The notes under the pieces are model-generated. The model did no database searches. It saw only the letters and a list, made by a program, of their open reading frames with translations, and was not told the origin of the DNA. The position numbers and the translations under genes are program-made. Shown here piece by piece: positions 1-64,000 of a DNA stretch of 64,000 nucleotides. The stretch comes from a virus. Each line of letters begins with the position of its first letter. Positions within the stretch are counted from its first letter, which is position 1. The stretch is taken from positions 1,808-65,807 of the IMG/VR virus record IMGVR_UViG_3300021399_000016. The stretch is one strand, 5' to 3'.

Positions 1-2060
1 GAATGATTATTAAGAATTTAAAGAAAGAGATCCTTCCTCATACAGTTGAATCGATCGGCTTAATTGACAAGGATCTTAGGAGAGCCTACGATCAGGGACT
101 TAAATTTGACGTTACGGATTTAAGGGGAGATATCCTTGACTTTGCTATGAATTCAACTAATTCCGCAAAGAAGTGTATTGATATTGTGTCAAAGATGAAG
201 TTTAAGTCTGATGAACCTACGGAGAACAAGGAAGCAGAAGACGATAGACCAATCGTGTTCTTTGACGTTGAGGTTTATAAGAATCTTTTCATTGTCTGCT
301 GGAAGTATCTTGGCGTTGATGATGTCGTTAAGATGATTAATCCGAAGATCGATGAAGTCGAGAATTTATTTAAGTTCCGGTTAGTTGGGTTTAACAACAG
401 GCGTTACGACAATCATATTCTCTGGGCTTATACGATGGGCTATAAGAACGAGGCGCTCTATGAGCTTTCACAGTCCATCATAAATAATGAACGGATTGGG
501 ACTTTCAGCGAAGCGTATAACTTAAGCTATACTGATATTTGGGATTACGCTTCAAATAAGCAGAGTCTTAAGAAGTGGGAGATCCAGCTTGGTATTACAC
601 ATATGGAGATGGGTATTCCGTGGGACGAGCCTGCTCCTGAGAATATGTGGAATGATATTGCTGAATACTGTGCTAACGATGTAAGAGCAACTGAGGCGGT
701 TTGGAATGCTACTAAGTCCGACTTTAAAGCTAGAGAGATTCTGGCTGACCTCGCTGGCATGACCGTGAACGACACAACAAATAAACTCACTCTGGCGATT
801 GTCTTTGGTAAAGAGAAGCATCCGAAACTTATCTATACGGATCTGTCTACTCTGTTCCCTGGCTATGAGTTTGTCACGGAGTATGTTACTGACGATAAGG
901 GTAAGCAGAAGATAGTTAAGAAGAATATGTACCGTGGTACTGATGTTGGATTTGGTGGTTATGTTTACGCTGAACCCGGTATGTATACGGATGTTGCTCT
1001 TCTTGATGTTGCTTCGATGCATCCGACGTCAATCATTATGCTTAATAAACTTGGCGAGTATACTGAGAACTATAAGAATCTTAGGGATGCTCGTATTTAT
1101 ATTAAGCATAGAGATTATGACAAGGTTAGGCATATGTTCGATGGAAAGCTCACAAAGTATCTTACGAGTGATAATGATGCCGATGAGCTTTCGAAGGCGT
1201 TAAAGCTTCCTATCAATTCGTTCTACGGTTTATCCAGTGCTGGTTTTGATAACCCGGCAAGAGACTGGAACGATGTGAACAACATCATTGCTCTTAGAGG
1301 AGCTCTCTTTATGAGAACACTTCAGGACGAACTTAAGGAACGTGGATATCCTGCTGTTCATTTTAAGACTGATAGCTGTAAGATTCCAAATGCATCTCCA
1401 GAGATTATTGAGTTTGTTATGGAGTTTGGTAGGAAGTATGGCTATGAGTTTGAACACGAGGCAACATATAAAAAGATGTGCCTTGTAAATGGTTCTACTT
1501 ATATTGCCAAATACGATGATAAAGGGATTCGGAATAAAGGTGGCAAGCACGCAAATGAATGGACTGCTACTGCTGCTCAGTTTCAGGTTCCTTATGTTTT
1601 CAAGACTCTCTTTAGTCATGAGAAGATTGAGTTTGAGGATCTCTGTGAGACGAAGAGCGTTCAGCGTGGAGCATTATATTTGGATTTCAATGAGAACCTT
1701 CCTGAAGGAGAGCATGACTATAGGTTTGTTGGCCGTGTTGGAAGATTCTGTCCGATCAAGAAAGGTTGCGGTGGCGCCGAACTTTTTAGATTTAATGAAG
1801 GGAAGTACTACGCTGCAACTGGAACTAAAGGCTTTAGATGGATGGATGCCGAAGTAATTAAGAATGAGAATCTCGACTATGAGAAAATCGTTGACAGAAC
1901 TTACTACGACATCCAGGTAGATGAAGCTGTTATTGATATTTCAAAGTATGGTGACTTCGAGTGGTTCGTATCTGATGATGACGGTCCTATGCCCGAAGAC
2001 TATAAGTTTGAAGAAGTAACCAATGACCCGTTAGAGGGTCTTATGAACAAACCTGAATAA
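1..2060 (+). CDS. C-terminal part of large replication protein: 3'-5' exonuclease plus family-B-like DNA polymerase (5'-truncated by window)
   Basis: Exo motifs FFDVEVY, GFNNRRYD, YCANDV; PolB motif A LLDVASMHPTSI, motif B KLPINSFYG, motif C variant HFKTDS; frame open from window start. Confidence 0.85.
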   Translation, partial: MIIKNLKKEILPHTVESIGLIDKDLRRAYDQGLKFDVTDLRGDILDFAMNSTNSAKKCIDIVSKMKFKSDEPTENKEAEDDRPIVFFDVEVYKNLFIVCWKYLGVDDVVKMINPKIDEVENLFKFRLVGFNNRRYDNHILWAYTMGYKNEALYELSQSIINNERIGTFSEAYNLSYTDIWDYASNKQSLKKWEIQLGITHMEMGIPWDEPAPENMWNDIAEYCANDVRATEAVWNATKSDFKAREILADLAGMTVNDTTNKLTLAIVFGKEKHPKLIYTDLSTLFPGYEFVTEYVTDDKGKQKIVKKNMYRGTDVGFGGYVYAEPGMYTDVALLDVASMHPTSIIMLNKLGEYTENYKNLRDARIYIKHRDYDKVRHMFDGKLTKYLTSDNDADELSKALKLPINSFYGLSSAGFDNPARDWNDVNNIIALRGALFMRTLQDELKERGYPAVHFKTDSCKIPNASPEIIEFVMEFGRKYGYEFEHEATYKKMCLVNGSTYIAKYDDKGIRNKGGKHANEWTATAAQFQVPYVFKTLFSHEKIEFEDLCETKSVQRGALYLDFNENLPEGEHDYRFVGRVGRFCPIKKGCGGAELFRFNEGKYYAATGTKGFRWMDAEVIKNENLDYEKIVDRTYYDIQVDEAVIDISKYGDFEWFVSDDDGPMPEDYKFEEVTNDPLEGLMNKPE

Positions 2061-2077
2061 GAAAAGGAGAACAAACC

Positions 2078-2557
2078 ATGAATAAACCGAACGGAAACAT
2101 TACTATCGAGAACGCAAGACTTATCTTCAGAGATTTCACTGGTGAAAAGAATAAATACAACAATGACAGAACGTTTGGGGTTGTGCTTGATCCTGAATTT
2201 GCAGATAAACTTGAAAACGATGGATGGAATGTTAAGAGGCTTACACCTAGAGAAGAAGGTGATGAGCCTCTTTGTTTTTTAACAGTAAAGGTTGTGTTCG
2301 GTAAAGTACCTCCGAAGATCGTACTCATCGTTGGGAATAAGAAAGCGCCAATTTCGGAAGACAACGTTGGAATGCTTGATTGGATTACCATTGAGAAGGC
2401 GGATCTCATTATTCGTCCTTACAACTACGACTTTGCTGGTCGCACCGGAACGAAGGCATACCTCAATTCTCTTTATATTACCAAGGACGTTGATTCTCTT
2501 GAAGCTAAATACGCCGATTTGGATGAAGAGGAGGCGATGCCGTTTGATGAGAATTAA
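2078..2557 (+). CDS. single-stranded DNA-binding protein (phage type)
   Basis: Between polymerase and helicase; ARLIFRDFTG...KAYLNSLY pattern; acidic tail ending MPFDEN; RBS AAGGAG. Confidence 0.7.
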   Translation: MNKPNGNITIENARLIFRDFTGEKNKYNNDRTFGVVLDPEFADKLENDGWNVKRLTPREEGDEPLCFLTVKVVFGKVPPKIVLIVGNKKAPISEDNVGMLDWITIEKADLIIRPYNYDFAGRTGTKAYLNSLYITKDVDSLEAKYADLDEEEAMPFDEN

Positions 2558-3752
2558 TGTGTCATTGTATCCTCATCAAATAGAAGCTGTCAATAAGATG
2601 CATAACGGCTGCATTCTTTGTGGCGCGGTTGGTACTGGTAAATCCAGAACTGCTTTGGCTTATTATGCATTGCAGTATGGATTTTCTATAAATCGTGCGA
2701 ACGAGACTGTTGGGGGAGATTATTGCTCCCCCGCACGTCTTTATATTATTACGACCGCAAAGAAAAGAGATAGCTTTGAATGGGAGGACGAATGTCTTAA
2801 TTTTTTAATTAATAAAGACATCATAACTATCGACAGTTGGAACAACATAAAGAAATATAGGAAAGTATACGGCGCATTCTTTATATTCGACGAACAGCGT
2901 GTCATTAGCTATGGCGCATGGACAAAAGCTTTCTTGGACATTGCTAGGAAGAATAAATGGATCATGCTATCGGCAACTCCTGGAGACACATGGTCTGATT
3001 ATATTCCCGTATTCATTGCCAATGGCTTCTATAGACACAAGTCTGAGTTTATAAATAGACATGTTATCTATAGTAGATTCTCTAAGTATCCAAAGATCGA
3101 TAAGTATATTGACACCGGGATACTTAACAAATATCGACATGCTGTTTTAGTAAACATGCCATTTAAGCGAAGGACAACGGCACATTATATTTCGATTCCA
3201 TGTGAGTATAACAAGGAACTGTATAAGAAAACTTGGAGAGATCGTTGGGATCCGTATAAGAATGAACCTGTTACCGATGCTGCAGGTTTGTGCTACTTAC
3301 TCAGGCACATAGTTAATTCCGATAAGTCACGTCTTGAGCCTATCAGTCATTTGATCGACAAGCATCAGAGACTAATTATATTTTATAACTATAATTATGA
3401 GCTTGATGCTTTGAGAGAGTACCTTGCAGGAATAGAAAATTTGGAGGTGAGAGAATGGAACGGACAGAAACATGAAGAAGTACCAGATTGTCCTAGATGG
3501 GTGTACCTAGTACAGTACAATGCTGGTGCTGAAGGTTGGAACTGTGTAACTACAGATGCTATTGTTTTTTATTCTCAGTCTTATAGCTATCGGATGACAG
3601 CGCAGGCTGCCGGTAGAATAGACAGACTGAACACGAAGTATGTAGATCTTTACTATTATATTTTCAGGTCCTTAGCTCCAATAGATCTTGCTATACAGCG
3701 TGCTCTAAAGTCAAAGAAGAATTTCAACGAGAAAGCCTTTGTCGGTAAATAA
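2547..3752 (+). CDS. SF2 (SNF2/DEAD-like) helicase
   Basis: Walker A GAVGTGKS, DEQR, LSATPG, QAAGRIDR; start moved from 2292 to ATG 2547 (GAGGAGG upstream). Confidence 0.85.
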   Translation: MRINVSLYPHQIEAVNKMHNGCILCGAVGTGKSRTALAYYALQYGFSINRANETVGGDYCSPARLYIITTAKKRDSFEWEDECLNFLINKDIITIDSWNNIKKYRKVYGAFFIFDEQRVISYGAWTKAFLDIARKNKWIMLSATPGDTWSDYIPVFIANGFYRHKSEFINRHVIYSRFSKYPKIDKYIDTGILNKYRHAVLVNMPFKRRTTAHYISIPCEYNKELYKKTWRDRWDPYKNEPVTDAAGLCYLLRHIVNSDKSRLEPISHLIDKHQRLIIFYNYNYELDALREYLAGIENLEVREWNGQKHEEVPDCPRWVYLVQYNAGAEGWNCVTTDAIVFYSQSYSYRMTAQAAGRIDRLNTKYVDLYYYIFRSLAPIDLAIQRALKSKKNFNEKAFVGK

Positions 3753-3770
3753 CAAATCCTATGTTTTTGC

Positions 3771-3795
3771 TCGTAGAAAAAACATATCCTATAAT
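3771..3795 (+). promoter_or_regulatory. phage promoter-like motif upstream of nuclease-nuclease-RNAP operon
   Basis: TCGTA GAAAAAA CA TAT C C TATAAT; matches the 22-copy consensus. Confidence 0.7.
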
Positions 3796-3858
3796 AGAAG
3801 GAGATAGAATATGACTTATATTTGTCTCCTATTTATTTTGCCTATTTGGAGACTTGAA

Positions 3859-4182
3859 ATGCGAGAGAGCGAATTTCAGTCCGACTTAAAGAAAGAGATC
3901 TCGGAACGATTTCCTGGATGCATCATTACAAAGAACGATGCCGCTTATATTCAGGGAATTCCGGATCTCTTAATTTTATATGAGGACAAGTGGGCTGCAC
4001 TGGAATGTAAAAAGAATGCGCGAGCCAAACATCGGCCGAATCAAGACTATTACGTTGAGAAAATGAACGAGATGTCATTCTCGGCATTTATATTTCCCGA
4101 GAACAAGGAGGAAGTCTTAAATGAAATGGAACGAGCATTCAAAACTACTGGAAGGCGCTCACGCACCATTCGGAGCAAGTAA
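3859..4182 (+). CDS. VRR-NUC / Holliday-junction-resolvase-like nuclease
   Basis: ESEFQ...GIPDLLIL...LECKK...PNQ pattern; alternative start 3811 lies inside a hairpin. Confidence 0.75.
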   Translation: MRESEFQSDLKKEISERFPGCIITKNDAAYIQGIPDLLILYEDKWAALECKKNARAKHRPNQDYYVEKMNEMSFSAFIFPENKEEVLNEMERAFKTTGRRSRTIRSK

Positions 4183-4684
4183 GTACTTCTGGCTTAACTA
4201 TGACAAGGAGAAAGCCCTTGCTTATTACAAGAGTCTTCTTGCAAAGAAAGCTGGAACTGAGTACCACGAGATTGCGAAGCAGTGCATTGACCATGGTATT
4301 CAGCTTAAAGGACGAAATACGTTAGCACGTTATGTGAACGATGCTATTGGATTCCGTATGCGTACTGAGCAGTTGCTCGTTTATTCAAAGTATTTCTTTG
4401 GTACTGCTGACGCTATTATATTTCAGGAAAAGGATAAGCTTCTTAGAATCCACGACTTGAAGACCGGCACCATCCCTGCTAAGCTCGACCAGTTACTCAT
4501 CTATGACGCGCTGTTCTGTCTTGAGTATCGGATTGATCCTTCAACGATTAATCATGAGCTTCGGATTTATCAGAATAATGAAATCCTTTCTGACAATCCT
4601 GATGCAGATCAGATCGCACCAATTATGGAAAAGATTCAATCTTTTAACCAGTTCATAGAAGAGTATGAAGAGGGCATAGTGTGA
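4121..4684 (+). CDS. PD-(D/E)xK (Cas4/RecB-like) exonuclease
   Basis: GTADAI...IHDLKTG...QLLIY. Confidence 0.7.
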   Translation: MKWNEHSKLLEGAHAPFGASKYFWLNYDKEKALAYYKSLLAKKAGTEYHEIAKQCIDHGIQLKGRNTLARYVNDAIGFRMRTEQLLVYSKYFFGTADAIIFQEKDKLLRIHDLKTGTIPAKLDQLLIYDALFCLEYRIDPSTINHELRIYQNNEILSDNPDADQIAPIMEKIQSFNQFIEEYEEGIV

Positions 4685-7563
4685 TGGACGAATTATATTT
4701 AGACGACTTAGATTTAAGTGAATTAATAATCGAACATTCTGGAGTCGCTCATGATGAGAATCCGCCAGGACGAGGTTCAGGTAGGTATGCGTATGGTTCT
4801 GGCGACAAACCAAACCAGAGAGAGCCGTTTTCTAATCCATACATTGAGAACATGAGAAAGAACGGATCTTCAGACAAAGAGATCTGTGATCTCATGAAGA
4901 AATCTGGCTTCACTGATGTTGATATTTACAAGAAGCTTCATAAGGCGGGCTGGAAAGACACAGAGATTGCTGAAGGTCTTGACATGAAGACAACTAAACT
5001 TCGTGCTAAGATCAGTATTGCAAAGTATGAACAGCAGGCCAATGATACAGCATCAGCAAGAGCAATGCACGAACAAGGTCTTAGCAACTCAGAGATTGGC
5101 AGAAGACTTGGAGTTTCGGAAGGAACAATCAGGAACTACCTTAATCCTGATATTTCACAGAAGAACGATATTCTTAAAACCACGGCCGATTCGCTTAAAG
5201 ATCTTGTCGCAGAAAAGAAATACATTGATATTGGTCCCGGCGCAGACTTAAGTCTTGGCGTTACTTCAACAAAGCTAGCAACAGCTGTAGCAATGCTTGA
5301 AGAAGAAGGTTACAAGAAGTTCTACGTTTACGAAGAACAGCTTGGCACTGGCAAGAAAACCACTATCACTGTGCTTGCACCTCCAGGCACTACCTATCCT
5401 GAACTAATGAACAATCGCGGTCAGATCAAGACCATCGATAATTATATTCAGGAAGGTGGTGAATTAAAGACTCGTCTCGGTATTGAACCACCAACCAGCG
5501 TTGATTCGTCAAGGATCCAGGTACGTTGGGCTGAAGATGGTGGTACAGACAGAGATGGAACTATAGAGATTAGACGAGGAGTCGAGGACTTGAGCCTTGG
5601 CTCCTCTTCTTATGCTCAGGTTCGTATTGCCGTGGATGGCACACATTATTTGAAAGGCATGGCCATCTATGGTAACGATGATGAGTTTGAACCAGGCAAG
5701 GACATTATATTTAATACCAACAAGAAAGAAGGCACACCTTTAATGCTTGATGATCCTGATGCTAAACAGGTATTCAAGCATTTAAAAGATGACCCCGACA
5801 ATCCCTTTGGCGCTTCTATAAAGATCAAAGATGGAAAGGTTGTTGGTCAGAGACACTACACTGGTGAGGATGGAAAAGATCACCTATCACCAGTCAACAT
5901 CATTAGAGAAGAAGGTGACTGGTCCGAATGGAGTAAGACACTTGCTTCTCAGATGCTGTCCAAACAGACGCCAGCATTAGCAACCAAACAGTTGAGGCTT
6001 GCTTATGAACAGAAGAAGGAAGAGTTTGAGGACTACATGTCTCTTACTAATCCAACTGTGAAGAAGAAGCTTCTTGAGGGCTTTGCTGAAGGTTGTGATG
6101 CAGCGGCAGTAAACTTGAAGGCGGCAGCTCTTCCTGGACAGCAGAACTATGTTATCTTACCTGTTCCTTCCATGAAGACAACTGAGATCTATGCACCTCG
6201 TTATGATAACGGTACTGAGTGTGTACTTATTCGTTACCCTCATGCTGGTCAGTTTGAGATCCCAAGACTAATTGTCAACAATAAGAATGCTGAAGCTAAG
6301 TCATTCATGTACAACGCAAAGGATGCCGTTGGTATTGCACCAAAGGTAGCCGAGCAGTTGTCTGGTGCAGACTTTGATGGTGATACTGTTCTTCTCATTC
6401 CTACCGCTAGACCTGATGGTACACGCATCTCTGATGTAAGAAACAAGAAGGCTATTCAGGAACTTGTGGACTTTAACCCCAAGATGTATGAGTATCCTGA
6501 TGGTGTCGAGCATAAGAAGATGAGCGACCACACTAAACAGGTTCAGATGGGTATGGTTTCGAACTTGATCACGGACATGACCATTGGTGGTGCATCACCA
6601 GAGGAGCTTGTGCGTGCAGTTAAGCACTCAATGGTGGTAATTGATGCACAGAAGCATGGTCTGAACTACAAGCAGTCAGAGAAAGACAATCGTATCGATG
6701 AGCTTAGACAGAAGTACCAGGCTAAAGAGAACGGCAAGGCAGGCGGTGCTAGTACTATCATTAGTAGGGCCTCTGCCGAACAAAGAATAGGGGTACGTAA
6801 AAGAAACTGGAAGCCCGATGCCGAAACAGGTGAGGTTACTTACAGAGAAACTCCTGAATACATTACTACAAGAAAAGTAATGCCTGATGGAACTGTCAAG
6901 GAAGAGACCAGGGAGCGTACTATAAAGACTACCCGGATGGCTTATGAAAAGGACGCCCGTAATCTAATGAGCGGCCCCAATCATGAAGGAATGCCAATCG
7001 AGAGGATCTACGCCAAGTATGCCAACGACATGAAGGCACTTGCAAACCAAGCACGTAAGGAAGCTCTGGATACCCCGCTTCTTCAAACCTCCCCCTCTGC
7101 TAAAAAGGTCTATGCTGCAGAAGTAGAGTCCTTGGAGAACAAGCTTAGGGAAGCCAAAAGTAACGCACCTAGAGAAAGACAGGCTCAGATACTAGCAAAT
7201 GAGTTCATGCGAGCTAAGAGAAAAGACGATCCTAATATGGATGCAGATCATCTCAAGAAAGCTAAGTCGTTGGCCCTTGCTAATGCAAGAGACATTGTTG
7301 GTGCTAAGAAGACAAAGATTGAGATAACAGACAAAGAATGGCAAGCTATTCAGTCTGGTGCTATTAGTGACAACAAATTACGTCAGATTCTTAACAATGC
7401 TGATGACAAAGCAATTAAACAGCTTGCTATGCCAAGAACAAACAACGAACTTAGCAATTCAAAACAAAGTTTAATTAAATCTATGAGTAGTTCAGGTTAT
7501 TCAATTGCCGAAATTGCTGAACGTTTAGACGTTTCTAGTTCGACAGTTAGCAAATACCTGTAA
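4681..7563 (+). CDS. putative single-subunit two-barrel RNA polymerase (YonO/cellular RdRP-like) with N- and C-terminal HTH domains
   Basis: DGTIEI, QVR..LKG, RYP, LSGADFDGD (6370-6384), GMVSNL, VIDAQKHG in the order seen in cellular RdRP/YonO; HTHs GLSNSEIGRRLGVSEGTIRNYL and GYSIAEIAERLDVSSSTVSKYL. Confidence 0.75.
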   Translation: MMDELYLDDLDLSELIIEHSGVAHDENPPGRGSGRYAYGSGDKPNQREPFSNPYIENMRKNGSSDKEICDLMKKSGFTDVDIYKKLHKAGWKDTEIAEGLDMKTTKLRAKISIAKYEQQANDTASARAMHEQGLSNSEIGRRLGVSEGTIRNYLNPDISQKNDILKTTADSLKDLVAEKKYIDIGPGADLSLGVTSTKLATAVAMLEEEGYKKFYVYEEQLGTGKKTTITVLAPPGTTYPELMNNRGQIKTIDNYIQEGGELKTRLGIEPPTSVDSSRIQVRWAEDGGTDRDGTIEIRRGVEDLSLGSSSYAQVRIAVDGTHYLKGMAIYGNDDEFEPGKDIIFNTNKKEGTPLMLDDPDAKQVFKHLKDDPDNPFGASIKIKDGKVVGQRHYTGEDGKDHLSPVNIIREEGDWSEWSKTLASQMLSKQTPALATKQLRLAYEQKKEEFEDYMSLTNPTVKKKLLEGFAEGCDAAAVNLKAAALPGQQNYVILPVPSMKTTEIYAPRYDNGTECVLIRYPHAGQFEIPRLIVNNKNAEAKSFMYNAKDAVGIAPKVAEQLSGADFDGDTVLLIPTARPDGTRISDVRNKKAIQELVDFNPKMYEYPDGVEHKKMSDHTKQVQMGMVSNLITDMTIGGASPEELVRAVKHSMVVIDAQKHGLNYKQSEKDNRIDELRQKYQAKENGKAGGASTIISRASAEQRIGVRKRNWKPDAETGEVTYRETPEYITTRKVMPDGTVKEETRERTIKTTRMAYEKDARNLMSGPNHEGMPIERIYAKYANDMKALANQARKEALDTPLLQTSPSAKKVYAAEVESLENKLREAKSNAPRERQAQILANEFMRAKRKDDPNMDADHLKKAKSLALANARDIVGAKKTKIEITDKEWQAIQSGAISDNKLRQILNNADDKAIKQLAMPRTNNELSNSKQSLIKSMSSSGYSIAEIAERLDVSSSTVSKYL

Positions 7564-7575
7564 GAAGGAGGACGT

Positions 7576-7815
7576 ATGGCTAAAGAGTATATGCTCACCA
7601 CGGTCGATAACCCATACGACCCCTTCACTCATTTCGATGAATGGCTTCGTTACGACATTGGAAAAGGCTACAACACATGCAATTACTTAGCAAGAGTTGT
7701 ACAAACATCCAATGAATTGAGTGATGAAATGAATGATCGTGCAATCAATGACGCAATTGATGAGATCTGTGAATACAATTGGCTTGGAATCTATAAGAAA
7801 GTAGCCAAGGACTAA
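7576..7815 (+). CDS. small hypothetical protein (MLTTVDNPYDPF)
   Basis: Strong RBS AAGGAGG directly after RNAP gene. Confidence 0.75.
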   Translation: MAKEYMLTTVDNPYDPFTHFDEWLRYDIGKGYNTCNYLARVVQTSNELSDEMNDRAINDAIDEICEYNWLGIYKKVAKD

Positions 7816-7873
7816 GCCGTTTGTATTCACATAGGGAGGGGGGGGGTCTTTACAAGTCCTCCCCTCTTTCGAT

Positions 7874-7882
7874 CGGCGGCCT
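7874..7882. other. candidate cos site (CGGCGGCCT)
   Basis: GC-rich 9-mer between G/C tracts in the non-coding gap before terminase-small/HNH genes; resembles recalled 9-nt overhangs of syntenic actinophages. Confidence 0.5.
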
Positions 7883-7919
7883 CTTGATATTTTCTCCGGG
7901 GGTGGTTTTTTGGAAATCG

Positions 7920-8032
7920 TTTTGGGAGGGCATAGGCTTAGGTGCCTTCTGGTTTGTGGTGATCCAGGTTCTCCTTTCCTCTGAGATATTCTTCTCAGGG
8001 TGGCTCTTGGCCGGGTCTATGTCCTGCCAAAA
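7920..8032 (+). ncRNA. long structured RNA/leader upstream of packaging genes
   Basis: TTTTGGGAGGGCATAGGCTTAGG pairs with CCGGGTCTATGTCCTGCCAAAA using several G-U pairs; inner hairpin CTGAGA/TCTCAG. Confidence 0.4.
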
Positions 8033-8065
8033 CTATTCCCAAAGTAGTTGAAAGGAGTGATGTTC

Positions 8066-8410
8066 ATGGCTAAAACCACGTCAAAAGGCCAGAGATCCTC
8101 AGGTAAGATACCAGCATTCTCCTCGGAGGAGCAGGAGAGTAGGTTGGTTGCTCTAGCTTGGGATCTTGCTGAGGAAAAATTAAGGGATGGATCTGCATCT
8201 AATCAGCTAATCTGTCAGCTTCTTAAGGCTGGTTCTGCGAAAGAGAAGCTTGAAAAGGATATTCTCCGGCAGCAGAAGGACCTTATGGAGGCTAAGACAG
8301 AGGCAATTAAGTCAGCTAAGCATATTGAGGAACTTTATGCTAATGCGCTTAAGGCAATGCAGTCATATTCTGGTCAGCCGGTTGAGGTAGATGATGAAGA
8401 GTTATTCTGA
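8066..8410 (+). CDS. probable terminase small subunit
   Basis: Helical protein, first gene after candidate cos, upstream of HNH and TerL; RBS AAAGGAG. Confidence 0.45.
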   Translation: MAKTTSKGQRSSGKIPAFSSEEQESRLVALAWDLAEEKLRDGSASNQLICQLLKAGSAKEKLEKDILRQQKDLMEAKTEAIKSAKHIEELYANALKAMQSYSGQPVEVDDEELF

Positions 8411-8816
8411 GATGATGACTCTTCCGACATTTGATGAGCGTTTTAAGTATTTAAAGCTCAACGGAAAGGTGGCAGCGGAGACATTTGGTTGTCACAGATA
8501 TTTGAACCAGGTTTTGTATAGATCTGGCGAGTGGAAGAGGTTTCGGAACAAGATCATCATTAGAGACGATGGTTGTGATCTAGCTGATAAGGATAGACCA
8601 GTCGAGGGGCAGAAGATTCTAATACACCATCTTAATCCTCTGACTATTGATGACGTTGTAAACCGTGATCCGAAGATATTCGATCCAGAGAATGTTGTCT
8701 GTGTTTCGTTTGATACGCATCAGGCGATCCATTACGGCGACGAGAGGTATTTAACATGTAATAAGTTTGCGGACAGGAAACCTAACGATACTTGTCCGTG
8801 GAGGAAGCTCACATGA
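8391..8816 (+). CDS. HNH endonuclease (packaging-associated)
   Basis: RDDGCD...IHHLNP...ENVVCVSFDTHQAIH. Confidence 0.8.
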   Translation: MMKSYSEMMTLPTFDERFKYLKLNGKVAAETFGCHRYLNQVLYRSGEWKRFRNKIIIRDDGCDLADKDRPVEGQKILIHHLNPLTIDDVVNRDPKIFDPENVVCVSFDTHQAIHYGDERYLTCNKFADRKPNDTCPWRKLT

Positions 8817-9178
8817 GTGTAATCACAGACAGCATTCTTCTATCAGTTAAGAAGATGCTAGGACTAGATCAGGACTACGACGTCTTCGATCCAGAGTTAA
8901 CTATCTACATTAACTCTGTATTTGGTACGTTACATCAGCTGGGTGTAGGACCGACCACTCAGTTTAGAATCTCAGACGATACAAGTACTTGGTCTGAGTT
9001 CACAACAAATGAAGTAGAAATCGAAGAAGTAAAGACATACGTTTATTTGCGGGTTCGACTTTTGTTTGACCAACCATCAAGTTCCTTTGTCCTTAGTTCA
9101 TTCCAGGAACAGATAAAAGAATTGGAATGGAGACTAAATGTAAAGTCTGATGAAATAAAGGGGACTGGCGATGAGTAA
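8813..9178 (+). CDS. head-tail connector-like protein
   Basis: SILLSVKKMLG...KTYVYLRVRLLFD...ELEWRL; position in head module. Confidence 0.5.
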   Translation: MSVITDSILLSVKKMLGLDQDYDVFDPELTIYINSVFGTLHQLGVGPTTQFRISDDTSTWSEFTTNEVEIEEVKTYVYLRVRLLFDQPSSSFVLSSFQEQIKELEWRLNVKSDEIKGTGDE

Positions 9179-9479
9179 GACAGAGATCATCATGACAATT
9201 ATTTGTGCAATCTTTTCTTCTGTTGGGTTCTGGACTTTTGTGAATAATGTTTATCAGAACATTAGGGAACGCGAGAGTGCAGAACGAAAAGCTCTTTTAG
9301 GGCTTCTTCATGAGAAGCTAGCTGAGAGAGCCTCAATGTTTATTAGTCGTGGAGCAATTACACGACAAGAGTATGAGGATTTCATAAAGTACATTTATGA
9401 TCCATACGTCGGTCTGGGAGGAAACGGAACTGGCGAGAAGCTTAAGAAAGAAGTAGATGATCTGAGACTAGTTAGTTAA
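9171..9479 (+). CDS. membrane protein, holin-like
   Basis: N-terminal TM segment; YDPYVGLGGNGTG motif. Confidence 0.5.
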   Translation: MSKTEIIMTIICAIFSSVGFWTFVNNVYQNIRERESAERKALLGLLHEKLAERASMFISRGAITRQEYEDFIKYIYDPYVGLGGNGTGEKLKKEVDDLRLVS

Positions 9480-9484
9480 CGGAG

Positions 9485-10777
9485 GTGATAAAAATGCAAG
9501 GTTTGATTTCGGATGAACTTTATCACCACGGTATTCTTGGAATGAAATGGGGCGTAAGGCGTTACCAGAATGAGGACGGTTCCCTCACAGATGCCGGGCG
9601 TAAACGTTATACAAAGCTTACTAACAGAGTTAATAAACTTCGCACGAAAGCTGAGAAATACGATAAGAAAGCTGCTAAGGCCGAGAGAAGTGCTCATCGT
9701 TTTTGGTTTAGAGATGCCGAGGCTGCTTACGCTAAATATTCTAAGTTTAAGTACAAAGCTGAAGCAGCGAGAACCAAGGCCGATAAAATCGAGAAGAAGG
9801 TTAACGAATTAGCTAGAAACACTAGCATGAGAGAAGTTAACGGTATTCCTGATAGTATCAGGCGTGGAGTCTCTATCGTCGATAAAGTAAAGAGTGGATT
9901 GGACGAACGTAATCGTCAGAAAAAGATCGCGGAAGCGGCAGAAAAGCGTAAGGCTACAATAGAGGCTAAGAAGGCACATGCGGCAGAGAAGGAAGAAGCT
10001 CTTAGAAGTGGAGACCCTAATAAGGTTTCAAAATTTCAAAATGAGCTTACTAACGATGAATTAAGAGCTGCAACCGATCGTATTCGATTAACTGAAACTC
10101 TTAGAAGCCAGAGCGAAGCTAGAGTTAAGACAGGACTAGATAAGGCTGAGGAAATTATGGGCAAAGTTTCTAAAGCTAAAGATATTGCTGAACGCGGAAT
10201 TAGTGCATGGAATACGGCTGCGAAGATCCATAACTCTTTTGTTAATGAAAAAGAGAAGTGGCCCGTGATCGATGGAAGCGGAAAGAAGGAAGACAGATCT
10301 GCTATTAAGAAGACCATTGAGAGCGGAGATCCCGAGCAGATTGCTAAACTTAAAGGAAAGCTTTCTGTAAGTGAGACTTCTGATGCTGTCAAGTCGATCA
10401 ACAACTGGAAGAATATTAATGAAAATGCCGATAAGAATAGGCAGGCTAGAGCTGATGCTGAGTACCAAAAGAAGGAATCCGCAAGAGAGGCGGAAAAGCA
10501 GAGAGATCTGAACAGAGAGAAAATGTTTAGTCAGCGTGACTCTTTCGAAAGGAAGGAAGCGTCTAGAAGAGAACAGGAATCATTTGATAAAGAATACGAA
10601 GATGGCGTAAAAGCTGCTAGAGAGGCATTCAAAAGATATAGAGAATCTTCTCGTTCAAATACTACTGTAGAACCGACTTCTAGATTCGATCCCGATGATA
10701 GAGCGACTCCTCAAATGAGAATCGGCCAAGAGATAACTAAACAGTTACTTCTTGAAATGAAGAAAGATAAAAAATGA
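9485..10777 (+). CDS. coiled-coil protein with HHGILGMKWGVRR N-terminal motif (possible internal virion protein)
   Basis: DELYHHGILGMKWGVRRYQNEDGSLT then K/E/A/R-rich helices. Confidence 0.65.
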   Translation: MIKMQGLISDELYHHGILGMKWGVRRYQNEDGSLTDAGRKRYTKLTNRVNKLRTKAEKYDKKAAKAERSAHRFWFRDAEAAYAKYSKFKYKAEAARTKADKIEKKVNELARNTSMREVNGIPDSIRRGVSIVDKVKSGLDERNRQKKIAEAAEKRKATIEAKKAHAAEKEEALRSGDPNKVSKFQNELTNDELRAATDRIRLTETLRSQSEARVKTGLDKAEEIMGKVSKAKDIAERGISAWNTAAKIHNSFVNEKEKWPVIDGSGKKEDRSAIKKTIESGDPEQIAKLKGKLSVSETSDAVKSINNWKNINENADKNRQARADAEYQKKESAREAEKQRDLNREKMFSQRDSFERKEASRREQESFDKEYEDGVKAAREAFKRYRESSRSNTTVEPTSRFDPDDRATPQMRIGQEITKQLLLEMKKDKK

Positions 10778-10786
10778 GGATGAGTA

Positions 10787-12529
10787 ATGCTATCAAACAC
10801 AGCTACTCCTTATTATTATGGTTTGTTTAGAGAATCGGTGATTAGAGGAGAGATTCCTGTTTGCAGAGAAATCTCTATGGAGATGAACCGGATCGATAAA
10901 CTGATTGATGACCCTGGAGTTTGGTATGATAGAGACCCTGTTGAAGGCTGGATTCGTTATTGCGAGAACGAACTGACACTTACAGACGGTGGCGATCTTC
11001 ACCTATTAGATACATTTAAGCTTTGGGGAGAGCAGGTTTTTGGCTGGTACTACTTTATCGAACGATCCGTATACGAACCGAACGAAGATGGTCATGGCGG
11101 TCACTACGTTCGTAAGCTTATAAAGAAGCGACTTATCAATTACCAGTATCTGATAATTGGTCGAGGCGCTTCTAAGTCTATGTACGCTTCCTGCATTCAT
11201 TCTTACTTCTTAAACGTCGACACTTCTACAACAAAGCAAGTCGCTACGGCTCCTACAATGAGTCAGGCTGATGAAACTCTCTATCCGATCAGAACTTCCA
11301 TCGTTCGTGCTCGCGGACCTCTTTTTCAGTTCTTAACTGAAGGCTCACTTCAAAATACGACAGGTTCCAGAGCTAATAGGCAGAAGTTAGCGTCGACTAA
11401 GAAGGGTATCGAGAACTTTCTAACTGGCTCTCTTCTTGAAGTTAGACCTATGTCCATCGATAAGCTTCAGGGTAGAAGAGATAAGGTTGCTTCTGTTGAC
11501 GAGTGGCTTTCTGGAACTATCAGAGAAAACCCGATAAACGCTTTAGCTCAGGGTGCAGCTAAGAATGATGACTGGCTTATCGTCGCGACATCTTCCGAGG
11601 GAACGGTAAGACACGGAATTGGTGATGATATTAAGATGGAGCTAATGGAGATTCTTAAAGGAGAGTATGAGAATCCCCACGTATCTATCTGGTATTACAA
11701 ACTTGACGACATAGAAGAGGTTGGTAATCCTTCTATGTGGAGAAAAGCCAATCCCAATCTCGGAAAGACTGTTACTTATGAAACCTATCAGCTTGAAGTT
11801 GAGAAAGCCGAGAGGGTTCCATCATCCAGGAACGAGATCCTGGCAAAAAGATTCGACATTCCCATGGAAGGTTACACTTTCTTCTTTACTTATGAAGAAA
11901 CACTTCCGCATAGAAGAAGATCTTTTAAGAGACTTCCTTGCGCTCTAGGCGCTGACCTTTCTAGGGGTGACGACTTTTGCGCATTCACATTTCTGTTTCC
12001 GTTATCTGACGGATCGTTTGGCGTTAAGGTTAGATCATACATCACATCCTATACACTCGATCAACTCCCAAGAGCAATGCGAGAAAAGTATAACGATTTC
12101 ATCAATGAAGGTACGCTCATAATTATGGAGGGTACCGTTCTTTCCATGATGGAAGTTTACGAAGATCTTGACGACCACATTGTTCGGATGGATTACGATG
12201 TGCGGACGTTTGGTTTTGACCCTTATAATGCCACAGAATTTGTGGAGCGCTGGTGCAGAGAAAATGGGGAATTTGGAGTTTGTAAAGTGATTCAGGGATC
12301 TAAAACGGAGTCTGTTCCTCTTGGAGAACTTAAGAAGTACGCCGAGCAGCGTATGCTTCTCTTTGATGAAGAGCTTATGACTTTCACTATGGGTAACTCT
12401 GTGGTCCTTGAAGATACGAACGGTAACCGTAAACTTTATAAGGAGCGCAGAGATCAGAAGATCGATAACGTGGCGGCCATGATGGACGCTTATGTTTCGT
12501 ATAAGCTGAATACTGATGCGTTTGAGTGA
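10787..12529 (+). CDS. terL: terminase large subunit
   Basis: IIGRGASKS Walker A, VDEW Walker B, GADLSRGDDF nuclease motif, FDPYNA, KIDNVAA. Confidence 0.92.
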   Translation: MLSNTATPYYYGLFRESVIRGEIPVCREISMEMNRIDKLIDDPGVWYDRDPVEGWIRYCENELTLTDGGDLHLLDTFKLWGEQVFGWYYFIERSVYEPNEDGHGGHYVRKLIKKRLINYQYLIIGRGASKSMYASCIHSYFLNVDTSTTKQVATAPTMSQADETLYPIRTSIVRARGPLFQFLTEGSLQNTTGSRANRQKLASTKKGIENFLTGSLLEVRPMSIDKLQGRRDKVASVDEWLSGTIRENPINALAQGAAKNDDWLIVATSSEGTVRHGIGDDIKMELMEILKGEYENPHVSIWYYKLDDIEEVGNPSMWRKANPNLGKTVTYETYQLEVEKAERVPSSRNEILAKRFDIPMEGYTFFFTYEETLPHRRRSFKRLPCALGADLSRGDDFCAFTFLFPLSDGSFGVKVRSYITSYTLDQLPRAMREKYNDFINEGTLIIMEGTVLSMMEVYEDLDDHIVRMDYDVRTFGFDPYNATEFVERWCRENGEFGVCKVIQGSKTESVPLGELKKYAEQRMLLFDEELMTFTMGNSVVLEDTNGNRKLYKERRDQKIDNVAAMMDAYVSYKLNTDAFE

Positions 12530-12533
12530 AGAC

Positions 12534-13448
12534 ATGAGAGATGATATTTATGTTGGTGCTCTTTTTTCTGAAGAATATTTAATGCACCATGGAATTAAGG
12601 GTCAGAAGTGGGGCGTTAAACATGGACCGCCATATCCTCTTGATTCTAGCGTATCTAAGCGAGTGAAAAGCGGTAAAGATATAAGAGTTGCTAGTGGTAA
12701 GGATAATAAAAAAGATCCGGATTTACATAATAAAAAAGGTAGCAATAGAGAAGCGTATAAAATGGCTCTTAATATTGCGCTTGATGTGGCTACGTTAAAT
12801 CCTATTTGGGCTGTTCAGGATGCTGTTAGATTAGGTCAATATGCGTCTTCAAAAGTGAAGGCTAAAAACATTGCTAAACGTCAGTCTTTCGAAGAAATCG
12901 ATAAGAAAACCGGATTCCATAAAAAGTCAAAAGAAATGACTATGGACGAAGATGTTAAAAACGTGAATCCTAATTTTCATAACTTCAACAGCAATACGAA
13001 GAATAACTGTATGCTTTGTACGGTTACTTATGATATGAGAAGAAGAGGATATGACGTTACTGCTGAATTAGCAGGAAAAGGCTATGACTATAATTCTGTT
13101 AAGCAATGGTATCCAAAAGCTAAGATAGTAGATGTACGAGGCGGAAATCAGTCAGTTGCTAGAACGGCAATGCTTGGCGATAAGCGGTTGATGGATAATA
13201 CTAAGAGCGAAATCGAGAAGCAGCCAAACGGAGCTAGAGGAAATCTTATGGTTCAATGGTCAAATTTTCAGGGCGGTCACTCAATGGCTTATGAAGTGAT
13301 TGACGGAAAGATGCACATATTCGACGGGCAGACAGGAACGCACTATACGAATCCAGATAAAATTCTTAGACAGTGCAGACAAGTTTCTTATGCGAGATTA
13401 GATAATATTGAACCTGATTACAAGAGGGTAAAGGAGTGTTGCAAATGA
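12534..13448 (+). CDS. HHG-motif protein with C-terminal papain-fold (glutamine-deamidase-like) toxin domain
   Basis: YLMHHGIKGQKWGV leader; NNCMLC...GGHSM...IFDGQTG Cys-His-Asp triad. Confidence 0.65.
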   Translation: MRDDIYVGALFSEEYLMHHGIKGQKWGVKHGPPYPLDSSVSKRVKSGKDIRVASGKDNKKDPDLHNKKGSNREAYKMALNIALDVATLNPIWAVQDAVRLGQYASSKVKAKNIAKRQSFEEIDKKTGFHKKSKEMTMDEDVKNVNPNFHNFNSNTKNNCMLCTVTYDMRRRGYDVTAELAGKGYDYNSVKQWYPKAKIVDVRGGNQSVARTAMLGDKRLMDNTKSEIEKQPNGARGNLMVQWSNFQGGHSMAYEVIDGKMHIFDGQTGTHYTNPDKILRQCRQVSYARLDNIEPDYKRVKECCK

Positions 13449-13702
13449 TTACACCGTCAGAGGCTCTGAATAAGCTGAAGAAGAAGGAACCGTTGCTTAC
13501 CATAGTTGGCATGGTTGATTATAGCTCTAAATATTATCTTATTTCGGCAGTAGAAAATCCGAATATGCCGAATTTTAGCGGTAATTATTACGCTGTAGAT
13601 AAGAGGACCGGAGCCATTAGTTATTATACTCCTGGAGCTGATTTCGATAATTTCTTTGATGCCATTAATAATCGTGTCATCGATATCACCAAATTGAGGT
13701 AA
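13445..13702 (+). CDS. putative immunity protein
   Basis: Small ORF overlapping the toxin stop; YYAVDKRTG motif. Confidence 0.45.
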   Translation: MITPSEALNKLKKKEPLLTIVGMVDYSSKYYLISAVENPNMPNFSGNYYAVDKRTGAISYYTPGADFDNFFDAINNRVIDITKLR

Positions 13703-13711
13703 AAATTCAAA

Positions 13712-14980
13712 ATGCCAAAGTTTATGGAGCGTGTCCAGAATGCCTGGAACGCTTTTTTAAGTAGAAGCCCCACCGTTACTTATGATTATGGCGGTTTTGG
13801 CTACAGACCTGACAGAGTTAGGCTAAGCAGAAACAATGAAAGAACAATCGTAGCATCAATCTACAATAGAATCGCTTTGGATTGTGCAATGATTGACCTT
13901 CATCATGTAAATTGCGACGAAGACGGAAACTACAAAGAGATTAGAAAATCTGGACTCGAAAACTGTTTGACTACCAGCGCAAATCTGGATCAGACAGGTC
14001 GAGCTTTTATTATTGATGTGGTTATGTCTATGTTTGATGAAGGCTATGTTGCTGTGTTTCCAACAGATTGTTCTGATAATCCTTACTATACGGCTGACTA
14101 CGAGATCTTGAAGCTTAGAACTGGAAAGGTCATAAGTTGGTTTGCTGATAGGGTTAGGATTGATGTTTACAATGAGCGTCTTGGACGAAGAGAAGAAATC
14201 GTGGTTCCAAAGACTCATGTCGCGATTATTGAGAATCCTCTTTACGCGATCATGAATGAACCGAATGGAACTCTTCAGAGACTTATTAGGAAGCTAAGTC
14301 TCTTGGACTATGTGGACGAACAGACTAGTTCCGGAAAGCTCGACTTAATTATTCAGCTTCCTTACGTTATCAAGACGGAAGCCAGAAGGCAGCAGGCAGA
14401 AGAGCGTCGTAAAGACATTGAACGCCAGCTTTCTGGTTCTAAATACGGTATTGCTTATACTGATGGTACGGAGAGGATCACTCAGCTTAATCGTGCAGTA
14501 GAGAATAACCTCTGGGTGCAGGTAAAAGACTTGACAGCTATGCTCTACAACCAGTTGGGACTCACTGAGTCTATTCTTAATGGCACGGCTAAAGAGGAGG
14601 AAATGATCAACTACTATAACCGAACTGTCGACCCGATTCTTGCAGCAATCGCAGAGGAGATGCAACGAAAGTTTATTTCTCCAACTGCTAGGACTCAGGG
14701 TCAGGCAATTAAGTACTTTAGAGATCCGTTCCGTCTTATTCCGGTTAGCGCTATTGCGGAGATCGCAGATAAGCTTACTAGAAACGAGATTCTTAGCTCC
14801 AACGAGATCAGAACGAAGATCGGCTTTAGACCTTCTAGCGATCCGGCTGCTGATGAACTCCGTAACAGTAACCTTAATCGATCTGATAACGAGAAACCGG
14901 CAGAAGCGCCAGAAGCTAACAGAAAGGCTGCGACGCAGAAAGCTTTGAAGGAGAAAAATCAAAATGGCGAGAAAGTATGA
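13712..14980 (+). CDS. portal protein
   Basis: 422 aa between TerL and capsid; IYNRIALD...NEIRTKIG HK97-like portal pattern. Confidence 0.88.
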   Translation: MPKFMERVQNAWNAFLSRSPTVTYDYGGFGYRPDRVRLSRNNERTIVASIYNRIALDCAMIDLHHVNCDEDGNYKEIRKSGLENCLTTSANLDQTGRAFIIDVVMSMFDEGYVAVFPTDCSDNPYYTADYEILKLRTGKVISWFADRVRIDVYNERLGRREEIVVPKTHVAIIENPLYAIMNEPNGTLQRLIRKLSLLDYVDEQTSSGKLDLIIQLPYVIKTEARRQQAEERRKDIERQLSGSKYGIAYTDGTERITQLNRAVENNLWVQVKDLTAMLYNQLGLTESILNGTAKEEEMINYYNRTVDPILAAIAEEMQRKFISPTARTQGQAIKYFRDPFRLIPVSAIAEIADKLTRNEILSSNEIRTKIGFRPSSDPAADELRNSNLNRSDNEKPAEAPEANRKAATQKALKEKNQNGEKV

Positions 14981-16769
14981 CTTCGCAGGTTGGGCGACAA
15001 AGAACGATCTCCTCTGCACCGACGGACGGACGATCAGAAAAGACGCCTTTAAAGATTGCGATGGGATTACGGTTCCGCTTGTTTACCAGCATGATCATAA
15101 AGATCCTACAAACGTCCTTGGACACTGTCTCTTAGAGAACAGAGCCGAGGGCGTTTATTGTTACGGATATTTTAACGATTCTGAAAAGGCTAGACACGCT
15201 AAGGAGTCTCTTAAGAACAAGGATATTACTAGACTTTCTATTTATGCGAATCACCTTAAGCAGAACGCTGGAGACGTTCTTCACGGAATGATCAGAGAAG
15301 TAAGTCTTGTACTCACCGGAGCAAATCCGGGAGCGAAGATTGAGACTGTTCTCGGTCATGCTGAAGAATTTGACGAGGAGGCCGTAATCACCACAGGAGA
15401 GGAGTTAGTAACCGATATGGAAGACGAGAACATCGTTGTTCATGCAGACGAAGAGGCCGACTCTAAGCCGAAGGAGACAGAAGAGTCTGGTGATTCCGAT
15501 GAGACTATTGAAGATGTGTTTAACACTCTGAACGAGAAGCAGAAGAAAGCCGTTTATGCGCTTATTGGTCTTGCTATTCAGGACAAAGGCAAGAATGACG
15601 GCGAAGCAAAACATTCCGAAGATGAAAATGAAGGAGAAGAAGATATGAAGTACAACGCTTTTGAAGGTGGCGCTCCGAGAAAGACTACTATTTCTCACGA
15701 CGATTTTAAGGTAATCATGGCTGATGCCAAGAGATGCGGTTCCCTTAAGGAAGCGGTCCTTGCGCACATGGAAGATGAAGATGGTGTTCTTGCACATCTT
15801 GATCCTGAAGTTACTGAGGGTATGACCCTTTCCCAGGACAAGCAGAACTACATGGTGAACGATCCGGCTTTCCTGTTCCCGGATTATAAGTCTCTTAACA
15901 ATCCGCCCGAGTACATTAAGCGAGATACCGGATGGGTTTCTAAGGTTATGGGTAAGGTTGGACATACTCCGTTTGCTCGTATTAAGTCCGTGTTTGCCGA
16001 TATCACTGAAGACGAAGCAAGAGCAAAGGGTTACATGAAGACCAATCTTAAGAAAGACGAGGTCTTCAGCCTGCTTAAGAGAACCACCGATCCGCAGACC
16101 GTCTACAAGAGACAGAAGATGGACCGTGATGATATTATCGATATCACCGACTTTGATGTTGTTCGTTGGATCAAGGCTGAGATGAGAGAGATGCTTAATG
16201 AGGAAATCGCTCGTGCCATCCTCATCGGCGATGGTCGTCTCAACTCTTCCGACGATAAGATCTCCGAGGATCACATCCGTCCGGTTGTTTCCGATAAGCC
16301 GCTCTTCACTGTTAAGGTCGATGTTGAGGTTGCTGCTGACGCTAAGCCCTCTGATATCGCAGAAGAGTTCATCGATCAGGCTATCAGAGCTCGTAAGCAG
16401 TATAAGGGTTCTGGTAATCCGGATCTTTATACCACTGAGGACATGCTCACCGAGATGCTCCTTCTTAAGGACGGTATCGGTCACAAGCTTTACAAGACCG
16501 AGCAGGAGCTCTGCACTGCTCTTCGTGTGAATTCTATTATTACCGTTGAGGTCATGGAAGGCTTCAAGCTTGATAATAAGGATTTCCTTGGAGTTATTGT
16601 TAACCTTGCTGACTACAGAGTTGGTGCTGACAAGGGTGGCGCTCTTGAGCTGTTCGATGACTTCGATATTGACTACAACCAGTACAAGTACCTGCTTGAG
16701 ACTCGTATCTCTGGTGCTCTGGTGAAACCGTTCTCTGCGCTGTCCTTCACTGTTAAGAAGACGGCTTGA
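14964..16769 (+). CDS. prohead protease - scaffold - major capsid protein fusion
   Basis: Protease motifs VPLVYQHDH, LSIYA, EVSLVLTGANPGA; acidic linker; HK97-like capsid C-terminus (EEIARAILIGDG, ETRISGAL). Confidence 0.88.
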   Translation: MARKYDFAGWATKNDLLCTDGRTIRKDAFKDCDGITVPLVYQHDHKDPTNVLGHCLLENRAEGVYCYGYFNDSEKARHAKESLKNKDITRLSIYANHLKQNAGDVLHGMIREVSLVLTGANPGAKIETVLGHAEEFDEEAVITTGEELVTDMEDENIVVHADEEADSKPKETEESGDSDETIEDVFNTLNEKQKKAVYALIGLAIQDKGKNDGEAKHSEDENEGEEDMKYNAFEGGAPRKTTISHDDFKVIMADAKRCGSLKEAVLAHMEDEDGVLAHLDPEVTEGMTLSQDKQNYMVNDPAFLFPDYKSLNNPPEYIKRDTGWVSKVMGKVGHTPFARIKSVFADITEDEARAKGYMKTNLKKDEVFSLLKRTTDPQTVYKRQKMDRDDIIDITDFDVVRWIKAEMREMLNEEIARAILIGDGRLNSSDDKISEDHIRPVVSDKPLFTVKVDVEVAADAKPSDIAEEFIDQAIRARKQYKGSGNPDLYTTEDMLTEMLLLKDGIGHKLYKTEQELCTALRVNSIITVEVMEGFKLDNKDFLGVIVNLADYRVGADKGGALELFDDFDIDYNQYKYLLETRISGALVKPFSALSFTVKKTA

Positions 16770-16784
16770 CAAAATCAAAATGAC

Positions 16785-16863
16785 TAATAACAGGTGGCTG
16801 TTGTGCTCTTCAAAAAATCGAAAATTCTTAGTTCATCCTGTTGTAACCAGCTACCTGTTATTA
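16785..16863 (+). promoter_or_regulatory. long hairpin after capsid gene (attenuation/processing site)
   Basis: TAATAACAGGTGGCTG / CAGCTACCTGTTATTA 16-bp stem with one G-U. Confidence 0.55.
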
Positions 16864-16880
16864 AGCATTAGGAGTATTTC

Positions 16881-17213
16881 ATGAGATACTTTGGAAAAGT
16901 CGGATACGTACCTACGGTTGAAATTAGACCCGGAGTGTGGGCGGAAGATCAAGTCGTAGAAAGAAGCTACTACGGAGATGTCATTCGTCGGTCAAGGAAA
17001 TGGCAAGGTTCGGAAAACTTAAACGACAATCTAAACATTAGCAACCAGATTAGTATCCTGGCCGATCCATACGCTTATGAACACTTCGCGGAAATTAAGT
17101 ACGTTATTTGGAACGGAGTCAAATGGAAAGTTCCAACAGTTGACGTAGACTATCCAAGATTAATTCTACATATCGGAGAGGTCTACAAAGAAAATGACGA
17201 TGACGAACCTTGA
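16881..17213 (+). CDS. head closure / head-tail adaptor
   Basis: Position; NISNQISILADPYA...WKV pattern. Confidence 0.6.
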   Translation: MRYFGKVGYVPTVEIRPGVWAEDQVVERSYYGDVIRRSRKWQGSENLNDNLNISNQISILADPYAYEHFAEIKYVIWNGVKWKVPTVDVDYPRLILHIGEVYKENDDDEP

Positions 17214-17514
17214 TAAACGTCTTGAGTTTCATGAGATTCTGTGCGGCATTTTAGGAAATAATCACGTTTATTTCCAGCCGCCAGAGTCCATTAAACTCAA
17301 ATACCCTTGTATTATCTACAAACGCTCTACTGGAAATACTCAGTATGGCGATAATAGGCCGTATACTTTCATGATTTGCTATAACGTAACTTACATCGAT
17401 AAAGATCCAGATTCCGAAGCGATTATGGAACTTGCTAAGTTACCTTATTCCAGAATGGATAGGCACTATACGGCTGAAAATTTAAATCACGACTCATTTA
17501 CAATTTACTACTAA
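17194..17514 (+). CDS. tail terminator
   Basis: VYFQPPES..KYPCIIY; directly before major tail gene. Confidence 0.65.
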   Translation: MTMTNLDKRLEFHEILCGILGNNHVYFQPPESIKLKYPCIIYKRSTGNTQYGDNRPYTFMICYNVTYIDKDPDSEAIMELAKLPYSRMDRHYTAENLNHDSFTIYY

Positions 17515-17528
17515 GGAGGTTTCCTACT

Positions 17529-18197
17529 ATGGCGAAACTTGTATGGGATCAGGTTGGACAGAAGACCTACGAAACCGGTACCGATCATGGCGTACTGTTC
17601 CCGATGCAGGACTCCGGTGCTTATGGCGCTGGTGTTGCGTGGAACGGTCTTACCGCATTTACCGAGAGCCCCTCTGGTGCTGAGAACACCGATCTGTGGG
17701 CAGATAACATTAAGTACGTGTCTCTGCGTTCTGCAGAAGACTATGGAGCAACTATCGAAGCTTACACATATCCGGATGAGTTCAAGCCCTGCATCGGTGA
17801 GGCTGAGGTTGGCGCTGGTGTTAACATTGGACAGCAGAAGAGAAGAGCTTTCGGTTTCTGCTGCAGAACCGTTGTGGGTAACGACACCATGATGGATTCC
17901 TATGGTTACAAGCTTCATATTGTTTACGGCTGCACTGCTTCTCCGTCCGAGAGAGCTTATCAGACCATCAACGATTCTCCGGAAGCGATCACCTTCTCTT
18001 GGGAAGTTACCACGACTCCGGTTCCGATTACTGTTAAGGGCTATGAGAACTTCAAGCCGACTGCTTCCATTATCATCGACTCCACGAAGGCCGATGCTAC
18101 GAAGCTCAAGACTCTTGAGGATATGCTCTACGGTACCGAGAATGCAGAGTCCAAGCTTCCGACTCCGGACGAGATCATCGACCTCTTCAAGGCTTGA
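17529..18197 (+). CDS. major tail protein
   Basis: YETGTDHGVL, GVAWNGL, IEAYTYPDEF, YKLHIVY, SPEAITFSW. Confidence 0.85.
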   Translation: MAKLVWDQVGQKTYETGTDHGVLFPMQDSGAYGAGVAWNGLTAFTESPSGAENTDLWADNIKYVSLRSAEDYGATIEAYTYPDEFKPCIGEAEVGAGVNIGQQKRRAFGFCCRTVVGNDTMMDSYGYKLHIVYGCTASPSERAYQTINDSPEAITFSWEVTTTPVPITVKGYENFKPTASIIIDSTKADATKLKTLEDMLYGTENAESKLPTPDEIIDLFKA

Positions 18198-18222
18198 TCG
18201 TAAAAACAAAATGGTGTTGTTT

Positions 18223-18252
18223 AGAGCCCTGGGATTCCCTGGGGCTCTTTTT
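18223..18252 (+). terminator. intrinsic terminator after major tail gene
   Basis: AGAGCCC..GGGCTCT stem followed by T run. Confidence 0.7.
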
Positions 18253-18275
18253 ATTAAAAGAAAAGGAGAACAAGG

Positions 18276-18710
18276 ATGTATACGACCACTAGAACTTACA
18301 CTGATTGGAACGGTATGGAAAGAACTGAAGAGTTTCGCTTTAACCTTACTAAGGCTGAGCTCATGGAGATGCAGTACTCCCAGAATGGAGGAATGAGAGA
18401 GTATCTCCAGAAGATCATTGACTCCAAGAATCAGAAAGAGATCATGAGACTCTTTAAGGATCTGGTTCTTAAGGCATACGGTGAAAAGTCCGATGACGGT
18501 AAATACTTCATCAAGAATGAGGAAATTAGAGAGAAGTTCGCTTCTACCCCGGTTTACTCCGAGATCTTCATGGAGCTTTCTACCGATGCTGATAAGGCGT
18601 CCGAGTTTGTGAACGGAATCATGCCTGCGGATATTGACAGAGCTGCTATTAACGCCCTTCCCGGTCAGGCTCCGATTCAGGTGACTCCGCCCACCACGCC
18701 TGCTAACTAA
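18276..18710 (+). CDS. tail assembly chaperone
   Basis: FNLTKAEL...KAYGEKSDDG; between major tail and tape measure. Confidence 0.65.
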   Translation: MYTTTRTYTDWNGMERTEEFRFNLTKAELMEMQYSQNGGMREYLQKIIDSKNQKEIMRLFKDLVLKAYGEKSDDGKYFIKNEEIREKFASTPVYSEIFMELSTDADKASEFVNGIMPADIDRAAINALPGQAPIQVTPPTTPAN

Positions 18711-18730
18711 GAATTTAAGGAGAGTAAAGA

Positions 18731-19279
18731 ATGTCTATAAAGATACATATTCCGGAAACGGAACTTTGGGATCCGATTAAGGAAGAGTTCATTAAAGTGA
18801 AGGATCAGACGATCCTTATGGAACATTCTTTACTCTCTGTCGATAAATGGGAATCCAGATGGAAAAAGTCTTATCTTTCTTCCGAGAATAAGTCTGCGGT
18901 TGAGGTTATCGACTATCTTCGGTGCATGACAATAACGAAGGACGTGAATCCCTACGTTTATTATGCCATCCCTGCTGACGAAATTAAGCGAATTAATGCT
19001 TACATAACGGATCCGATGACCGCGACAACTTTTACAGATAGAGAAGAACGACGAGGAAGAAAGAGAGACATCATTACATCTGAAATAATCTACTGGCAGA
19101 TGACTCAGCTTAACATCCCAATGGAGTGGGAAAAGCGGCATCTTAATAAGCTTCTTACATTAATCCACGTTGGAGCAATTAAATCTCAGCCGCCTAAGAA
19201 GATGAAGCCTGGAGAGATTGCCAGACAGAACAAGTCCCTAAATGCAGCAAGAAGGGCCAAGCATCACTCTAGAGGATAA
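18731..19279 (+). CDS. tail assembly chaperone 2-like protein
   Basis: EHSLLSVDKWE...ITSEIIYWQM...HLNKLLTLI; position. Confidence 0.55.
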   Translation: MSIKIHIPETELWDPIKEEFIKVKDQTILMEHSLLSVDKWESRWKKSYLSSENKSAVEVIDYLRCMTITKDVNPYVYYAIPADEIKRINAYITDPMTATTFTDREERRGRKRDIITSEIIYWQMTQLNIPMEWEKRHLNKLLTLIHVGAIKSQPPKKMKPGEIARQNKSLNAARRAKHHSRG

Positions 19280-19292
19280 GGAGAAATTCAAA

Positions 19293-19676
19293 ATGAAGCC
19301 AATTCGCTTTATTCATAGAGGCGATCTTAAAGCCACAATGAAGTTTCTTACTGCAATGAAAGATAGGGACTTTCTTAAGGATTTAGATAAGTATGGGAGA
19401 AAGGGGGTCGAAGCCCTTTCTCTTGCTACGCCTGTTGACACAGGTAAGACCGCTGCTTCGTGGAGTTACGAAATTCACCACTATAAAGGCGGCGCGTCCA
19501 TTGTTTGGACCAACTCTAATGTTAATAAGGGTGAAAACATAGCGGTTCTATTACAGTTCGGCCACGGACTTAAGAATGGAGGCTATGTCGCGGGAAGAGA
19601 TTATATTAATCCTGCACTTCGTCCTATTTTTGATGAAATAGCGGAATCTGCCTGGAGGGAGGTTACTAACGCATGA
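19293..19676 (+). CDS. HK97 gp10-like tail completion protein
   Basis: TPVDTG..LQFGHG..DYINPAL; RBS AAGGAG before ATG 19293. Confidence 0.7.
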   Translation: MKPIRFIHRGDLKATMKFLTAMKDRDFLKDLDKYGRKGVEALSLATPVDTGKTAASWSYEIHHYKGGASIVWTNSNVNKGENIAVLLQFGHGLKNGGYVAGRDYINPALRPIFDEIAESAWREVTNA

Positions 19677-22600
19677 GTTATATTGATGAACGTGTTGTTG
19701 AGATGCAATTTAACAACAAGGATTTCGAGAAAAACGTTGCGACAAGTCTTAACACACTAGATAAACTCCAGGCTGCTCTGAAGTTAGATGGATCTCAAAA
19801 GGGATTGGAGGAGTTACAGAAAACCTCAAATTCTTTTAACTTAGATCCGCTTTTAACCGCTGTTGAAAATGTTAACAATAAGTTTACAGCTATGGGAATA
19901 GTTGGAACAACAGCACTTGTTAACATTACAAATAAAGCTATAAATGCCGGAGAAGCATTAATTAAGTCTCTTTCTGTGGATAATATAGCTGCTGGTTGGG
20001 AAAAATTTGGAGAAAAAACAACGTCCGTTGGAACTCTGGTAAACCAGGGATTCGATCTGTCTGAGGTTGAGCGACAGATGGAAAGACTTAACTGGTTTAC
20101 TGATGAAACTAGCTATAACTTCACCGATATGGTTAGCAACATCAGTAAGTTCACTGCTACTGGCAAAGATCTTGAGGAATCTGTTACGGCAATGGAAGGT
20201 ATTGCTCTTTGGGCAGCGGCTTCCGGACAGAATGCTACAAAAGCTTCCATGGCGATGTATCAGCTTTCTCAGGCAATGGGTAAGGGCGTTCTTAAGTTCG
20301 ACGACTGGAAATCCATTCAGAACGCTTCAATGGATACTGTTGAATTCAGAAAACAAGCAATTGAAGCGGCTAAAGCTCTCGGTAAAGTTAAAGAAGTTGG
20401 CGACGAGGTTTACGAAATTGTTGGTGCTAAGAAACCTCAAAAGTTCTCTCTCGCTGACATGTTTACTTCCGATGCTTTGTCCAAACAGCAGTGGTTCACC
20501 GATGACGTTATGATGAAGGTGTTCCAGCGATACGACCAAGCAAGCGTAAAGATTAAATCGTATATCGATGCTCAGCGAGAACTTGGTAGAGATCTTACGG
20601 CTTCTCAGGCGATTGATGAACTTGGAGATCAGATAGACGAGTTGTCGAAGAAATGGTTTCTTTCTGGTCAGGAAGCACGAACTTGGGGCGATGTTGTATC
20701 TTCGGTCAAGGACGCCGTGTCAACAGGCTGGATGAATACTTTTGAAGCTGTGTTTGGTAACTACGAAGAAGCTACAGAATTATTCTCCAATTTGGCTGAA
20801 ACTTTATATGAGATATTTGCCGAAGGTGGTAACGCCAGAAACCAGGTACTACAGCTTTGGAAAGCCCTTGGCGGAAGAGATATTCTCTTAGAGACGGTCG
20901 CTACATTGTTCAACAATCTTGCCGAGGGTATTGGCGCTCTAAAAGATGGGTTTCACTCGTTCCTTGTTAAAGATAATCCCGAAACAAAAATTAACGAGAC
21001 ATTCAGAGCTCAGGCGATTAGTTTAGCTAATTTTGGGGTAGCTCTACTTGAATTAGTAAGTAAGACTAAGTTTACTGAGACGGCGCTTAAATCGCTTTAC
21101 GAAATCGGCAGAGGTTTATATTCGGCATTCTCTATTGTTAAGACCTTATTTAAAGATCTGTTAGATATTTTCTCTCCGCTAGTTTTACCGCTAAATCTTT
21201 TAGCTGGGTATTTCTTAGAAGTTGTTGGAGCTATTGCTGATGGTGTAACAGCTTTTGATGAGTTCCTAAAGTCTTCTCAGGGCGTTGCTAATGTGGTAAG
21301 CACTCTAAGAAGCGGAGTCGACATATTTGCTAAGGTAATAAGCTATGCTGCGTTTGGCATAGAACTATTCGTTAAGAACTTAGTCAGTATTGCTCGTTTT
21401 GTTTCTCCTATGTCTAAAATTTCAAGTTTGGCCTCAAAGACGGGTAATACTATCAGTTTTATGGCTACAAAATTAGAGTTTGTAAACACCATTACTGCCG
21501 GTCTTCAGAAAGTAATGCTCGGTTTCCTCGCACTTATATATGTCGTCGCAACGAACTTTGCTGAGATGTTTAGTTCGGAGAATGCCGAGAAAGCTTTTGG
21601 CAGATTATCGACTTTAGCTAGCAATACTACGACAAGGATTATTAACATATTAAACCTTTTAGGTTCTAAACTTGGACCGTTGTTTAATATGCTCAGTAAT
21701 CTTGTTGCTGGCTTCTTTTTATCTCTGGCCTATGGGTTTAATAATTTAAAGAGTTTCGACGCTATTGGAGCTCTTGAGACCGTAATTGACGCGTTTCTTT
21801 CCACTGTTGAAAAAGCCATAACTCTTATTGGAGTTTTTGTTAGCGACTTAGATGGAGTTGCGTCTCCGTTAGAATTACTGCAAACTCTTGGAACCAACAC
21901 TATAAACGTTTTAACGGAGATGACAAAAACTCTGGCTAAAATGGTAGGCTTCAAAGACAATATTGAGAGTGCAAAGAAAGGTCTTCAGGGATTCTTCGAA
22001 ACTATATTTGGTTATGCTTCACAGATTGACATAGCTAAGATCGCACTTCTTGGCTTTGGGGCGTCCGTGTCTTACGCGTTGTTTAAAGTTGGCAGCGCTA
22101 TGAGCGGAGCCAAGAAGATGTTTGAATCGTTTTCAAAAATTCCGGATCTTCTTGAGAAAGCTTTTAATGGTTACTTTAAGAATACTCCAACCAAAGCGTT
22201 ACTTGATGTTGCAAAAGCTATAGGAATTTTAGCGGCTTCGCTTGTGGCTTTAAGTCTCGTTGACGCAACAAGACTCGCCGCATCTGTTGCTATTTTGGTG
22301 CTTCTTGGAGCCGGTTTAGCCGCTCTTTCTGTTGGTATTAAGAAATTTGGAAACGATTCCGGTTTCAATAAGAACGCAAAAGGACTGGTTGCCGTTGCTG
22401 GTTCTATGCTCATACTTAGCGCTGCACTTATATTGCTTGATAGCATAGACTTCGATCATCTTCTTCAGGATCTTGTTGTTCTAACTGCTTTTGGAGCCGG
22501 TCTTGTTGTTGTTTCTAAATTCTTGAAGGCTGGTGCAGGGGCTTCTTTAAAATCTGCAATTGTTTTATTTATGTTTGCCGCTTCTATTAATAAGATGGTA

Positions 22601-25600
22601 GGCGCATTTACGAATTTGCAGAACGGTTTAAAAGCTAGTACGGCGGAAGAAACGCTCCAGACTCTTATCACGCTCGTTATGGGTGTGTTGGCGGTGAGTT
22701 ATGCAGCATCCAAGATTTCTCTTGGCAGTGCGTTGATTCTCGTTGCTGTCGTCGGCGTTCTCACAATGGTGCTTAGAGCTGTCCAAGCCCTTATTGAAGC
22801 TAATGTTCCAGCCGGAATGGTGTTTGGCGTCTTCGCTACTATAACGGCTCTTGTTGTGCTGTTTGGTCTTATTGCAAAGCTTATTAGTAAAGGAAATACA
22901 GTTGGTGTTGGCGTTAAAGTTGTACTTAATGTCATTTCTCCTATCTTAGCGTTGGCTGGATCTTTACTTCTGGTTGTTATGGCTTTTGAGAAGCTTGGCG
23001 AATTCGGAATCGGTCCGAATGGAAAGACCATAGGCTCTGTTATCGGAATGATAGCTCTTATGGCCGCTCTTGTCATTCTTCTTAAGAAGACCGAAGGACT
23101 CGAAGGACCTGCTTATAAGGCTGGAATAGCGGCTCTTGCTATTGGTGCGGCTATTTATATTTTGTCTAATGCTGTTCTTAAAATATCAGAAGTGCCAGAA
23201 GATGCGTGGATAAAGACCGCAGTTTTGTTTGGTCTTATAGCGTATGCTTTTTCGAAATTAATGGAGGCTTCCGCCGCAACAGAGAAAGCAAATACGGCCG
23301 CTATTCTTTCCATGGCTGCTGTCATCGGCGTTATATCGATTGCTATAGCTTTACTTACAAATTTGGATGTCGGAAAAGCAATTGGTGTGAGCGTTGGGTT
23401 AGCAGCTGTATTTTGGGGGCTTGGTAAGACGTTCGCCGGAATTTCAGAAGCTACAGATCAGGTTAAACCCGCAGTTGCTGTTGCGTTCTTACTGGTTGTT
23501 GGGTTTATCAGTTCGGCACTGATGGTCCTCGCTAATATGCCGGTTGAAAACGCATTAGCAGCCGGCGTGGTTGTTGGTGGTGTTTTATTCGTTCTAGCTA
23601 AAGCTGTGGAAATCATGGCAGAGGCAGCTGTGAAAGCAAACGATGCGATTAAAGGTGCGGCGTCAATAGCAATTATGGCTGTTTCGCTTATCGCTGCGGC
23701 TGCGTCACTTAGTATGCTTGCGTCTTTTAACCCAGTGAATGTCGTAATATCGGCATTAGCATTGGTCGGAATAATGGCGGCTTTGGTAGCGGCTTCTAAG
23801 TTTGCTCAAGATGCATTAATGGCTGCCGCATCGTTAGTTGTCATGTCTGGGTCTCTTGTTCTCGCGGCAAACGCAATTAAAACCATCGCAGAATTAGATC
23901 CGGATTCGTTAAAACAGGCTGGGATCGCGCTTGGAGCAGTTCTCCTTGCGTTCACTGCATTGTCTCTCGTTGGAATGACTCCACTTGCTGACGGAATGAT
24001 AATTATAGCTGCCGCATTGGTTATATTCGGTTTTGCGTTATTAGAAGTTGCAGCTGCGGCATATTTGTTCTCTTCGGCAGTAATAACAATCACAACCGCG
24101 TTGATGATGCTTTCAAGTATGTCAACCGAATCTGTGCAGCAGCTTGCAGAAAACATCCCGATCATGATGCAGGCTCTTGGTGAAGGCGTTGCTGAAGGTA
24201 TAAGTGCTTTTGTCAGTACAATACTTACTAACGTGATTGGTGCTATTGGCGCTATCTTACAGGCAATACTAGAAAAAGGACCTGAGTTTATAAGCACTGG
24301 TATCGAGCTTATTAAGAATTTCATAATAGGTATGGTTTCTTGTGCTGGGCAGGCCATTCAGGCGGTTGTCGACATTATTGTGTCGATTGTTCAGTTTGTT
24401 ATGAGCTTCGTTAACTCTTTCATTAGCCTTGGAGCCGGTATTATATCTGCGCTTGCTACAGGAATTGCTAATGGTATAACGCTTATAATCAACTGTTTCT
24501 TTACTGTTATGTCCGCTATTGTTCAGGTTGTTGGGGCGTATATCAGCGGCTTCGTTGAGATCGGCAAACAGTTTGTTGAAGGTATTGTAAATGGAATTGT
24601 AGACGGAGCGACCTATTTATTTGAAAAAGCCAAAGAGCTCGCCACTGGTTTGCTTAACGCTGTTAAGGAAACGCTTGGTATCGCTTCTCCTTCAAAAGAA
24701 GGCGAAATAATTGGTAATTTCCTTGACATGGGTATTGGCGATGGCGTTACCGAAATGATTCCTTACGTTAATGCCGCTGGTGCCGACATGGGTAGCAATC
24801 TTCTTAATACCGTTGGACAGTATGTAAATGCTGAAAACGGAGCGGCGCAAGGTGCAGAGTATGCGGGTGCTGTTGCTAATGCGGTTAAAGAAGGTTTAGC
24901 CGGTCTTCCTTCGATTCCTGAAGGCGCACTTGATATTGGCGCCGGGGGAGACATCGTTAAGAAATGGCAGAATCAAATGGCCATAAACGAAATTAACAAC
25001 AAGCGTAAAGCTAAGAAAAAGAGGGATGAGCAAGCTAGAAAAGACGCAAAGAAAGCCCAGGCAAGGAGAGAAAAGAAAAATAAAGATCCGTTAGAAGATC
25101 TTCTTGGCGGAAAGAGTGGAAAAGGCGGAGGCGGAGGTAGTAAGGGCGGAGGCTCTGGATCCGAAAAAGCTGAAAAAGCCGAAAAAGAATTTGATAAGCT
25201 TACAAAGATTATGGATTATGCCGATAAAGAAATTGGTATATTTAATAATCATTGGGCTTTAGGACTCGATACTCTTGGCAACGTGGAACCGATGCAGGCT
25301 TCAAAAGACGCGTTGGAACTCCTAGCGTTACAGCTTTACGAAACATCTCTTGCCGGCGAGACCGCTGACGATAGAGCGAAACGGATGGCAAAGTCTACTC
25401 CTGAGCTCTTGGAAGATGTTAAGAAAGCATATAAAGATTATCGGGACGAGGTTAAGAAAACCATCGACGGTCAGGTTGACATGTTCAAGATGTTCGATTT
25501 CGGTAAGAAAATTAGACCGGAAGAGATGATCGAGAATCAAAAGTCGAATCTTAGAGCTATCACCGAATATTCTCAGAGTATTGAGACGCTGGCTGAAAGA

Positions 25601-26713
25601 GGGCTTAGCAAAGATATTCTTCAGAATTTTGGTAAACGCGGTCTTAATTCTCTTGCTGATATGGGCACTCTTATCCAGATGACAGATGAGCAGTTCAAAC
25701 AGTTTAACGAAGACTGGATGAAGGCTGGAAAGATGATTGACGATGTTACCAATCGTTATATGTCGAGTTTGGCTTTCGTTAACGCTGGTTCTCAGGAGGG
25801 GTTTAAGCAAACTCTTGATCCTGTAACCGGAGAAGAGACTGGTACGCTCTATATGCAATCCGTACTTGATGGTATGAGAAAAACCGCTGGACTTAACTTA
25901 CAGGATGGTTCCGGTGTTTCTGAAGCCACGAAGGAAATTGCCGAAGGACTTTCTAAGGGTGTAACCGAAACTCTTGGCACCTCTGGAGAAAAGGATAAGG
26001 CTGCGTCTGCTGCTGGAGAACTCGGCTCTAAAGTCACCGAAGCAATCGACAACACGGCTTCAGCAGATGCTGGTCGTACTATCGGTGTTAACCTCTGCGA
26101 AGGTATTGCTGAAGGAATCCGTTCTGGTATCGAGGTCGCGACTACTGCGGCTGAAGAACTGGCTCTTAAGTTAGTCGAAACTGTTAAGAATGCTCTCGGT
26201 ATTGCGTCACCTTCTAAGGTATTCGCGGATCTTGGTTACTACTCAGATCTCGGACTGTCAGGTGGTCTTACAAAATACGGCACTATTGTTCGCGAAGCTG
26301 CGGCTGATACGGCTCTTGGTGCTGTAGATGAGATGTCTGGAGTATTTGGTAGGATCGCTGACATTGTTGACGGCACTATCGACTTAGATCCCACAATTCG
26401 TCCGGTTCTTGATCTCACAAATCTTCAGTACGGAGCCACTCAGATTGGGTCTCTATTAGGTCTTAATGACCCGTACGCACTTAATGCTGTAGCTGGCATC
26501 ACGGGAATTCAAAATGACGCTAGTTTGATGGCTAGTCTCACCGGTTCCCTTACCGATGCTATCAACGGAATGAAGAAGGATCAGGAAACCGCACAAGTTA
26601 CTATTAACATTTATCCTCAGGAAGGCCAGTCTGCTGAAGAAATTGCAGAAGAGGTTTCCTGGAGACTTAATCACGACGTTCTTAAACGAAGGGCTGTATA
26701 CGGAGGCACGTAA
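19673..26713 (+). CDS. tape measure protein
   Basis: 2346 aa, Ala/Leu/Gly-rich amphipathic repeats, YQLSQA motif, two LGIASPSK motifs. Confidence 0.92.
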   Translation: MSYIDERVVEMQFNNKDFEKNVATSLNTLDKLQAALKLDGSQKGLEELQKTSNSFNLDPLLTAVENVNNKFTAMGIVGTTALVNITNKAINAGEALIKSLSVDNIAAGWEKFGEKTTSVGTLVNQGFDLSEVERQMERLNWFTDETSYNFTDMVSNISKFTATGKDLEESVTAMEGIALWAAASGQNATKASMAMYQLSQAMGKGVLKFDDWKSIQNASMDTVEFRKQAIEAAKALGKVKEVGDEVYEIVGAKKPQKFSLADMFTSDALSKQQWFTDDVMMKVFQRYDQASVKIKSYIDAQRELGRDLTASQAIDELGDQIDELSKKWFLSGQEARTWGDVVSSVKDAVSTGWMNTFEAVFGNYEEATELFSNLAETLYEIFAEGGNARNQVLQLWKALGGRDILLETVATLFNNLAEGIGALKDGFHSFLVKDNPETKINETFRAQAISLANFGVALLELVSKTKFTETALKSLYEIGRGLYSAFSIVKTLFKDLLDIFSPLVLPLNLLAGYFLEVVGAIADGVTAFDEFLKSSQGVANVVSTLRSGVDIFAKVISYAAFGIELFVKNLVSIARFVSPMSKISSLASKTGNTISFMATKLEFVNTITAGLQKVMLGFLALIYVVATNFAEMFSSENAEKAFGRLSTLASNTTTRIINILNLLGSKLGPLFNMLSNLVAGFFLSLAYGFNNLKSFDAIGALETVIDAFLSTVEKAITLIGVFVSDLDGVASPLELLQTLGTNTINVLTEMTKTLAKMVGFKDNIESAKKGLQGFFETIFGYASQIDIAKIALLGFGASVSYALFKVGSAMSGAKKMFESFSKIPDLLEKAFNGYFKNTPTKALLDVAKAIGILAASLVALSLVDATRLAASVAILVLLGAGLAALSVGIKKFGNDSGFNKNAKGLVAVAGSMLILSAALILLDSIDFDHLLQDLVVLTAFGAGLVVVSKFLKAGAGASLKSAIVLFMFAASINKMVGAFTNLQNGLKASTAEETLQTLITLVMGVLAVSYAASKISLGSALILVAVVGVLTMVLRAVQALIEANVPAGMVFGVFATITALVVLFGLIAKLISKGNTVGVGVKVVLNVISPILALAGSLLLVVMAFEKLGEFGIGPNGKTIGSVIGMIALMAALVILLKKTEGLEGPAYKAGIAALAIGAAIYILSNAVLKISEVPEDAWIKTAVLFGLIAYAFSKLMEASAATEKANTAAILSMAAVIGVISIAIALLTNLDVGKAIGVSVGLAAVFWGLGKTFAGISEATDQVKPAVAVAFLLVVGFISSALMVLANMPVENALAAGVVVGGVLFVLAKAVEIMAEAAVKANDAIKGAASIAIMAVSLIAAAASLSMLASFNPVNVVISALALVGIMAALVAASKFAQDALMAAASLVVMSGSLVLAANAIKTIAELDPDSLKQAGIALGAVLLAFTALSLVGMTPLADGMIIIAAALVIFGFALLEVAAAAYLFSSAVITITTALMMLSSMSTESVQQLAENIPIMMQALGEGVAEGISAFVSTILTNVIGAIGAILQAILEKGPEFISTGIELIKNFIIGMVSCAGQAIQAVVDIIVSIVQFVMSFVNSFISLGAGIISALATGIANGITLIINCFFTVMSAIVQVVGAYISGFVEIGKQFVEGIVNGIVDGATYLFEKAKELATGLLNAVKETLGIASPSKEGEIIGNFLDMGIGDGVTEMIPYVNAAGADMGSNLLNTVGQYVNAENGAAQGAEYAGAVANAVKEGLAGLPSIPEGALDIGAGGDIVKKWQNQMAINEINNKRKAKKKRDEQARKDAKKAQARREKKNKDPLEDLLGGKSGKGGGGGSKGGGSGSEKAEKAEKEFDKLTKIMDYADKEIGIFNNHWALGLDTLGNVEPMQASKDALELLALQLYETSLAGETADDRAKRMAKSTPELLEDVKKAYKDYRDEVKKTIDGQVDMFKMFDFGKKIRPEEMIENQKSNLRAITEYSQSIETLAERGLSKDILQNFGKRGLNSLADMGTLIQMTDEQFKQFNEDWMKAGKMIDDVTNRYMSSLAFVNAGSQEGFKQTLDPVTGEETGTLYMQSVLDGMRKTAGLNLQDGSGVSEATKEIAEGLSKGVTETLGTSGEKDKAASAAGELGSKVTEAIDNTASADAGRTIGVNLCEGIAEGIRSGIEVATTAAEELALKLVETVKNALGIASPSKVFADLGYYSDLGLSGGLTKYGTIVREAAADTALGAVDEMSGVFGRIADIVDGTIDLDPTIRPVLDLTNLQYGATQIGSLLGLNDPYALNAVAGITGIQNDASLMASLTGSLTDAINGMKKDQETAQVTINIYPQEGQSAEEIAEEVSWRLNHDVLKRRAVYGGT

Positions 26714-27501
26714 TGAATCCATTGAACGTAAATGCAAGTTATTACGAAGTCATGAGGCATTACCTCGTAATCGACGGTAAGTCTACTAAAGATTTCGGGG
26801 TGTATCTCTCTGGCGACGGTACGTTCAAGGCCCCCGAGAAAAACGTTGAAGAATTCACTATCCCAGGTCGTAACGGGACTTTCCACTACTCAGTACCTGA
26901 TACGTACAAGAACGTGAAGGTCCCTTACGACTGTTTTATATTTAAAGATTTCAAGCGTAACGTAGCCTCTTTCCGTTCCTTCCTCCTTTCCAGAAAGGGC
27001 TACGTGCGGATCGAAGACACACATCATCCGGACGAATTCAGACTGGGCATGTTCCACGAAGAGTTCGATCCGGAGGTGTTTGTCGATCTTACAGCCGCTC
27101 AGTTTACGATTAACTTTGACTGTAGACCGGAGAGGTGGCTTAAAAGTGGGGAGGAAGCTATTACATATACCGAAAACGGTGAAATTTACAATCCGACTGA
27201 TTTTGTTGCAAAGCCTATACTCAGAATTTATGGAGAAGTAGGAGTTAACTGCGGTATAAATATCGAACCTAAAACCGGTGCTCGTACAGAAATTGCAGTT
27301 ATTATTCCTCCCGAAGGGTATGTGGATGTAGATACAGAGATTATGGAAGTTTATGCCGGCAGTACATCTTACAATGCTAATCTTTCATACCATGGTACTA
27401 ATACAAAAAGAGAATTCCCAGTGATTAACCCTGGTGTGAATGGTGTTCGGTTTTCACATGGAACAAAATTAGAAGTGATTCCACGCTGGTGGATTTTATA
27501 A
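26713..27501 (+). CDS. distal tail protein (Dit)
   Basis: Follows tape measure; IPGRNG...PGVN...PRWW. Confidence 0.75.
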   Translation: MNPLNVNASYYEVMRHYLVIDGKSTKDFGVYLSGDGTFKAPEKNVEEFTIPGRNGTFHYSVPDTYKNVKVPYDCFIFKDFKRNVASFRSFLLSRKGYVRIEDTHHPDEFRLGMFHEEFDPEVFVDLTAAQFTINFDCRPERWLKSGEEAITYTENGEIYNPTDFVAKPILRIYGEVGVNCGINIEPKTGARTEIAVIIPPEGYVDVDTEIMEVYAGSTSYNANLSYHGTNTKREFPVINPGVNGVRFSHGTKLEVIPRWWIL

Positions 27502-27511
27502 GGAGGTAAAG

Positions 27512-30064
27512 ATGATACCCGTTTTGTTTGATCCGTCTACAACTTCCTTTAATTCTAACGGCATTGGATCTTTAATTGACACAATTTCTTGTAAAGTAAT
27601 TGAAGAATTAAATGGCCAATACGAACTAGAAATGACTTATCCGAAGACAGGTAAGTACTTTTCTGAAATTAAGTACTCATCTATTATTTTAGCTAAGCCG
27701 TTTCAAAATGGTGAGTTTCAGGCTTTCCGTATTTATAAAATCAGTAAGCCTATGAAAGGGAATGTACAGATTTACGCTCGTCACATTTCTTATCAACTTA
27801 ACTACATTCCTTGTTCTGCTTTCTCTGGGCAGTCTTGCTCTGAAGTTATGGCGAATATTAAGACTGCTGTGGCAGAGTATTGTCCGTTTAACTTTAGTAC
27901 TGAAATTACAGAGAATCGAACCAAGCAAAGTAAGAATCTTTTAGCTAATCTTAGTACATCAGAAGATCCGGAAGCCAACGTTCCTACTTATGATTCCAGT
28001 ATCCTATATGTTGTCGGTGATTATGTTAAGTATGATGGTAAAACGTACAAGTGCATTCGCGATATAGAAGAAGCTAAACCTTGGGAGGATAATAAAAAGT
28101 TCTTTGAGTTAAGTCCAGTACCTTTCATAGGTTATATTAACGCGTCAATTATTAATGGTGTATTAACAGAAGATAAAAATGCCCTTACTGTTTGGGTCAA
28201 ATGTGAGAAGAGTAAGCGTTATGTCATTACAAAAATGATTAGTAACTTTTTCTCAATAGGAACTATGACTAAAGTACCTTCTGAAGGAAAGACTGTTGAT
28301 AATGTTATAGCGGATCCGACAAAGAGAAAACTAGAGTATACAACGTCTCCTGACGCAGAGTACTTGCTTGTTTACCTATTCCAAAGAACCGCTGATGGCG
28401 ACATAATGGACAGAATTGTTAATTCTGCTGCTATCAGATCTCTCGGCACCTATACCTGGATGCTCTACGAACCTAAAACGATTAGAACTTTTCTTCTTGG
28501 TGAAGATGACAACTCTATTCAGGCTATATATGGTGGAGAGTATGAGTGGGATAACTACAATGTTATCTTACATGAGAATAGAGGTTCTGACAAAGGCGTT
28601 AGGATTCGCTATGGTAAGAATCTAATCGACTTAACTCAGGAAGAAAATATTGAAAATACTATTACCGGTATTTATCCTGTCTGGAAATCAGACGGAACTG
28701 TAGCTGAACTCCCTGAAAAGGTTGTTCACTCTAGTAATGCCGGTAATTTTCCATATTTAAGAACAGTTATTCAAGATTTCTCGGGAGACTTTGATCAAAT
28801 GCCGACGGAAGACGAACTCCGTGATATGGCTAATCTCTACATTCAAAATGAGGGGATCGGAGTTCCTGAGGTTAGTCTTACAGTTAACTTTGTAAATCTA
28901 TCTGAGACCGAAGAGTATAAAAACGTACTGGCGCTTCAAACTGTGAATTTAGGCGATCTTGTTACGGTAGAATTTCCTGATCTCGAAGTAATGACAAAGC
29001 AGAAGGTTTCTAAGACAGAATATGACGTTTTAAACGAAAGATATTTGACTATTACTATTGGAAACCTTGAAAAGAAAATTGATACCACTTTAGAAGATCA
29101 GATGAATGCTCTTTCGCAGAAGGTTTCGGAAGAAGAGGCTCAAAACAAAATTGATCGTGCAACTGGTATCTTAAATGCCGGCACAAGAGGGCACGTCATT
29201 ATTGGAAGAAACGACGATGGTTTTGCTAACGAAACGTTCTATCTTGATAATTCTAACGTTGCTCTTGCTAAAAATGTTTTAAGAATTAACATGAACGGCA
29301 TCGGATTCAGTTCTAATGGATTACGTGGTCCATACTATCAGGCTTGGACTCTCGATGGGCATTTAAGTCTTGGTGGCATCGGAAACAACCATGGAACTCT
29401 TGAAATTTTAGATTCTGACGGAACCCTCATCGGCTCTTGGGATAATAACGGTATTAACTCTCTTAAAGGATCGATACGAAGTACCTCTTTTCATTCATCG
29501 AACGACGAGTTTTATGTTGAAGAAAACGGCGACGAAGCTGTTGAAGTTGGATGGTCTGGCTGGTCTGTTTGGAATCGAATTATGCAGTCCAATCATATGG
29601 GTTGGGAGACTAATTCAGATCCTTCAGCAGAAAAAAATAATCCAGCATCTGATACATCAGCATCAGCAGCTATAAATGGCGGTGATCTCGAAGACGGTGA
29701 TGATTACGAAGTAGAGGATGAAGACGGAAATAAGCAGGGTTGGGCTAGTTCAGGTAACGGATACGCTGGTACTGCTGGATTTAAGGCACTGTGGCTCGAC
29801 AGAAAAGAGTTTTACAAGGGTTCGTCTAATTACTCTTACACACACGAGGGAAGAAGTGACTTTCATTTATGGGACGTCGGCGAACTAATCCTAGATCTTT
29901 ACCGAGAAAACGGCGTTATTTGGGCTGAAATACGTGATATTTGGGAAGCTATAAGAGAAGATGGCGGCGATGAAAATAATGCTAGCGGAAGTCATACTGG
30001 AAGCGGAGACGATCCTGATCCGTCTGGGAACGGCGATGTCGACAACGATTTAGATAATCCTTAA
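27512..30064 (+). CDS. tail spike/Tal-like protein with internal insertion
   Basis: EELNGQYELEMTYP, QAFRIYKI, IRYGKNL; insert YVVGDYVKYDGKTYKC resembles a small carbohydrate-binding module. Confidence 0.75.
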   Translation: MIPVLFDPSTTSFNSNGIGSLIDTISCKVIEELNGQYELEMTYPKTGKYFSEIKYSSIILAKPFQNGEFQAFRIYKISKPMKGNVQIYARHISYQLNYIPCSAFSGQSCSEVMANIKTAVAEYCPFNFSTEITENRTKQSKNLLANLSTSEDPEANVPTYDSSILYVVGDYVKYDGKTYKCIRDIEEAKPWEDNKKFFELSPVPFIGYINASIINGVLTEDKNALTVWVKCEKSKRYVITKMISNFFSIGTMTKVPSEGKTVDNVIADPTKRKLEYTTSPDAEYLLVYLFQRTADGDIMDRIVNSAAIRSLGTYTWMLYEPKTIRTFLLGEDDNSIQAIYGGEYEWDNYNVILHENRGSDKGVRIRYGKNLIDLTQEENIENTITGIYPVWKSDGTVAELPEKVVHSSNAGNFPYLRTVIQDFSGDFDQMPTEDELRDMANLYIQNEGIGVPEVSLTVNFVNLSETEEYKNVLALQTVNLGDLVTVEFPDLEVMTKQKVSKTEYDVLNERYLTITIGNLEKKIDTTLEDQMNALSQKVSEEEAQNKIDRATGILNAGTRGHVIIGRNDDGFANETFYLDNSNVALAKNVLRINMNGIGFSSNGLRGPYYQAWTLDGHLSLGGIGNNHGTLEILDSDGTLIGSWDNNGINSLKGSIRSTSFHSSNDEFYVEENGDEAVEVGWSGWSVWNRIMQSNHMGWETNSDPSAEKNNPASDTSASAAINGGDLEDGDDYEVEDEDGNKQGWASSGNGYAGTAGFKALWLDRKEFYKGSSNYSYTHEGRSDFHLWDVGELILDLYRENGVIWAEIRDIWEAIREDGGDENNASGSHTGSGDDPDPSGNGDVDNDLDNP

Positions 30065-30083
30065 AGAAAGAAGGTAAAGTTGG

Positions 30084-30692
30084 ATGGCCATAACATCTCA
30101 AACGATGAAAATCGATTTAAGACCCGGTAGAACTTTACCGGTCTTGTACGTTAGTCAAAATGATTCAAATCTTGAAACGTTGCACTTTGAACTTTATGAA
30201 GCTACTCAACCGTTTCAAATTCCAGAGAGAGTTACAAATATTTATATTTATGGCTGTAAAGAATCTGGTGAAGTATTTAGCTTGCCATGTACGTGGAATG
30301 GTAACACAGTATCTGTAGACGTCACAAGTGTGATGACAGATACAGCTGGTGCTGTTATTTGCGAATTGTCGCTTCAGGTTGGTTTACAGTCTATACTTGG
30401 GACTGGAAACTTCATCATTAAAGTAGAAAAGTCTCCGTTTGTACAAGCCCATGTGTCTACGAGTTCTTTTGCCCAGATAACAGAAGCTTTGAATACGATA
30501 CAGAAATATTATATGTTGTCAAAATCATGGGCTGTCGGGAATACTGGGGTTAGAACTGGCGAGAACACTAACAATAGTGAATTTTGGTGTGAGCAGGCAA
30601 GAATAGCAAGTTATGGGGGCGAGTATGATGAACCGACGGAAACTATGGCTTTCAGTGCTCATCCTATTAACGAGGAGGTAACTAATGGCTGA
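30084..30692 (+). CDS. BppU-like upper baseplate protein
   Basis: VSQND..LHFEL..GTGNFIIKVE; SKSWAVGNTGVRTGENTNNS. Confidence 0.6.
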   Translation: MAITSQTMKIDLRPGRTLPVLYVSQNDSNLETLHFELYEATQPFQIPERVTNIYIYGCKESGEVFSLPCTWNGNTVSVDVTSVMTDTAGAVICELSLQVGLQSILGTGNFIIKVEKSPFVQAHVSTSSFAQITEALNTIQKYYMLSKSWAVGNTGVRTGENTNNSEFWCEQARIASYGGEYDEPTETMAFSAHPINEEVTNG

Positions 30693-31797
30693 TGTTTCGA
30701 TATTAAAACTTAACGGTACTTCGTACGACATTACTGATAAGTTTGCAAGAAAAGGCAAAAAGAACATAATTTTTATAGGCGATTCGTACGGTAATCATCC
30801 GGACACAACTACGAACAATTATGTGTCATTAATTACGTCATGGTTTTCTGATCAGATAGGGGTATCGTATAGAAATACAGTTTCAGGATCGGCTTTTAAT
30901 CAGAAAGATACATCTAGCGGATATATTTCTTTTAAAACTTGTCTTGAGAATTTATCTTCTAGCGTTACTAATAAAAAAGCGATCACAGATATTATTGTTT
31001 GTGGTGGAATGAACGATTGTCCAGCAGTTCATGGTGGAAGCGATTATAACGGAATTCTTACTGCCATCAACACTTTCGTTTCATATTGTCACACAAATTA
31101 TCCGAATGCGATTGTCAGGATCGGGTTTATTGCTTATTCGAGTGATTTAACCTGCGCAGATCAGCTTAGAAATGTTTATGCTATGTACAAACGTTGTAAT
31201 GAATGTGGAGCCGTTTATTTAAATGGTGTAGAAAACGCTTTCTATACAACGCACATGAATGCAGATATTTATCATCCAACAGCTGAAGGCGCAAAGGCTA
31301 TAGCACTCGCTGTAGGAAACGCTATATTTACAGGGTTCGGAAATGTAACAGATGGCATGACTTATAAGTTTTGTACAATAACGAATTCCAGTACTGTACA
31401 GGAATTTGTACTTGGTGATACATCATGGAACAAGTCAAACTTCGCTATAGCTGTAAGTAGAAACAACAATATATTACATTTCAGAATCGCATACAGAATG
31501 TACTACGATTTTATTCGCTTAGTCAATAATAGTAGTATAAGTGGATGGGGTAAAACTTCATTTACAGCTGGAACGATAGACGCTGGTCCAATTTTTAATA
31601 CTAGCGGTTACACTAATATAATGACAACATGCTATCTTAAAAACGGAACAAGCACCGTTGCGATTACCACAGCAGAAATAAGTATTACAGGAAAAACTTT
31701 ACAAATAAAAGTACACGGAAACGGAAATAGTATCACGTTTAATGGTATCGAGTTTTTCCCGACAACAATTTCGTTCGATACAAAACAGATCCTTTAA
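30685..31797 (+). CDS. SGNH/GDSL hydrolase-domain tail protein
   Basis: FIGDSY, CGGMND, DIYHP catalytic blocks. Confidence 0.75.
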   Translation: MADVSILKLNGTSYDITDKFARKGKKNIIFIGDSYGNHPDTTTNNYVSLITSWFSDQIGVSYRNTVSGSAFNQKDTSSGYISFKTCLENLSSSVTNKKAITDIIVCGGMNDCPAVHGGSDYNGILTAINTFVSYCHTNYPNAIVRIGFIAYSSDLTCADQLRNVYAMYKRCNECGAVYLNGVENAFYTTHMNADIYHPTAEGAKAIALAVGNAIFTGFGNVTDGMTYKFCTITNSSTVQEFVLGDTSWNKSNFAIAVSRNNNILHFRIAYRMYYDFIRLVNNSSISGWGKTSFTAGTIDAGPIFNTSGYTNIMTTCYLKNGTSTVAITTAEISITGKTLQIKVHGNGNSITFNGIEFFPTTISFDTKQIL

Positions 31798-31824
31798 ACA
31801 GTGAACTTTAAGGAGGTGACTCCA

Positions 31825-32206
31825 TTGTTTCATCTTCTTTGATCCAAACCCTTGTGGAAGGACGTCTGGGGACTGCGTTGTAAGAGCTCTTTGTAAAGCA
31901 CTGGATAAATCGTGGGATGAAGTGTACTTAGCGCTTTGTGTCCAAGGTTACATCATGTGCGAATGGGGAAATCATAATGCAGTCTGGCCAGCTTATTTAA
32001 AGACTCAAGGTTTCAGAAAATACACCATACTAGACATAGCCCCTACCTGTTACACGGTTAGAGATTTCTGCCGTGATTACAGAGTAGGGACTTTTGTTTT
32101 ATGTACTGGCGATCATGCAGTTTGTGTTAAAGACGGTGATTACTACGATGCCTGGGATTCGGGTAACGAGTGTCCCGTCTTTTACTTTAAGTACGAACCT
32201 ATGTGA
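31825..32206 (+). CDS. hypothetical protein (NP..GDCVVRA type); start affected by a 1-nt shift
   Basis: Frame FIFFDPNPCGRTSGDCVVRALCKA is open from about 31820; AGGAGG plus TTG at 31825 is out of frame by one T. Confidence 0.55.
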
Positions 32207-32229
32207 ATGCTGAAAGGAGAACTAAAACC

Positions 32230-32649
32230 ATGTATCCATACGATAACTATCCTGGTGTATTGCCGAACTATTATCCGAATCAGTCGACCAGTAGATCAAA
32301 CTACACTGTTCAGCCGCAGACTGCAGTAAATCAAAATACCTCTAATCAGGTCATTTTCTACTATGTGCAGAACAAAACTGCGGCTGACAACTGGTTACTC
32401 GGGAAGAACGAGAGAGTGTACTTAATGGATTCGAATGAGCCGGTTATGTATCTTAAGGCAACAGATCAGGATGGTAGATATTTTCCAATGAGAACTTTCG
32501 ACCTTGTAGAGAGAAAGGCACCAGTTCAGGGCCCGAATGAAGCGTCGAGTATTGACACAACGTCGTTTGTTAAGCGAGATGAGATAAACGCGTTAGTTGC
32601 TAAAGCAGTCGACGAGTATTTGTCGGCTCCTGCAAAGAAGGAGGCTTAA
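32230..32649 (+). CDS. hypothetical protein, Y/N/Q/P-rich N-terminus
   Basis: RBS AAAGGAG; LMDSNEPVMYLKATDQDG. Confidence 0.7.
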   Translation: MYPYDNYPGVLPNYYPNQSTSRSNYTVQPQTAVNQNTSNQVIFYYVQNKTAADNWLLGKNERVYLMDSNEPVMYLKATDQDGRYFPMRTFDLVERKAPVQGPNEASSIDTTSFVKRDEINALVAKAVDEYLSAPAKKEA

Positions 32650-32653
32650 CCCC

Positions 32654-32884
32654 ATGGGAAATCCTTTCTTTAACCAGAATGCACCTCAGCAAATGCCGAA
32701 CAATCCTTTTGGAAACATGATGCAGTTGATGCAGAATTTCCAGCAGTTTGCAAACAATTTCAAAGGGAATCCTGAACAGCGGCTTCAGGAAATGCTTAAT
32801 TCTGGTCAGATGAGTCAGCAGCAATATAACCAATGTTCTCAGCTCGCGCAGCAGTTTCAAAACATGTTTAAGTTTAAACGTTAG
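32654..32884 (+). CDS. small Gln/Asn/Met-rich protein
   Basis: RBS AAGGAGG; NPFF..MMQLMQNFQQF..LNSGQMSQQQYNQ. Confidence 0.7.
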   Translation: MGNPFFNQNAPQQMPNNPFGNMMQLMQNFQQFANNFKGNPEQRLQEMLNSGQMSQQQYNQCSQLAQQFQNMFKFKR

Positions 32885-32898
32885 GAGGTTTTGAATTA

Positions 32899-33672
32899 AT
32901 GGCACTTACGGACAATGGTAATGGACTTAGTGCAGCTGATGTCGCAGCAGTAGTTGGAAATAATGGCGGTGGCATGTTTGGCAACGGCCTTTTCGGAGGC
33001 AACGATCTCGGTACTCTTCTCATTCTGTTTTTCTTCATGATCATTTTTGGAGGAGGATATGGCGGATGGAATAATAACGCAGGAGGAAGTATGCCGTACG
33101 TAGTCAATAACATGGATTCGTCCATTCAGAGAGGTTTCGATCAGCAGGCTGTCATTAGTGGTATTAACGGTATCAACGGTGCTCTTAGTTCTCTTGCTCA
33201 GGGTCAGTGTAATGGCTTTAATGGTGTTACGCAGGCCGTGAACAACGGAACTTATGGTATCACGAACGCTGTTAATAACGGATTCTATGGTGCTGAAATC
33301 GCTAATAACGGCAGGCAGATGAGCCTTATGCAGCAGCTTAACGCTATGCTGATGGCTCAGCAGAATTGCTGCTGCGAGAACAGAGCGGCTGTTGCAGATC
33401 TTAAGTATACCGTTGCTACCGAAGCTTGCGCTGATCGTGCCGCTGTGAACGATGCACTTAATAACCTTACCAATGTTGTTAACGCTGGGTTCCAGGGAAT
33501 TCATAATGAGCTTTGCCAGGATAGACTGGAAGCTAAGGACCTTCGTATCAGGGAACTTGAAAACCAGCTTAACGTTGCTGCTTTCAACACTTCTCAGGTT
33601 GCTCAGACTGCGCAGCTTGAAGCTTTTATTAGAGCAAATCAGACGACTCCGACTACGGCCACTGCAGGTTGA
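32899..33672 (+). CDS. Gly/Asn-rich protein with TM segment and QQNCCCE motif
   Basis: RBS AGGAGG; LLILFFFMIIFGGG; NG repeats; C-terminal coiled coil. Confidence 0.75.
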   Translation: MALTDNGNGLSAADVAAVVGNNGGGMFGNGLFGGNDLGTLLILFFFMIIFGGGYGGWNNNAGGSMPYVVNNMDSSIQRGFDQQAVISGINGINGALSSLAQGQCNGFNGVTQAVNNGTYGITNAVNNGFYGAEIANNGRQMSLMQQLNAMLMAQQNCCCENRAAVADLKYTVATEACADRAAVNDALNNLTNVVNAGFQGIHNELCQDRLEAKDLRIRELENQLNVAAFNTSQVAQTAQLEAFIRANQTTPTTATAG

Positions 33673-33686
33673 TGGAGGTGTGACAG

Positions 33687-34103
33687 ATGGATTACACCAG
33701 AACACACGACAAGGCAAAAGACCTTGTTATGAAGGAAGTTGATAAGCTCGTAGATAAGGGATCTCTTACGCCTCAGGAGCTTCATAGTCTTTATGAAGCA
33801 TATGAGACTGTAGAACACATCTGCAAGGCTAAAGAAGCTGAAGAGATGGAAATGACCGGCTACTCCGAGCGTGGATATTCGAGGAATGGTTACTCTAGCG
33901 GATGGCCTAACGGTCACGACAGATACTACGATATTCACGCCTATAATAATGGTAGTTCCTACAGGAGGGACTCTATGGGTAGATATTCCAATACCGATGG
34001 AAAGAGATATATGGTCGATGATCTCTACTCCATGAAGGAAAGCGTCTCTAATGAGGCTGATAGAGGCGCTATCCAGGAATGCATCAATAAGCTTAAAGCT
34101 TAA
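33687..34103 (+). CDS. hypothetical protein (RRDSMGRYS motif)
   Basis: RBS GGAGG; last gene of the Q/N/G-rich module. Confidence 0.7.
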   Translation: MDYTRTHDKAKDLVMKEVDKLVDKGSLTPQELHSLYEAYETVEHICKAKEAEEMEMTGYSERGYSRNGYSSGWPNGHDRYYDIHAYNNGSSYRRDSMGRYSNTDGKRYMVDDLYSMKESVSNEADRGAIQECINKLKA

Positions 34104-35087
34104 ATGAACGCTTATCAGGCTGGCCAGCAGGTGTTGTGCGGGGACTATTCTCAGTACACACCTACTGGCAAGTCCTATTTCGTAAAAGCTGGACGATATT
34201 ATAAGCAGCCTCTACCGTATGATACTGTCTACTTTTACTCTGATAATTTAGGACGGATCTCTCACGAAGGTTTCGTTAAGAAAGTAATTTGGCACACCGA
34301 TGACGGCTCCTTCGATCTCTGCACTTCTGAGGGTAATACATCCGGAGAAGCTTATGATAGAAACGGTGGAGAGTGGAGAGAGAAGTGGTACTACAGAGTT
34401 AAAAAGGTAGGAAATGGAGCTAGAATCGATGGCTTCGGAAGACCTTTATACTCCACTGAAACTTGCACCGGTGAGGACGTCCTAAAAATTATGGAAGAAT
34501 GGGAAGGGTACGAAGAGAAGCACTCTTGGGAACCGCTTTCCGCAATTTACACAAAGCATGAGAACCCAGGAAAGAATAACATCACGATGATGGGCTACTG
34601 GTATGCTGGTAACAAACGCTATCCTGCTCAGTGGTGCGCTCAGACTGTTTCTTGGGCTGTGTATCAGGCTTGTGTAGAACGAGCTAAGAAAGATATTCAC
34701 TGGAACGGGTGGAGAAAGGCCGATTCAGGAGACTGGTACTACTACTTAGAAGGTGATCCGATCAAGGGTCGTTGGAGCTACATCGATGGAAGATGGTATG
34801 TCTTTGACGAAGCAGGACGGATGATTACCGGATGGTTTAAGCAGAACGGTAACGAGTGGTATTACTTAGGCGCTGACGGTGGAATGATCTCGAACCAGTG
34901 GGCTGAAATAGATGGGAAATACTACTACTTTGACGACACAGGACTAATGGCTAGAAACGCTTATGTTAAGGCTAAAGATCCTAAAGGTCCTGGCGAAAGA
35001 GTATATTACTGGGTTAACAAAGACGGCGTATATGAACCTGAGTGGGATACGTATACACCAGATCTTAAGAAGTATGAAGTAATTTAA
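34104..35087 (+). CDS. endolysin: permuted CHAP-like domain plus cell-wall-binding repeats
   Basis: SHEGFV..EGNT precedes QWCAQTVSW; C-terminal GW..WYY repeats. Confidence 0.75.
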   Translation: MNAYQAGQQVLCGDYSQYTPTGKSYFVKAGRYYKQPLPYDTVYFYSDNLGRISHEGFVKKVIWHTDDGSFDLCTSEGNTSGEAYDRNGGEWREKWYYRVKKVGNGARIDGFGRPLYSTETCTGEDVLKIMEEWEGYEEKHSWEPLSAIYTKHENPGKNNITMMGYWYAGNKRYPAQWCAQTVSWAVYQACVERAKKDIHWNGWRKADSGDWYYYLEGDPIKGRWSYIDGRWYVFDEAGRMITGWFKQNGNEWYYLGADGGMISNQWAEIDGKYYYFDDTGLMARNAYVKAKDPKGPGERVYYWVNKDGVYEPEWDTYTPDLKKYEVI

Positions 35088-35097
35088 GGAGGTATAG

Positions 35098-35430
35098 ATG
35101 GCAGCAACAATCAGCGGAAATACTATATCTCTTACTCGCGGTGATACGCTTTATCTTACAGTTGTCATGACGAAAGATGGAGCGGCTTACACTCCGGTAG
35201 AAGGAGAGAAGGTACGCTTCGCTATGAAAAACAAGATAAGTGACGATGAAGAACCACTTATCTTAAAAGATATTCCGATTGACACTATGACTTTAAAGAT
35301 TGAACCCGAAGATACAAAACCGCTTAAATATGGGGTCTATAAGTATGATATAGAATACACTTCCGTTGATGGTGATGTCGATACTTTCATAGGCCCGGCT
35401 AATTTTAACATCACGGAGGAGGTGTATTAA
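35098..35430 (+). CDS. BppU-N-like small structural protein
   Basis: ISLTRGDT...YKYDIE...DTFI. Confidence 0.55.
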   Translation: MAATISGNTISLTRGDTLYLTVVMTKDGAAYTPVEGEKVRFAMKNKISDDEEPLILKDIPIDTMTLKIEPEDTKPLKYGVYKYDIEYTSVDGDVDTFIGPANFNITEEVY

Positions 35431-36068
35431 TGGCTGGTCTCATTAATCGCCTCGAAATTAACGGAAAACTTCAAGGTACTGATATTGTTGACTCGGGGGC
35501 GCTCCAAACTTTACGGAACGCTTCCGGGTCTTCTCATTTACCAGCAACTATAGACCGTACAGCTATTCACTACGATACTACCGATGAGTGGAATTCAAAA
35601 AGACTTCTTGTCGGTCAAAAATCCCATATCTACGTGTATTCTGATTTTAAGACGGTTGTGGTCGATGGAGAAGAAGTTCAAGTTCCTGGAATCAAAATAG
35701 GCGACGGTAATTCTTATTTAATCGATTTACCGTTTGTATCTAATGCTGAAAGTCAAGCATACATTAAGGTAGACACTACAGCGAACTGGGGTGAGAAAAC
35801 AAGCCTCACTTCAGAAGCTAATACAATTTACGTATACATGGATAAAGACGGAGAAGGGAACGTCACAAGCATTAAGTTTAAAGTAGGCGATGGCTCAAGT
35901 TACTTAGTAGATATTCCGTTTGCGTCTCCGTCTATGTCTGAATTTGAAGATCATATTAATGATAGAACTGTTCATGTAACAACGGAAGAAAAGACCTTCT
36001 GGAACAATAAGTGGAGAGGGTATATGGACGTTGCTGATGGTGAAAATCTCTATTTCACTACTAACTAA
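35430..36068 (+). CDS. tail-fibre-associated protein with duplicated KxGDG..YLxDxPF repeat
   Basis: IKIGDGNSYLIDLPF and FKVGDGSSYLVDIPF. Confidence 0.6.
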   Translation: MAGLINRLEINGKLQGTDIVDSGALQTLRNASGSSHLPATIDRTAIHYDTTDEWNSKRLLVGQKSHIYVYSDFKTVVVDGEEVQVPGIKIGDGNSYLIDLPFVSNAESQAYIKVDTTANWGEKTSLTSEANTIYVYMDKDGEGNVTSIKFKVGDGSSYLVDIPFASPSMSEFEDHINDRTVHVTTEEKTFWNNKWRGYMDVADGENLYFTTN

Positions 36069-36083
36069 GAAAGGAAAATCAAA

Positions 36084-37436
36084 ATGGCAGATATTTCTCA
36101 AATCACATTGCCTTCTGGTACTACTTATAATTTAAAAGATGCCCAGGCAAGGTCTGACATTGAAACCATTCAGTCGTCACTTACTGGTGGTATGCACTAC
36201 ATTGGTGTTACTACTACAGCGATTAGTGATGGCGATACAACGAATCCTGTTAAAATTAATGACGCAGATACCACTGCTAAGAATGGTGATCTTGTTATGT
36301 ACGGAGACCTTGAGTTCGTATGGTCTACTGCTGATAACAAGTGGCACGAGTTTGGTTCTACGGGATCTCTTAAGGCTTTAGCATTTAAGGACACGGCTTC
36401 TGCTAGTTATAAGCCTGCTGGTAGTGTGTCTAAGCCGACGTTTACTGGATCCGAATCTACTGTTACAGTTACTGTAGCAAGCAATACATCTGGTAACTAC
36501 ACACCTGCTGGTACTGTGTCTAAGCCTACCTTTACGGGCGCTTCTATGACGTCGACCGGTGCGTTTACTCCTGCAGGAACGGTATCTGTCAGTACAAAGT
36601 CAACCACTAACGCTACAGCTACAGTCAGTGCGGCATCTTCTGGTACAGCGACTTATACCCCTGCTGGATCTGTTTCGCAGCCGACTTTCACAGGTACTGC
36701 ATTTGATTCGTCTGGTAGCTTTACACCTGCTGGAACGGTTGCATTCACAAACACTAATAAGACTACTACTGTGTCAAAAGCGTCTTCTGGAGACGCGACG
36801 TATACCCCTGCCGGAACGGTTGCAGCCCCTACAATTTCTGTTAAGACTGCCGGAACCACTACAACCGTTCATAATCCTACTTCAGTTACAGTCGCAAAGA
36901 CTGTTGTTGCGGCTGCTCCTGGTGCCACAGCTCCTGCTAACGCTTTGACTTATTATGCTGTATCAGGTGAAGTTCTTAGTCTCTATCAGCTTGGGTACAC
37001 TACTGGTGCGTCTATTACAACCTCTAATGTGACGGTTAAGACTGGAGACGCTGCATATCAGGCTAGTGCTCCTGCCTTCACTGGTACTGGTGCAAGGCTT
37101 GTTACGGGTAACATTCCTGTTCCGACTAGTGCATCGTTTACTGGAACCGAGGGTACTGTGACCGTATCTGGTACTGCTACAGGTACCGTATCTAAGCCTT
37201 CGTTTACTGGTACTGGTGCAAGACTTGTTACTGGTAATATCGCTGTTCCGAGCGCATATACCGCCACATTTACCGGTACAGAGGGAGATGTATCTGTGTC
37301 TGGTACCACGACCGGATCTGTCTCTCAGCCGACCTTCACCGGTACTAAAGTTCTGATTTCTGGTAAGACCACTGCTGCAGGTAGCGTTTCTCAGCCAACC
37401 TTCACTGGCACTCAGGCGACGATCACAGTTTCATAA
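36084..37436 (+). CDS. Thr/Gly/Ser-rich repeat fibre protein
   Basis: Many (Y/F)TPAG(T/S)VSxPTFTG repeats. Confidence 0.7.
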   Translation: MADISQITLPSGTTYNLKDAQARSDIETIQSSLTGGMHYIGVTTTAISDGDTTNPVKINDADTTAKNGDLVMYGDLEFVWSTADNKWHEFGSTGSLKALAFKDTASASYKPAGSVSKPTFTGSESTVTVTVASNTSGNYTPAGTVSKPTFTGASMTSTGAFTPAGTVSVSTKSTTNATATVSAASSGTATYTPAGSVSQPTFTGTAFDSSGSFTPAGTVAFTNTNKTTTVSKASSGDATYTPAGTVAAPTISVKTAGTTTTVHNPTSVTVAKTVVAAAPGATAPANALTYYAVSGEVLSLYQLGYTTGASITTSNVTVKTGDAAYQASAPAFTGTGARLVTGNIPVPTSASFTGTEGTVTVSGTATGTVSKPSFTGTGARLVTGNIAVPSAYTATFTGTEGDVSVSGTTTGSVSQPTFTGTKVLISGKTTAAGSVSQPTFTGTQATITVS

Positions 37437-37451
37437 TAAAGGAGGTATCAG

Positions 37452-38654
37452 ATGGCTGATATTTCCAGTATTAAGTTACCGGATAATTCGACTTATACGC
37501 TAAAAGATGCTACCGGTAGAAAAGAAGCATATCTAGAGTGGGGTGGAAGAAATCTTTCTGCTAGTTACGGACCTATTGACGCAGCGATGGTCCCTGCTCT
37601 AGGCGCTAATCGTTTCGCTTTTCTTAAACTTGCTGGTGTCACGGTCGAATACTCTAGAGACAAAGGTGCAACATGGGTCGATTATGGATCATCTGCCGAA
37701 AATACAGGCAATCTTTTTTGTCCTGGAAAATCCGCTGCTTTAATGATAGGTAAAGCCGATGCCAACAACAAAGCGACTGCTAACGGAGATAAATATCAAC
37801 TTCGTATTTCGATAAATACCTATTTGGCCAATATATATTCAACTCTAAATAAATTTGTCATCTATGTTAGTACTAACGGAAGTAGCAATTGCACCGTTTC
37901 TTTAGAGAAAGCGACACATGGCAATCCAACTGCGTTTACTTCGCACTTCTCTGATGTTCCCATTAGTGGCTGGAGCGGTTTCAATGTTATAAATTGTGCT
38001 GAGATTACAACTTATGGTAATAGTAATTCACAGTATCAATATCTTCGTTTTATATTTAAAGCTAATGGCGGAAGCGCAAATTATATAGGCTTAAATGTAG
38101 CTAGCTTGATGGCTTTTGGAGGCGTTGGCTGGACCACTCCATCCACAATGGCCAGAACTGGTGATGTTTATAATTTGGATTATTTGCAAAACGTTTCGTT
38201 TCCTAATGAAGTGACTGCTACGGAATTTATTGGACCATTAACTGGAAGTGCCACAAAAGTTAACGGTCATACAGTAAACTCCGATGTGCCTTCTGGAGCT
38301 AAGTTCACCGATACCAAATACACCGCTTCGACTAGTAAGTTAGTTACCACAACAGTCCCTAATGTAACAAATAAAGGTACGGTTCCTAGCCTTACTATCA
38401 CGTCAACTGCTTGCGATGATATTACGGGTTGGACCACTAATACGCCAACAAGCGCCTCAGTTTCAGGCGGAATCTTAACTATTAGTATTGGAACGGCTGC
38501 GGATCTTGACTATACGGCGAGATCCGTCGGTTCTGCTTCAGGCTGGAATGCGGGATCAACCCCAACACTTGGTACAGCAATCACAGTAGCTACAGGTTCA
38601 CTTGCTTCAAACGGCGGCGGAGGTACAGTTGCAACAGGAATTACAGCGTCATAA
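37452..38654 (+). CDS. tail fibre / receptor-binding-like protein
   Basis: N-terminus like 36084; VNGHTVNSDVPSGAKFTDT; Thr/Ser-rich C-terminus. Confidence 0.6.
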   Translation: MADISSIKLPDNSTYTLKDATGRKEAYLEWGGRNLSASYGPIDAAMVPALGANRFAFLKLAGVTVEYSRDKGATWVDYGSSAENTGNLFCPGKSAALMIGKADANNKATANGDKYQLRISINTYLANIYSTLNKFVIYVSTNGSSNCTVSLEKATHGNPTAFTSHFSDVPISGWSGFNVINCAEITTYGNSNSQYQYLRFIFKANGGSANYIGLNVASLMAFGGVGWTTPSTMARTGDVYNLDYLQNVSFPNEVTATEFIGPLTGSATKVNGHTVNSDVPSGAKFTDTKYTASTSKLVTTTVPNVTNKGTVPSLTITSTACDDITGWTTNTPTSASVSGGILTISIGTAADLDYTARSVGSASGWNAGSTPTLGTAITVATGSLASNGGGGTVATGITAS

Positions 38655-38665
38655 GGAGGTAGGTT

Positions 38666-39517
38666 ATGGGCTATATTGCTAAAACTAAAATAGGGTCTAC
38701 AACCTACCCTGTAGGCTCCTGTCTGTATGGAACGTGTGCTACAGCGGCCGCAACAACAGAAAAAGACGTGGTGTGTTCAGACTTTGATACTTTGCTTGAA
38801 GGTGTGACTATCCACGTTAAGTTTACGCATCATAATGGTGTAGCGAATCCAACACTTGACGTTAATAGTACCGGAGCCAAAGCCATTAAACGATATGGAA
38901 CTACAGCTCCTTCTACTAGTGCTGGTTCGTCTTGGCAGGATGGATCTGTTGTAAGCTTCACATATGATGGAACGTACTGGCAGATGAATGGGTGGCTTAA
39001 TGATAACTCTAACACTTACGATAGAGAATATCTTAATGCTACCACGAAAGCTGTTAGTGCTATTACTGCTGGTACTCTTATGTGCGGTACTGCAAGCGGC
39101 TATAAGCAGGTAGCTAAGGGTGTTGCATTTGATATTTCATACCCAATATGTTACACGGGTAGCGCGTACGCCGCAAATGGTACGAGATCGGATCCGTATC
39201 CAGCCATACCATTTAGTTTCAAAGCAACTAATGGCGGCACAGCTCCGAACTTTACCGCTTACAAGGCAGTTTACCTTAAGGGCAAGTTAGTTGGGTCTAC
39301 GTTTACAATCGACTCAACAACCATGTGGACTCAGACAGTACCGACAAGTGCTGATGGATTCCAGTATTATTTACTTGGTACTGCATATACTACTGAATCC
39401 ATGAGACTTATTCATGTCCATCCTATCTTTGAGTATAGAGACGGATCTTTTCATAAGCATAATCCAACCAAAGCAACATACACAGCATCTACAGAAACTT
39501 TAGAGATTAATTTCTAA
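38666..39517 (+). CDS. tail fibre-like protein
   Basis: YGTCATAAATTEK...NPTLDVNSTGAK...FTYDGTYW. Confidence 0.6.
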   Translation: MGYIAKTKIGSTTYPVGSCLYGTCATAAATTEKDVVCSDFDTLLEGVTIHVKFTHHNGVANPTLDVNSTGAKAIKRYGTTAPSTSAGSSWQDGSVVSFTYDGTYWQMNGWLNDNSNTYDREYLNATTKAVSAITAGTLMCGTASGYKQVAKGVAFDISYPICYTGSAYAANGTRSDPYPAIPFSFKATNGGTAPNFTAYKAVYLKGKLVGSTFTIDSTTMWTQTVPTSADGFQYYLLGTAYTTESMRLIHVHPIFEYRDGSFHKHNPTKATYTASTETLEINF

Positions 39518-39529
39518 GGAGGTATCAAA

Positions 39530-39709
39530 ATGGCAGCAATTGTTGATAAATTAAAGAAACAGATTAAAGCACAGAACAAATCCACAGCAGGAGTTCAGAC
39601 TATTTCTCAGGCTATCAAGGCTCTTGGTGGCGAGAGAGAAGGAGAGGATATTGCTAAAGCAGTGGATGGCTCTATTATTACCGTAACCAAAGCTTCTGAA
39701 GAGGAGTAA
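39530..39709 (+). CDS. small hypothetical protein (59 aa)
   Basis: RBS AAGGAGG; not in ORF track. Confidence 0.6.
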   Translation: MAAIVDKLKKQIKAQNKSTAGVQTISQAIKALGGEREGEDIAKAVDGSIITVTKASEEE

Positions 39710-39712
39710 ACT

Positions 39713-40051
39713 ATGACTACTAACATCTTCACAAAAGAGTGGCTGATCCCAGCTTTAAATAGAGCCGTTAGAACAATGGTTCAGGTAGCACTCTCTATGT
39801 TCAGTGTGGGTCAGCTTATCACCGATATTGACTGGGTAGCAATTTTATCTTGCGCTGTTGTGGCAGGGATCTATTCTCTCGGAACATCTGTTCTCCTTGG
39901 AATCCCGGAAGGAGACACTGCTGGAACAGTGAATCTCGATAACTATCAGGGCGATGATATTATGTATGTATCTGACTTACGTATTGACCCTGAGAAACTT
40001 AAGACCAGATCTACGGTGACGTTCAACGTAAAAACTGGCAGTAAGGAGTAA
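39713..40051 (+). CDS. holin (r1t-like)
   Basis: RAVRTMVQVAL..IDWVAILS..GTSVLLGIPE, two TM segments. Confidence 0.7.
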   Translation: MTTNIFTKEWLIPALNRAVRTMVQVALSMFSVGQLITDIDWVAILSCAVVAGIYSLGTSVLLGIPEGDTAGTVNLDNYQGDDIMYVSDLRIDPEKLKTRSTVTFNVKTGSKE

Positions 40052-40059
40052 CGCACTTC

Positions 40060-40244
40060 TACATTAATCCTACACTTTAACCCTAAAACACAAGCTTTTA
40101 AGCCGATTTTAAGAATCAATTATGTGGTACTTTTCGCCCAATGCTAATCCTTAGAAAATGGCTTAAAAGCTTATGTTTACGGGGTAGGTAGAGTCAGTTA
40201 AGAGTAGTTAAAATAGGACTGTTCATACATTACTCCTACACTTT
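40060..40244. repeat. attP-like region: 19-bp direct repeats around a ~30-bp inverted repeat
   Basis: TACATTA(A/C)TCCTACACTTT at 40060-40078 and 40226-40244; IR arms 40081-40110 and 40155-40184. Confidence 0.6.
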
Positions 40245-40381
40245 GTTAATCTCCGAACGAAGCCAATCAATGTCACGCTCTGTATACACATTCTCTGTTA
40301 AATCAGAGATTACGTGTCCAATAATCCTCTTAATCGCAAAATCTTCAACGCCTTTCTTTTTTTTGCCATGGTAACGAAGGT
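40236..40381 (-). pseudogene. C-terminal remnant of tyrosine integrase
   Basis: TFVTMAK/KKGVEDFAIKRIIGHVISDLTENVYTERDIDWLRSEINKV*; GH and catalytic Y present; frameshift in A8 run; in-frame stop upstream. Confidence 0.75.
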
Positions 40382-40470
40382 TTATTGGCTTATGAGCTTT
40401 CGGCGGTAGGTCGTAATTTTTTCAATTCGTATAATAGCAAATTAACTTTTTATTCGAAAGGAGAATAAGC

Positions 40471-40803
40471 ATGGAAAATACAATGGTTAATGTTTCTGAA
40501 AAAACCGAAATGGAGAAACTCATCGATTGGCTTAGTGAGAATTTGGATGGCAAATTCCGTCTTAAGCAGCGCTATATTAACGGTGGATCACAGGTGATGA
40601 TCTTCGATAGTAAAGGCGACTATCTTTGGGACGCGATTTGTAACAACATGTCTTACGGACGTGAAGATGGACTTATCGAGGTTATGGAACACACCGTTAA
40701 CAACTATGTGCTCACGGAAGAAGAAAGGAGTTACGACGACGTTTTGGGTTGGCTTACAGCCCAGGATATAATCGACAGATTAGAGGGTAAGAGCTCTGAG
40801 TAA
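40471..40803 (+). CDS. cassette hypothetical protein
   Basis: Own promoter, RBS and terminator; DAIC..SYG.EDGLIEVM..DDVLGWLTA. Confidence 0.75.
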   Translation: MENTMVNVSEKTEMEKLIDWLSENLDGKFRLKQRYINGGSQVMIFDSKGDYLWDAICNNMSYGREDGLIEVMEHTVNNYVLTEEERSYDDVLGWLTAQDIIDRLEGKSSE

Positions 40804-40867
40804 AATCAGGGCTTTTTCTTTTTGCTCGTATATTTTTCAACTCCTTTAATGAAGGAGGTAAAATCAA

Positions 40868-41050
40868 ATGTCTAATGAAGAGTTAGAAGTAAAGGTGCAA
40901 AATCTGGAAAAACGATTAACACAGTTAGAAGGATATTTTAAATCTTTATGTTACAGAATTAGATTTGAGCAAACCGGAAACGAAGAGTTTTTAAAGAAAG
41001 CTAAAGAAGAAACAGAATTAACAGATTGGTTAATAAAGAATTGGCTCTGA
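40868..41050 (+). CDS. cassette small coiled-coil protein
   Basis: Promoter 40826, RBS AAGGAGG, terminator. Confidence 0.7.
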   Translation: MSNEELEVKVQNLEKRLTQLEGYFKSLCYRIRFEQTGNEEFLKKAKEETELTDWLIKNWL

Positions 41051-41128
41051 TTAATTTCAGGGCTCTTTTCTTTTTCGCAAAATTTTCATCTCCTATTATA
41101 GAAAATATATTCAGAAAGGAGATTTGTT

Positions 41129-41323
41129 ATGAGAACATTAAAAGTAGTACCGTATTCGCCTGCGGAGGATAAATTTGTAAACAAGCTTATGCCTGTTTGT
41201 AAAGATAAAGTTGTCTGCAGACTTGGAGCACTTTTTGGATGGCCATATAACGAATACGTTATAACTGAAGAAGATTTTCAACGGATAAAAACAGAAATTT
41301 TAAAAGAAAAGAAGGAGTCCTGA
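41129..41323 (+). CDS. cassette hypothetical protein
   Basis: Promoter 41075, RBS, terminator. Confidence 0.7.
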   Translation: MRTLKVVPYSPAEDKFVNKLMPVCKDKVVCRLGALFGWPYNEYVITEEDFQRIKTEILKEKKES

Positions 41324-41345
41324 ACAAGGGCTTTTCTTTTTGCTC

Positions 41346-41387
41346 TCGAACAAAGTGAGAGGGCCGTTGAGTGTAACGAAACAAAAC
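41346..41387. repeat. 42-bp double-hairpin repeat, copy 1
   Basis: TCGAACAAAGTGAGAGGGCCGTTGAGTGTAACGAAACAAAAC; near-identical at 46328 and 60595. Confidence 0.8.
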
Positions 41388-41409
41388 AACTTTGAAAGGA
41401 GAAAACCAC

Positions 41410-41658
41410 ATGAGAAGTAAGCCAATTTGCCCTGACACAAGAAAATGTTTTGGAAGAAAAGCTACATCTGACGTTTGTAATGTATTAAGATCTGACGAAC
41501 ACGGAAGGTTTTATAAGAAAGACAGAGAGTGTCCTTTTTGTAAGCCCGAGAGAGACAAAACAGACGGAAAGAAGTACCCCATGATGTATGGAGAGAATCC
41601 GGGCTATATCAAAATGCCAAAGGATGATCCGGATTGGAGCAATGATGGAAAGATCTGA
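41410..41658 (+). CDS. Cys-rich hypothetical protein
   Basis: C..CF..C.VL..CPFCK; RBS AAAGGAG. Confidence 0.65.
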   Translation: MRSKPICPDTRKCFGRKATSDVCNVLRSDEHGRFYKKDRECPFCKPERDKTDGKKYPMMYGENPGYIKMPKDDPDWSNDGKI

Positions 41659-41866
41659 AGCTTACAAAATAGTATACGATGATCTTATTAAGTTCAACAT
41701 GTTCAAAGGCGTATACGACGCTAAAAACGGGAATATTTCATTCATGAACGGTATAGCCTGCGTAATGGAAGTTATCGCTAATGACGCCGGATGCTACGAC
41801 GAATTCTGTGAACTTTTCTCAGATAACATTCTGAAATCTGAAAAGAAAGCTAAAACGAAATCCTAA
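41642..41866 (+). CDS. hypothetical protein
   Basis: GVYDAKNGN..FMNGI; overlaps upstream gene. Confidence 0.6.
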   Translation: MMERSEAYKIVYDDLIKFNMFKGVYDAKNGNISFMNGIACVMEVIANDAGCYDEFCELFSDNILKSEKKAKTKS

Positions 41867-41996
41867 AATTTTCCCGGTGGGAGTTTTTAGGAAATGATTT
41901 CAAGCATATGGGTTACAGCTTTCTGTGGTACTTTGGTATTCGTAAAAATTTCACCTCGTATAATGCAAACTGTTGTTTAATTCAAAGGAGGGAACT

Positions 41997-42302
41997 ATGG
42001 AATACTATTCTGTAGCTGGATTTTATTTGGATTTTGGAGCAGACGATGTGGACCAGGACCTGTTTCCTGAAGAAAAATACAGGTCCAAAGAGAACGCTAT
42101 GAAGCGAGCTCTGGAGGAGGTAGCAAAGGTCGAGAAGGAGAAAGGTGTTTCTCTGGAAAGACGCGACTACGACACATGTACCGTGTGGTCGTGGGATAAT
42201 GAGGCTGAATATAAAGCCAATTATCCTTACGGGCCATGGCGGTGCAATGATGGTGTCAAGATCGGCGTCTGGAAGGAGAAACTGGTCCTTCTTGATGACT
42301 GA
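41997..42302 (+). CDS. cassette hypothetical protein
   Basis: Promoter 41940, RBS AAAGGAGG, terminator. Confidence 0.7.
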   Translation: MEYYSVAGFYLDFGADDVDQDLFPEEKYRSKENAMKRALEEVAKVEKEKGVSLERRDYDTCTVWSWDNEAEYKANYPYGPWRCNDGVKIGVWKEKLVLLDD

Positions 42303-42402
42303 TCCAGAGAGGCTTCATAGCCTCTTTTCTTTTGCTCTTGAACGAAACGAAGTCGCAATAAAAACATACCCTCTTATAGAATAATACTAAGGAGGAATAG
42401 AT

Positions 42403-42570
42403 ATGTTTATGCTATTAGCAGCCCTTGGAGTGATATTTACAGTACTGTTCGGTACGCTGCCTGGAGCGGTGTACTTCGGAATAGCGATGTTTTATGACTA
42501 CCGATTTGGACCGGTAGCAATTCTGTTACTATTCTTAAATGCGTGTTATGTAATGCTAAGCTCGGATTGA
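42403..42570 (+). CDS. cassette small membrane protein (55 aa)
   Basis: Promoter 42353, RBS AAGGAGG, hydrophobic. Confidence 0.6.
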   Translation: MFMLLAALGVIFTVLFGTLPGAVYFGIAMFYDYRFGPVAILLLFLNACYVMLSSD

Positions 42571-42692
42571 TATCTGGGCTTAATATTTTTCTCACTCCTT
42601 TCGAACAACAGTTCGTAATTTTTACAATGCATATAATGAAGGACTAAGTAAGATTAATTACAACCGTTGATCGAGCCTGAAAGGAGGACGAC

Positions 42693-42887
42693 ATGACGAA
42701 GCTTTATAGCTGGGTTGCTGCGATGGAAGAAATCGTGAGGATTCTTGGGGGTAACGCTGAAAGTGTTACCTACGAGGGTAAGCGCGAGACTTACCGTCGA
42801 GGCGGAAAGGCGGTGGAGCTGGAGCGTGAGCTTTGGTTCGACGACGAGGAGTATAACTCCTACGTGGTCAAGGAGGTAAGCACTTAA
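42693..42887 (+). CDS. cassette hypothetical protein
   Basis: Promoter 42613, RBS, terminator TAAGCAC-TTAACA-GTGCTTA. Confidence 0.7.
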   Translation: MTKLYSWVAAMEEIVRILGGNAESVTYEGKRETYRRGGKAVELERELWFDDEEYNSYVVKEVST

Positions 42888-42967
42888 CAGTGCTTATTTC
42901 TTTTTCTTTTCGTTCAAAATTTACAACGCCTTTAATGACAATGAAAACAATTTAAAGGAGGTAAAGG

Positions 42968-43300
42968 ATGAGACTTTATGCGGAATGTATTATGAAAGGG
43001 ATCAAGAAACAGTACCGTGACAAAGTTAGGGAAGAGTTTGTTCGCTGTTATTCTGATATTGTAGATGAAAACAATGCGCGGTTCACTGTGTGGAATGACG
43101 AGTATGATCGACTGTACGGAAGTGTCGATGATTCGCATTATAACAGGTGGATCGCGGAAAGGATGCAAAATCAGATCGACAGTAAAGAGAGATCTAAATT
43201 CTTGGTATTTATTGTGAACCCGGATGATGATACCATTCACGCCTATATTAAGGGCTATGCGAAACAAACCGATATTTACTTTGGATTTAATGAGGCTTAA
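42968..43300 (+). CDS. cassette hypothetical protein
   Basis: Variant promoter, RBS, hairpin GAGGC-TTAACAAA-GCCTC. Confidence 0.7.
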   Translation: MRLYAECIMKGIKKQYRDKVREEFVRCYSDIVDENNARFTVWNDEYDRLYGSVDDSHYNRWIAERMQNQIDSKERSKFLVFIVNPDDDTIHAYIKGYAKQTDIYFGFNEA

Positions 43301-43366
43301 CAAAGCCTCGTATTTTTTACAAAGCATATAATGCAAACTAATAATGAGATTTTAAAGGAGGATTTT

Positions 43367-43537
43367 ATGAGTAAATTTAGCATTAAAAAGATTCTTGTCG
43401 GTTTAGGAATCCTGGCAGCCGGTATTGCCGGTTACTTTGGATTAAAGGACGCAAAAAGAAACTACGTTAATGCGAGAAAGGAGGAAGAGACTCCGGACGA
43501 AGATCCGTGTGAGTTTGTGGAAGATGAGGACGCTTAA
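43367..43537 (+). CDS. cassette membrane-anchored protein with acidic tail
   Basis: TM ILVGLGILAAGIAGYFGL; ends EDEDA. Confidence 0.7.
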   Translation: MSKFSIKKILVGLGILAAGIAGYFGLKDAKRNYVNARKEEETPDEDPCEFVEDEDA

Positions 43538-43554
43538 CAGCGTCTTTTTCTTTT
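43529..43554 (+). terminator. repeated terminator GACGC-TTAACA-GCGTC-T tract
   Basis: Same core at about 46071 and 60565; stop codon lies in the loop. Confidence 0.75.
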
Positions 43555-43611
43555 TCGTAATAGATTCAGAGCCTATAATGACACGTTAACTTACTTGAAA
43601 GGAGAACAAGT

Positions 43612-44001
43612 ATGGAAGAAGAGAGAAAAGAAGAAGATGTCCTGGACCTTGCGATTCAGAACGAGTACGAAAACAGCGGTAGTTTTGCTGTTGGAACGGA
43701 GCAGTTGACTAAGTCGAACTCGACTATTGCAGCACTGTACAAGGCAAAAGCTGATATTCTTAAGTCTCAGACCGAGGCTGAAACCGAAGCTAATAAGATC
43801 GAAGCAGAGAAAGAGATCAAGTTGGCCGAAATTGAAGCCGAGGAAAGGAGAGATAAGCGGCAGACCTTGCAGCGTTACGTCGGGGTTGGCGCGATGGTGG
43901 CTGTTGCAGGAGCGGCGCTGTTTGCGGATTCAGACAGCTGGATTGGAAGAGTCAATAAAGGAGTTTTCAACTTGGCAACTAAAGTAATATTTAGAGGCTG
44001 A
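43612..44001 (+). CDS. cassette coiled-coil protein with C-terminal TM
   Basis: Promoter 43555, RBS, terminator. Confidence 0.7.
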   Translation: MEEERKEEDVLDLAIQNEYENSGSFAVGTEQLTKSNSTIAALYKAKADILKSQTEAETEANKIEAEKEIKLAEIEAEERRDKRQTLQRYVGVGAMVAVAGAALFADSDSWIGRVNKGVFNLATKVIFRG

Positions 44002-44097
44002 GTTGACGGTCAAGGCTCTGTAGAAATTACAGGGCCTTTTATTTTTGCCGTTGAACGTAGTGAGAGGGCCTCGTATTTTTTACACACCGTATAATGC

Positions 44098-44213
44098 AAA
44101 ATATAGATACAAGCGGGGCGGGTCCTGTATACGGGGCATGAGGTACCAAGGTAGATGTAGATATTCTACTGAGGGGTGGTAACGACGTGAGTCCACCAGA
44201 TGCTATATTTTTT
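44098..44213 (+). ncRNA. candidate structured small RNA in its own cassette
   Basis: Promoter 44071, no RBS/ORF, 5' AAAATATAG pairs 3' CTATATTTT, three internal hairpins, ends in T run. Confidence 0.55.
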
Positions 44214-44274
44214 TCGAATTTTTTACATTCCCTATTATGGGGTTGAAAATACATTGATATTTGGAGGCGAACTT

Positions 44275-44499
44275 ATGAAAGAGTTTTTACTGAAGCATCC
44301 ATTTTGGGCTTACTGTATGCTCAACTGTATGTGCGTTACTGTAGAAAGTATAGTTAATGGACGCCAGAAGAGAGAAAAGTTTTTAAACCGAATGGTGGAT
44401 ATAGCAGATGAAACAGTAGGAGAACTTAAGGAGAAGTTTGAAAAGAAGAACGACAAAGTAGTACCGATGGGTTTTCACTTCAATAGAGAAGAGGCTTAA
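44275..44499 (+). CDS. cassette protein (KHPF family, paralog of 60908)
   Basis: FLLKHPFW..ESIVNG vs FAVRHPFI..TIVRG. Confidence 0.65.
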   Translation: MKEFLLKHPFWAYCMLNCMCVTVESIVNGRQKREKFLNRMVDIADETVGELKEKFEKKNDKVVPMGFHFNREEA

Positions 44500-44583
44500 C
44501 ATAGCCTCTTAATTTCTCGTAATTTTTACAATACGTATAATGAAATAGTAATACTAAATATTATAAAAACGGAGGATATAGAA

Positions 44584-44883
44584 ATGAGAAAACTTATCGC
44601 TGTTATTATGATGATGGTAGCTATGAGCAATGTGGCTTTTGGAGCCGCAATTGGAGAGTATGAAAAGATGCGAATCTTAGAAGGTACTTATGAGGTATGC
44701 GATAAGTATCCTTCTGTGAAAGGCTTGAATACTGATACTTGGACGGAAGTTGATGCTTTCGGAAACCAGTATAGGATTTATTCCTATATGGAATCCGGAA
44801 AACAGAAACTGGTCTGTCTTAAGCATCATGTATCGAGACAGGAACGGAAGGCGCTTAAAGCAGCAAAGAAAGCTGATAAGTAA
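44584..44883 (+). CDS. cassette secreted protein
   Basis: Signal peptide MRKLIAVIMMMVAMSNVAFG. Confidence 0.7.
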   Translation: MRKLIAVIMMMVAMSNVAFGAAIGEYEKMRILEGTYEVCDKYPSVKGLNTDTWTEVDAFGNQYRIYSYMESGKQKLVCLKHHVSRQERKALKAAKKADK

Positions 44884-44971
44884 CTTCTGAGAAGAAGAGC
44901 GATTTTCATGCTCTTCTTTTTTTTCTCGTAAAATTTTCAACGCCTATAATGAACAGAAAGGAGATATTATT

Positions 44972-45103
44972 ATGGCAAACTTTTTAAGCGGATTTTGGAC
45001 GCCGTCCATGATCATGACTACAGTTATGATGATGGCGTCTATGGCTGCTTTTATAGCAGCTATGGTGTATCTTAATGATGAAGAAGAGAAGGACTCTGAA
45101 TAA
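44972..45103 (+). CDS. cassette small membrane protein (43 aa)
   Basis: Promoter 44926, RBS AAAGGAG, TM plus acidic tail. Confidence 0.6.
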   Translation: MANFLSGFWTPSMIMTTVMMMASMAAFIAAMVYLNDEEEKDSE

Positions 45104-45147
45104 TTTCAGGGTCTTTTCTTTTTCGTAAAATTCTCAATGCATATAAT

Positions 45148-45213
45148 GAAGACTAAGTCGAAATGGTAAGACGCTGGGAAACCAGAGGAATGGGTTCGAT
45201 TCCCATAGTCTTT
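45148..45213 (+). ncRNA. tRNA-like RNA lacking an anticodon loop
   Basis: GAAGACT/AGTCTTT acceptor, GTC-GAAATGGTAA-GAC D arm, CTGG-GAAA-CCAG arm, ATGGG-TTCGATT-CCCAT T arm; promoter 45123; T run. Confidence 0.75.
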
Positions 45214-45393
45214 ATTTTTTTTCTTTTTGAACGAAGTGAGGAATGTAGTGGAGTATGTTTCTGAACTTAGCACTAAAATTGAAAAACTTGAGGAGGCAAA
45301 CGAGAAGTAATAGTAAACGGGGAGTTTAACAGCTCCTCGTATTTTTTTCACTCCCTATAATGCAAACTGAAAACGATTTTAAAGGAGGTAGCA

Positions 45394-45522
45394 ATGAATA
45401 ATCCTTGGGAAGTAATCGGCTTGGTTTTAATTGGAGTAATTTTAACTGGTTGGTTAGGTCCTGTTGGGTTGCTCGCAACCTGCATTGGGATCGCTTACAG
45501 ATTTAAGAAGAAAGGAGAGTGA
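45394..45522 (+). CDS. cassette small membrane protein (42 aa)
   Basis: Promoter 45337, RBS AAAGGAGG. Confidence 0.6.
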   Translation: MNNPWEVIGLVLIGVILTGWLGPVGLLATCIGIAYRFKKKGE

Positions 45523-45525
45523 GAA

Positions 45526-45645
45526 ATGACTGATAAAAAGAGAATAATCAAAATACTTTGGTATTACGCTGTCTTTTACACTGTGGTGTATAAGATGGTT
45601 GATATAGCAATAGAGATTGATGATATTTGGGAGAGGTCTTTTTGA
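45526..45645 (+). CDS. small protein (39 aa)
   Basis: RBS AAAGGAG, followed by terminator. Confidence 0.5.
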   Translation: MTDKKRIIKILWYYAVFYTVVYKMVDIAIEIDDIWERSF

Positions 45646-45728
45646 TCTCTTCTTTTTTTTGAACGCTCATTCGTAATTTTTTCAATCCTTATAATGCAAA
45701 CTTATGATTTCATTTAAGGAGGAAGATT

Positions 45729-46079
45729 ATGGATATTAGAAAACTTTTTGGATTAGAAACCGAGAACGAGAACCTGGTCGGAATGACCGAAGCAATCATG
45801 GACGAATCCGAGAGGATCATGAAGAAAGCATTGGTTGGAACCATGAAGTTCGAAAACATTCAGGACATGAGTTCTGAGGATTTTGAGCTTATACGCGAGA
45901 GCAGTGCTCTTTGGAAAGATTACAAAGATTGCGCCATGAAAGCTGCGGAACGTCTCGACCAGATGGAAGACTTGAAAAAGGAGGTAGAAAAAATGAATAA
46001 GAAGCTTGATTACTATAACGAGCTTCTTAGTGAGATCAAGACAAATCTGCGAGAAATCGCAGAGAAGAAGGACGCTTAA
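45729..46079 (+). CDS. cassette coiled-coil protein
   Basis: Promoter 45671, RBS, shared terminator. Confidence 0.72.
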   Translation: MDIRKLFGLETENENLVGMTEAIMDESERIMKKALVGTMKFENIQDMSSEDFELIRESSALWKDYKDCAMKAAERLDQMEDLKKEVEKMNKKLDYYNELLSEIKTNLREIAEKKDA

Positions 46080-46205
46080 CAGCGTCTTTTTCTTTTAGAT
46101 TCGAAGGCACTGAGAAGCTATATTGCGAATGAAATGAGCTTCGTAAAATTTTCACTCCTTATATTGAAACTGTAATGTGCAGAATAAATTAAGGAGGAAA
46201 TGCTT

Positions 46206-46283
46206 ATGTTTATGTTAGGTATTTGTATGATCTTAATGGGAGTTGCGATATTAATATTTGACAACAAACAAGGTAAAGATTGA
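46206..46283 (+). CDS. cassette micro membrane peptide (25 aa)
   Basis: Promoter 46141, RBS AAGGAGG, terminator GGGAAC..GTTTCCC. Confidence 0.5.
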   Translation: MFMLGICMILMGVAILIFDNKQGKD

Positions 46284-46327
46284 TCCTGATGGGAACTGTA
46301 CATTGCAGTTTCCCTTTATTTTTGCTA

Positions 46328-46369
46328 TCGAACGAAGTGAGAGGGCCGTTGAGCGTAACGAAACAAAAC
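46328..46369. repeat. 42-bp double-hairpin repeat, copy 2
   Basis: TCGAACGAAGTGAGAGGGCCGTTGAGCGTAACGAAACAAAAC. Confidence 0.8.
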
Positions 46370-46388
46370 GAAAGGAGGAAAAACACAT

Positions 46389-46580
46389 TTGTTTATTCAT
46401 GTAAATTTTAAGAATGGAAACAAACCTCTTCTATTTCGTGGTAATGAGTCGATGGTAAATGAAAAAATCGAAGAACTTAAGAAAGACTATTACCTTGAAG
46501 TAGACACGCTCGTATCTGGTGGAATATTTGTTGACGCCGACAGACTTGACATAGAGGAGGATTATACGAATGAAAAATAA
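46389..46580 (+). CDS. hypothetical protein
   Basis: RBS AAAGGAGG, TTG start. Confidence 0.55.
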   Translation: MFIHVNFKNGNKPLLFRGNESMVNEKIEELKKDYYLEVDTLVSGGIFVDADRLDIEEDYTNEK

Positions 46581-47355
46581 GAAACTTGTGATATTTGGAG
46601 CTCTTGCAATCGGCGGACTTGTTGCAACTGCTGTAGCTACTGCGTGGGGGACTGCGAAGGCTACTAGAAAGATCGACGAAGTTAAGCCTGAAACGAAGAA
46701 AGAAACCGTGAAGCTCGTATGGAAGTATTATATTCCGGCTGGTATCGCAATGGGCGTCACGATTATTTCAGATGTGTGTTTCTATCGGATTGGTCTTAAG
46801 GAAATTGCAGCTCTTACTGCTTCTGTATCATACCTTACGGCTAACAGGGATAAGCTTGAAAAGAAGTTTAAAGAGACTGTTGGCGAAGAGAAGTTTAAAG
46901 AAATTAAAGATAATGTTAGAACCGAACTTGCGACCGAATTTGCACCGAAGAAGGGAGAAAAGAACGTCCCTTTCGAATTAATGAAAACGCGGTTTCCAGC
47001 CGAGCCTACAGGTTGTGGAGAGACTCTGTTTCAAGACGGCTGGAGCGGGAGATTCTTCAGATCTGACGTTCCATCTGTTGTTGACGCAATAAAGAAGTTT
47101 AACGATAGATGGGGTAACGGCGAGTACATGTGTTACAACGACCTCTATGATTTGTGGGGAATTACATGCACTCATCAGGGCAATGAGTATGGTTGGCCAA
47201 ATAATGACAACGAACTTGATACTTCCGTAGATATTGAGTTTGAAATTAACAGAATCGGAGAAGAAGAGATGGTCGAAGGGTATAGAAATATTGGTGAAGA
47301 TATTTACGTTATCGAACCTGTAACCTATCCGATGCTGTGCTGGCAGGAATTATAA
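46570..47355 (+). CDS. membrane-associated protein, paralog family A (DUF6353-like)
   Basis: Hydrophobic N-terminal helices; D..SGRFFRS..YNDLY..GW. Confidence 0.7.
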   Translation: MKNKKLVIFGALAIGGLVATAVATAWGTAKATRKIDEVKPETKKETVKLVWKYYIPAGIAMGVTIISDVCFYRIGLKEIAALTASVSYLTANRDKLEKKFKETVGEEKFKEIKDNVRTELATEFAPKKGEKNVPFELMKTRFPAEPTGCGETLFQDGWSGRFFRSDVPSVVDAIKKFNDRWGNGEYMCYNDLYDLWGITCTHQGNEYGWPNNDNELDTSVDIEFEINRIGEEEMVEGYRNIGEDIYVIEPVTYPMLCWQEL

Positions 47356-47367
47356 GGAGGAACAAAA

Positions 47368-48207
47368 ATGAGCATTTTTAAGAAATTTATTAAATCCGCA
47401 ACAACGACGTTCATTAAGAATAAGCCGGCGATTATGACCGGTATTGCACTTGTGTCTCTCGGTACTACTGTTTACGTTGCGCTTAAAGAGGGCGGAAATA
47501 TTAAGGAAGTTCTTGATATTCATAAGGATGAAGTAAATGAAATCGAGAACGATCCTAAGTTAACTGCGGAAGAGAAGACTGAAGAGATTAAGAAAGAGCA
47601 TATGGCAGCTGCTAAGGCTATTGCTCCGTCTATCGGTATGGTTGGTCTTGCAGCTGGCATTACAGCATTTAGTATCTTTGGTATTAACAAAGCTCATACT
47701 GCTAAAGAGATTGCTGCGTCAGCTTTACTTGAAAGTTATAAGGCGCAGGTCTTAAAGTATGAAGAAAAGTTGCCTGACGTTCTTGGTAAAAAGAAAGCGG
47801 AAGAGTTCATGACCGATGTACATATTGCATCGTCAGAAGATTTAAGTAAAAAGGCAGGTACTGATCAGGCGTACACGGCGGTTAAATACACAGATAAGGT
47901 ACCGATGATCGACTCATTTGGTACAAGGTTTATCGCGTCACATAACGAATTGGATAAGGCAATAAATCATCTTGGAAAGGAGCTAGTAGATGACCAACGA
48001 CCAGTTAACTATTCCGACTTCATGTATGAGAACTTCAGTAAAGTCGACATAAACGAGAACGCTGCAGATTTCTTCTTTGATCCGGATGATATTCCGACAA
48101 TTAGAACCGAGGTGTATCAGGATCCGATCTTAGATACGCCCGCTTATCACGTTTATTACAGGTATGGCGGGCCGGTCCCTTCTGGGAAATTAGAGCACAG
48201 GTATTGA
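47368..48207 (+). CDS. membrane-associated protein, paralog family A
   Basis: KNKPAIMTGIALV..TVYVA; DSFGTRF..YSDF. Confidence 0.7.
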   Translation: MSIFKKFIKSATTTFIKNKPAIMTGIALVSLGTTVYVALKEGGNIKEVLDIHKDEVNEIENDPKLTAEEKTEEIKKEHMAAAKAIAPSIGMVGLAAGITAFSIFGINKAHTAKEIAASALLESYKAQVLKYEEKLPDVLGKKKAEEFMTDVHIASSEDLSKKAGTDQAYTAVKYTDKVPMIDSFGTRFIASHNELDKAINHLGKELVDDQRPVNYSDFMYENFSKVDINENAADFFFDPDDIPTIRTEVYQDPILDTPAYHVYYRYGGPVPSGKLEHRY

Positions 48208-48257
48208 TATCCTACTGGGATGCAACGAGCCTCGATGAATTGTGGTAAGTTCTTGTC

Positions 48258-48282
48258 TCGTAATTTTTTCAATGCATATAAT
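48258..48282 (+). promoter_or_regulatory. promoter-like motif copy
   Basis: TCGTA ATTTTTT CA ATG C A TATAAT. Confidence 0.75.
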
Positions 48283-48314
48283 GCAAATGTTGTGTGTATT
48301 GAAAGGAGAAAATC

Positions 48315-48533
48315 ATGTTCGGATACAAACTTGTTAAAGAGGAGAAAACCGAAAACAAAAAAGAGAAGACCTTTACAGTAAAGGGCGCTCTTAAGACGGT
48401 GGGAAAGACGGTTGGCGTCGGACTCGCAGTCGGAGGAGCCTTCCTTGCTGGGAAGGAATTCGACAAACTTGGGTTCGGAAAGGAGGACAAGACCGAAGAA
48501 CCTGATGATCAGCCTGTAGGTACTGACGACTGA
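48315..48533 (+). CDS. cassette membrane-anchored protein with acidic tail
   Basis: VGVGLAVGGAFLAG; terminator at about 48540-48570. Confidence 0.7.
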   Translation: MFGYKLVKEEKTENKKEKTFTVKGALKTVGKTVGVGLAVGGAFLAGKEFDKLGFGKEDKTEEPDDQPVGTDD

Positions 48534-48615
48534 GTAACGAAGAGCTTGTGAGAAATCACAGGCTCTTTTGTTTCTATCCTTATTAAACAGAACAAAATGA
48601 AAAGGAGAACAAACT

Positions 48616-49608
48616 ATGGCAAATACTATCGACACGACCGTATCCAACATCCTTGCTGAGACTGCTCCTAGCGAGGCGAAAGTGAATCCTTTTAGAGGTT
48701 ACAAGGGAAGCGAAATCGGACTTCAGAAAGGTCACGAAACCAGAACAAGGAAACGTCTTGAAAACATCGAACTCTTAAAGAGTATCATAAAAGACGCTAA
48801 GGGTAAGATCTCCAGAAAAGAACTTAAAGAAATAACTGGAATGGCCACATCAAGTCTTGACAGTTATATTAATGCTTTCGATGACTCGCATTATGTAAAA
48901 ACATACGGTTTTATTGAGTATGTTGAAAATCCTAAAGATCAGGAAAAGATCAAGGAAGTTACCGAAAAGGCTGAGAAAGCAGCTAAGGAAACCTTCGAAA
49001 GATACAACCCTATTAAAAAGAACGACGAAGGATACTCCGATCACACAGCGGGAAAGGCGATCCAGATGATTGACGACATTAATGGCTATCAGAAACCTGG
49101 TGAGATCTGGAGAAGCACGTACTCTAACGGAAACAGAGTTAATGTAGTAGTAATCCAGTCCTTTAAGGATGGCTTCTGCACCTGTTTTGAAGTAAAGAAA
49201 GACCCCGCTGGTATGGGTAAACTCTATAACCCGATTTACTGCGTTTGCATAGACCTTTACACGAAGGAATATGTGGACTGCAGAAGAGCTATGAGTAGGC
49301 CAACTAGATATTTGACCGAGAAGGTTGGCGAAGTTAAGAATTTCGCAGCGATTATCAACAAGTATTGCTTCTTACACGAGATGCTTGTTGAAAAGGTTGT
49401 GGAAGTTGAGAAAGTTGTAGAGAAGCCTGTTGAAGTAATTAAAGAAGTTCCTGTCGAGAAGAAAGTCGAAGTTCCTGTTGAAGTCATAAAAGAGGTTCCC
49501 GTTGAAAAGAGCGTAGAGCCAATTGACGTTGCTTTACTTAGACAAAAGGCTGAATTTTTCGAGAAGGCTTATCACGATCTGCTGGATGTTCTGAAGGGGG
49601 TGGAGTGA
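48616..49608 (+). CDS. hypothetical protein with HTH-like segment and VEKPVEV repeats
   Basis: ISRKELKEITGMATSSLDSYI; KNDEGYSDHTA; VEKVVEKPVEVIKEVPVEK repeats. Confidence 0.7.
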   Translation: MANTIDTTVSNILAETAPSEAKVNPFRGYKGSEIGLQKGHETRTRKRLENIELLKSIIKDAKGKISRKELKEITGMATSSLDSYINAFDDSHYVKTYGFIEYVENPKDQEKIKEVTEKAEKAAKETFERYNPIKKNDEGYSDHTAGKAIQMIDDINGYQKPGEIWRSTYSNGNRVNVVVIQSFKDGFCTCFEVKKDPAGMGKLYNPIYCVCIDLYTKEYVDCRRAMSRPTRYLTEKVGEVKNFAAIINKYCFLHEMLVEKVVEVEKVVEKPVEVIKEVPVEKKVEVPVEVIKEVPVEKSVEPIDVALLRQKAEFFEKAYHDLLDVLKGVE

Positions 49609-49841
49609 TGAAAACAGTGTGGGTTCTGTTTAATAATGATGACACTGTATTTCAGATATTTACCACAAAAGAGAAGGCGGAGAAATACCTAAGAGACAAC
49701 TTTAACAAGGAATACACTTACGACGATTGGTTCGAAATGTATTATTTGCCGAGTCTAAACCCTGGTGAATTCACTCCGCCACCTTCCTTCATACAAGGAC
49801 CAATTTATTATATTGTAGAACATCCGGTAGATGAGGAATAG
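49608..49841 (+). CDS. hypothetical protein
   Basis: Coupled ORF; IFTTKEKAEKY. Confidence 0.6.
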   Translation: MKTVWVLFNNDDTVFQIFTTKEKAEKYLRDNFNKEYTYDDWFEMYYLPSLNPGEFTPPPSFIQGPIYYIVEHPVDEE

Positions 49842-49852
49842 GAGGTAGAAAA

Positions 49853-50308
49853 ATGAAAGAGATGATTTACGGAAATAATGGCAGAAAGTCTGAAATTCTT
49901 GTTAATGGCACATACAAGGGTATTCAGTATGTCGTACTTAATATTCGCGGAACGCATCCTTGCTGCTACGTGAATCTGCCTGAAGATCATCCTTGGACGC
50001 GGTACGTTGGAGATAATAGCTATGCTAATTTTAATTGCGGATATGACGAGATCCCTGTAGAGTGCCATGGAGGTCTTACTTTCGCTGATGATCATCTAAA
50101 CTGCAAGACACATTACGAAGGCGATAAGAGGGTAGTTGACGTATCGCTCCCAGGTAACTGGATTGGATGGGACTATGCTCACTGCGAAGATTTCACATGG
50201 TATCCAGGAAGAGAACCTTATAAATTTGAAAAGGTATGGACTATTGCGGAACTAATCGCAGACTGCAAGAAGGTAATCGATCAAGTGATTGAAGTCTATG
50301 AAAAATAA
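49853..50308 (+). CDS. hypothetical protein (HGGLTF..IGWDYAH type)
   Basis: HPCCYV, CHGGLTF, WIGWDYAH. Confidence 0.7.
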   Translation: MKEMIYGNNGRKSEILVNGTYKGIQYVVLNIRGTHPCCYVNLPEDHPWTRYVGDNSYANFNCGYDEIPVECHGGLTFADDHLNCKTHYEGDKRVVDVSLPGNWIGWDYAHCEDFTWYPGREPYKFEKVWTIAELIADCKKVIDQVIEVYEK

Positions 50309-50555
50309 TCATATAGAATACGTGGGTGACCTTAGTAAGCTTATTAGGGTCACCTATAGCAATGGCTTTCATGATGGATTTAAGAAAGGAAGGTGCGTCA
50401 AAATGATCGGAGATAAGAAGATTGTTGAATACGAAAACTGGTGCCCTAAGTGTAAGTACTTAAACGTAGACGAGGTCGAAGAACCTTGTAACGAATGCTT
50501 AACGTATCCGGCCGTAGAGGATAGTCACAAGCCAATTAAATTTGAGGAAAAGTGA
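50298..50555 (+). CDS. Cys-rich hypothetical protein
   Basis: CPKCKY..EPCNECL; possible internal start 50403. Confidence 0.6.
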   Translation: MKNNHIEYVGDLSKLIRVTYSNGFHDGFKKGRCVKMIGDKKIVEYENWCPKCKYLNVDEVEEPCNECLTYPAVEDSHKPIKFEEK

Positions 50556-50758
50556 TGAATAACGTTACAATGTTCTTCGTCTGCGTTGGAGTAATTACAC
50601 TTTATATAGTTGGTGTGGTATTAATCTCTGGAATATTCGCAAACATCTTAACAGACGGTGTTCCAGATGACTACGACTATATTATGTTAGCCGTCGCTTT
50701 ACAGACTTTTATTAGTATTGCGTTAATTTGTGACAAGTTAACAGGAGTATTAAAATGA
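50555..50758 (+). CDS. small two-TM membrane protein
   Basis: Hydrophobic; duplicated with next gene. Confidence 0.6.
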   Translation: MNNVTMFFVCVGVITLYIVGVVLISGIFANILTDGVPDDYDYIMLAVALQTFISIALICDKLTGVLK

Positions 50759-50786
50759 TCGACGGTATTAAGTTTGAGGAAAAGTG

Positions 50787-51002
50787 ATGAATGATTTATT
50801 AATAATTTCTCAATGCATCGGGATATACGTCATGTATTTACTGTTCGTAATTGCTATCACTGGTTTGTTTGCATTTAAGCTTTTTGACTTAAAAGGCATG
50901 GACGATGAAAGTGAAGCTTTAACGTTCTCTACAATAGCGAATGTCGTTCAAGCAGCAGTTGCAATTACGGCGATAGTTCTATATATGAGGAGGTTTCGAT
51001 GA
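50787..51002 (+). CDS. small two-TM membrane protein
   Basis: Hydrophobic; same upstream sequence as 50555. Confidence 0.6.
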   Translation: MNDLLIISQCIGIYVMYLLFVIAITGLFAFKLFDLKGMDDESEALTFSTIANVVQAAVAITAIVLYMRRFR

Positions 51003-51217
51003 TCGACGGTATTTTTCCTGATAACGAAACCGCATTTATGACAGATGAGACATGGATAGATTATTGTATTCTTGTCTGGTGCTGTAATTCATTAAATGCT
51101 AGAGCAGGAGCGCTTCGCTATAAAGATCCATATACAGCAGCTCTGCTTTTTAGAGCGCAACAGGTCATTATGTATTTAAGAGAGAAGGAGAAGAAATGTG
51201 CGTTAAACACAAAGTGA
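50999..51217 (+). CDS. hypothetical protein
   Basis: RBS GAGGAGG; overlapping start. Confidence 0.55.
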   Translation: MIDGIFPDNETAFMTDETWIDYCILVWCCNSLNARAGALRYKDPYTAALLFRAQQVIMYLREKEKKCALNTK

Positions 51218-51423
51218 CGCTTTATATTTGTAAGCGTGGTTTCTGTAAGAACTGCTCAGATCTTTGCAACTTAACCACACACCGGGAAAGAGCAGTCACG
51301 GATTATGGTCCGGACTTCGATCCGGAGACTAGACCCGATCGGTTTAAGAAGGAAGAAACCGACAATAAAATCTGGTATACAGAGCAGGAGGTTAAAAATG
51401 AAAACTATCGGAACAGTAATTAA
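51196..51423 (+). CDS. Cys-rich hypothetical protein
   Basis: YIC...CKNCS.LC.LTTH. Confidence 0.6.
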   Translation: MCVKHKVTLYICKRGFCKNCSDLCNLTTHRERAVTDYGPDFDPETRPDRFKKEETDNKIWYTEQEVKNENYRNSN

Positions 51424-51592
51424 TACATTGATCATCGTTGGCGGTATGGTAGCAGCGTTTGTAACAGGAAGTATATTCGGATATTCTATTGCAAAGTCCG
51501 AAAACAAGTCTAGACCTTATACGTATTACTGGCCGAATTACAATCCTTATAAAAACTACAAAAAGGAGGAAAAAGAAGATGAAGAAAATTAA
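51398..51592 (+). CDS. small membrane protein
   Basis: RBS AGGAGG; TM segment. Confidence 0.6.
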   Translation: MKTIGTVINTLIIVGGMVAAFVTGSIFGYSIAKSENKSRPYTYYWPNYNPYKNYKKEEKEDEEN

Positions 51593-51992
51593 ATATTGTG
51601 CTTATCCGGTCGGGGTGATCCTGGCCTTTTTTCTTGTTATTGAGGCATTGATATTTGCGTTTGCTCCTGTAGACACAAGTGCTTCTGAAATGGAGCATAT
51701 TGGAAAATTCAAAATCACCTTTTATTGTCCATGCCACAAATGCTCTGGAAATTGGGGGCATAAGACAAGTTCTGGAGCAAGAGCAACAGAAGGAAGAACT
51801 GTAGCAGTAGACACAAAAGTAATTCCGTATGGGACACATCTATATATTGAAGGCTATGGTGAGTTTATAGCGGAAGACACTGGTGGTTCGTGGGTTCAGG
51901 GGAAGCATATTGATATTTTCCTTGAGGACCATTCGAGGTGTCTTGATAATGCCCATGGTAAAAAATACAAGGAGGTGTACATAGTTAAATGA
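51579..51992 (+). CDS. membrane-anchored 3D-domain protein (peptidoglycan-active, MltA/Sps-like)
   Basis: ITFYC..TSSG..TVAVD..IPYGT..AEDTGG..HIDIF; N-terminal TM. Confidence 0.82.
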   Translation: MKKIKYCAYPVGVILAFFLVIEALIFAFAPVDTSASEMEHIGKFKITFYCPCHKCSGNWGHKTSSGARATEGRTVAVDTKVIPYGTHLYIEGYGEFIAEDTGGSWVQGKHIDIFLEDHSRCLDNAHGKKYKEVYIVK

Positions 51993-52156
51993 ACTTTATA
52001 GTACTATTTGCACTCTGTATCATCTGTAGTTCGATTGTGTCCGCAGTATTTGCTTCAGGGCTCTTCGAGTTCGAGAGAAAGAATTATGAAGAGCTTAGTA
52101 ACAAGATTAACGAAATCAAAACCGCATTAGAAAGGAGTATCGATGATGGAAAATGA
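51989..52156 (+). CDS. small membrane protein (55 aa)
   Basis: RBS AAGGAGG; TM plus coiled coil. Confidence 0.5.
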   Translation: MNFIVLFALCIICSSIVSAVFASGLFEFERKNYEELSNKINEIKTALERSIDDGK

Positions 52157-52733
52157 AAAAAGAGAAATTAGGAGAGTGATTGATCCTGCGGATAGGGAAA
52201 TTTCCCCGGGTAGGAAAATCCTGAAATCGTTTGTGGAAATTGATCTTAAGAATTTTACTGAATGGCTCTGGGTTGATTACATCGTACCTGGAGCCAAAAA
52301 TTTTGTCCTGGATGCGATTTCAAAAGTCTTCTGGGGAGATAGCACAAGGAGCAGCAGTGGATATTCCAGAAGAAGATCTGACTACAAAGAAGACTATACG
52401 AGGCATTCTAAGTATAGTTATTCATCTTCGTCTGTGTCGTCTGATAGAAGAACCATCGATAAACCCAGAAAAACCGAAGACATTCCAGATTACAGAGATA
52501 TTCCTTCCATGTCAGCTGGCAAGGCGAATGATATTGTAAGCCAGATTAACGACTGGCTTGAAGATTATCCGAATCTTACAGTGACACAGTTCTACTACAT
52601 GTGCGGTTACGACAGCCTTGATCCTATTGATAATAAGTGGGGTTGGACTAAGGAAACTATGAGAGGGCTCGGAACCAAGAGAGCTCCTAGAGGAGAAGTG
52701 TATCTCGTTGTTCCGGAGGCACAGCCGTTATGA
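52143..52733 (+). CDS. hypothetical protein
   Basis: DYIVPGAK...TVTQFYYMCG..DNKWGWT. Confidence 0.7.
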   Translation: MMENEKREIRRVIDPADREISPGRKILKSFVEIDLKNFTEWLWVDYIVPGAKNFVLDAISKVFWGDSTRSSSGYSRRRSDYKEDYTRHSKYSYSSSSVSSDRRTIDKPRKTEDIPDYRDIPSMSAGKANDIVSQINDWLEDYPNLTVTQFYYMCGYDSLDPIDNKWGWTKETMRGLGTKRAPRGEVYLVVPEAQPL

Positions 52734-52927
52734 GTGTTAGTGACATTGCTCCTTGTAAAGGGTGTAAGGATAGATATTTAGGGTGCCATGATAGGTGCCC
52801 TAAGTATCTCACCTTTAAGGATAAAGTTAATGAAATTAAGAAGAAACGGTGTGAGTACTATAGTTCTTTGACACCATATTCAACTAAAACTATATCTAAG
52901 TTTGTGAAAATGAGGGGACAGAAATGA
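52730..52927 (+). CDS. Cys-rich small protein
   Basis: PCKGCKDRYLGCHDRCPKY. Confidence 0.65.
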   Translation: MSVSDIAPCKGCKDRYLGCHDRCPKYLTFKDKVNEIKKKRCEYYSSLTPYSTKTISKFVKMRGQK

Positions 52928-53373
52928 AATACATCATTGAAATTGAAAATGAGTTTAAGGATTCTTATGGTAATAAGCTTTATAAAGCTAAGAGTTTCAA
53001 TAGTCTTGTGTTCGATCAGAATGGGCTCGATAAACTTGAAAAATATGAAGCCTTCCAAACCTATAATAAGGGTTACCAGCAAGGTTATGAGGACGCAAGG
53101 AAACGGTTTGATCCGATGTATTTTGAACCTGGAGACATCGTGGAGGATAAAGAAGGAAATAAGTTTGCCTTTGTAAATATCGATAGCAATGGAGAATATT
53201 ACCGTTTTTCGCGTCTGGGATATCCGGTCAGCAAATTGTTTGGTAGATCATATCTTATTGAAAATAAATTTGTAAAAACAGGAGAAAAAGCTGATTTGAT
53301 TTATATGGACAACAAGTTGTCTTATGTTTCTTACTGTTGTAATTATTGCTGCTGCGATAAACGGGAGGTCTAA
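52924..53373 (+). CDS. hypothetical protein
   Basis: FNSLVFDQNGLDKL..YNKGYQQGYEDA. Confidence 0.65.
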   Translation: MKYIIEIENEFKDSYGNKLYKAKSFNSLVFDQNGLDKLEKYEAFQTYNKGYQQGYEDARKRFDPMYFEPGDIVEDKEGNKFAFVNIDSNGEYYRFSRLGYPVSKLFGRSYLIENKFVKTGEKADLIYMDNKLSYVSYCCNYCCCDKREV

Positions 53374-53374
53374 C

Positions 53375-53671
53375 ATGGAGCATATTTTACAATTTGGTGT
53401 GACTATTGACGATCACGCGATTGAAGAGCGCGCAGTGAGTGCTGCTTCTAATGCTGTTGCAGAAGAGTTAAAGAAGAGAATTTTCGAAAAGTATTATGGC
53501 AGCTATGGTGGACTTACTTCTGGAGTGGAACATCTTGTAGAACGGTTCCTGCAGAATAACAAGGACGAAATTATCGAAAAGGTAGCGGAGGCAATTGTTG
53601 CCAAAATGTACGCTTCGAAAACTATCAGGGAAAAGATTCTTGATACATATAAAAAGGAGGTATCTAAGTGA
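53375..53671 (+). CDS. hypothetical protein
   Basis: RBS GGAGG; MEHILQFGVTIDD. Confidence 0.65.
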   Translation: MEHILQFGVTIDDHAIEERAVSAASNAVAEELKKRIFEKYYGSYGGLTSGVEHLVERFLQNNKDEIIEKVAEAIVAKMYASKTIREKILDTYKKEVSK

Positions 53672-54384
53672 AATTAGTAGAGCAGAGATTTGATATTCTT
53701 ACGCCGATTAGCGTTGGCGGTATTGATGAGCTCCAGAGAATTGAAAAGGCGGGAAGAACCTGCTACAAGTCAGAAGACAAGATTACTGACGATGGGGAAT
53801 CTGCTAAGAAGTTTGTAAAGATGCTTATCGACAAACACCATGAAGCGATGCTTGAACACTCCAGTCTTACCGTCGAATTTACTTGCAGCCGTGGAGTTTC
53901 TCATGAGCTTGTGAGACATCGTTTGTTTAGCTTCGCGCAGGAATCGACCAGGTATTGCAATTACAGTAAGGGAAAGTTTGGTGGGAGTTGCACTTATATT
54001 ATTCCGCCTGAACTTGTTGGAGCTAAAGAAACAGATCCAGGATTTATTGCGTGGAAAGGAGCGCTTCAGAGAGCAGAAGACTACTATTTCGAGCTTCTTG
54101 GATACGGATGGAAGCCTGAGGAAGCGCGTGACGTATTACCTAACGCTTTAAAGACCGAGATTGTTGTGACTGGTAATTACAGGGAGTGGAGACATTTCTT
54201 ACAGCTTCGTTGCGACAAAGCAGCGCATCCACATATTAGAGAGTTAGCGCAGAACTTAGCAATGACTTTAAAGATCTGTATCCCTGTTGTGTTCGATGAT
54301 ATTTGGGTACCAGTGGAGCATACAAACGTTGATATGTGGAGCTCTGTTGGATCAGATGGTGTGAAAAGGATGTGGGATTCATGA
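53668..54384 (+). CDS. thyX: flavin-dependent thymidylate synthase
   Basis: HEAMLEH, HELVRHRLFSFAQESTRY, ARDVLP, NYREWRHF..LR, AHPHIR. Confidence 0.93.
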   Translation: MKLVEQRFDILTPISVGGIDELQRIEKAGRTCYKSEDKITDDGESAKKFVKMLIDKHHEAMLEHSSLTVEFTCSRGVSHELVRHRLFSFAQESTRYCNYSKGKFGGSCTYIIPPELVGAKETDPGFIAWKGALQRAEDYYFELLGYGWKPEEARDVLPNALKTEIVVTGNYREWRHFLQLRCDKAAHPHIRELAQNLAMTLKICIPVVFDDIWVPVEHTNVDMWSSVGSDGVKRMWDS

Positions 54385-54740
54385 ATAAGAATGCATGGGA
54401 ACGTGTCAAAGCTACTGGAACTTTAGCTTGGCGGTATTCTTATGGTGAAAGTGAAAATAAAATTATCTGCGAAGAAATTTACATTATTTTTAGAGATGGC
54501 GAAAACTATGTAAGAGCATGGTCAAAAGAAAAACAAGTACCGTACTTTGTTTATGCCGAGGAAAAAGTACCTCATGGCGGTGCGGTATGGCTTAAAGAAA
54601 AGAATGACAGTCTGGCTGCTGATCTTTTAATCGAATATTTCAAAAATACGATTAAAGCATTACAATCAGAAATACGTTATTTGACTGATAAAATAGACAA
54701 CCTTACCGATTGGAAGGATCAAACGGATGAAGGTCTTTAA
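54381..54740 (+). CDS. hypothetical protein (paralog of 54923)
   Basis: AWRYSY..AWSKE..VWLKEKN..LAADLL. Confidence 0.65.
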   Translation: MNKNAWERVKATGTLAWRYSYGESENKIICEEIYIIFRDGENYVRAWSKEKQVPYFVYAEEKVPHGGAVWLKEKNDSLAADLLIEYFKNTIKALQSEIRYLTDKIDNLTDWKDQTDEGL

Positions 54741-54957
54741 TTTTGATGATATTGTTGTAGACTGTGAACTTTGTAAGAAGGAGATAAGATTACCAGTTAA
54801 CACTGCATATATTCAAGTCGGTAATAGTTGTGTAAATTTTTCGTGCATATGCCCTGAATGCACGAAGAAATTAACTGATGGGATAAACGATCTTATTAAC
54901 TCACTATCAAAGGAGAAGTTTTATGAGAAAAGAACGTTGGAAGGATATTACAACTAG
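54727..54957 (+). CDS. zinc-ribbon small protein
   Basis: CELC..CPEC. Confidence 0.6.
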   Translation: MKVFNFDDIVVDCELCKKEIRLPVNTAYIQVGNSCVNFSCICPECTKKLTDGINDLINSLSKEKFYEKRTLEGYYN

Positions 54958-55276
54958 AGGTATACCAGCGTGGAGATACTCTTACAATAAAAACACCCTT
55001 ATCCGCGAAGAAGTATATGTTGTTGTAAATAACAATGAATTTAGCGACGTAGTAAATGCCTGGTCCAAAGAAACTAAGAAGAAATACACCGTCTCAGCAA
55101 ACGAACAAGAAGTTTATAACGGTATGGTGTGGCTTAAAGAAAAGAACGTTGTGTTAGCCGCTGATCTGTTGATGGAATACTATCAAAATAAACTTAAAGA
55201 AAAGAAACTGGAAGCAGAGAGACTTCTCGACAAGATAGTCGCCATTAATGACTGGTCAAATGGTGTTAAATCATGA
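54923..55276 (+). CDS. hypothetical protein (paralog of 54381)
   Basis: AWRYSY..AWSKE..VWLKEKN..LAADLL. Confidence 0.65.
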   Translation: MRKERWKDITTRGIPAWRYSYNKNTLIREEVYVVVNNNEFSDVVNAWSKETKKKYTVSANEQEVYNGMVWLKEKNVVLAADLLMEYYQNKLKEKKLEAERLLDKIVAINDWSNGVKS

Positions 55277-55461
55277 GACGAATTTACATGATTAAGTGGA
55301 ATAAAGGATGCACCAAGGAACAATACTTAAAATTACGCGGTTTAGTAGTGTGGTTCACAAGAGTTCCAGGAACGAGTAATAATGAGAGAAGATTTAAAGG
55401 AGAGAAGCCTTTCAGATTCAGAGTTATGAAGGACGTCGAGAGGATTTATAAAAGGAGATAG
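55273..55461 (+). CDS. hypothetical protein
   Basis: ATGA overlap with previous gene. Confidence 0.45.
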   Translation: MRRIYMIKWNKGCTKEQYLKLRGLVVWFTRVPGTSNNERRFKGEKPFRFRVMKDVERIYKRR

Positions 55462-55466
55462 TCAAA

Positions 55467-55679
55467 ATGAATAATCCATATTGCGTAGATTGTGCACATG
55501 AAAGTACATGTAAATATGCATACAAACTTGATCAACTGGAGAAAAACTTCGGATACTTCTTAAGCTTCATCTGTAAGTATAGGGAGAAGAAAACAGAGGA
55601 ACCTAAGAAGGAAGTAAAACCCTACAAGATGAAAGATATTTACGAGGGGATGTCGGTTTCAAAATTTGGAGCAGAATAA
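55467..55679 (+). CDS. Cys-rich small protein
   Basis: CVDC.H..CKY; RBS AAGGAG. Confidence 0.6.
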   Translation: MNNPYCVDCAHESTCKYAYKLDQLEKNFGYFLSFICKYREKKTEEPKKEVKPYKMKDIYEGMSVSKFGAE

Positions 55680-56134
55680 TGGAGACAAAATATATACTGA
55701 TTGAGTTTGTTCATCCAGGTATTAGGGCAAAGGATCACCTTTACAGTATTAATGAAGCTGTTGAAAAAGCTAGTGCTAATCTTAAACAGCGCTGTGGAAT
55801 CGTCATTAAACCTCCAAGGTTATCTGGCAATATGGTATATGTTCCCGTTATTATTCCGGATGGGATAGAGTTTTCATATAATCGGTTACGAGGTATAAGT
55901 GCATATTTACTAAAACATCACAAGAATACCTATATGAAATACCGTGTCGGTACGCGGTTATTCTTATATAGATTTTATGAACCGGAGGTTGAAAATAAAG
56001 AAACAATTATATCATCTCTGCATAAAGCTAGATGTCTGGATTACTTGGCTGAATTTACAAATTTACTAAGAAGAAGCGATAAAGAAGCCATTGATAAAGT
56101 AACTAGAATAGTTGATATATTGGAGGAGACTTAG
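55679..56134 (+). CDS. hypothetical protein
   Basis: Coupled 151-aa ORF. Confidence 0.6.
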   Translation: METKYILIEFVHPGIRAKDHLYSINEAVEKASANLKQRCGIVIKPPRLSGNMVYVPVIIPDGIEFSYNRLRGISAYLLKHHKNTYMKYRVGTRLFLYRFYEPEVENKETIISSLHKARCLDYLAEFTNLLRRSDKEAIDKVTRIVDILEET

Positions 56135-56329
56135 ATGGAAGATAAAGATGTAAAGTGCTATTTATGCAATGAAAAGATCTATGGCACTTATGATACTAGA
56201 ATTTTGATTTTGTCTAAGCATAAACATAAAATATGCAGCTATTGTGCCGCAAGACTTAAAGAGAAACCTTTTATGCGTTGTTCTTCTTATAATTATGATA
56301 ATGCGGTTTTTAATGGAGAATGCGAATGA
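56135..56329 (+). CDS. zinc-ribbon small protein
   Basis: CYLC..CSYC. Confidence 0.55.
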   Translation: MEDKDVKCYLCNEKIYGTYDTRILILSKHKHKICSYCAARLKEKPFMRCSSYNYDNAVFNGECE

Positions 56330-56559
56330 TGAGAAGCTTTCATGAACAATACAAACTGACGCTTACACATAGATATGTTTACGAAGACGGATCTGTAAGC
56401 AATATCAACGAACCAGTGGTTATAAGATGCTTTGTATCCGATAACCAAAACGTTGACCGCGAACAAATTCTTAACGAAATGATCGATAAGCTTAAAGAGT
56501 TTGTTAACGCAGGAGATTTTCTTAAGTTGCGAATTGGAGAGGATTATGTCAAATTATGA
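56320..56559 (+). CDS. hypothetical protein
   Basis: Coupled ORF. Confidence 0.55.
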   Translation: MRMMRSFHEQYKLTLTHRYVYEDGSVSNINEPVVIRCFVSDNQNVDREQILNEMIDKLKEFVNAGDFLKLRIGEDYVKL

Positions 56560-56728
56560 AAACTCAGCGTATTCTGATTTAATTAAGCAGTGGAATGACG
56601 AACAAAATGAATCCAGTTTTAAACAGTTGGCTGCGTTAAGAAAACAGATGGAGTCCACAGGCGCTCTTAAAGAAGGTGAATGGGTTAGATTCCTTGCTAT
56701 TTTAACGATGGAGAATTTGAAAAAATGA
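56546..56728 (+). CDS. hypothetical protein
   Basis: RBS GAGG; ATG 56546. Confidence 0.55.
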   Translation: MSNYENSAYSDLIKQWNDEQNESSFKQLAALRKQMESTGALKEGEWVRFLAILTMENLKK

Positions 56729-56898
56729 CAATTGAACACTACTACTGCGACTCTTGTAAAAAAGAAATCAAAAGATTTAATGAAATAAACAAAGTTAAGA
56801 TAACACTTAACACGATGGACGTGAATCTTGACCTATGTGATGATTGTTATGAGAAAGCCTGGAACTTTTTAAAGAAAGACCTTAATTATGATATTTAA
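56725..56898 (+). CDS. zinc-ribbon small protein (57 aa)
   Basis: CDSC..DLCDDC; ATGA overlap. Confidence 0.55.
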   Translation: MTIEHYYCDSCKKEIKRFNEINKVKITLNTMDVNLDLCDDCYEKAWNFLKKDLNYDI

Positions 56899-57055
56899 AG
56901 GTTATGTGGTGCCCTTCGGCTATATGGGATTAGTCGAGGGGCATTATATTTTGTTTGCTACTGAAAACGAATACGTCGAGTATATACGAGACGGAGAGTT
57001 TGCTACTGAAAACGAATACGTCGAATACGTTAGGGCACTGTATGGAGGGAACTGA
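56888..57055 (+). CDS. small protein with internal duplication (55 aa)
   Basis: KGYVVPFGYMGLV..FATENEYVEY twice. Confidence 0.55.
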   Translation: MIFKGYVVPFGYMGLVEGHYILFATENEYVEYIRDGEFATENEYVEYVRALYGGN

Positions 57056-57234
57056 TGGACGAGCTGCTTAACAGTACTAATCCGGGGACATTATATTACT
57101 ACGATAAACCTACAGGAACGTACAAGAAAATTGGAGAAGGGATAACTATCGATTTACCTGTGGACGAAACTTATCCTGCAGATAGATTAGCGGACAGAGA
57201 GGATGTTGATAATGGAAATATTAATAAAACTTAA
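57055..57234 (+). CDS. hypothetical protein (59 aa)
   Basis: TGATG coupling, RBS GGAGG. Confidence 0.45.
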   Translation: MDELLNSTNPGTLYYYDKPTGTYKKIGEGITIDLPVDETYPADRLADREDVDNGNINKT

Positions 57235-57505
57235 AACCGATTGCCCGTATCTAACAGCAGAGGACGTTAAGGAAGATCTTTTAATGTCCGAGGATCAGAT
57301 CGGGTGGAATTATGACTATAAGGTGGTTTCAATAGAAGTTGAAAACGAAACTAATCTCGAAAAACATCTCCGTGGAAAGACATCTGAAGAGCAGTACGAA
57401 TTTTTGTATTGGCTTATGCATGTGTTTGGAAGAGGATATGCCAGCAGTGATCAGGCCATAATTGACTGGATTAGGGGTGATATTAAGGAGGAACCTAATG
57501 GCTAA
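57212..57505 (+). CDS. hypothetical protein
   Basis: ORF in operon. Confidence 0.55.
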   Translation: MEILIKLKTDCPYLTAEDVKEDLLMSEDQIGWNYDYKVVSIEVENETNLEKHLRGKTSEEQYEFLYWLMHVFGRGYASSDQAIIDWIRGDIKEEPNG

Positions 57506-57734
57506 AGGATTTCAAAGCTACTACGATGTTACTTTTTGGATCGGAAGAGGAGAATTCGGGCAGTGCCTTAGATGCGGTCATGAAGGATCATATTCCAATA
57601 TTTGGAGCGGCATTAAGCTTGGAGGAGAAAAGTTCTGCCCTGCTTGCGGAAGAAGGATATTTTTTCCACTAGAAGATAAGAGCATTATTAACTGCATAGA
57701 CGTTACGTTAAAAGAGGAGGATAGTGATGGCTAA
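57498..57734 (+). CDS. zinc-ribbon small protein
   Basis: CLRCG..FCPACG. Confidence 0.6.
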   Translation: MAKGFQSYYDVTFWIGRGEFGQCLRCGHEGSYSNIWSGIKLGGEKFCPACGRRIFFPLEDKSIINCIDVTLKEEDSDG

Positions 57735-57924
57735 CAATTCGCTCGCTGGAGGGTATAAGGATGGCTTCCCTATTGTTTCAAGTATTATATGCGGAAGAAT
57801 AGAATGCAAAGCATGGGCTAACGAAAATTTCGTTTATATTCCAATGTACGATAGCAACATTGGAGCATTTTACTTTGAAGTCGATAAGAAGCTCTTTTCT
57901 AATACATGTGAGGAGGAAATATGA
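57727..57924 (+). CDS. hypothetical protein
   Basis: RBS GAGGAGG. Confidence 0.5.
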   Translation: MANNSLAGGYKDGFPIVSSIICGRIECKAWANENFVYIPMYDSNIGAFYFEVDKKLFSNTCEEEI

Positions 57925-58634
57925 AGTACGATCCTAAAAAGAAATTGTTTTACTACGACGCCCGTTCAGAAGAGTATAAAGAGACTAAATATCCAGCACT
58001 TCATACTATAGTCTATCAGTACGATGATGATTTGAAAGATTTTGAAATAGTTCTTATGAATGAGGAAGAGAAAGTGGACAACGAAGATATGTATAACAAG
58101 TCATGCCACGTATTTTACTTCGATTACAAGACAGAGGAATATAAGGTTGCAGAGGCTAATAAAGATTACAAAAAACTCTACAGATATGATGATGACTTAG
58201 AGCAGTTCGTTGAAATTAAGAAACCGGACCTGTGGTATTATAAAGCTCTTTCCGCAACTAAGAAACATACAGAAAAGGAAGAAGAGAAAGCGGATAACGT
58301 AAACCACCCGAAGCACTATGAGGGATCCTGCTCTATCGAGTGCATTGACGCTATGAGATTTGCTCTCGGAGATGAGGGACTTGCGTTCTTCTGTGCTGGG
58401 AATGCATTCAAGTACCTTTGGCGGTACAAATTTAAGAATGGGCAGGAAGATTTAGATAAAGCTAAATGGTATATGGATAAATTGTCTGAACTTTCATACG
58501 ACAACGATTATAATAGAGACACGGACAAGGTCATAATGAAATTATTCGAAAAAGTTAAACGCTTATATCTAACTGTTACCGGTAAAGAAGAGAATGCAGC
58601 GTTTGAAGATGAGGAGGACAAAGACGATGAATGA
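57921..58634 (+). CDS. DUF3310 (T7 gp1.7-like) domain protein with duplicated N-terminal repeat
   Basis: DNVNHPKHY..IECID..GNAFKYLWR..KNGQEDLDKAKWY; EEYK..YDDDL twice. Confidence 0.75.
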   Translation: MKYDPKKKLFYYDARSEEYKETKYPALHTIVYQYDDDLKDFEIVLMNEEEKVDNEDMYNKSCHVFYFDYKTEEYKVAEANKDYKKLYRYDDDLEQFVEIKKPDLWYYKALSATKKHTEKEEEKADNVNHPKHYEGSCSIECIDAMRFALGDEGLAFFCAGNAFKYLWRYKFKNGQEDLDKAKWYMDKLSELSYDNDYNRDTDKVIMKLFEKVKRLYLTVTGKEENAAFEDEEDKDDE

Positions 58635-58992
58635 CGTTATGGTAAACAGTGTTATTCAAAACCTCTGCGATAAATTTAACGTTGCTGCATCCGAGTTAGT
58701 GCCAAAAATGCAGGCGTATCAGATGGCAATGACGAAACTTGGGATGTGGATTAGTGGAGCGTTTATGGTGCTGTTTCTGATAGCTCTCATTGCCTATATC
58801 GCTCATCTTAATTATAAAAGAGACCACTCTGATTTTGTCTGCAGCGATGAGTATCAATTTGCGGTTTTTATTTATGTAATCGTTAATATTGCACCGGTCA
58901 TTATATGTATAGTTAACGCAGTTGAGTACGTCGGCTGGAAGTATGCTCCTGAGATTAAGTCTATGGAGTACGTCATGAACATGATTAAATAG
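58627..58992 (+). CDS. membrane protein
   Basis: Two TM segments; RBS GAGGAGG. Confidence 0.65.
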   Translation: MNDVMVNSVIQNLCDKFNVAASELVPKMQAYQMAMTKLGMWISGAFMVLFLIALIAYIAHLNYKRDHSDFVCSDEYQFAVFIYVIVNIAPVIICIVNAVEYVGWKYAPEIKSMEYVMNMIK

Positions 58993-59002
58993 TGAGGTTA
59001 GC

Positions 59003-59233
59003 ATGGAGAAAATATTCTGTGATAGATGCGGGAAAATCATAAACCCGAACGAAGAGGCTGAAAAATATATGATAAACGATATGCCGTTCCATAGAATTAC
59101 GAAAATTACATATGATGAACACTATAAGAGGAAAAAAGTACATATCGATTTATGCTATAGTTGTCAGAGTGAATTGACTTATTTCTTATATAGTAAGATG
59201 AAAAACCCATCAAAAGTTATTTTACAGCAATAG
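59003..59233 (+). CDS. zinc-ribbon small protein
   Basis: CDRCG..DLCYSC. Confidence 0.6.
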   Translation: MEKIFCDRCGKIINPNEEAEKYMINDMPFHRITKITYDEHYKRKKVHIDLCYSCQSELTYFLYSKMKNPSKVILQQ

Positions 59234-59252
59234 AAGGAGGTGTTTAGTTGGT

Positions 59253-59534
59253 ATGAAAATTGAAAAAGCCATACAAATTCTTGATCATGCTCTTAAAAAT
59301 GGGTACGAATACCTGCATACTGAAGCTGGTGATATGGCGGTTAGATCTGCGATAGAGGCTCTTAGCAGGCAGGTAGCAAAGAAACCGGATGAGGTATTTA
59401 TTGAAAACGGAGATCAGTCGCAGACCATTGATATTTGTCCGACATGTGGTAGCACTGAGATTTACGAAGAATACGAATTTACGTACTGCCCTGTATGCGG
59501 ACAGAAGATAGATTGGAGTGAAGAGGAATCTTAA
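59253..59534 (+). CDS. zinc-ribbon protein
   Basis: CPTCG..YCPVCGQKIDW. Confidence 0.7.
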   Translation: MKIEKAIQILDHALKNGYEYLHTEAGDMAVRSAIEALSRQVAKKPDEVFIENGDQSQTIDICPTCGSTEIYEEYEFTYCPVCGQKIDWSEEES

Positions 59535-59535
59535 T

Positions 59536-59877
59536 ATGGGTAAACTTACTGAAAGATCCGAACTTTTAATTACTCTTTTTAAAAAAGAAAAAGAAATGAT
59601 GGATCAACTGAAGGATGATTACAATAATTTTTATAAAAAAGGTGAATTCAAAACCATAAAAGACCACTACCAAAGGATGATGATTGGTAAAGTCTGCAAT
59701 CTTCTTGTAAAAATGAAGAAAAATGGTGCCACAGCTGAAGATATTAATCTGATGGAAAGGCTTTTATTTGTTGTAATTAATGCTAAAAAGTACAGTCTAG
59801 ACATTAGAAAGGCCAAGAAAGAGCTTCGTCTTAGTGAACTGGGAAGGAAATATGATGTTGATCACAATTATATTTAA
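59536..59877 (+). CDS. stand-alone paralog of the RNAP post-catalytic helical subdomain
   Basis: 23/68 ungapped identities (hand count) to RNAP residues encoded at 6514-6717. Confidence 0.7.
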   Translation: MGKLTERSELLITLFKKEKEMMDQLKDDYNNFYKKGEFKTIKDHYQRMMIGKVCNLLVKMKKNGATAEDINLMERLLFVVINAKKYSLDIRKAKKELRLSELGRKYDVDHNYI

Positions 59878-60034
59878 AGCATTAATAACCGCTATTGTGC
59901 TGTTTTTAACTTTTAACATAGGAAGGTGCTCTGCAACGCATGATATTTATGATGTAAGAATAGGAAAACGCGATAAAATGCCGGATGATATCATACGATG
60001 GGTAAAATGCTGGGATGAAAAGCGTATTAAATAA
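59852..60034 (+). CDS. small membrane protein
   Basis: N-terminal TM. Confidence 0.5.
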   Translation: MMLITIIFKALITAIVLFLTFNIGRCSATHDIYDVRIGKRDKMPDDIIRWVKCWDEKRIK

Positions 60035-60108
60035 TATTATATCCGCGTAGAAAAAACAAATCCTATAATAGAAACCGAAAATTTGTTTTTGTGAAAGGAG
60101 AAAACACC

Positions 60109-60288
60109 ATGAAAGCAAGAAATGTTTTAGCTATTGGACTTGGCATTGTGGGAGGGATTATCTTTGGTGGCTTAAGTGGGGCCGCTAAGGTAATCCAAGA
60201 CGACGCCTGGGCCGATCTGAAGGACAGTGCGATGAAGTGGAAAGAAGAGCGCGAAAACAAAAAGGAGGAGGAAGACGAGGATGCTTAA
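60109..60288 (+). CDS. cassette membrane-anchored protein with acidic tail
   Basis: LAIGLGIVGGIIFGGL; ends EEEDEDA. Confidence 0.7.
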   Translation: MKARNVLAIGLGIVGGIIFGGLSGAAKVIQDDAWADLKDSAMKWKEERENKKEEEDEDA

Positions 60289-60354
60289 CGGCTCCTCGTA
60301 TTTTTTTCAGCTCTTATAATGCAAACCGTTGGTTTAATTTAAAGGAGGACTGAT

Positions 60355-60573
60355 ATGTGTATTAAAGATTTTACAATTGGTTTTGTGTTGGGAGCATTAG
60401 GAGCTGTTGCCGGTGCTATCGTCGGTTACAAAGTGGCTAAAGAAGAATTTGGTAACCTTGACGACCGACTTGACGGCATCGAGCATTATGCTTCTGATGC
60501 GGCAAACAGTTCAAGTTTAACGTATTATTGGACCCTTGGAAAGAAACCAAAGATGCAGGAAGAGGACGCTTAA
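60355..60573 (+). CDS. cassette membrane-anchored protein
   Basis: IGFVLGALGAVAGAIVG; ends EEDA. Confidence 0.7.
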   Translation: MCIKDFTIGFVLGALGAVAGAIVGYKVAKEEFGNLDDRLDGIEHYASDAANSSSLTYYWTLGKKPKMQEEDA

Positions 60574-60594
60574 CAGCGTCTTTTTCTTTTGTTC

Positions 60595-60636
60595 TCGAAC
60601 TAAGTGAGAGGGCCGTTGAGTGCAACGAAACAAAAC
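60595..60636. repeat. 42-bp double-hairpin repeat, copy 3
   Basis: TCGAACTAAGTGAGAGGGCCGTTGAGTGCAACGAAACAAAAC. Confidence 0.8.
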
Positions 60637-60688
60637 GAAGCTAAAACCATTTATATTTCTAACAAGTGAAAGGAGATTGCATTTAACT

Positions 60689-60856
60689 ATGAGAATTCTG
60701 CCGACTAAAGACGAAGTTAACACGATTTGTATGCTTGTTTCCATTGGTATCTGGGTTAGGATCGGCTGGGATATGGCTGAAGGGACCGGAACTGCTATCA
60801 GGGATTATATTTTAAGACCTGCCAGTAGGAAAATCGTTGATACTTTTAACTCGTAA
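60689..60856 (+). CDS. small membrane protein
   Basis: RBS AAAGGAG; hydrophobic core. Confidence 0.55.
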   Translation: MRILPTKDEVNTICMLVSIGIWVRIGWDMAEGTGTAIRDYILRPASRKIVDTFNS

Positions 60857-60907
60857 TTAATACAAACCGTATAATGCAAACTGTTGATATTTCAAAGGAG
60901 GAGAATT

Positions 60908-61147
60908 ATGGAGAACAAGATGAATGGTTTCACAACGTTCGCAGTAAGGCACCCGTTTATTACGATGTTAATGTTCGGTAAAGCCTGCGAGTCTTTGGTT
61001 ACGATTGTTCGTGGCCACAGGCCTGCGGGTGTGTATAACTTCAACACCAGTGGAACGGAGACTGAGGAAGAAGAGCAGAAGGAGGAACCTGAAGTTGAGA
61101 TCGCTCCGGACGAGATGGTCGAAACAGAAAGCGAGGAGGAGGCTTAA
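60908..61147 (+). CDS. cassette protein (RHPF family) with acidic tail
   Basis: Paralog of 44275; ends ESEEEA. Confidence 0.7.
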   Translation: MENKMNGFTTFAVRHPFITMLMFGKACESLVTIVRGHRPAGVYNFNTSGTETEEEEQKEEPEVEIAPDEMVETESEEEA

Positions 61148-61164
61148 CAAAGCCTCTTCTTTTT

Positions 61165-61229
61165 GCTTTCGAATGAAATGAGAATGCCGTTGAGTGAAAC
61201 GAAACGCTTTCGAACGTAACGAAACAAAC
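61165..61229. repeat. diverged triple-hairpin copy of the GA/GNA repeat
   Basis: GCTTTC-GA-AT-GAA-AT-GA-GAATGC then GTT-GA-GT-GAA-AC-GA-AAC. Confidence 0.7.
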
Positions 61230-61255
61230 TTAAAAGAGCCTAGAAAGGGGAAAAC

Positions 61256-62173
61256 ATGTTTAAAAGCATTGGAAAGAAATTAAGCGTTGCTACTGCCAAA
61301 GTTGGAATGAAGATCGTAAAGCACTCTCCCGAGATTCTCTTTGGTCTCGGTGTAGTTGGATTCGTTGGAACCGTCGTGTATGCTACTGTGAAGGCCGGTC
61401 CTGCTGTAAATAAAGTGCTTGGCGAGCATAATGATAAGCATGACGACCTTGATATTATGCATGATGAAGGTGAAATTGACGATACAGAGCTTAAAAAGGA
61501 AGTAAGAAAGCTTTACGCTAATACTTTCTTCCGTACCGTTAAGGTAACTGCTCCGGTTGTTGCGATGGGTCTAGTGTCTATCGGATGCTTTGGCGGTGCG
61601 CAGTTTATTGTAGTCCGTCGCCTTGGTGCCATGACTACTGAGTATGTGCTCTTACAGAAGACTTTCGACACCTACAGAAGTAACGTGAGAGCTGATGGAG
61701 GTGACACGCTTGATGAAAGATATATGTATGGTCCTGAGAAAAGAGAGATGACCGCTCCTGTTCTTGATGAAGACGGGAATTTGACTGAGGAAACCAGAGA
61801 AGTCACCCAGATCAGGAGTATTCCAGAAAACTCTTATATTTGGGACCACAAATCTCCTACGTTTACCGGCATTGACAGCATGGATGACTATTATGTTGAG
61901 TGTAAGGAGAAGATGCTGCAGCATGAGTTCGAGAGAAAGGGTGTCTTAACGAGAGCAGATTTCCTTGATGCATTTAAGTTAAAAGATGATCTTGATAAAT
62001 CGAGAAAGTCTGGTAACGCGATTATGTTTGGTAGAGTCTGGAGCGATAAGGAAGGCGCTGATAACACGATTAGGATTACCAGATACAGGATCCCTGACTA
62101 TGAAAGTGGGTTCGGCAGATCAAGTAAGGTTGTACTCAGCTGGAATGAAGAGATGATTTATAACGCAATTTAA
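61256..62173 (+). CDS. membrane-associated protein, paralog family A (DUF6353-like)
   Basis: KHSPEILFGLGVVGFVGTVVYA..FDTYRSNV. Confidence 0.72.
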   Translation: MFKSIGKKLSVATAKVGMKIVKHSPEILFGLGVVGFVGTVVYATVKAGPAVNKVLGEHNDKHDDLDIMHDEGEIDDTELKKEVRKLYANTFFRTVKVTAPVVAMGLVSIGCFGGAQFIVVRRLGAMTTEYVLLQKTFDTYRSNVRADGGDTLDERYMYGPEKREMTAPVLDEDGNLTEETREVTQIRSIPENSYIWDHKSPTFTGIDSMDDYYVECKEKMLQHEFERKGVLTRADFLDAFKLKDDLDKSRKSGNAIMFGRVWSDKEGADNTIRITRYRIPDYESGFGRSSKVVLSWNEEMIYNAI

Positions 62174-62189
62174 ATAAAGGAGGGCTAAG

Positions 62190-62333
62190 ATGGTCGAAGC
62201 TATTCTTACTGTTTGGTTACTGTCGTTAGTATGGATATTTGCGACGATTGGACTGATTGTATTTTTAGCTCCGATCATCGTACTCTTTGGATTCTTTTGG
62301 TTACTGTTTAAATTAACGGAGAAGAATAAATGA
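62190..62333 (+). CDS. small membrane protein (47 aa)
   Basis: RBS AAGGAGG; hydrophobic. Confidence 0.5.
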   Translation: MVEAILTVWLLSLVWIFATIGLIVFLAPIIVLFGFFWLLFKLTEKNK

Positions 62334-63091
62334 AGGTAATAGTTTATGTTGGAGCCGGTCTTCTGGCTGGCTCCTTAGCTGGATATTTTACCGGGTGTGT
62401 CTTACAGAAAAAGAAAGACGACAAGGAAAATGAGGCTAAATTTAAAGAGTATTATGAGACCTTCGAGAAGATGCAGAAGGAGATTGACGAACTAAAAAAC
62501 CACATTGAAGACAGTGATATTTCAAGTCTGGATGGGAAAGAGTCGGCCACCGTCATAGAATCGCGTATAAGGCCCCTAGAAGCCTCTAGAACGGACGATA
62601 AGGATTACAGGCATAACTATACCGCCTATTCGGAAAACGGCGTTACAGAGGATCCTATGATGATTATGCGGCAAGTGTCTAGTATCACTGAACCTGAGGA
62701 AAGAGAACTGGAGAGTCTGCACCCTGTTGACTCAGACGAGGATGAGAAGGAGACCGATAGATATTTAGATGGTCTTAGAGACTCGGAAGATCACGCTTTA
62801 AAAAGGCAGGAGAAACCTAGAATCATTAAAGCTTCTGACTTTGGTAATGACGGAACATTAGAGCAGAAGACACTCTACTATTATCAGGACAATGATATTC
62901 TCCTTAATGAAGATGAGGAAGAGATCTTTGATGGAGATAAACTTAGCGATACAAACTGGGTTGTTGGAGATTGTCTTGATAAATTTGATTTCCGTACAAA
63001 TGACGAAGACGTAATCTATGTGAGAAACTATAGGCTTGGATTTGACTACGAGATCATCAAGGTTAGGGACGCGTATACGCCTGCTGAATAA
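62330..63091 (+). CDS. membrane-anchored acidic protein
   Basis: N-terminal TM; TLYYY.D.IL..VIYVRN..DYEI. Confidence 0.7.
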   Translation: MKVIVYVGAGLLAGSLAGYFTGCVLQKKKDDKENEAKFKEYYETFEKMQKEIDELKNHIEDSDISSLDGKESATVIESRIRPLEASRTDDKDYRHNYTAYSENGVTEDPMMIMRQVSSITEPEERELESLHPVDSDEDEKETDRYLDGLRDSEDHALKRQEKPRIIKASDFGNDGTLEQKTLYYYQDNDILLNEDEEEIFDGDKLSDTNWVVGDCLDKFDFRTNDEDVIYVRNYRLGFDYEIIKVRDAYTPAE

Positions 63092-63124
63092 TGATATTTC
63101 TGGCGCGGAGAGGAGGTGATATGA

Positions 63125-63658
63125 ATGGACGTTAGCGTCTACAATGAGTATTATTTTTATCTTCTTGAAAGGGTTGGACTGTATGAAAAAGAGATTCGTG
63201 CGTACAGTTTTCTATTCAGGGAGTTATTCAAAACAGAGTTTAAATGGAGTCTTGACAGAGACGAAAACAGAGCTGCTGATGGGGAAGAATTGAGGAGACA
63301 GTTTGAGGAAGATACCGGTGGTGTTACCGATGACTACGATCCTTGCAACATGCTTGAGATGCTTGTCGCTCTATCACTACGCTGCGAGAATGATATCATG
63401 GGAACGCAGGGTGAGGACAATACCCGTCAGTGGTTCTGGGATATGCTCGATAACATGGGACTCGATTATTATGATAACAGTCGATGGAATCCTACGGCCG
63501 TACAGAGAATTCTTAATAATGTTATATTTAGAAGGTACGACTGGAATGGAAATGGCGGAATGTTTCCTTTAAAGAATCCTCCTGGAGACCAGCGTCGTGT
63601 TGAAATTTGGTATCAGATGGGATCTTGGCTGTCTGAAAACTACGATCTGGTTGGGTAA
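63125..63658 (+). CDS. hypothetical protein
   Basis: DENRAADG.ELR..LEMLVAL..WFW..GGMFPL..EIWYQM. Confidence 0.75.
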   Translation: MDVSVYNEYYFYLLERVGLYEKEIRAYSFLFRELFKTEFKWSLDRDENRAADGEELRRQFEEDTGGVTDDYDPCNMLEMLVALSLRCENDIMGTQGEDNTRQWFWDMLDNMGLDYYDNSRWNPTAVQRILNNVIFRRYDWNGNGGMFPLKNPPGDQRRVEIWYQMGSWLSENYDLVG

Positions 63659-63766
63659 AAACACGATTTCCCGGTTTTTTATACCCTTTTTTATTATTTT
63701 GCATTTTGAAAAAAAATAAAAATAAATATAATAAAAAGGACCGGAAATACCGTGATTATCGTGTTA
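63659..63766. other. AT-rich nested inverted repeat, candidate replication origin
   Basis: AACACGAT/ATCGTGTT, TTCCCGG/CCGGAA and CCTTTTTATTAT/ATAATAAAAAGG around an A/T core, upstream of the replication gene. Confidence 0.45.
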
Positions 63767-63786
63767 GAAAGGAAAAGAAATGTGAA

Positions 63787-64000
63787 ATGGACTTTTTAAG
63801 GGTAAAAAACGTCCCGGTAAATCGTACGGAAATTAACGTTGTCCCGGATTTTATTATCGGGAAGTCAAAAGACCTTATGATACGCGGAAATAATTTTTAT
63901 GCAGTCTGGGATGAAGAGAATAAAGTTTGGTCTAAGGATGAAAATCGCTGTACATTTTTAATTGACAACGAGATTAGAAATGAGACTGAAAAACTGGAGA
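63787..64000 (+). CDS. N-terminus of the large primase/polymerase replication protein (3'-truncated by window)
   Basis: MDFL..PDFIIGKSKDLMIRGNNFYAVWDEE..WSKDE, open to window end; probably continues into ORF 1-2060. Confidence 0.65.
   Translation, partial: MDFLRVKNVPVNRTEINVVPDFIIGKSKDLMIRGNNFYAVWDEENKVWSKDENRCTFLIDNEIRNETEKLE

Follow-up and report, generated by a model that had tools for sequence, protein, structure and literature searches.

All genes in the window (the whole 64,000-nucleotide stretch of gut-phage DNA that was analysed) lie on one strand, and the gene of interest, coding for a single chain of 960 residues, is the next-to-last one before a cos-like element, after which comes an HNH/terminase/portal block (Table 1). 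Its GTG start codon overlaps the stop of the upstream exonuclease-like ORF. Both nuclease genes are probably co-transcribed with it, and the same trio, a gene of about 100 aa, one of about 186 aa and the polymerase gene, recurs in many related loci. On the other side, an ORF of 72-106 aa starts within about 105 nt of the polymerase stop codon in all 28 of the 28 loci with downstream sequence; in Lactococcus phage 1706 the counterpart of the small 79-aa gene is orf76. The cos-like element is visible in most of 26 gap sequences, with GGGAGGGG in 15 of them. The linear phage 1706 record terminates in ...CATCGCCCTGTCT, many related contigs end 300-450 nt past the polymerase gene, and in run X1 a DNA contig has its break at 7867/7879. 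The element is a probable cos site, that is, the physical end of the genome, and the physical ends of the phage studied here would fall at this point. In phage 1706 and the family records, likewise, the right end of the genome holds the gene with a single small gene behind it; this position, together with the cos-like element, is a family trait that is found here too.

Table 1. Features at and around the polymerase gene (positions are those of the window; residues are those of the polymerase)
Feature	Position	Strand	Basis or detail
Promoter-like 25-bp box heading the endonuclease-exonuclease-polymerase operon	3771..3795	+	exact TCGTA-N7-CA-N5-TATAAT
Nuclease genes: endonuclease-like (3811-4182) and exonuclease-like (4121-4684)	3811..4684	+	PHROG 93, PHROG 3953
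Two-barrel polymerase gene P0001	4681..7563	+	960 aa, single chain; ORF list and translation
Conserved, predicted disordered leader, residues 14-46	4720..4818	+	consensus L.HYG....SGRYPWGSGE.PYQ
Short helix pairs, residues 52-100, including the 28-residue insert	4834..4980	+	model
N-terminal helix-turn-helix, residues 113-161	5017..5163	+	Pfam, structure match
Probable winged-helix domain, residues 163-249	5167..5427	+	N-terminal model, structure matches
Predicted two-barrel catalytic core, residues 271-800	5491..7080	+	structural superposition, Foldseek
First-barrel motifs DG.I and QVR....KG (D292, R315, K325)	5554..5658	+	conservation
IRYPH (R518, P520)	6229..6243	+	R518, P520, H521 invariant 101/101
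DFDGD metal-binding loop (D564, D566, D568)	6370..6384	+	three Asp and G567 invariant 101/101
Two long helices past the active site (616-659), with MGMVSNL and VIDAQKH	6526..6657	+	model
C-terminal helix-turn-helix, residues 924-960	7450..7560	+	Pfam, above gathering score
Small conserved gene, 79 aa, 3' of the polymerase gene	7576..7815	+	PHROG 4303, E 3.4e-34
G-rich inverted repeat, CATCGC..GGTCT-like and CCCCGGGGG/T-run element	7830..7915	+	conserved gap sequence
Free-standing paralog (noted with the helices at 616-659)	59518-59877

By sequence, the protein is a member of the family of PHROG 4291 and phage 1706 orf75. Columns 19-905 of the 909 in the PHROG 4291 profile cover residues 31-960 (E=0, 1102 bits), and orf75 is homologous over the whole length (36% identity, 546 bits); leader, DFDGD and terminal helix-turn-helix (HTH) are common to the two. 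The 'putative RNA polymerase' of Faecalibacterium phage FP_oengus and the 'HTH domain protein' of an actinophage supercluster belong to the same family. Homologs occur in 250 phage records, full length in 249 of them, and at E up to 0.001 the family takes in 1988 cluster representatives, none of them more than 54% identical to the polymerase; one 4.3-kb viral contig reaches 79% identity. An earlier, sequence-only reading of this DNA guessed that automated annotation would see only an HTH protein. This is true of 35 of the 40 phage records listed, which say HTH or DNA-binding protein (three say 'RNA-dependent RNA polymerase' and two hypothetical), but the guess overlooks that PHROGs already names the family: PHROG 4291 and some RefSeq records carry the name 'RNA-dependent RNA polymerase'. 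Nor is the family new, being already computer-predicted and in print (PMC2919709; bioRxiv 10.1101/842583). The 1706 protein family was entered as YonO-like in 2010 (PMC2919709), and DxDGD has been reported for it, together with HTHs at either end and a link that HHpred makes to Pfam RdRP (bioRxiv 10.1101/842583). Literature searches found no bench test or activity measurement for any PHROG 4291-type family member. What the present analysis adds is the promoter-like box, the cos-like element beside the gene and a leader that may resemble a head-cargo tag.

What kind of enzyme would this be? The AlphaFold2 (AF2) model of the 960-residue protein has a pLDDT of 89.3 and a pTM of 0.83, and the best structural matches of its core are QDE-1 and plant RDR2, with 360-385 residues aligned and both barrels included. 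In VIA-align, residues 271-796 superimpose on residues 681-1186 of QDE-1 (7y7s_A) with Z 15.1 and rmsd 4.4 Å over 370 aligned residues; maize RDR2 (7w82) gives Z 14.9 and the Thermus-phage RNA polymerase gp64 (8f72_B) Z 12.6 over 359, the number of aligned residues for the three being 350-385. The largest subunits of Pol I, II and III and of the ASFV RNAP match residues ~478-689 with Z about 10.5. Foldseek also finds QDE-1 (E 6.7e-8). The model thus compared supports a core with the fold of the two-barrel (double-psi β-barrel) polymerase superfamily, spanning both barrels. The sequence-only reading had proposed a single-subunit two-barrel RNA polymerase and suggested comparing a predicted structure with known enzymes; the proposal is supported by the confident fold and by the matches to QDE-1, RDR2 and gp64 over 271-800, and the comparison did return QDE-1 and a phage polymerase, with a double-psi-barrel-type polymerase fold predicted.

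All the motifs named in that reading are present in the translation in the order given, namely DGTIEI (residues 292-297), AQVRIAVDGTHYLKG (312-326), IRYP (517-520), LSGADFDGD (560-568), MGMVSNL (623-629) and HSMVVIDAQKHG (649-660), and its placement of DFDGD at 6370-6384 is exact. Conservation was judged in an alignment of 101 family members with 44-54% identity. Invariant in 101/101 are Q313, R315, K325, G326, R518, P520, H521, S561, G562, A563, D564, D566, G567, D568, M623, G624, N628, L629, D655, K658 and H659, and so the aspartates of DFDGD, whose conservation had been singled out for checking, are kept without exception. Residue 292 is D in 99 and E in two relatives. Eight catalytic positions (D/E292, R315, K325, R518, P520, D564, D566, D568) are retained in all 101, next to about 40 further invariant core residues. 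Because such positions are invariant across 101 members at this level of identity, the motif set in the family alignment is far beyond chance. By motif order and spacing, the eight positions pair with the eight invariant residues given for QDE-1 in section 8 of PMC2919709 (D709, R738, K743, R962, P964, D1007, D1009, D1011). D292, R315 and K325 would match D709, R738 and K743, and motif order suggests that R518/P520 are equivalent to Rpb1 R446/P448. QDE-1 and RDR2 share the motif series DG.I, Q.R..KG, R.P and DxDGD with the polymerase, but they are only 12-15% identical in sequence, lack HTH and winged-helix modules, have other surrounding domains and serve in eukaryotic silencing. Pfam RdRP (PF05183) scores 17.9 bits (E 1.3e-3) on residues 555-684 only, under its gathering cut-off of 23.8, which makes the polymerase a distant relative of PF05183 and not a member; of 51 relatives, 25 match PF05183 with an E of 0.01 or lower, the best at 1.5e-5. 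In the AF2 model the two helices past the active site are H616-635 and H640-659, and about 800-920 is a helical region.

Both ends of the chain carry DNA-binding modules. The claimed C-terminal HTH is indeed found by Pfam at about 924-960 (HTH_38 42.8 bits, HTH_23 40.6 bits, HTH_7 37.1 bits). For the N-terminal part the claims hold to some extent: Pfam has HTHs above gathering score at about 124-155, while the repeated HTH-like units at 52-100 are short helix pairs in the models (H53-60, H65-74, H79-88, H93-99), and a Pfam scan of this stretch alone gives only sub-threshold matches (DUF7626, 25 bits vs cut-off 27). Within these pairs lies a 28-residue insert which no other family row among those listed (21 of the 42 in alignment A3) has in full, two having shorter inserts. 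For the N-terminal HTH, Sigma70_r4_2 scores 41.3 bits (cut-off 25.7) and GerE 33.4 bits, the best stretch being 129-154, and Sigma70_r4 31.6 bits (cut-off 24.1) at 131-154. Scores as high are reached by many other HTH families, so this establishes an HTH and does not imply a sigma function. Residues 113-161 superimpose on the DeoR DNA-binding domain 7bhy_A (Z 7.3, rmsd 2.2 Å, 49 aligned). The stretch that follows, about 163-249, is matched to winged-helix domains in nearly all of the best 50 structural matches of the N-terminal model (pLDDT 83.9), with TFIIIC tauB 8cli_A (Z 8.3, rmsd 2.6 Å, 84 aligned) and Stf76 2mlg (Z 8.2) at the top; these Z values are borderline by the alignment tool's own note, and a winged helix is probable. 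HTH_23 and Sigma70_r4_2 are matched in 50 of 51 relatives, and the HTHs are for this reason a family trait.

The chain opens with a floppy conserved region (residues 1-51 of the domain map); the leader within it (14-46) has a pLDDT of about 40 in the AF2 model, and its H19, G21, S33, G34, G39 and G41 are invariant among 101 sequences. Its first half, acidic-x-L-x-H-[HY]-G, was compared with DUF7211. When the 101 polymerase leaders are aligned locally by hhalign with 50 leaders of DUF7211 type, the probability is 84% and the pairwise E 7.4e-6, over only 17 columns, whereas Pfam DUF7211 (PF23847) itself matches none of three tested polymerase leaders at E up to 10. Among the proteins encoded nearby, those at 9485 and 12516 match DUF7211 with 36.8 and 26.2 bits. 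The leader may resemble a head-cargo tag, and it would also have a hydrophobic-x-His site like those in the capsid precursor spacer.

The box that heads the operon belongs to a set. TCGTA-N7-CA-N5-TATAAT occurs in 15 exact copies and in 25 at up to two mismatches, against 2.46 expected, and copies scoring at least 15 bits number 20 on the plus strand and none on the minus strand. The clear boxes stand at the head of the polymerase operon and of the early gene cassettes; none lies within the late block. Relatives have an A-tract variant in the equivalent position: in 34 of 52 loci, all of them independent and left out of matrix building, a match lies 500-1600 nt upstream of the polymerase gene. 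No -35 is found at sigma-70 spacing from the boxes, and sites of sigma-70 type are no commoner than chance predicts (19 vs 21.0; 7 vs 13.2). Where would transcription start? A purine directly follows the box in 20/20 copies. A Shine-Dalgarno sequence begins 1-2 nt past it at 3771 (2 nt) and at 40826, which agrees better with transcripts beginning where the box ends than with a start 7 nt further; 17 of the 20 copies have leader room for an ordinary start at 7 nt.

Phage enzymes with the same core are known. P23-45 gp64 (8f72, 8f5m) is a non-virion, single-chain two-barrel DNA-dependent RNA polymerase, as is proposed here, which extends RNA on DNA and has its own promoter motif (bioRxiv 10.1101/2022.12.01.518664). 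It differs in its length of about 600 aa and in a structural match weaker than that of QDE-1, and the available text of its description makes no mention of fused HTH modules. Sequence similarity between gp64 and the polymerase is not detectable, a profile search of PDB sequences finding only HTHs. YonO of SPbeta is also a single-chain two-barrel phage polymerase. It transcribes SPbeta late genes (PMC5467207), and yonO is just upstream of yonK...terminase...portal, a position similar to that of the polymerase gene here. A 101-sequence family profile misses the single YonO sequence (hhalign probability 1%, an irrelevant 20-column match), which counts against the proposal below, though a profile of the YonO family could have a longer reach, and YonO and the 1706 protein have been put in separate, distantly related families (PMC2919709).

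Fold, conserved active site, domain map, family membership and gene context are the observations behind our proposal that the gene encodes a phage single-chain two-barrel nucleotide polymerase, most likely a DNA-dependent RNA polymerase that would transcribe phage genes independently of host sigma, its own HTH and winged-helix modules locating the promoters. We consider this probable. From the same observations we infer a DNA template, an RNA product and promoter reading by the HTHs; the first gains support from the known phage enzymes of this core, whose templates are DNA. What would it transcribe? One candidate target set is the 20 clear copies of the rigid 25-bp box, the other the 32-kb late block, whose start is separated from the polymerase gene by little more than the cos site; late genes are what YonO transcribes in SPbeta. 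We lean slightly towards the boxes. Their TATAAT is perfect, so that host sigma-A, aided by a phage activator, could be the reader instead, and, as the polymerase operon is itself headed by a box, the first molecules must come from elsewhere if the phage enzyme is the sole reader. Promoter finding by single-chain two-barrel RNA polymerases is an open problem, as the YonO paper itself states (PMC5467207). Because this protein brings its own DNA-binding domains and its genome supplies 20 clear candidate promoters, the polymerase and a handful of short DNA templates could suffice for testing how the ancestral RNA polymerase core recognises promoters without sigma. The assignment also corrects the annotation of a signature gene of a phage lineage spanning Firmicutes and Actinobacteria hosts, in a very large family of which most listed records are mislabelled as plain DNA-binding proteins.

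Could the template be RNA instead? The nearest solved structures are RNA-silencing polymerases, QDE-1 and RDR2 being the best matches (Z 15.1 and 14.9), Pfam RdRP is the sole polymerase family match (17.9 bits; 25/51 relatives with an E of 0.01 or lower), and databases, PHROG 4291 and some RefSeq names among them, say 'RNA-dependent RNA polymerase'. The enzyme might then make copies of phage or host RNA or amplify it, with double-stranded or antisense RNA as an example of its products, instead of transcribing DNA, and RNA amplification has been raised as a possibility (PMC2919709, section 8). However, the core carries several conserved DNA-binding domains in the same chain, the phage genome is double-stranded DNA, QDE-1 itself accepts DNA templates too (PMC9508822), YonO and P23-45 gp64 and gp96 use DNA, and the database names were transferred by homology and not by assay. 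We regard an RNA template as improbable.

A role in replication, by making primers or opening origins through transcription, likewise has a small chance of being right. The gene closes the replication module, coming after DNA polymerase, helicase, endonuclease and exonuclease genes in what is apparently a shared operon, and has been assigned to that module (bioRxiv 10.1101/842583); but the same work describes a separate primase/polymerase gene in these phages, and three to four predicted sequence-reading DNA-binding domains exceed the needs of a primase. The arrangement in phage 1706 differs as well, lysis genes and a structural gene separating the polymerase gene from the nucleases. Might the core be a relic, and the protein only a large HTH regulator of the host RNA polymerase? 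The 35 of 40 GenBank records listed that say HTH DNA-binding protein would agree, as would a perfect TATAAT that the host enzyme can use. Yet among 101 relatives that share 44-54% identity, eight catalytic and about 40 further core residues do not vary, as one expects of an enzyme selected for catalysis, and a relic is very improbable.

Returning to the DNA-dependent RNA polymerase, the virion RNAPs suggest how it might act early. P23-45 gp96 and gp66 of phi14:2, a crAss-like phage (bioRxiv 10.1101/2020.03.07.982082), are two-barrel enzymes that are carried in the particle, injected and read rigid early promoters, and their logic is the basis of a more speculative joint reading, which as a whole we hold to be rather unlikely. 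In phage 1706, unlike in those cases, RefSeq marks orf71 and not orf75 as a structural protein. The floppy leader, which may open like the DUF7211 tag of neighbouring head-module proteins, would load the polymerase into the head. Once injected, the enzyme would start, by means of its HTH and winged-helix modules, at the purine ending each 25-bp box, and early transcription would be free of the host RNA polymerase. Transcription from the polymerase operon's box would run over the joined cos site and feed late gene expression, and the small paralog encoded at 59518-59877 (last row of Table 1) would tune the enzyme.

The polymerase gene belongs to a viral record of 65,807 bp with direct terminal repeats that is rated complete, the window being its bases 1808-65807, and all long ORFs of the window lie on the plus strand. 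The sequence-only reading had taken the 960-aa product as a single-subunit two-barrel (double-psi beta-barrel) RNA polymerase on the strength of a series of motifs. Translation of ORF 4681-7563 confirms the motifs, every one of which is present in the order described, with DFDGD exactly at 6370-6384; the reading itself is supported, and the gene almost certainly encodes an intact two-barrel polymerase. To which family does it belong? PHROG 4291, labelled 'RNA-dependent RNA polymerase', matches it from one end to the other (E=0, 1102 bits). Above threshold Pfam reports HTH families only (~124-155 and ~924-960), its RdRP family at 555-684 staying below (17.9 bits vs a cut-off of 23.8). Searched with megablast, the phage collection gave no match to 4000-8500; tblastn turned up 250 phage records with a homolog, full length in 249 and <60% identical throughout, whose organism names point to Arthrobacter (95), Gordonia (55), Streptomyces (54), Lactococcus (13) and others. 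Among the 40 records listed, 35 carry an HTH or DNA-binding label, three are called RNA-dependent RNA polymerase and two hypothetical. Among 1.84 billion cluster representatives, 1988 match at E≤0.001 and 858 at E≤1e-30, the best being 54% identical. Orf75 of Lactococcus phage 1706 is homologous over its full length (36% identity, 546 bits). Across 101 aligned relatives (44-54% identity) the three aspartates are invariant, as are G567, R518, P520, H521, Q313, R315, K325, G326, M623, G624, N628, L629, D655, K658 and H659, and at residue 292, 99 sequences have D and two have E. The conserved residues cover the eight positions common to all two-barrel polymerases (PMC2919709, section 8), matched by motif order and spacing.

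The AlphaFold2 model built from these 101 relatives (mean pLDDT 89.3, pTM 0.83) is poor only at residues 1-51 and 256-262. Foldseek against the PDB placed QDE-1, a eukaryotic RNA-silencing polymerase, at the top (E 6.7e-8), followed by Thermus-phage P74 gp62 and 'P32 gp64' (~1e-5), plant RDR2 and beta-prime/Rpb1-type subunits. With VIA-align, model residues 271-796 superpose on QDE-1 681-1186 (Z 15.1, rmsd 4.4 A, 370 residues); maize RDR2 scores Z 14.9, the phage gp64 polymerase Z 12.6, and the largest subunits of multisubunit polymerases Z ~10.5 over roughly 478-689. When the PDB was searched by sequence, the single protein and the 101-sequence profile both yielded HTH proteins only; the link to solved polymerases is visible in the fold alone. 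What precedes the catalytic part? Of the repeated N-terminal HTH-like units seen earlier, the helix pairs are there at 52-100, but Pfam does not recognise this stretch as HTHs; it holds a 28-residue insert absent from the other printed alignment rows, two of which have shorter inserts. Residues 156-270 and 801-925, scanned alone with Pfam, gave nothing useful. Against 48,161 PDB representatives, a separate model of residues 1-270 (pLDDT 83.9) places residues 163-249 on winged-helix domains in nearly all of the best 50 rows (top Z 8.3), and residues 113-161 on the DeoR HTH (Z 7.3). The tool itself cautions that such Z values are borderline, and the modelled 163-249 domain is therefore graded a probable winged helix.

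That this family is a polymerase was predicted in print before. In 2010 the phage 1706 protein was placed in a 'YonO-like' family, one of five that are distantly related and share eight invariant residues (PMC2919709). A preprint (bioRxiv 10.1101/842583) describes the same protein as a signature of an actinophage supercluster and of Lactococcus and Faecalibacterium phages, connects it by HHpred with Pfam RdRP (95.68%), notes DxDGD as well as HTHs at either end, and states that it 'could potentially have RNA polymerase activity'. The polymerase is a new member of this family, for which our literature searches found no assay, be it a biochemical study, a bench test or a virion-proteome study; its template, its product and its promoter set are what we infer. 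Membership in the family of YonO, the SPbeta prophage polymerase, was considered and rejected: an hhalign comparison of the family profile with YonO came up empty, and PMC2919709 separates the two families.

Features of the window around the polymerase gene and its candidate promoters, with genes in order where coordinates are blank
Feature	Position	Strand	Remarks
DNA polymerase gene			upstream of polymerase; cut by window start
Helicase gene			upstream of polymerase
Endonuclease-like gene			upstream of polymerase
Exonuclease-like gene			upstream of polymerase
Box copy	3771	+	ahead of nuclease-polymerase operon
Polymerase ORF	4681-7563	+	GTG start, 960 aa, overlaps stop of preceding ORF
79-aa gene			downstream of polymerase
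250-nt non-coding stretch			downstream of 79-aa gene
Cos-like element	7830-7915		G-rich inverted repeat, CATCGC..GGTCT-like core, CCCCGGGGG with T-run
114-aa gene			downstream of non-coding stretch
HNH endonuclease gene			downstream of 114-aa gene
DUF7211-tagged protein	9485-10777		36.8 bits; flanks terminase
Large terminase			
Tagged toxin-like protein	12516-13448		DUF7211, 26.2 bits; flanks terminase
Portal			
Protease-capsid fusion	14964-16769		single protein, 601 aa; prohead protease (Peptidase_S78) 22-136, capsid 347-589
Box copies	40411-48282	+	
119-aa ORF	59518-59877	+	
Box copies	60045-60875	+	

Many of 80 related viral contigs repeat the trio of a ~100-aa gene, a ~186-aa gene and the polymerase, and a small gene of 72-106 aa lies 3' of the polymerase in 28 of the 28 loci with downstream sequence. 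Far from the polymerase gene, the 119-aa ORF resembles the two helices that come after the polymerase's active site (residues 605-684; 34% identity over 80 aa; E 2e-12 pairwise, 5e-9 in the genome search); DFDGD is absent from the ORF and Pfam gives no match.

Where might the polymerase start transcription? A 25-bp promoter-like box, TCGTA-N7-CA-N5-TATAAT, occurs in 15 exact copies, and in 25 with ≤2 mismatches vs 2.46 expected. By weight matrix there are 20 strong copies, every one on the plus strand and none in the late block, the HNH/terminase/portal region at 8-40 kb, in whose few non-coding gaps shared 9-mers gave no late-promoter candidate either. Most copies are of a T-tract sub-type, those at 3771 and 60045 of an A-tract one. 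All 20 copies have a purine as the next base, and 18 precede a Shine-Dalgarno sequence (SD) with an ORF of 25 aa or more, those at 44071 and 45123 having no such ORF. The SD begins 1-2 nt past the box at 3771 and 40826, 7 nt past it at 44926, and 16-43 nt past the other ORF-preceding boxes. Hairpin-plus-T-run sites are strongly enriched at 39500-49000 (30 vs 5.7 expected, almost all on the plus strand), and many abut the next box, which makes the early region a series of promoter-gene-terminator cassettes.

Is it the phage polymerase or the host that reads these boxes? Host sigma-A is still in play, the TATAAT being perfect; TCGTA lies 13 nt from TATAAT, too close for a -35, and a sigma-70 consensus scan showed no excess near the polymerase gene (7 vs 13.2) or in the early region (19 vs 21.0). 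An A-tract matrix built from 21 sites and run over 982,520 nt of related loci gave 73 plus-strand vs three minus-strand matches, 57 of them 500-1600 nt upstream of the polymerase gene. Outside the matrix-building set, 34 of the 52 loci with enough upstream sequence have an A-tract box at that distance, and in many relatives a hairpin and T-run stand directly 3' of it. A box that ends at the presumed start purine and is conserved together with the polymerase is consistent with a phage-polymerase promoter, and on these sequence patterns we lean, by a little, towards the boxes being promoters of the polymerase. The 450-nt gap before orf75 of phage 1706 (L084 5634-6083) has three copies of CTATCACGAAAAAAC, two of them extended by TTCGGGAAAACTTCGGGATT, with a fourth, partial copy, AAAAAACTTCGGGATT, near its end; this repeat differs from the 25-bp box of the window.

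The cos-like element lies within the 250-nt non-coding stretch 3' of the polymerase gene. Most of 26 gap sequences from relatives contain it, the linear record of phage 1706 terminates in ...CATCGCCCTGTCT, and many related contigs end 300-450 nt 3' of the polymerase gene. Together these observations make it very probably the cos site. If so, the polymerase operon would sit at the right end of virion DNA and, after end-joining, directly upstream of the late block, an order similar to that of SPbeta (yonO, yonN, gap, then yonK...terminase...portal). A contig break at 7867/7879 was rejected as proof by itself of a genome end, as a strain-variant bubble at 7879-9568 explains it too. In run X1, a DNA contig connects 8804 with 9528 via 39 other letters (depth 13 vs 42-50 for the main form); this junction is a strain variant without the two small genes at 8792-9479. 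About 100 nt past the element, CTCCTTTC (~7965-7980) is the exact complement of GAAAGGAG (8048-8056), the SD of the first late gene. CTCCTTTC is present in 13 of the 26 gap sequences and may act as an anti-SD controlling translation of that gene. One metatranscriptome, run X20, which shares its sample with the likely source DNA, has contigs over 4670-6670 (depth ~1) and 12.7-19.3 kb (depth up to ~6) and almost none over 1-4670; consisting of contigs only, at tiny depth and with possible DNA carry-over, it shows neither transcription nor transcript ends, and its gaps are given no meaning.

Does the polymerase travel in the head? Residues 14-46 of its N-terminal leader are conserved in the alignment yet disordered in the AlphaFold2 model. 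DUF7211 (PF23847), the tag that opens both terminase-flanking proteins, gives 50 matches in relatives on many head-module proteins, up to six per locus; our literature searches found no paper naming it. Local hhalign of the polymerase leader with DUF7211-type leaders reached a probability of 84% over 17 columns only, and the Pfam model matched none of three tested polymerase leaders. Head cargo is thus allowed, not shown. The RefSeq record of phage 1706, which marks orf71, not orf75, as structural, speaks against it, and delivery of the polymerase in the virion seems unlikely. The tagged protein at 12516-13448 also has a papain-fold glutamine-deamidase toxin match below threshold (23.0 bits vs a cut-off of 24.1). 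In the acidic spacer of the protease-capsid fusion, five of six histidines stand in a hydrophobic-x-His context, a count reached in only 14 of 5000 shuffles, and these are possible maturation cleavage sites.

Follow-up and report, generated by a model that had tools for sequence, protein, structure and literature searches.

In phage T4, unrelated proteins (IPI-III and Alt) carry a short N-terminal leader, the capsid targeting sequence, which ends in the type of site that the head protease gp21 uses on the scaffold and capsid proteins and which is removed by this protease; these diverse internal proteins are ejected with the DNA. The cleavage motif of gp21 is (L/I)-x-Glu. Maturation in HK97, phiKZ and SPN3US also involves a head protease, by which the capsid protein loses an N-terminal portion resembling a scaffold (the delta domain in HK97). 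In temperate phages, MuF-toxin fusions place polymorphic toxins on the head-internal MuF/SPP1 gp7 domain. YonO of the Bacillus prophage SPbeta serves late-gene transcription and is not known to be packaged. Carrying an own RNA polymerase (RNAP) into the cell has so far been tied to N4-like phages, crAss-like phages and a few Thermus phages; the virion RNAPs N4 vRNAP, gp66 and that of P23-45 are packaged, and the available text of 10.1101/2022.12.01.518664 describes a siphovirus virion RNAP that transcribes pre-early genes. For SPN3US, the available text of PMC7411985 and PMC10052503 describes many head-internal ejection proteins that are trimmed at one short motif.

Here we have analyzed a window of 64,000 nucleotides, which covers most of the 65.8-kb genome of a gut siphovirus; all features given below as coordinate ranges are located on the + strand. 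Its lineage includes Lactococcus phage 1706, Faecalibacterium phage FP_oengus and an actinophage supercluster. A search of annotated phages for near-identical DNA with the region gave no match, and a related-loci search with the RNAP alone as query returned one close relative only. The original prediction was that the RNAP, a toxin-like protein, a coiled-coil protein and the spacer of the capsid precursor have one signature in common. The wider idea put forward with it, a His-specific maturation signal that marks cargo including the RNAP for packaging and injection, is supported in part. The common site is confirmed, and found to be conserved, at the sequence level: all nine His-site strings are present in the translations where they had been placed, and the gene identities proposed at the time were correct according to Pfam, PHROG and Foldseek. 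The pattern described as acidic-hydrophobic-x-His does exist, although its form is better written as [DE][DE]-x-hydrophobic-[LI]-x-H. The same tag and site pattern is also found in phage 1706, Arthrobacter phage Mudcat, Gordonia phage Schwartz33 and Rhodococcus phage ReqiPepy6. In our view, these observations are best explained by a T4-like capsid-targeting and trimming system that would be run by a capsid-fused S78 protease, a reading to which we assign a probability of about 0.55.

The capsid precursor (14964-16769; 601 aa) contains an S78 prohead serine protease, an acidic spacer and an HK97-type capsid domain in one chain. It matches phrog_3270 with 727.6 bits, and the precursors of relatives are annotated as 'major capsid and protease fusion protein'. 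The protease domain (14964..15347; residues 1-128) matches PF04586 with 27.7 bits (cut-off 21), and its residues H43, H45 and S114 are invariant in 44 sequences. The major capsid domain (15798..16769; residues 279-601) is recognized by phrog_10 and phrog_7080 'major head protein', and reaches 18.6 bits against PF05065, which is under the cut-off of 24.2. The conserved His and Ser, together with the capsid domain in the same chain, identify the protein as an S78 protease fused to an HK97-type capsid protein. Neither the capsid precursor nor the RNAP gave a match in sequence searches of solved structures.

Between these two domains lies the scaffold-like spacer (15348..15797; residues 129-278), which holds six L-x-H sites with His codons at 15357, 15441, 15612, 15696, 15765 and 15795. 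In translation, and with a slash marking the proposed cut, the sites are VLGH132/AE, IVVH160/AD, EAKH217/SE, TISH245/DD, VLAH268/ME and VLAH278/LD. When the window sequence is aligned with 120 homologs, the six His residues are present in 121/121 (H132), 121/121 (H160), 64/121 (H217), 118/121 (H245), 115/121 (H268) and 107/121 (H278) sequences, and they form conserved islands in otherwise variable flanking sequence. EAKH217/SE is a weak site, with Ala at position -2 and a His kept in only 64 of the 121 sequences. Across 738 His sites from 116 unique spacers, a hydrophobic residue occupies position -2 in 86% (background 24%) and an acidic one position -5 in 61%; +1 is A, G or S in 60% and +2 is D or E in 77%. 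The window spacer itself has L, I, V, M, F or Y at -2 of five of its six His residues and D or E at +2 of all six. Given that 27% of the spacer residues are D or E, pairs of His and acidic residues are to be expected in it, and the likeness to the N-termini of other proteins could be coincidental. We consider this explanation by chance and composition hardly credible, because only 2 of 100,000 composition-preserving shuffles of the spacer matched both the -2 and the +2 counts, and because it is contradicted by the invariant His residues within variable flanks in 121 sequences, by the leader found on 120 of 120 RNAPs (see below) and by the presence of the pattern in the four named phages of other host genera.

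The AF2 model of the whole capsid precursor has a moderate pLDDT of 60.3 and was used only for the positions of disorder and helices. In this model, pLDDT falls below 50 over residues 105-180 and 206-241, helices are predicted at 182-209 and 245-270, and the spacer sites fall at helix ends or in disordered stretches. The sites occupy exactly the places where a fused S78 protease must cut, namely where the protease domain ends, between helices that are conserved, and immediately ahead of the capsid domain. The S78 protease probably cuts after His, and the mature capsid protein is predicted to start directly after His278. To our knowledge, no prohead protease with His at P1 has been described, which counts against this reading.

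Two proteins encoded in the head module carry a tag of about 25 residues that belongs to the Pfam family DUF7211 (PF23847), with the consensus YL-x-H-[HY]-G-[IV]-x-G-x-K-W-G-V. The first is a K/E-rich coiled-coil protein (9485..10777; 430 aa), encoded between the connector gene and TerL, whose N-terminal tag spans residues 8-28 (nt 9506-9568) and contains DELYH14/HGILGMKWG, with His14 at 9524-9526. It matches PF23847, a model of 25 positions, with 36.8 bits (cut-off 27), and with 40.8 bits in a genome search. Its positional homolog in phage 1706 is ORF7, which has two tags and is annotated as 'structural protein'; this annotation is the single hint that tagged proteins are present in virions. 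The second is a papain-fold toxin-like protein (12516..13448; 310 aa; alternative start 12534), encoded between TerL and the portal gene. Its tag, EEYLMH24/HGIKGQKWG, spans residues 18-41 (nt 12567-12638), with His24 at 12585-12587; it reaches 26.2 bits by hmmscan, just under the cut-off of 27, and 30 bits, over the cut-off, in the genome search. A further candidate site, MSVEEAH/MS at the start of ORF 8792, was rejected, since the Pfam match of this ORF begins at residue 15 and the site probably precedes the true start.

The toxin-like domain itself (about residues 163-300) reaches 23.0 bits against PF15644 Gln_amidase, under the cut-off of 24.1, while relatives score 25-40 bits; its conserved columns are NNC..C, GGHS and D.Q. 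It is homologous to the C-termini of MuF-like minor capsid fusions, that is, of head-internal proteins. Pfam and PHROG scans detected no MuF family in the protein, so that only its C-terminal domain is common with these fusions. The end of the gene is overlapped by an 88-aa ORF (13436..13702) that is a candidate immunity or partner protein; it has no Pfam or PHROG match, and BLASTP relates it (E 9e-7) to gp19 of phage Schwartz33, the next gene after the toxin homolog gp18.

The third protein with such a site is the RNAP (4681..7563; 960 aa; phrog_4291, 1102 bits), a single-subunit enzyme that belongs to the QDE-1/YonO-like two-barrel branch, as it has both the DxDGD loop and the double-psi beta-barrel fold. 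The catalytic motif ADFDGD occupies residues 563-568 (nt 6367-6384), of which A563, D564, D566, G567 and D568 are invariant in 40 sequences, and sigma-region-4-like HTH domains, with HTH families over cut-off, are located at residues 113-155 and 924-960. Although PF05183 RdRP reaches 17.9 bits against a cut-off of 23.8, the AF2 model (pLDDT 83.5) matches QDE-1 (2j7n, E 1.5e-8) and the Thermus phage RNAPs 8f72 and 8f5m in Foldseek, with a probability of 1.00 for QDE-1, RDR2 and the Thermus phage RNAPs.

The N-terminal leader of the RNAP (4681..4803; residues 1-41) consists of an acidic stretch, the site SELIIEH19/SG, a spacer-type site GVAH24/DE and then NPPGRGSGRYAYGSG. Residues 1-38 are disordered in the AF2 model (pLDDT 35-42) and form a tail outside the polymerase fold. 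In 40 aligned homologs H19, G21, S33, G34, R35, G39 and G41 are invariant, and the variant of the leader with [DE][DE]-x-hydrophobic-[LI]-x-His is carried by all 120 RNAP homologs in the set, which extends to about 40% identity. The consensus of the variant is L-x-H-[YS]-G-...-SGRY-x-[WY]-GSG. In 118 of the 120 homologs H-x-G occurs within the first 90 residues, with the His at residue 5-40 (median 11); in the other two the leader is at residue 169, where it joins a 2H-phosphoesterase domain to the polymerase. Position -2 is L in 81%, I in 16% and F in 3% of the leaders, being one of these three in all 104 unique contexts, and positions -4 to -6 are acidic. It should be noted that the leader of the window's own RNAP is the most degenerate of its family. 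The RNAP has no match to Pfam DUF7211, and the whole-genome search with this family gave only two matches at E<=1, both elsewhere; the two resemble each other over only about 10 residues, at the His and immediately beside it. The leader is a relative of the DUF7211 tag, not a member of the family. A tblastn search with the first 120 RNAP residues gave no match, because the leader is too short for BLAST.

The relationship between the three kinds of site was examined with matrices built from one kind and used to score the His residues of the window. A matrix of positions -6 to 0 from 62 distant RNAP leaders ranked capsid H278, toxin H24 and coiled-coil H14 first to third of 311 His residues, and did not place the His of the window's RNAP among the top 30. 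Some weight for the explanation by chance comes from the modest genome-wide enrichment at the strictest threshold of this matrix, with 3 sites observed against 0.61 expected and no more than 5 in any of 200 shuffles. In the reverse direction, a matrix built on 135 spacer sites from capsid homologs that are distant ranked coiled-coil H14 first, toxin H24 fifth and the RNAP His 16th of 296. An HMM of the DUF7211 segment had its best match in the first 45 residues for 107 of the 110 RNAPs with any match, and 55-64 of the 120 RNAPs scored above the 99th percentile of 2400 shuffles. The tag itself is found in 3857 cluster representatives at E<=0.001. Among the best 146 of these, 91 have 2-5 tags at a spacing of about 130-650 residues, and position -2 is L or I at 255 of 258 tag sites. 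The modules joined to the tags include GNAT acetyltransferases, Gln_amidase toxins and 2H phosphoesterases, and the tag behaves like a module junction in polyproteins. Individual phages combine these elements: phage 1706 has ORF7 with its 2 tags, an RNAP leader and 6 spacer sites; Mudcat has the pattern on its RNAP, gp07 (2 tags), gp09 and gp11, and 7 spacer sites; ReqiPepy6 has seven tagged genes in a row between TerL and the portal gene; and Schwartz33 has a tag on gp18.

What the spacer, the RNAP leaders and DUF7211 have in common is the upstream half of the site plus the His; the downstream half is not common. Within the tag, however, the residues after the His (G, K-W-G and GPPYP) are better conserved than those before it, and in 35 sequences H25, G26, I27, G29, K31, W32, G33 and GPPYP are invariant. 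The His could therefore belong to a binding motif instead of a scissile site. The tag would then be an uncut docking peptide for a common partner, such as the portal, the capsid interior, scaffold helices or a host factor; the spacer repeats would be elements for self-interaction or scaffolding, and the His would have a structural, metal-binding or pH-sensing role. The Gly-rich cargo-loading peptides of encapsulins, which bind HK97-fold shells uncut, offer a precedent for such docking, and the fact that His245 and His268 flank predicted helices is in line with it. We nevertheless consider docking improbable, since the element held in common is the upstream half and not the conserved downstream half, since tags recur at the junctions of polyprotein modules, and since a protease-capsid fusion must lose its spacer, which H132, after the protease, and H278, before the capsid domain, bracket exactly. 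A complex predicted for protease residues 1-128 and toxin residues 1-60 (score 0.04, mark 0.32) is neither for nor against.

As one site recurs on the RNAP, on two proteins of the head module and at six places of the spacer, these proteins are probably loaded into the head and trimmed there. On balance, it is somewhat more likely than not that the sites and the tag together constitute a protease-linked head-cargo system. In the targeting and trimming system that we favor, the S78 protease would act in the procapsid and recognize [DE]-x-hydrophobic-[LI]-x-His, the bond after the His being the most likely point of cleavage. Cutting at the six spacer sites would free the protease, yield spacer fragments of 10-57 residues and give a capsid domain that begins after His278. 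As read in the translations, the upstream half-site of the spacer also opens the tag of about 25 residues on the cargo candidates. With this tag the proteins would enter the procapsid in the way that the internal proteins of T4 do with their capsid targeting sequence, whereupon the protease would take off the short acidic part upstream of the His, and the cargo would leave the head with the DNA. The predicted cargo includes the papain-fold toxin-like enzyme, the coiled-coil protein and probably the QDE-1-like polymerase. As a more speculative extension, the injected polymerase, with its two sigma-region-4-like HTH domains, might transcribe the early genes from about 20 ACA-N5-TATAAT promoters that have no -35 box.

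That the RNAP is among the head cargo is possible, at a little short of even odds. The protease-linked cargo system could also exist without it, in which case the RNAP would be a YonO-like polymerase for middle or late genes made in the cell, and its L-x-H-Y-G stretch might serve regulation or cytoplasmic trimming, or be the relic of an old fusion. The RNAP gene is located directly upstream of the late structural genes on the same strand, as expected of a late-gene polymerase like YonO; the RNAP of phage 1706 (ORF75) has no structural label in a record that gives the label structural protein to ORF7 and to ten further gene products; and the absence of a DUF7211 match, with a likeness of about 10 residues, points the same way. 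We regard this alternative as rather unlikely, in view of the leader on all 120 homologs from two host phyla with L, I or F at -2 in every unique context, its disorder outside the polymerase fold, and the two homologs in which it connects a 2H enzyme to the polymerase, like the tag at the junctions of polyproteins.

The distribution of a promoter-like motif also bears on this question. The early region (40411..48283) has 16 copies of TCGTA-W7-CA-N5-TATAATG, and three further copies are located at 60045-60876; each copy in these two regions lies between a terminator hairpin and an RBS. A variant copy, TCGTAGAAAAAACATATCCTATAATA, is present at 3771..3796, upstream of the endonuclease, exonuclease and RNAP genes. 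In all, the window has 17-20 + strand copies of ACA-N5-TATAAT, with a perfect -10 and no -35 box: the long pattern was matched 20 times, always on the + strand, with an expectation of 0.31, and the core WCA-N5-TATARTR gave 17 against 1.25 expected. Canonical -35/-10 sites are not enriched in the window (22 versus 25.8 expected), and terminator-like hairpins number 32 versus 7.4 expected. Since no copy of the family is found in the late region of 4.7-40 kb, the conserved promoters are early or middle, not late, which counts against the alternative of a non-cargo RNAP, as does the copy ahead of the RNAP operon itself. The core is also present on the forward strand of Schwartz33 (9 copies), 1706 (13), Mudcat (7) and ReqiPepy6 (15), with 0-2 on the reverse strand and in controls; it is not enriched in the relative MT835495. 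Among relatives, the long pattern CGTA-N4-8-CA-N5-TATAAT matched only Mudcat, so that only the shorter core is common. Variant copies lie about 4 kb or less from the right genome end in Mudcat, Schwartz33 and ReqiPepy6; the Mudcat RNAP gene lies there, and the Mudcat variant copy is about 0.9 kb upstream of it. A recognition element that is common to relatives whose hosts are Firmicutes and to relatives whose hosts are Actinobacteria points to a polymerase encoded by the phage and acting on early genes. The perfect sigma-A-type TATAAT means, on the other hand, that the host polymerase may use these promoters, and this host-type -10 counts in favor of an RNAP that is not cargo. As a whole, the conserved non-canonical early promoter fits polymerase injection and forms new indirect support for it.

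It is a tentative proposal that the whole siphovirus lineage targets a QDE-1-like RNAP and exchangeable enzymes to the capsid by the His-site tag, which would be trimmed by the S78 protease after His, and injects them, the RNAP then starting infection from ACA-N5-TATAAT without the host enzyme. In that reading the gut phage studied here, FP_oengus and the 1706-like phages of dairy origin belong to the lineage, along with several hundred actinophages from at least six host genera; its cargo includes toxin-like deamidases, GNAT acetyltransferases and 2H phosphoesterases. If verified, this would give DUF7211 a function as a head-cargo address and processing tag, would provide a simple rule to predict which proteins these phages inject, and would add a new specificity, after His, to the HK97-type prohead proteases. 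It would also mean that hundreds of easily grown actinophages of teaching collections, and dairy phages, bring their own RNAP into the cell. As the 2H phosphoesterases, acetyltransferases and deamidases read like a list of enzymes for host takeover or anti-defence, the tag would be a handle for finding such proteins, and it could be used for loading foreign proteins into capsids.

In the literature on relatives and on actinophage RNAPs we found no paper on the tag or on a virion RNAP of this lineage; searches for the family name DUF7211 gave no paper, those for the tag string GMKWG gave nothing relevant, and Cornuault 2018 contained none of the terms sought. PF23847 (DUF7211) is a family of unknown function that includes both HHG..KWG leaders, while the RNAP variant and the spacer half-sites fall outside its model. 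The RNAP has been described: according to the available text of 10.1101/842583, it was already matched to PF05183 by HHpred, has HTH domains at both ends, and is inherited together with head genes among actinophages, 1706-like phages and FP_oengus; the N-terminal leader, the His sites and the promoters do not feature in that text.

The crAss-like phi14:2 gp66 (6vr4) and the tape-measure-fused RNAP of Thermus phage P23-45 belong to the same two-barrel superfamily as our enzyme (Foldseek 6vr4 and 8h2m), although its closest structural match is QDE-1 (E 1.5e-8) and it matches gp66 only weakly (E 0.014). Like the RNAP here, YonO and the 'putative RNA polymerase' of this lineage are single-subunit RdRP-like enzymes with DxDGD. 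Whereas the virion RNAPs are packaged, packaging of this RNAP is predicted from its tag, and the enzyme is a free 960-aa protein with an HTH domain at both ends, not part of a tail-tape or giant ejection protein. The MuF-toxin systems resemble the 12516 protein in that its toxin-like domain is homologous to the C-termini of Arthrobacter and Mycobacterium phage proteins with the annotation MuF-like minor capsid protein, capsid maturation protease or VIP2-like toxin, and in the conserved small downstream partner gene; the difference is that a 25-residue tag takes the place of the MuF domain.

The closest parallel is with T4. As there, one short N-terminal leader is found on unrelated proteins encoded with the head genes (three in the window and seven genes in ReqiPepy6, with varied C-terminal domains), and the tagged proteins would be the counterparts of the T4 internal proteins. 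In T4 the leader ends in the site type cut on scaffold and capsid; here it is the upstream half-site that is common, and cutting is presumed. The two systems also differ in several aspects: in contrast to gp21, the protease is of the S78 (HK97) type and is fused to the capsid protein; the proposed P1 residue is His; the conserved tag extends some 15 residues beyond the site and would be retained by the mature protein; polyproteins carry tags at internal positions as well; and the phage is a siphovirus of Gram-positive hosts. The removal of a scaffold-like N-terminal capsid part in HK97, phiKZ and SPN3US would be the counterpart of the proposed spacer removal. HK97 and the giant phages use other protease families and motifs, whereas in the present phage a single chain unites protease, scaffold and capsid.

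The spacer (residues 129-278) between the S78 protease (residues 1-128) and the HK97-type capsid domain of the 601-aa protease-capsid fusion (14964-16769, + strand) holds, as judged from sequence comparison, a conserved and repeated half-site of the L-x-His type. The strings behind the original prediction, namely the N-terminal leaders of the RNA polymerase and of the proteins starting at 9485 and 12534 and six spacer sites, were all found in the translations. The six spacer histidines have a hydrophobic residue at -2 (counted from the His) in five cases and D/E at +2 in all six, and both features were matched by just 2 of 100,000 composition-preserving shuffles of the window's spacer; H217 (EAKH|SE) is the weak site. 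When the window protein was aligned with the best 120 of 8000 scored homologs (56-97% identity), the His was kept in 121 (H132), 121 (H160), 64 (H217), 118 (H245), 115 (H268) and 107 (H278) of the 121 sequences, while the flanks varied freely (EENIK, EEKLS, VISLY or EIYLS before H160). In the protease domain, H43, H45 and S114 show no variation among 44 sequences. Across 738 His sites from 116 unique spacers, D/E occupies -5 in 61% (background 27%), L/I/V/M/F/Y -2 in 86% (24%), A/G/S +1 in 60% (20%) and D/E +2 in 77% (27%); the sequences being related, these are non-independent counts, and the telling contrast is that between an invariant His and variable flanks. The structural model of the precursor is moderate (pLDDT 60.3). 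Its low confidence at residues 105-180 and 206-241 suggests disorder around H132, H160 and H217, and its helices (182-209 and 245-270) and domain positions would place H245 and H268 at helix ends and H278 just N-terminal to the capsid domain.

To the extent that primary structure can tell, the half-site also begins a conserved tag that the polymerase and head-module proteins carry, and recurs at the module junctions of polyproteins. The HHG..KWG N-termini of the 430-aa coiled-coil protein (9485-10777, +) and the 310-aa toxin-like protein (12516-13448, +) both correspond to Pfam DUF7211 (PF23847), a 25-position family of unknown function, with scores of 36.8 and 40.8 bits for the former and 26.2 and 30 bits for the latter (cut-off 27); the polymerase has no match to this family in the genome profile search. 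A matrix trained on positions -6 to 0 of 62 distant polymerase leaders ranked capsid H278, toxin H24 and coiled-coil H14 as the top three of 311 His in 106 window ORFs, with H268 fifth. Conversely, when 296 His outside the capsid gene were scanned with a matrix built on 135 spacer contexts, all taken from capsid homologs at most 66% identical, coiled-coil H14 came out on top and toxin H24 in fifth place; the polymerase sites of the window itself ranked just 16th and 25th. What spacer, DUF7211 and polymerase have in common is the upstream half plus the His, [DE][DE]-x-hydrophobic-[LI]-x-H; beyond the His, the spacer continues with A/S-D/E, DUF7211 with [HY]-G-[IV]-x-G-x-K-W-G and the polymerases with Y-G-x-x-R-x-S-G-R-Y. 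Outside the head module, a 305-aa phrog_2152 protein of unknown function at 61256-62173 has two spacer-type sites that score among the best (residue 69, DDLDIMH|DE; residue 223, KEKMLQH|EF); this could be further cargo or chance.

The predicted link between the polymerase leader and the tag sites was settled by the N-termini of the best 120 of 1088 polymerase homologs (E<=0.001). H-x-G occurs inside the first 90 residues in 118 of them, with the His at residue 5-40 (median 11); the other two, P0068 (1045 aa) and P0076 (1054 aa), are fusions with an N-terminal, LigT-like 2H-phosphoesterase domain, and carry the leader (L-x-H-[YI]-G) exactly where this domain meets the polymerase, at residue 169. 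Among 104 unique contexts, position -2 is L in 81%, I in 16% and F in 3%, acidic residues occupy -4 to -6, and further on the motif reads ...SGRYPWGSG. Many leaders come close to DUF7211, for example ...EENYLMH-YGI... compared with ...EEYLMH-HGI... in the window. An HMM of the DUF7211 segment has its best match in the first 45 residues of 107 of the 110 polymerases with any match, and 55-64 of the 120 score above the 99th percentile of 2400 shuffled controls, on matches just ~10 residues long. In a confident model of the window's 960-aa polymerase (4681-7563, +; pLDDT 83.5, pTM 0.73), residues 1-38 form a disordered tail. Foldseek groups the protein with QDE-1 (E 1.5e-8), plant RDR2 and the Thermus phage RNAPs 8f72, 8f5m and 8h2m, and its match to the virion RNAP of crAss-like phi14:2 is weak.

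Polymerase and protease-capsid fusion co-occur in the same annotated phages (250 and 244 records), with equal counts per genus: Arthrobacter 95, Gordonia 55, Streptomyces 54, Lactococcus 13, Curtobacterium 7, Microbacterium 4, Rhodococcus 4 and Faecalibacterium 2. The accessible part of preprint 10.1101/842583 describes the window's lineage and already a putative polymerase of the RdRP/YonO-like type that contains DxDGD and bears an HTH domain at either end, and makes no mention there of the N-terminal leader, the His sites or promoters. The IMG/VR source record (65,807 bp), of which the window spans bases 1808-65807, has direct terminal repeats, and nearly all genes of the window lie on the + strand. 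An HNH gene (8391) and the connector (8792) precede the coiled-coil gene, the large terminase (10787) follows it, and the toxin-like gene is overlapped by an 88-aa ORF (13436-13702, +) upstream of the portal (13712). Further away, tandem-like ~50-nt repeats at 36399-37408 encode a repeated ...PAG(S/T)VS(K/Q)PTFTG peptide, probably of a tail fibre or receptor-binding protein.

Four named phages show the pattern as well. Lactococcus phage 1706 has six [LIM]-x-H sites in its capsid spacer, a polymerase (ORF75) beginning ...EDDSLQH-YGTKRHSGRYPWGSG, and two tags (...ILQH-RGVIGMRWG and ...ILLH-KGVKGMKWG) in ORF7, which is annotated 'structural protein' and lies, like the window's 9485 protein, between connector and terminase. 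In Arthrobacter phage Mudcat, the site is present on the polymerase, gp07 (two tags), gp09 and gp11, and seven times in the spacer. Mudcat gp11 (7406-8017 of that genome), a K/E-rich protein of 204 aa encoded between portal and capsid precursor, starts with the half-site (...EDFLEH-YS) but lacks the remainder of the DUF7211 tag; it may represent a scaffold-like protein in its own right, and has no counterpart in the window. Seven consecutive genes of Rhodococcus phage ReqiPepy6, lying between terminase and portal, each open with D-x-D-x-F-L-A-H-Y-G-V-K-G-M-K-W-G, and its gp013 has an internal tag behind a 2H-like domain. Gordonia phage Schwartz33 gp18 carries the tag and is homologous over its full length to the toxin-like protein of the window; gp19 downstream of it matches the 88-aa ORF (BLASTP E 9e-7). 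The overlapping pair at 12516-13702, kept in Schwartz33 (7986-9067), looks like a toxin-immunity-style pair within the head module.

A 42-residue query from the window tag retrieved 3857 cluster representatives at E<=0.001. Strict-pattern tags numbered none in 20, one in 35 and two to five in 91 of 146 new top representatives; the first tag lies within the first 60 residues in 106 of the 126 tagged ones, and -2 is L or I at 255 of 258 tag sites. Between the tags lie GNAT acetyltransferases, Gln_amidase papain-fold toxins, 2H phosphoesterases, a transglutaminase-like domain and a P-loop NTPase, among other modules, many of them unknowns. Tags that open every module of a polyprotein fit the expectation for processing sites, and such placement is harder to explain by a purely N-terminal signal. 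A literature search found no paper on DUF7211 by name or on the GMKWG motif.

Possible injection of the polymerase is the boldest part of our reading. A promoter-like motif of ~30 nt, TCGTA-W7-CA-N5-TATAATG-CAAAC, has a perfect -10 and no -35; TCGTA-W7-CA-N5-TATAATG occurs 20 times in the window (0.31 expected), always on the + strand, and the core WCA-N5-TATARTR 17 times (1.25 expected). Sixteen copies lie at 40.4-48.3 kb (40411-48283), three at 60.0-60.9 kb (60045-60876) and one (3771-3796) directly upstream of the endonuclease (3811), exonuclease (4121) and polymerase genes; the late region (4.7-40 kb) has none. Every copy has a terminator hairpin on one side and an RBS on the other, so that the early region would be a string of one-gene cassettes. 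Terminator hairpins are enriched there (32, 7.4 expected), and canonical -35/-10 pairs are not (22, 25.8 expected). A ~230-nt gap (7815-8048), where ORF 7821-8051 looks spurious, separates the small ORF 3' of the polymerase gene from the first head-module genes; it contains no early motif and would be a candidate location for a late promoter. On the forward strand, the core ACA-N5-TATA(A/G)T occurs 9 times in Schwartz33, 13 in 1706 (as TATAGT), 7 in Mudcat and 15 in ReqiPepy6, compared with 0-2 on the reverse strand and in controls. In Mudcat and its actinophage relatives, the polymerase gene lies near the right genome end, and a variant motif copy lies at most ~4 kb from that end in Mudcat, Schwartz33 and ReqiPepy6. 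That phages of Firmicutes and of Actinobacteria have retained an upstream element suggests that it is read by their one shared transcription protein, whose early role would require its arrival with the DNA. The leader, universal among the polymerase homologs examined, argues for injection, and so do these promoter data. Against it stand the perfect host-type TATAAT of the -10, the core's lack of enrichment in the gut relative MT835495, and the 1706 record, which does not call the polymerase (ORF75) structural; the gene position also fits a late, YonO-like polymerase.

The original prediction, that a His-specific maturation signal marks cargo, including the polymerase, for packaging and injection, is supported in part: the conserved half-site common to spacer, head-module tags and polymerase stands, and we infer the cutting, loading and ejection. 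The T4 protease gp21 cuts (L/I)-x-E sites, and herpesvirus assemblin cuts (V/L)-x-A|S sites. The fused S78 protease would recognise the half-site and cut, most likely after the His; the shared part is the N-terminal side, as in these two systems. Six cuts would free the protease and leave spacer pieces of 28, 57, 28, 23 and 10 residues and a 323-residue capsid protein. The tag would carry proteins into the procapsid, and the cargo would leave with the DNA on ejection. The toxin domain of the 12516 protein is shared with MuF-toxin systems, but such a system was ruled out, as Pfam and PHROG scans gave no MuF domain. The window's system is proposed to work like the internal-protein system of T4, whose capsid targeting sequence takes proteins into the procapsid according to a review (PMC3012670), and its cargo processing would resemble that of giant phages. 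It differs from both in that the protease is of another family and is fused to the capsid protein, in its proposed His specificity, in its cargo, and in that the tag would mostly stay on the mature protein.

Follow-up and report, generated by a model that had tools for sequence, protein, structure and literature searches.

Tox-PL1 domains, which are defined by an NC-H-DxQ signature, have been described as fusions to MuF in the head modules of prophages, and the relevant passages of Zhang et al. 2012 (PMC3482391) leave open whether they act as toxins or as processing peptidases; the same passages tie an immunity family, Imm35, to Tox-PL1. Polyvalent proteins, described in Iyer et al. 2017 (PMC5512222), are proposed in the sections drawn on here to be packaged, injected and cut by embedded peptidases. 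Phage-borne Tox-PL1 domains and head-packaged toxins are already known, but their carrier is MuF only; what is new at the locus described here is a candidate carrier, a short disordered motif of ~25 residues that heads dozens of unrelated modules.

The window, that is, the whole stretch of 64,000 nucleotides analysed, is nearly all of a 65.8-kb virus record that has direct terminal repeats and is rated complete. The genes that frame the locus are the following.

4681-7563, YonO-like RNA polymerase (phrog_4291, E 0)
9485..10777, + strand, second DUF7211 protein, 430 aa, with its motif at 9524-9553 and a charged, coiled-coil-like remainder
10787..12529, + strand, terminase large subunit, TerL (Pfam, PHROGs)
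12533..13695, unstranded, cassette slot, a stretch that L089 and L090, the closest relatives, lack (blastn)
13712..14980, + strand, portal protein (Pfam, PHROGs)
14964..16769, + strand, fusion of prohead protease (S78) and major capsid protein (Pfam, PHROGs)

Small genes, including an HNH endonuclease, lie between the polymerase and the 430-aa protein in the order of reading frames. The prohead protease and the major capsid protein form a single 601-aa frame, as they do in phage 1706 and actinophage relatives; the stretch examined around window positions 14964-16769 showed no separate gene for a scaffolding protein. Across the genome, no integrase or resolvase was matched by any profile. The same layout is reported, in the part of bioRxiv 10.1101/842583 consulted, for a supergroup of Streptomyces BI phages, Lactococcus phage 1706 and Faecalibacterium phage FP_oengus. 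The genome that hosts the locus would be that of a gut-type, virulent-looking siphophage of this Lactococcus 1706 / Faecalibacterium FP_oengus / actinophage supergroup, an assignment that belongs to an overall explanation given about even chances.

An earlier note, made from the sequence alone, had placed a toxin-like gene pair between terminase and portal, and the Pfam and PHROG matches of the two flanking genes bear out this position. The pair, an enzyme and a small partner, is an accessory cassette. In L089 and L090 the terminase stop abuts the portal start in an exact junction, and in other relatives the slot is occupied by different motif genes. When 80 loci were chosen by terminase alone, 50 spanned the upstream marker, terminase and portal; within these 50 the enzyme is present in four and the partner in six (both in three, enzyme only in one, partner only in three), and at least one protein with the DUF7211 motif, up to five, is present in 47. 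The features of the pair in the window are as follows, with enzyme residues numbered according to a 310-aa form of the protein.

12534..13448, + strand, DUF7211-linker-Tox-PL1 gene, 304 aa from ATG 12534
12585..12614, + strand, HHGIKGQKWG core of the DUF7211 leader, residues 24-33, predicted to be disordered
12747..12887, + strand, predicted helical hairpin linker, conserved and moderately hydrophobic, residues 78-124
12897..13445, + strand, putative papain-fold Tox-PL1 / Gln_amidase-like domain, residues about 128-310
13008-13010, + strand, catalytic candidate C165
13278-13280, + strand, catalytic candidate H255
13323-13325, + strand, catalytic candidate D270
13329-13331, + strand, catalytic candidate Q272
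13430..13436, + strand, AAAGGAG, a Shine-Dalgarno-like site read from the sequence, 8 nt upstream of ATG 13445
13445..13702, + strand, small partner gene, 85 aa from ATG 13445, PepSY-like alpha-beta4-alpha protein, predicted active-site inhibitor

For the enzyme gene ATG 12534 is the probable start, favoured by a database protein of 304 aa that is 100% identical; an alternative ATG at 12516 in the same frame would give the 310-aa form. Six residues of the enzyme (N164, C165, C168, H255, D270 and Q272) are invariant in an alignment of 32 homologues, and N164-C165, H255 and D270-x-Q272 correspond to the NC-H-DxQ signature of Tox-PL1; the C-terminal NC..GH..DGQ pattern pointed out in the earlier note is real and conserved. 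The Pfam model Gln_amidase (PF15644) matches residues 163-274 of the window enzyme over profile positions 1-113 of 114 with 23.0 bits (E 1.8e-4), below the curated cut-off of 24.1; it scores 37.3 bits on the protein P0122 and 26.5 bits on Secretariat gp15, and enzyme homologues of 40-48% identity carry it. The whole enzyme protein is matched by 513 database proteins at E <= 1e-3, and among the matches listed 109 of 120 enzyme homologues carry PF15644 and/or PF23847 (the Pfam model of DUF7211) by our own count. A search of IMG/VR with the single enzyme protein returned no relative; an alignment-based search found relatives.

The AF2 model of the enzyme (pLDDT 76.2, pTM 0.71) has a globular domain that is mostly above 88 and a leader, residues 1-40, that falls below 50 and is predicted to be disordered. 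Its best structural match is SpvD (Z 11.5, rmsd 3.0, 150 residues aligned; VIA-align), and further matches found with the exhaustive aligner are YopQ (Z 10.4), C39 peptidases (Z 8.5-8.7) and OspI (Z 8.4). All 50 listed structural matches look like papain-like or related cysteine-hydrolase folds, judging from their titles, and a Foldseek search of the model against the PDB gave nothing at E <= 1e-3. The assignment of the C-terminal domain to papain-fold Tox-PL1, which had been proposed from the triad, is largely supported, in that the signature, the near-threshold Pfam match and the predicted papain-like fold agree.

The ATG of the partner gene (13445-13447) overlaps the enzyme stop TGA (13446-13448) as ATGA, so the overlapping small gene that had been noticed is real as to its position; reading of the sequence makes this start likelier than an alternative GTG at 13436, which would give 88 aa. 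For a census of partners, 83 enzyme-domain ORFs in 80 IMG/VR loci were collected with the enzyme family. An ORF lies immediately downstream of 80 of them, the other three being at the end of a contig, and of the 60 distinct proteins of <=130 aa encoded there, 57 fall into a single family together with the window partner; in eight enzyme ORFs the partner domain is fused N-terminally, ahead of the motif. Gordonia phage Secretariat gp16 also matches the family (E 2e-16). In a more distant set from bacterial genomes, mostly Clostridia, a first pass detected an adjacent partner by profile for 15 of 43 enzyme ORFs; of the other 27, 22 are followed directly by an ORF of 55-130 aa, 13 of which match the partner family in a smaller search.

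PepSY (PF03413) is matched weakly by 11 of the 57 family members (best E 4.5e-4), and the window partner itself has no Pfam match at E <= 0.1. The model of the partner (pLDDT 91.8) consists of a helix on a four-stranded sheet and a second helix. Its three best structural matches, CD1622, YpeB-C and YpmB, have modest scores (Z 6.5, 6.4 and 5.9), and a Z below 8 can reflect a common fold only. Pfam contains an Imm35 model, and the Pfam matches of the 57 partners (E <= 0.1) include no immunity family. The partner looks more like a PepSY-type protease inhibitor or prodomain than like a member of a known immunity family. The complex of enzyme and partner was modelled with a score of 0.75, a mark that 58 of 80 solved complexes attain, as against 2 of 110 mismatched pairs, whereas the best of three controls scored 0.00. 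Contacts agreed between runs by at least 79%, with a partner pLDDT of at least 85, and the modelled interface takes in enzyme residues 154-166, 245-256, 270 and 272, which include all the catalytic candidates; the small protein is predicted to bind over the catalytic site. Of the immunity gene that the earlier note had implied, what stands is a dedicated partner that is conserved, sometimes fused and predicted to sit on the active site; its kinship would be PepSY-like rather than with a known immunity family.

The HHGxxGxKWG motif of the leader is the Pfam domain DUF7211 (PF23847), a profile of 25 positions. A search of the 65.8-kb record gave exactly two matches, the 430-aa protein (40.8 bits) and the enzyme protein (30.0 bits, above the cut-off); with hmmscan the scores were 36.8 bits and, for the enzyme protein, 26.2 bits against a cut-off of 27. 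When the two proteins were compared by BLASTP, the leader alone aligned (14 of 26 residues identical, E 3e-5), with nothing beyond it below E 2, in accord with the view that a leader is common to two otherwise unrelated proteins. Pfam lists only a domain of unknown function, and a search of the literature found no paper on DUF7211 or its motif.

Motif proteins are numerous and their C-termini are diverse. The first 80 loci contain 4,624 ORFs, of which 243 have the motif. Every one of the 243 is on the strand of the head module, and the motif starts at a median of residue 15; they comprise 67 enzyme proteins and 176 others. The 217 distinct motif proteins fall into 85 C-terminal clusters, so that the catalogue called for earlier shows C-termini that are far from invariant. 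DUF7211 itself is matched in 95 of 99 non-enzyme representatives, few of which have a known domain (GNAT, CW_7, DUF2262 and DUF4258, each in a single member); 13 of the 99 match a PHROG named 'virion structural protein', and the protein with CW_7 repeats also matches endolysin PHROGs. When 8,000 candidates were scored with a profile built from 72 leaders, 7,929 proteins had E <= 0.01. The best 120 of these, ranked by summed score and hence biased towards repeats, have two to six copies of the motif each, and some of the 120 are polyproteins of up to 1,872 aa. Six of the best 120 were checked with Pfam and have four to six DUF7211 hits; two have the enzyme domain at their end and two contain GNAT. 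In P0121 and P0122 the enzyme domain is the last module after five or six motifs, while P0124, P0125, P0127 and P0131 have four to six motifs without the enzyme domain.

The motif spans the Lactococcus 1706 / FP_oengus / actinophage supergroup, with hosts among Actinobacteria and Firmicutes. In Secretariat, gp15 has the order motif-GNAT-motif-enzyme and is followed by the partner gp16, and gp12, gp14 and gp17 also bear motifs. In Rhodococcus phage ReqiPepy6, eight motif proteins are encoded in the vicinity of terminase and portal. The complete genome of Streptomyces phage HazuAndZazu encodes five, one of them with HExxH, and that of FP_oengus one; neither of these two complete genomes has a PF15644 match at E <= 1. 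The motif is a module-boundary element and is not strictly N-terminal. As an N-terminal module, which is how the earlier note saw it, the leader does head interchangeable C-termini, but it also marks internal boundaries in polyproteins.

Several further observations concern the modules that the motif accompanies. In Secretariat gp12 (L083) and ReqiPepy6 gp013 (L244) the motif lies at residue 343-358, so that it can trail a module, and the N-terminal region of both has two H-x-T-L-type motifs that, in our own reading, recall 2H phosphoesterases. One motif-led family, ending in G-Y-(G/D)-A-(I/V)-(L/V)-D...D-A, is common to actinophages and gut phages (HazuAndZazu gp8, L085; Secretariat gp17, L083; L042:4128-5006), and another, A-K-M-F-Y-G-E-G-A-G-T-R-R-K-L-I, is found in 150 cultured phage records. 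A membrane-like stretch (a 19-residue Kyte-Doolittle mean >=1.6), at a median of ~80 residues downstream of the motif, is present in 22% of 378 motif proteins versus 7% of control ORFs (loci L003-L166); a hydrophobic stretch of this kind was rejected as a defining trait. Within 40 residues upstream of internal motifs, HSD is enriched (77 of 279 contexts versus 8.3 expected; P0121-P0240) and HS[DEN] occurs in 81 of the 279, the H/Q-S/M/F-D element being 6-25 residues upstream of the motif. The linker of the protease-capsid fusion in the window has K-H-S-E-D and G-H-A-E-E (residues about 131 and 216). A general cleavage rule based on the HSD-like element was rejected, as a similar element is found in only 17 of 80 protease-capsid fusions.

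Two other kinds of leader-bearing gene lie upstream. The gene just upstream of terminase always bears a leader and encodes a highly charged protein of 310-732 aa with a conserved C-terminal part (window 9485-10777; L089:2174-3106; L090:2909-5107; L091:2029-4116; ORF7 of phage 1706), and in some relatives it has gained extra modules such as GNAT and second leaders. All 34 full-length homologues of the YonO-like polymerase examined (window 4681-7563, leader at about 4720-4800) begin with a conserved leader, which by eye consists of an L-x-H-Y-G-type element (one cut at the end of its contig) and then S-G-R-Y-(P)-x-G-S-G; 13 of the 34 match the stricter PG[RP]GSGR[YF]. The polymerase leader ORFs include those of loci L114, L169 and L196. 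In L090 and L091 the polymerase-type leader is also found at internal module boundaries of pre-terminase proteins, and other proteins (L110, L167) begin with it; it seems to be a sister element to the DUF7211 leader.

The leader-bearing system had been called non-MuF, and this is correct for the genome: MuF (PF04233) has no match at E <= 1 in the complete 65.8-kb record, and control genomes did match. In Arthrobacter and Mycobacterium phages the enzyme domain ends MuF-like head proteins and is followed by a small gene, a cultured example being Arthrobacter phage Altadena, where gp4 combines the MuF-like part with the enzyme domain and gp5 is the small protein. The one hint towards a virion location comes from Lactococcus phage 1706, whose ORF7 (L245:2501-3889) has two motifs, lies just upstream of TerL like the 430-aa protein and is annotated in the database as 'structural protein', a label that presumably rests on mass spectrometry. 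Gene position and this annotation suggest that the DUF7211 motif may load proteins into the virion.

In the preferred explanation, which is judged to have an even chance of being correct, the pair is an accessory cargo cassette in which a Tox-PL1 enzyme, paired with a PepSY-like inhibitor, is tagged by DUF7211 for uptake into the procapsid and ejection. The enzyme would be a papain-fold Cys-His-Asp protein of the Tox-PL1 type (glutamine deamidase or peptidase) behind a disordered leader and a helical linker, and the translationally coupled small protein would bind over the catalytic cleft and keep it silent in the producing cell. DUF7211 would be a short linear motif that starts each of many interchangeable modules around terminase and portal, encoded as separate genes or as polyproteins, and may be the handle by which these modules are taken up into the procapsid and perhaps cut apart there. 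The enzyme might then leave the head together with the DNA, to act on some target inside the next cell infected; speculatively, the fusions with the order partner-motif-enzyme would fit activation by a cut at the motif. Several points count against the cargo cassette: the leader is disordered in the model, the Gln_amidase score of the window enzyme and its hmmscan score for DUF7211 are just under the curated cut-offs, Foldseek gave no PDB match for the enzyme model at E <= 1e-3, and the first-pass detection of partners in the distant bacterial set was 15 of 43. With no integrase or resolvase, the phage has no obvious need for 'immunity' of the polymorphic-toxin type. Should the inhibitor remain in place, what is packaged would be an inactive enzyme.

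The papain-like domain might instead be a processing ('releasing') peptidase that cuts DUF7211 proteins near the motif at assembly and is not directed at the host, with the PepSY-like protein as a prodomain-type timer, a joint reading that is considered unlikely. Such a releasing role for Tox-PL1 in some architectures, and processing in phage-derived capsid systems, are proposed in passages of PMC3482391, and the final position of the domain in P0121 and P0122, the C39 leader peptidases among the best structural matches, the PepSY family of protease propeptides and the prodomain-like fusions of the partner ahead of the motif in eight ORFs are all consistent with it. However, 46 of the 50 terminase-selected relatives are without the enzyme and 44 of those 46 keep one to five motif proteins, HazuAndZazu and FP_oengus have motif proteins without a PF15644 match, and four of the polyproteins have motifs without the domain. 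Because the enzyme is missing from most motif-bearing relatives it cannot be a general processing enzyme, and the idea of an obligatory processor of all motif proteins was rejected; it could process its own cassette.

It is rather improbable that the pair is a toxin-antitoxin-like or exclusion moron that works inside the infected or lysogenic cell and is unrelated to the virion, its leader being a recombination linker or something else. Precise insertion between two core genes, a tight enzyme-inhibitor pair and relatives in bacterial chromosomes, such as a 3.56-Mb complete Clostridiales genome, would be expected of a moron, and a conserved boundary motif could simply promote the shuffling of modules; yet the cassette, like every one of the 243 motif ORFs, is located in the head/packaging module and on its strand, Arthrobacter and Mycobacterium phages have the enzyme domain attached to MuF-like head proteins, and the motif is strongly conserved at the protein level with two to six sites per polypeptide, for which a linker acting at the DNA level alone is insufficient. 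A virion-associated cell-wall hydrolase, NlpC/P60- or CHAP-like, that aids the entry of DNA through Gram-positive peptidoglycan is very improbable: the signature and the Pfam match are those of Tox-PL1 and not of CHAP or NlpC/P60, and a cytoplasmic active-site inhibitor would be unusual for such an enzyme, against which can be set the weaker structural matches to PeiR (Z 8.3), a T6SS amidase effector (Z 5.6) and a phage endolysin (Z 5.1) and the one motif protein with CW_7 repeats and endolysin PHROG matches.

A broader reading is possible, if doubtful, in which DUF7211 is a portable signal for capsid loading and processing, and heads across the whole supergroup (Lactococcus 1706, FP_oengus, Streptomyces BI, Gordonia DJ, Rhodococcus Pepy6 and many phages of gut and rumen) are stocked with a varying set of enzymes to be injected. 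The L-x-H-Y-G ... S-G-R-Y-P-W-G-S-G leader would in the same manner load the YonO-like RNA polymerase, and the motif would be a general tag for the delivery of phage proteins into Gram-positive cells. How Gram-positive siphophages pick the proteins that travel with their DNA becomes a testable question, several of the motif-carrying members of the supergroup being cultured and easy to handle, and the motif proteins point to a large reservoir, as yet unexplored, of candidate enzymes for host takeover or anti-defence.

Compared with MuF polymorphic toxins, as described in parts of PMC3482391 and Jamet et al. 2017 (PMC5576092), the enzyme protein is likewise a head-module protein with a C-terminal toxin-type domain, Tox-PL1 included, and a small gene after it, and packing into the capsid is predicted for the MuF toxins too. 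It differs in having no MuF; its N-terminal part is a disordered motif of ~25 residues, DUF7211, and not a folded domain. MuF toxins belong, in the same sources as far as they were drawn on, to temperate phages, whereas this phage has no integrase. The polyvalent proteins of PMC5512222 also string together unrelated enzymatic modules (GNAT, peptidases) in portal-terminase phages, according to its relevant sections, and none of the terms 'papain-like', 'linker' and 'conserved motif' appears in its text; here, in contrast, each module is headed by one conserved motif and modules also occur as separate genes.

The modelled partner resembles the PepSY / YpeB domain (PF03413) in its helix packed on a four-stranded sheet. 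PepSY is an inhibitor of M4 metalloproteases and, to our knowledge, has not been described as an inhibitor of papain-like enzymes; if the model is right, the pair would add a PepSY-type inhibitor of such an enzyme. The internal proteins of phage T4, which are unrelated head-packaged and injected proteins, have in common a short N-terminal capsid-targeting peptide that can carry foreign cargo. DUF7211 is likewise a short peptide on otherwise unrelated proteins, and a role in targeting or cleavage may be supposed by analogy; it has no sequence likeness to the T4 capsid-targeting sequence and, unlike it, is also found internally and in tandem. With polymorphic toxin systems in general the motif proteins share the combination of a common N-terminal part and diverse C-terminal domains (217 proteins in 85 clusters), and the conserved downstream neighbour of the enzyme is predicted by the complex model to bind it. 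The pair is best regarded as a variant of the known phage-borne Tox-PL1 systems, the MuF-type polymorphic toxins and the polyvalent proteins.
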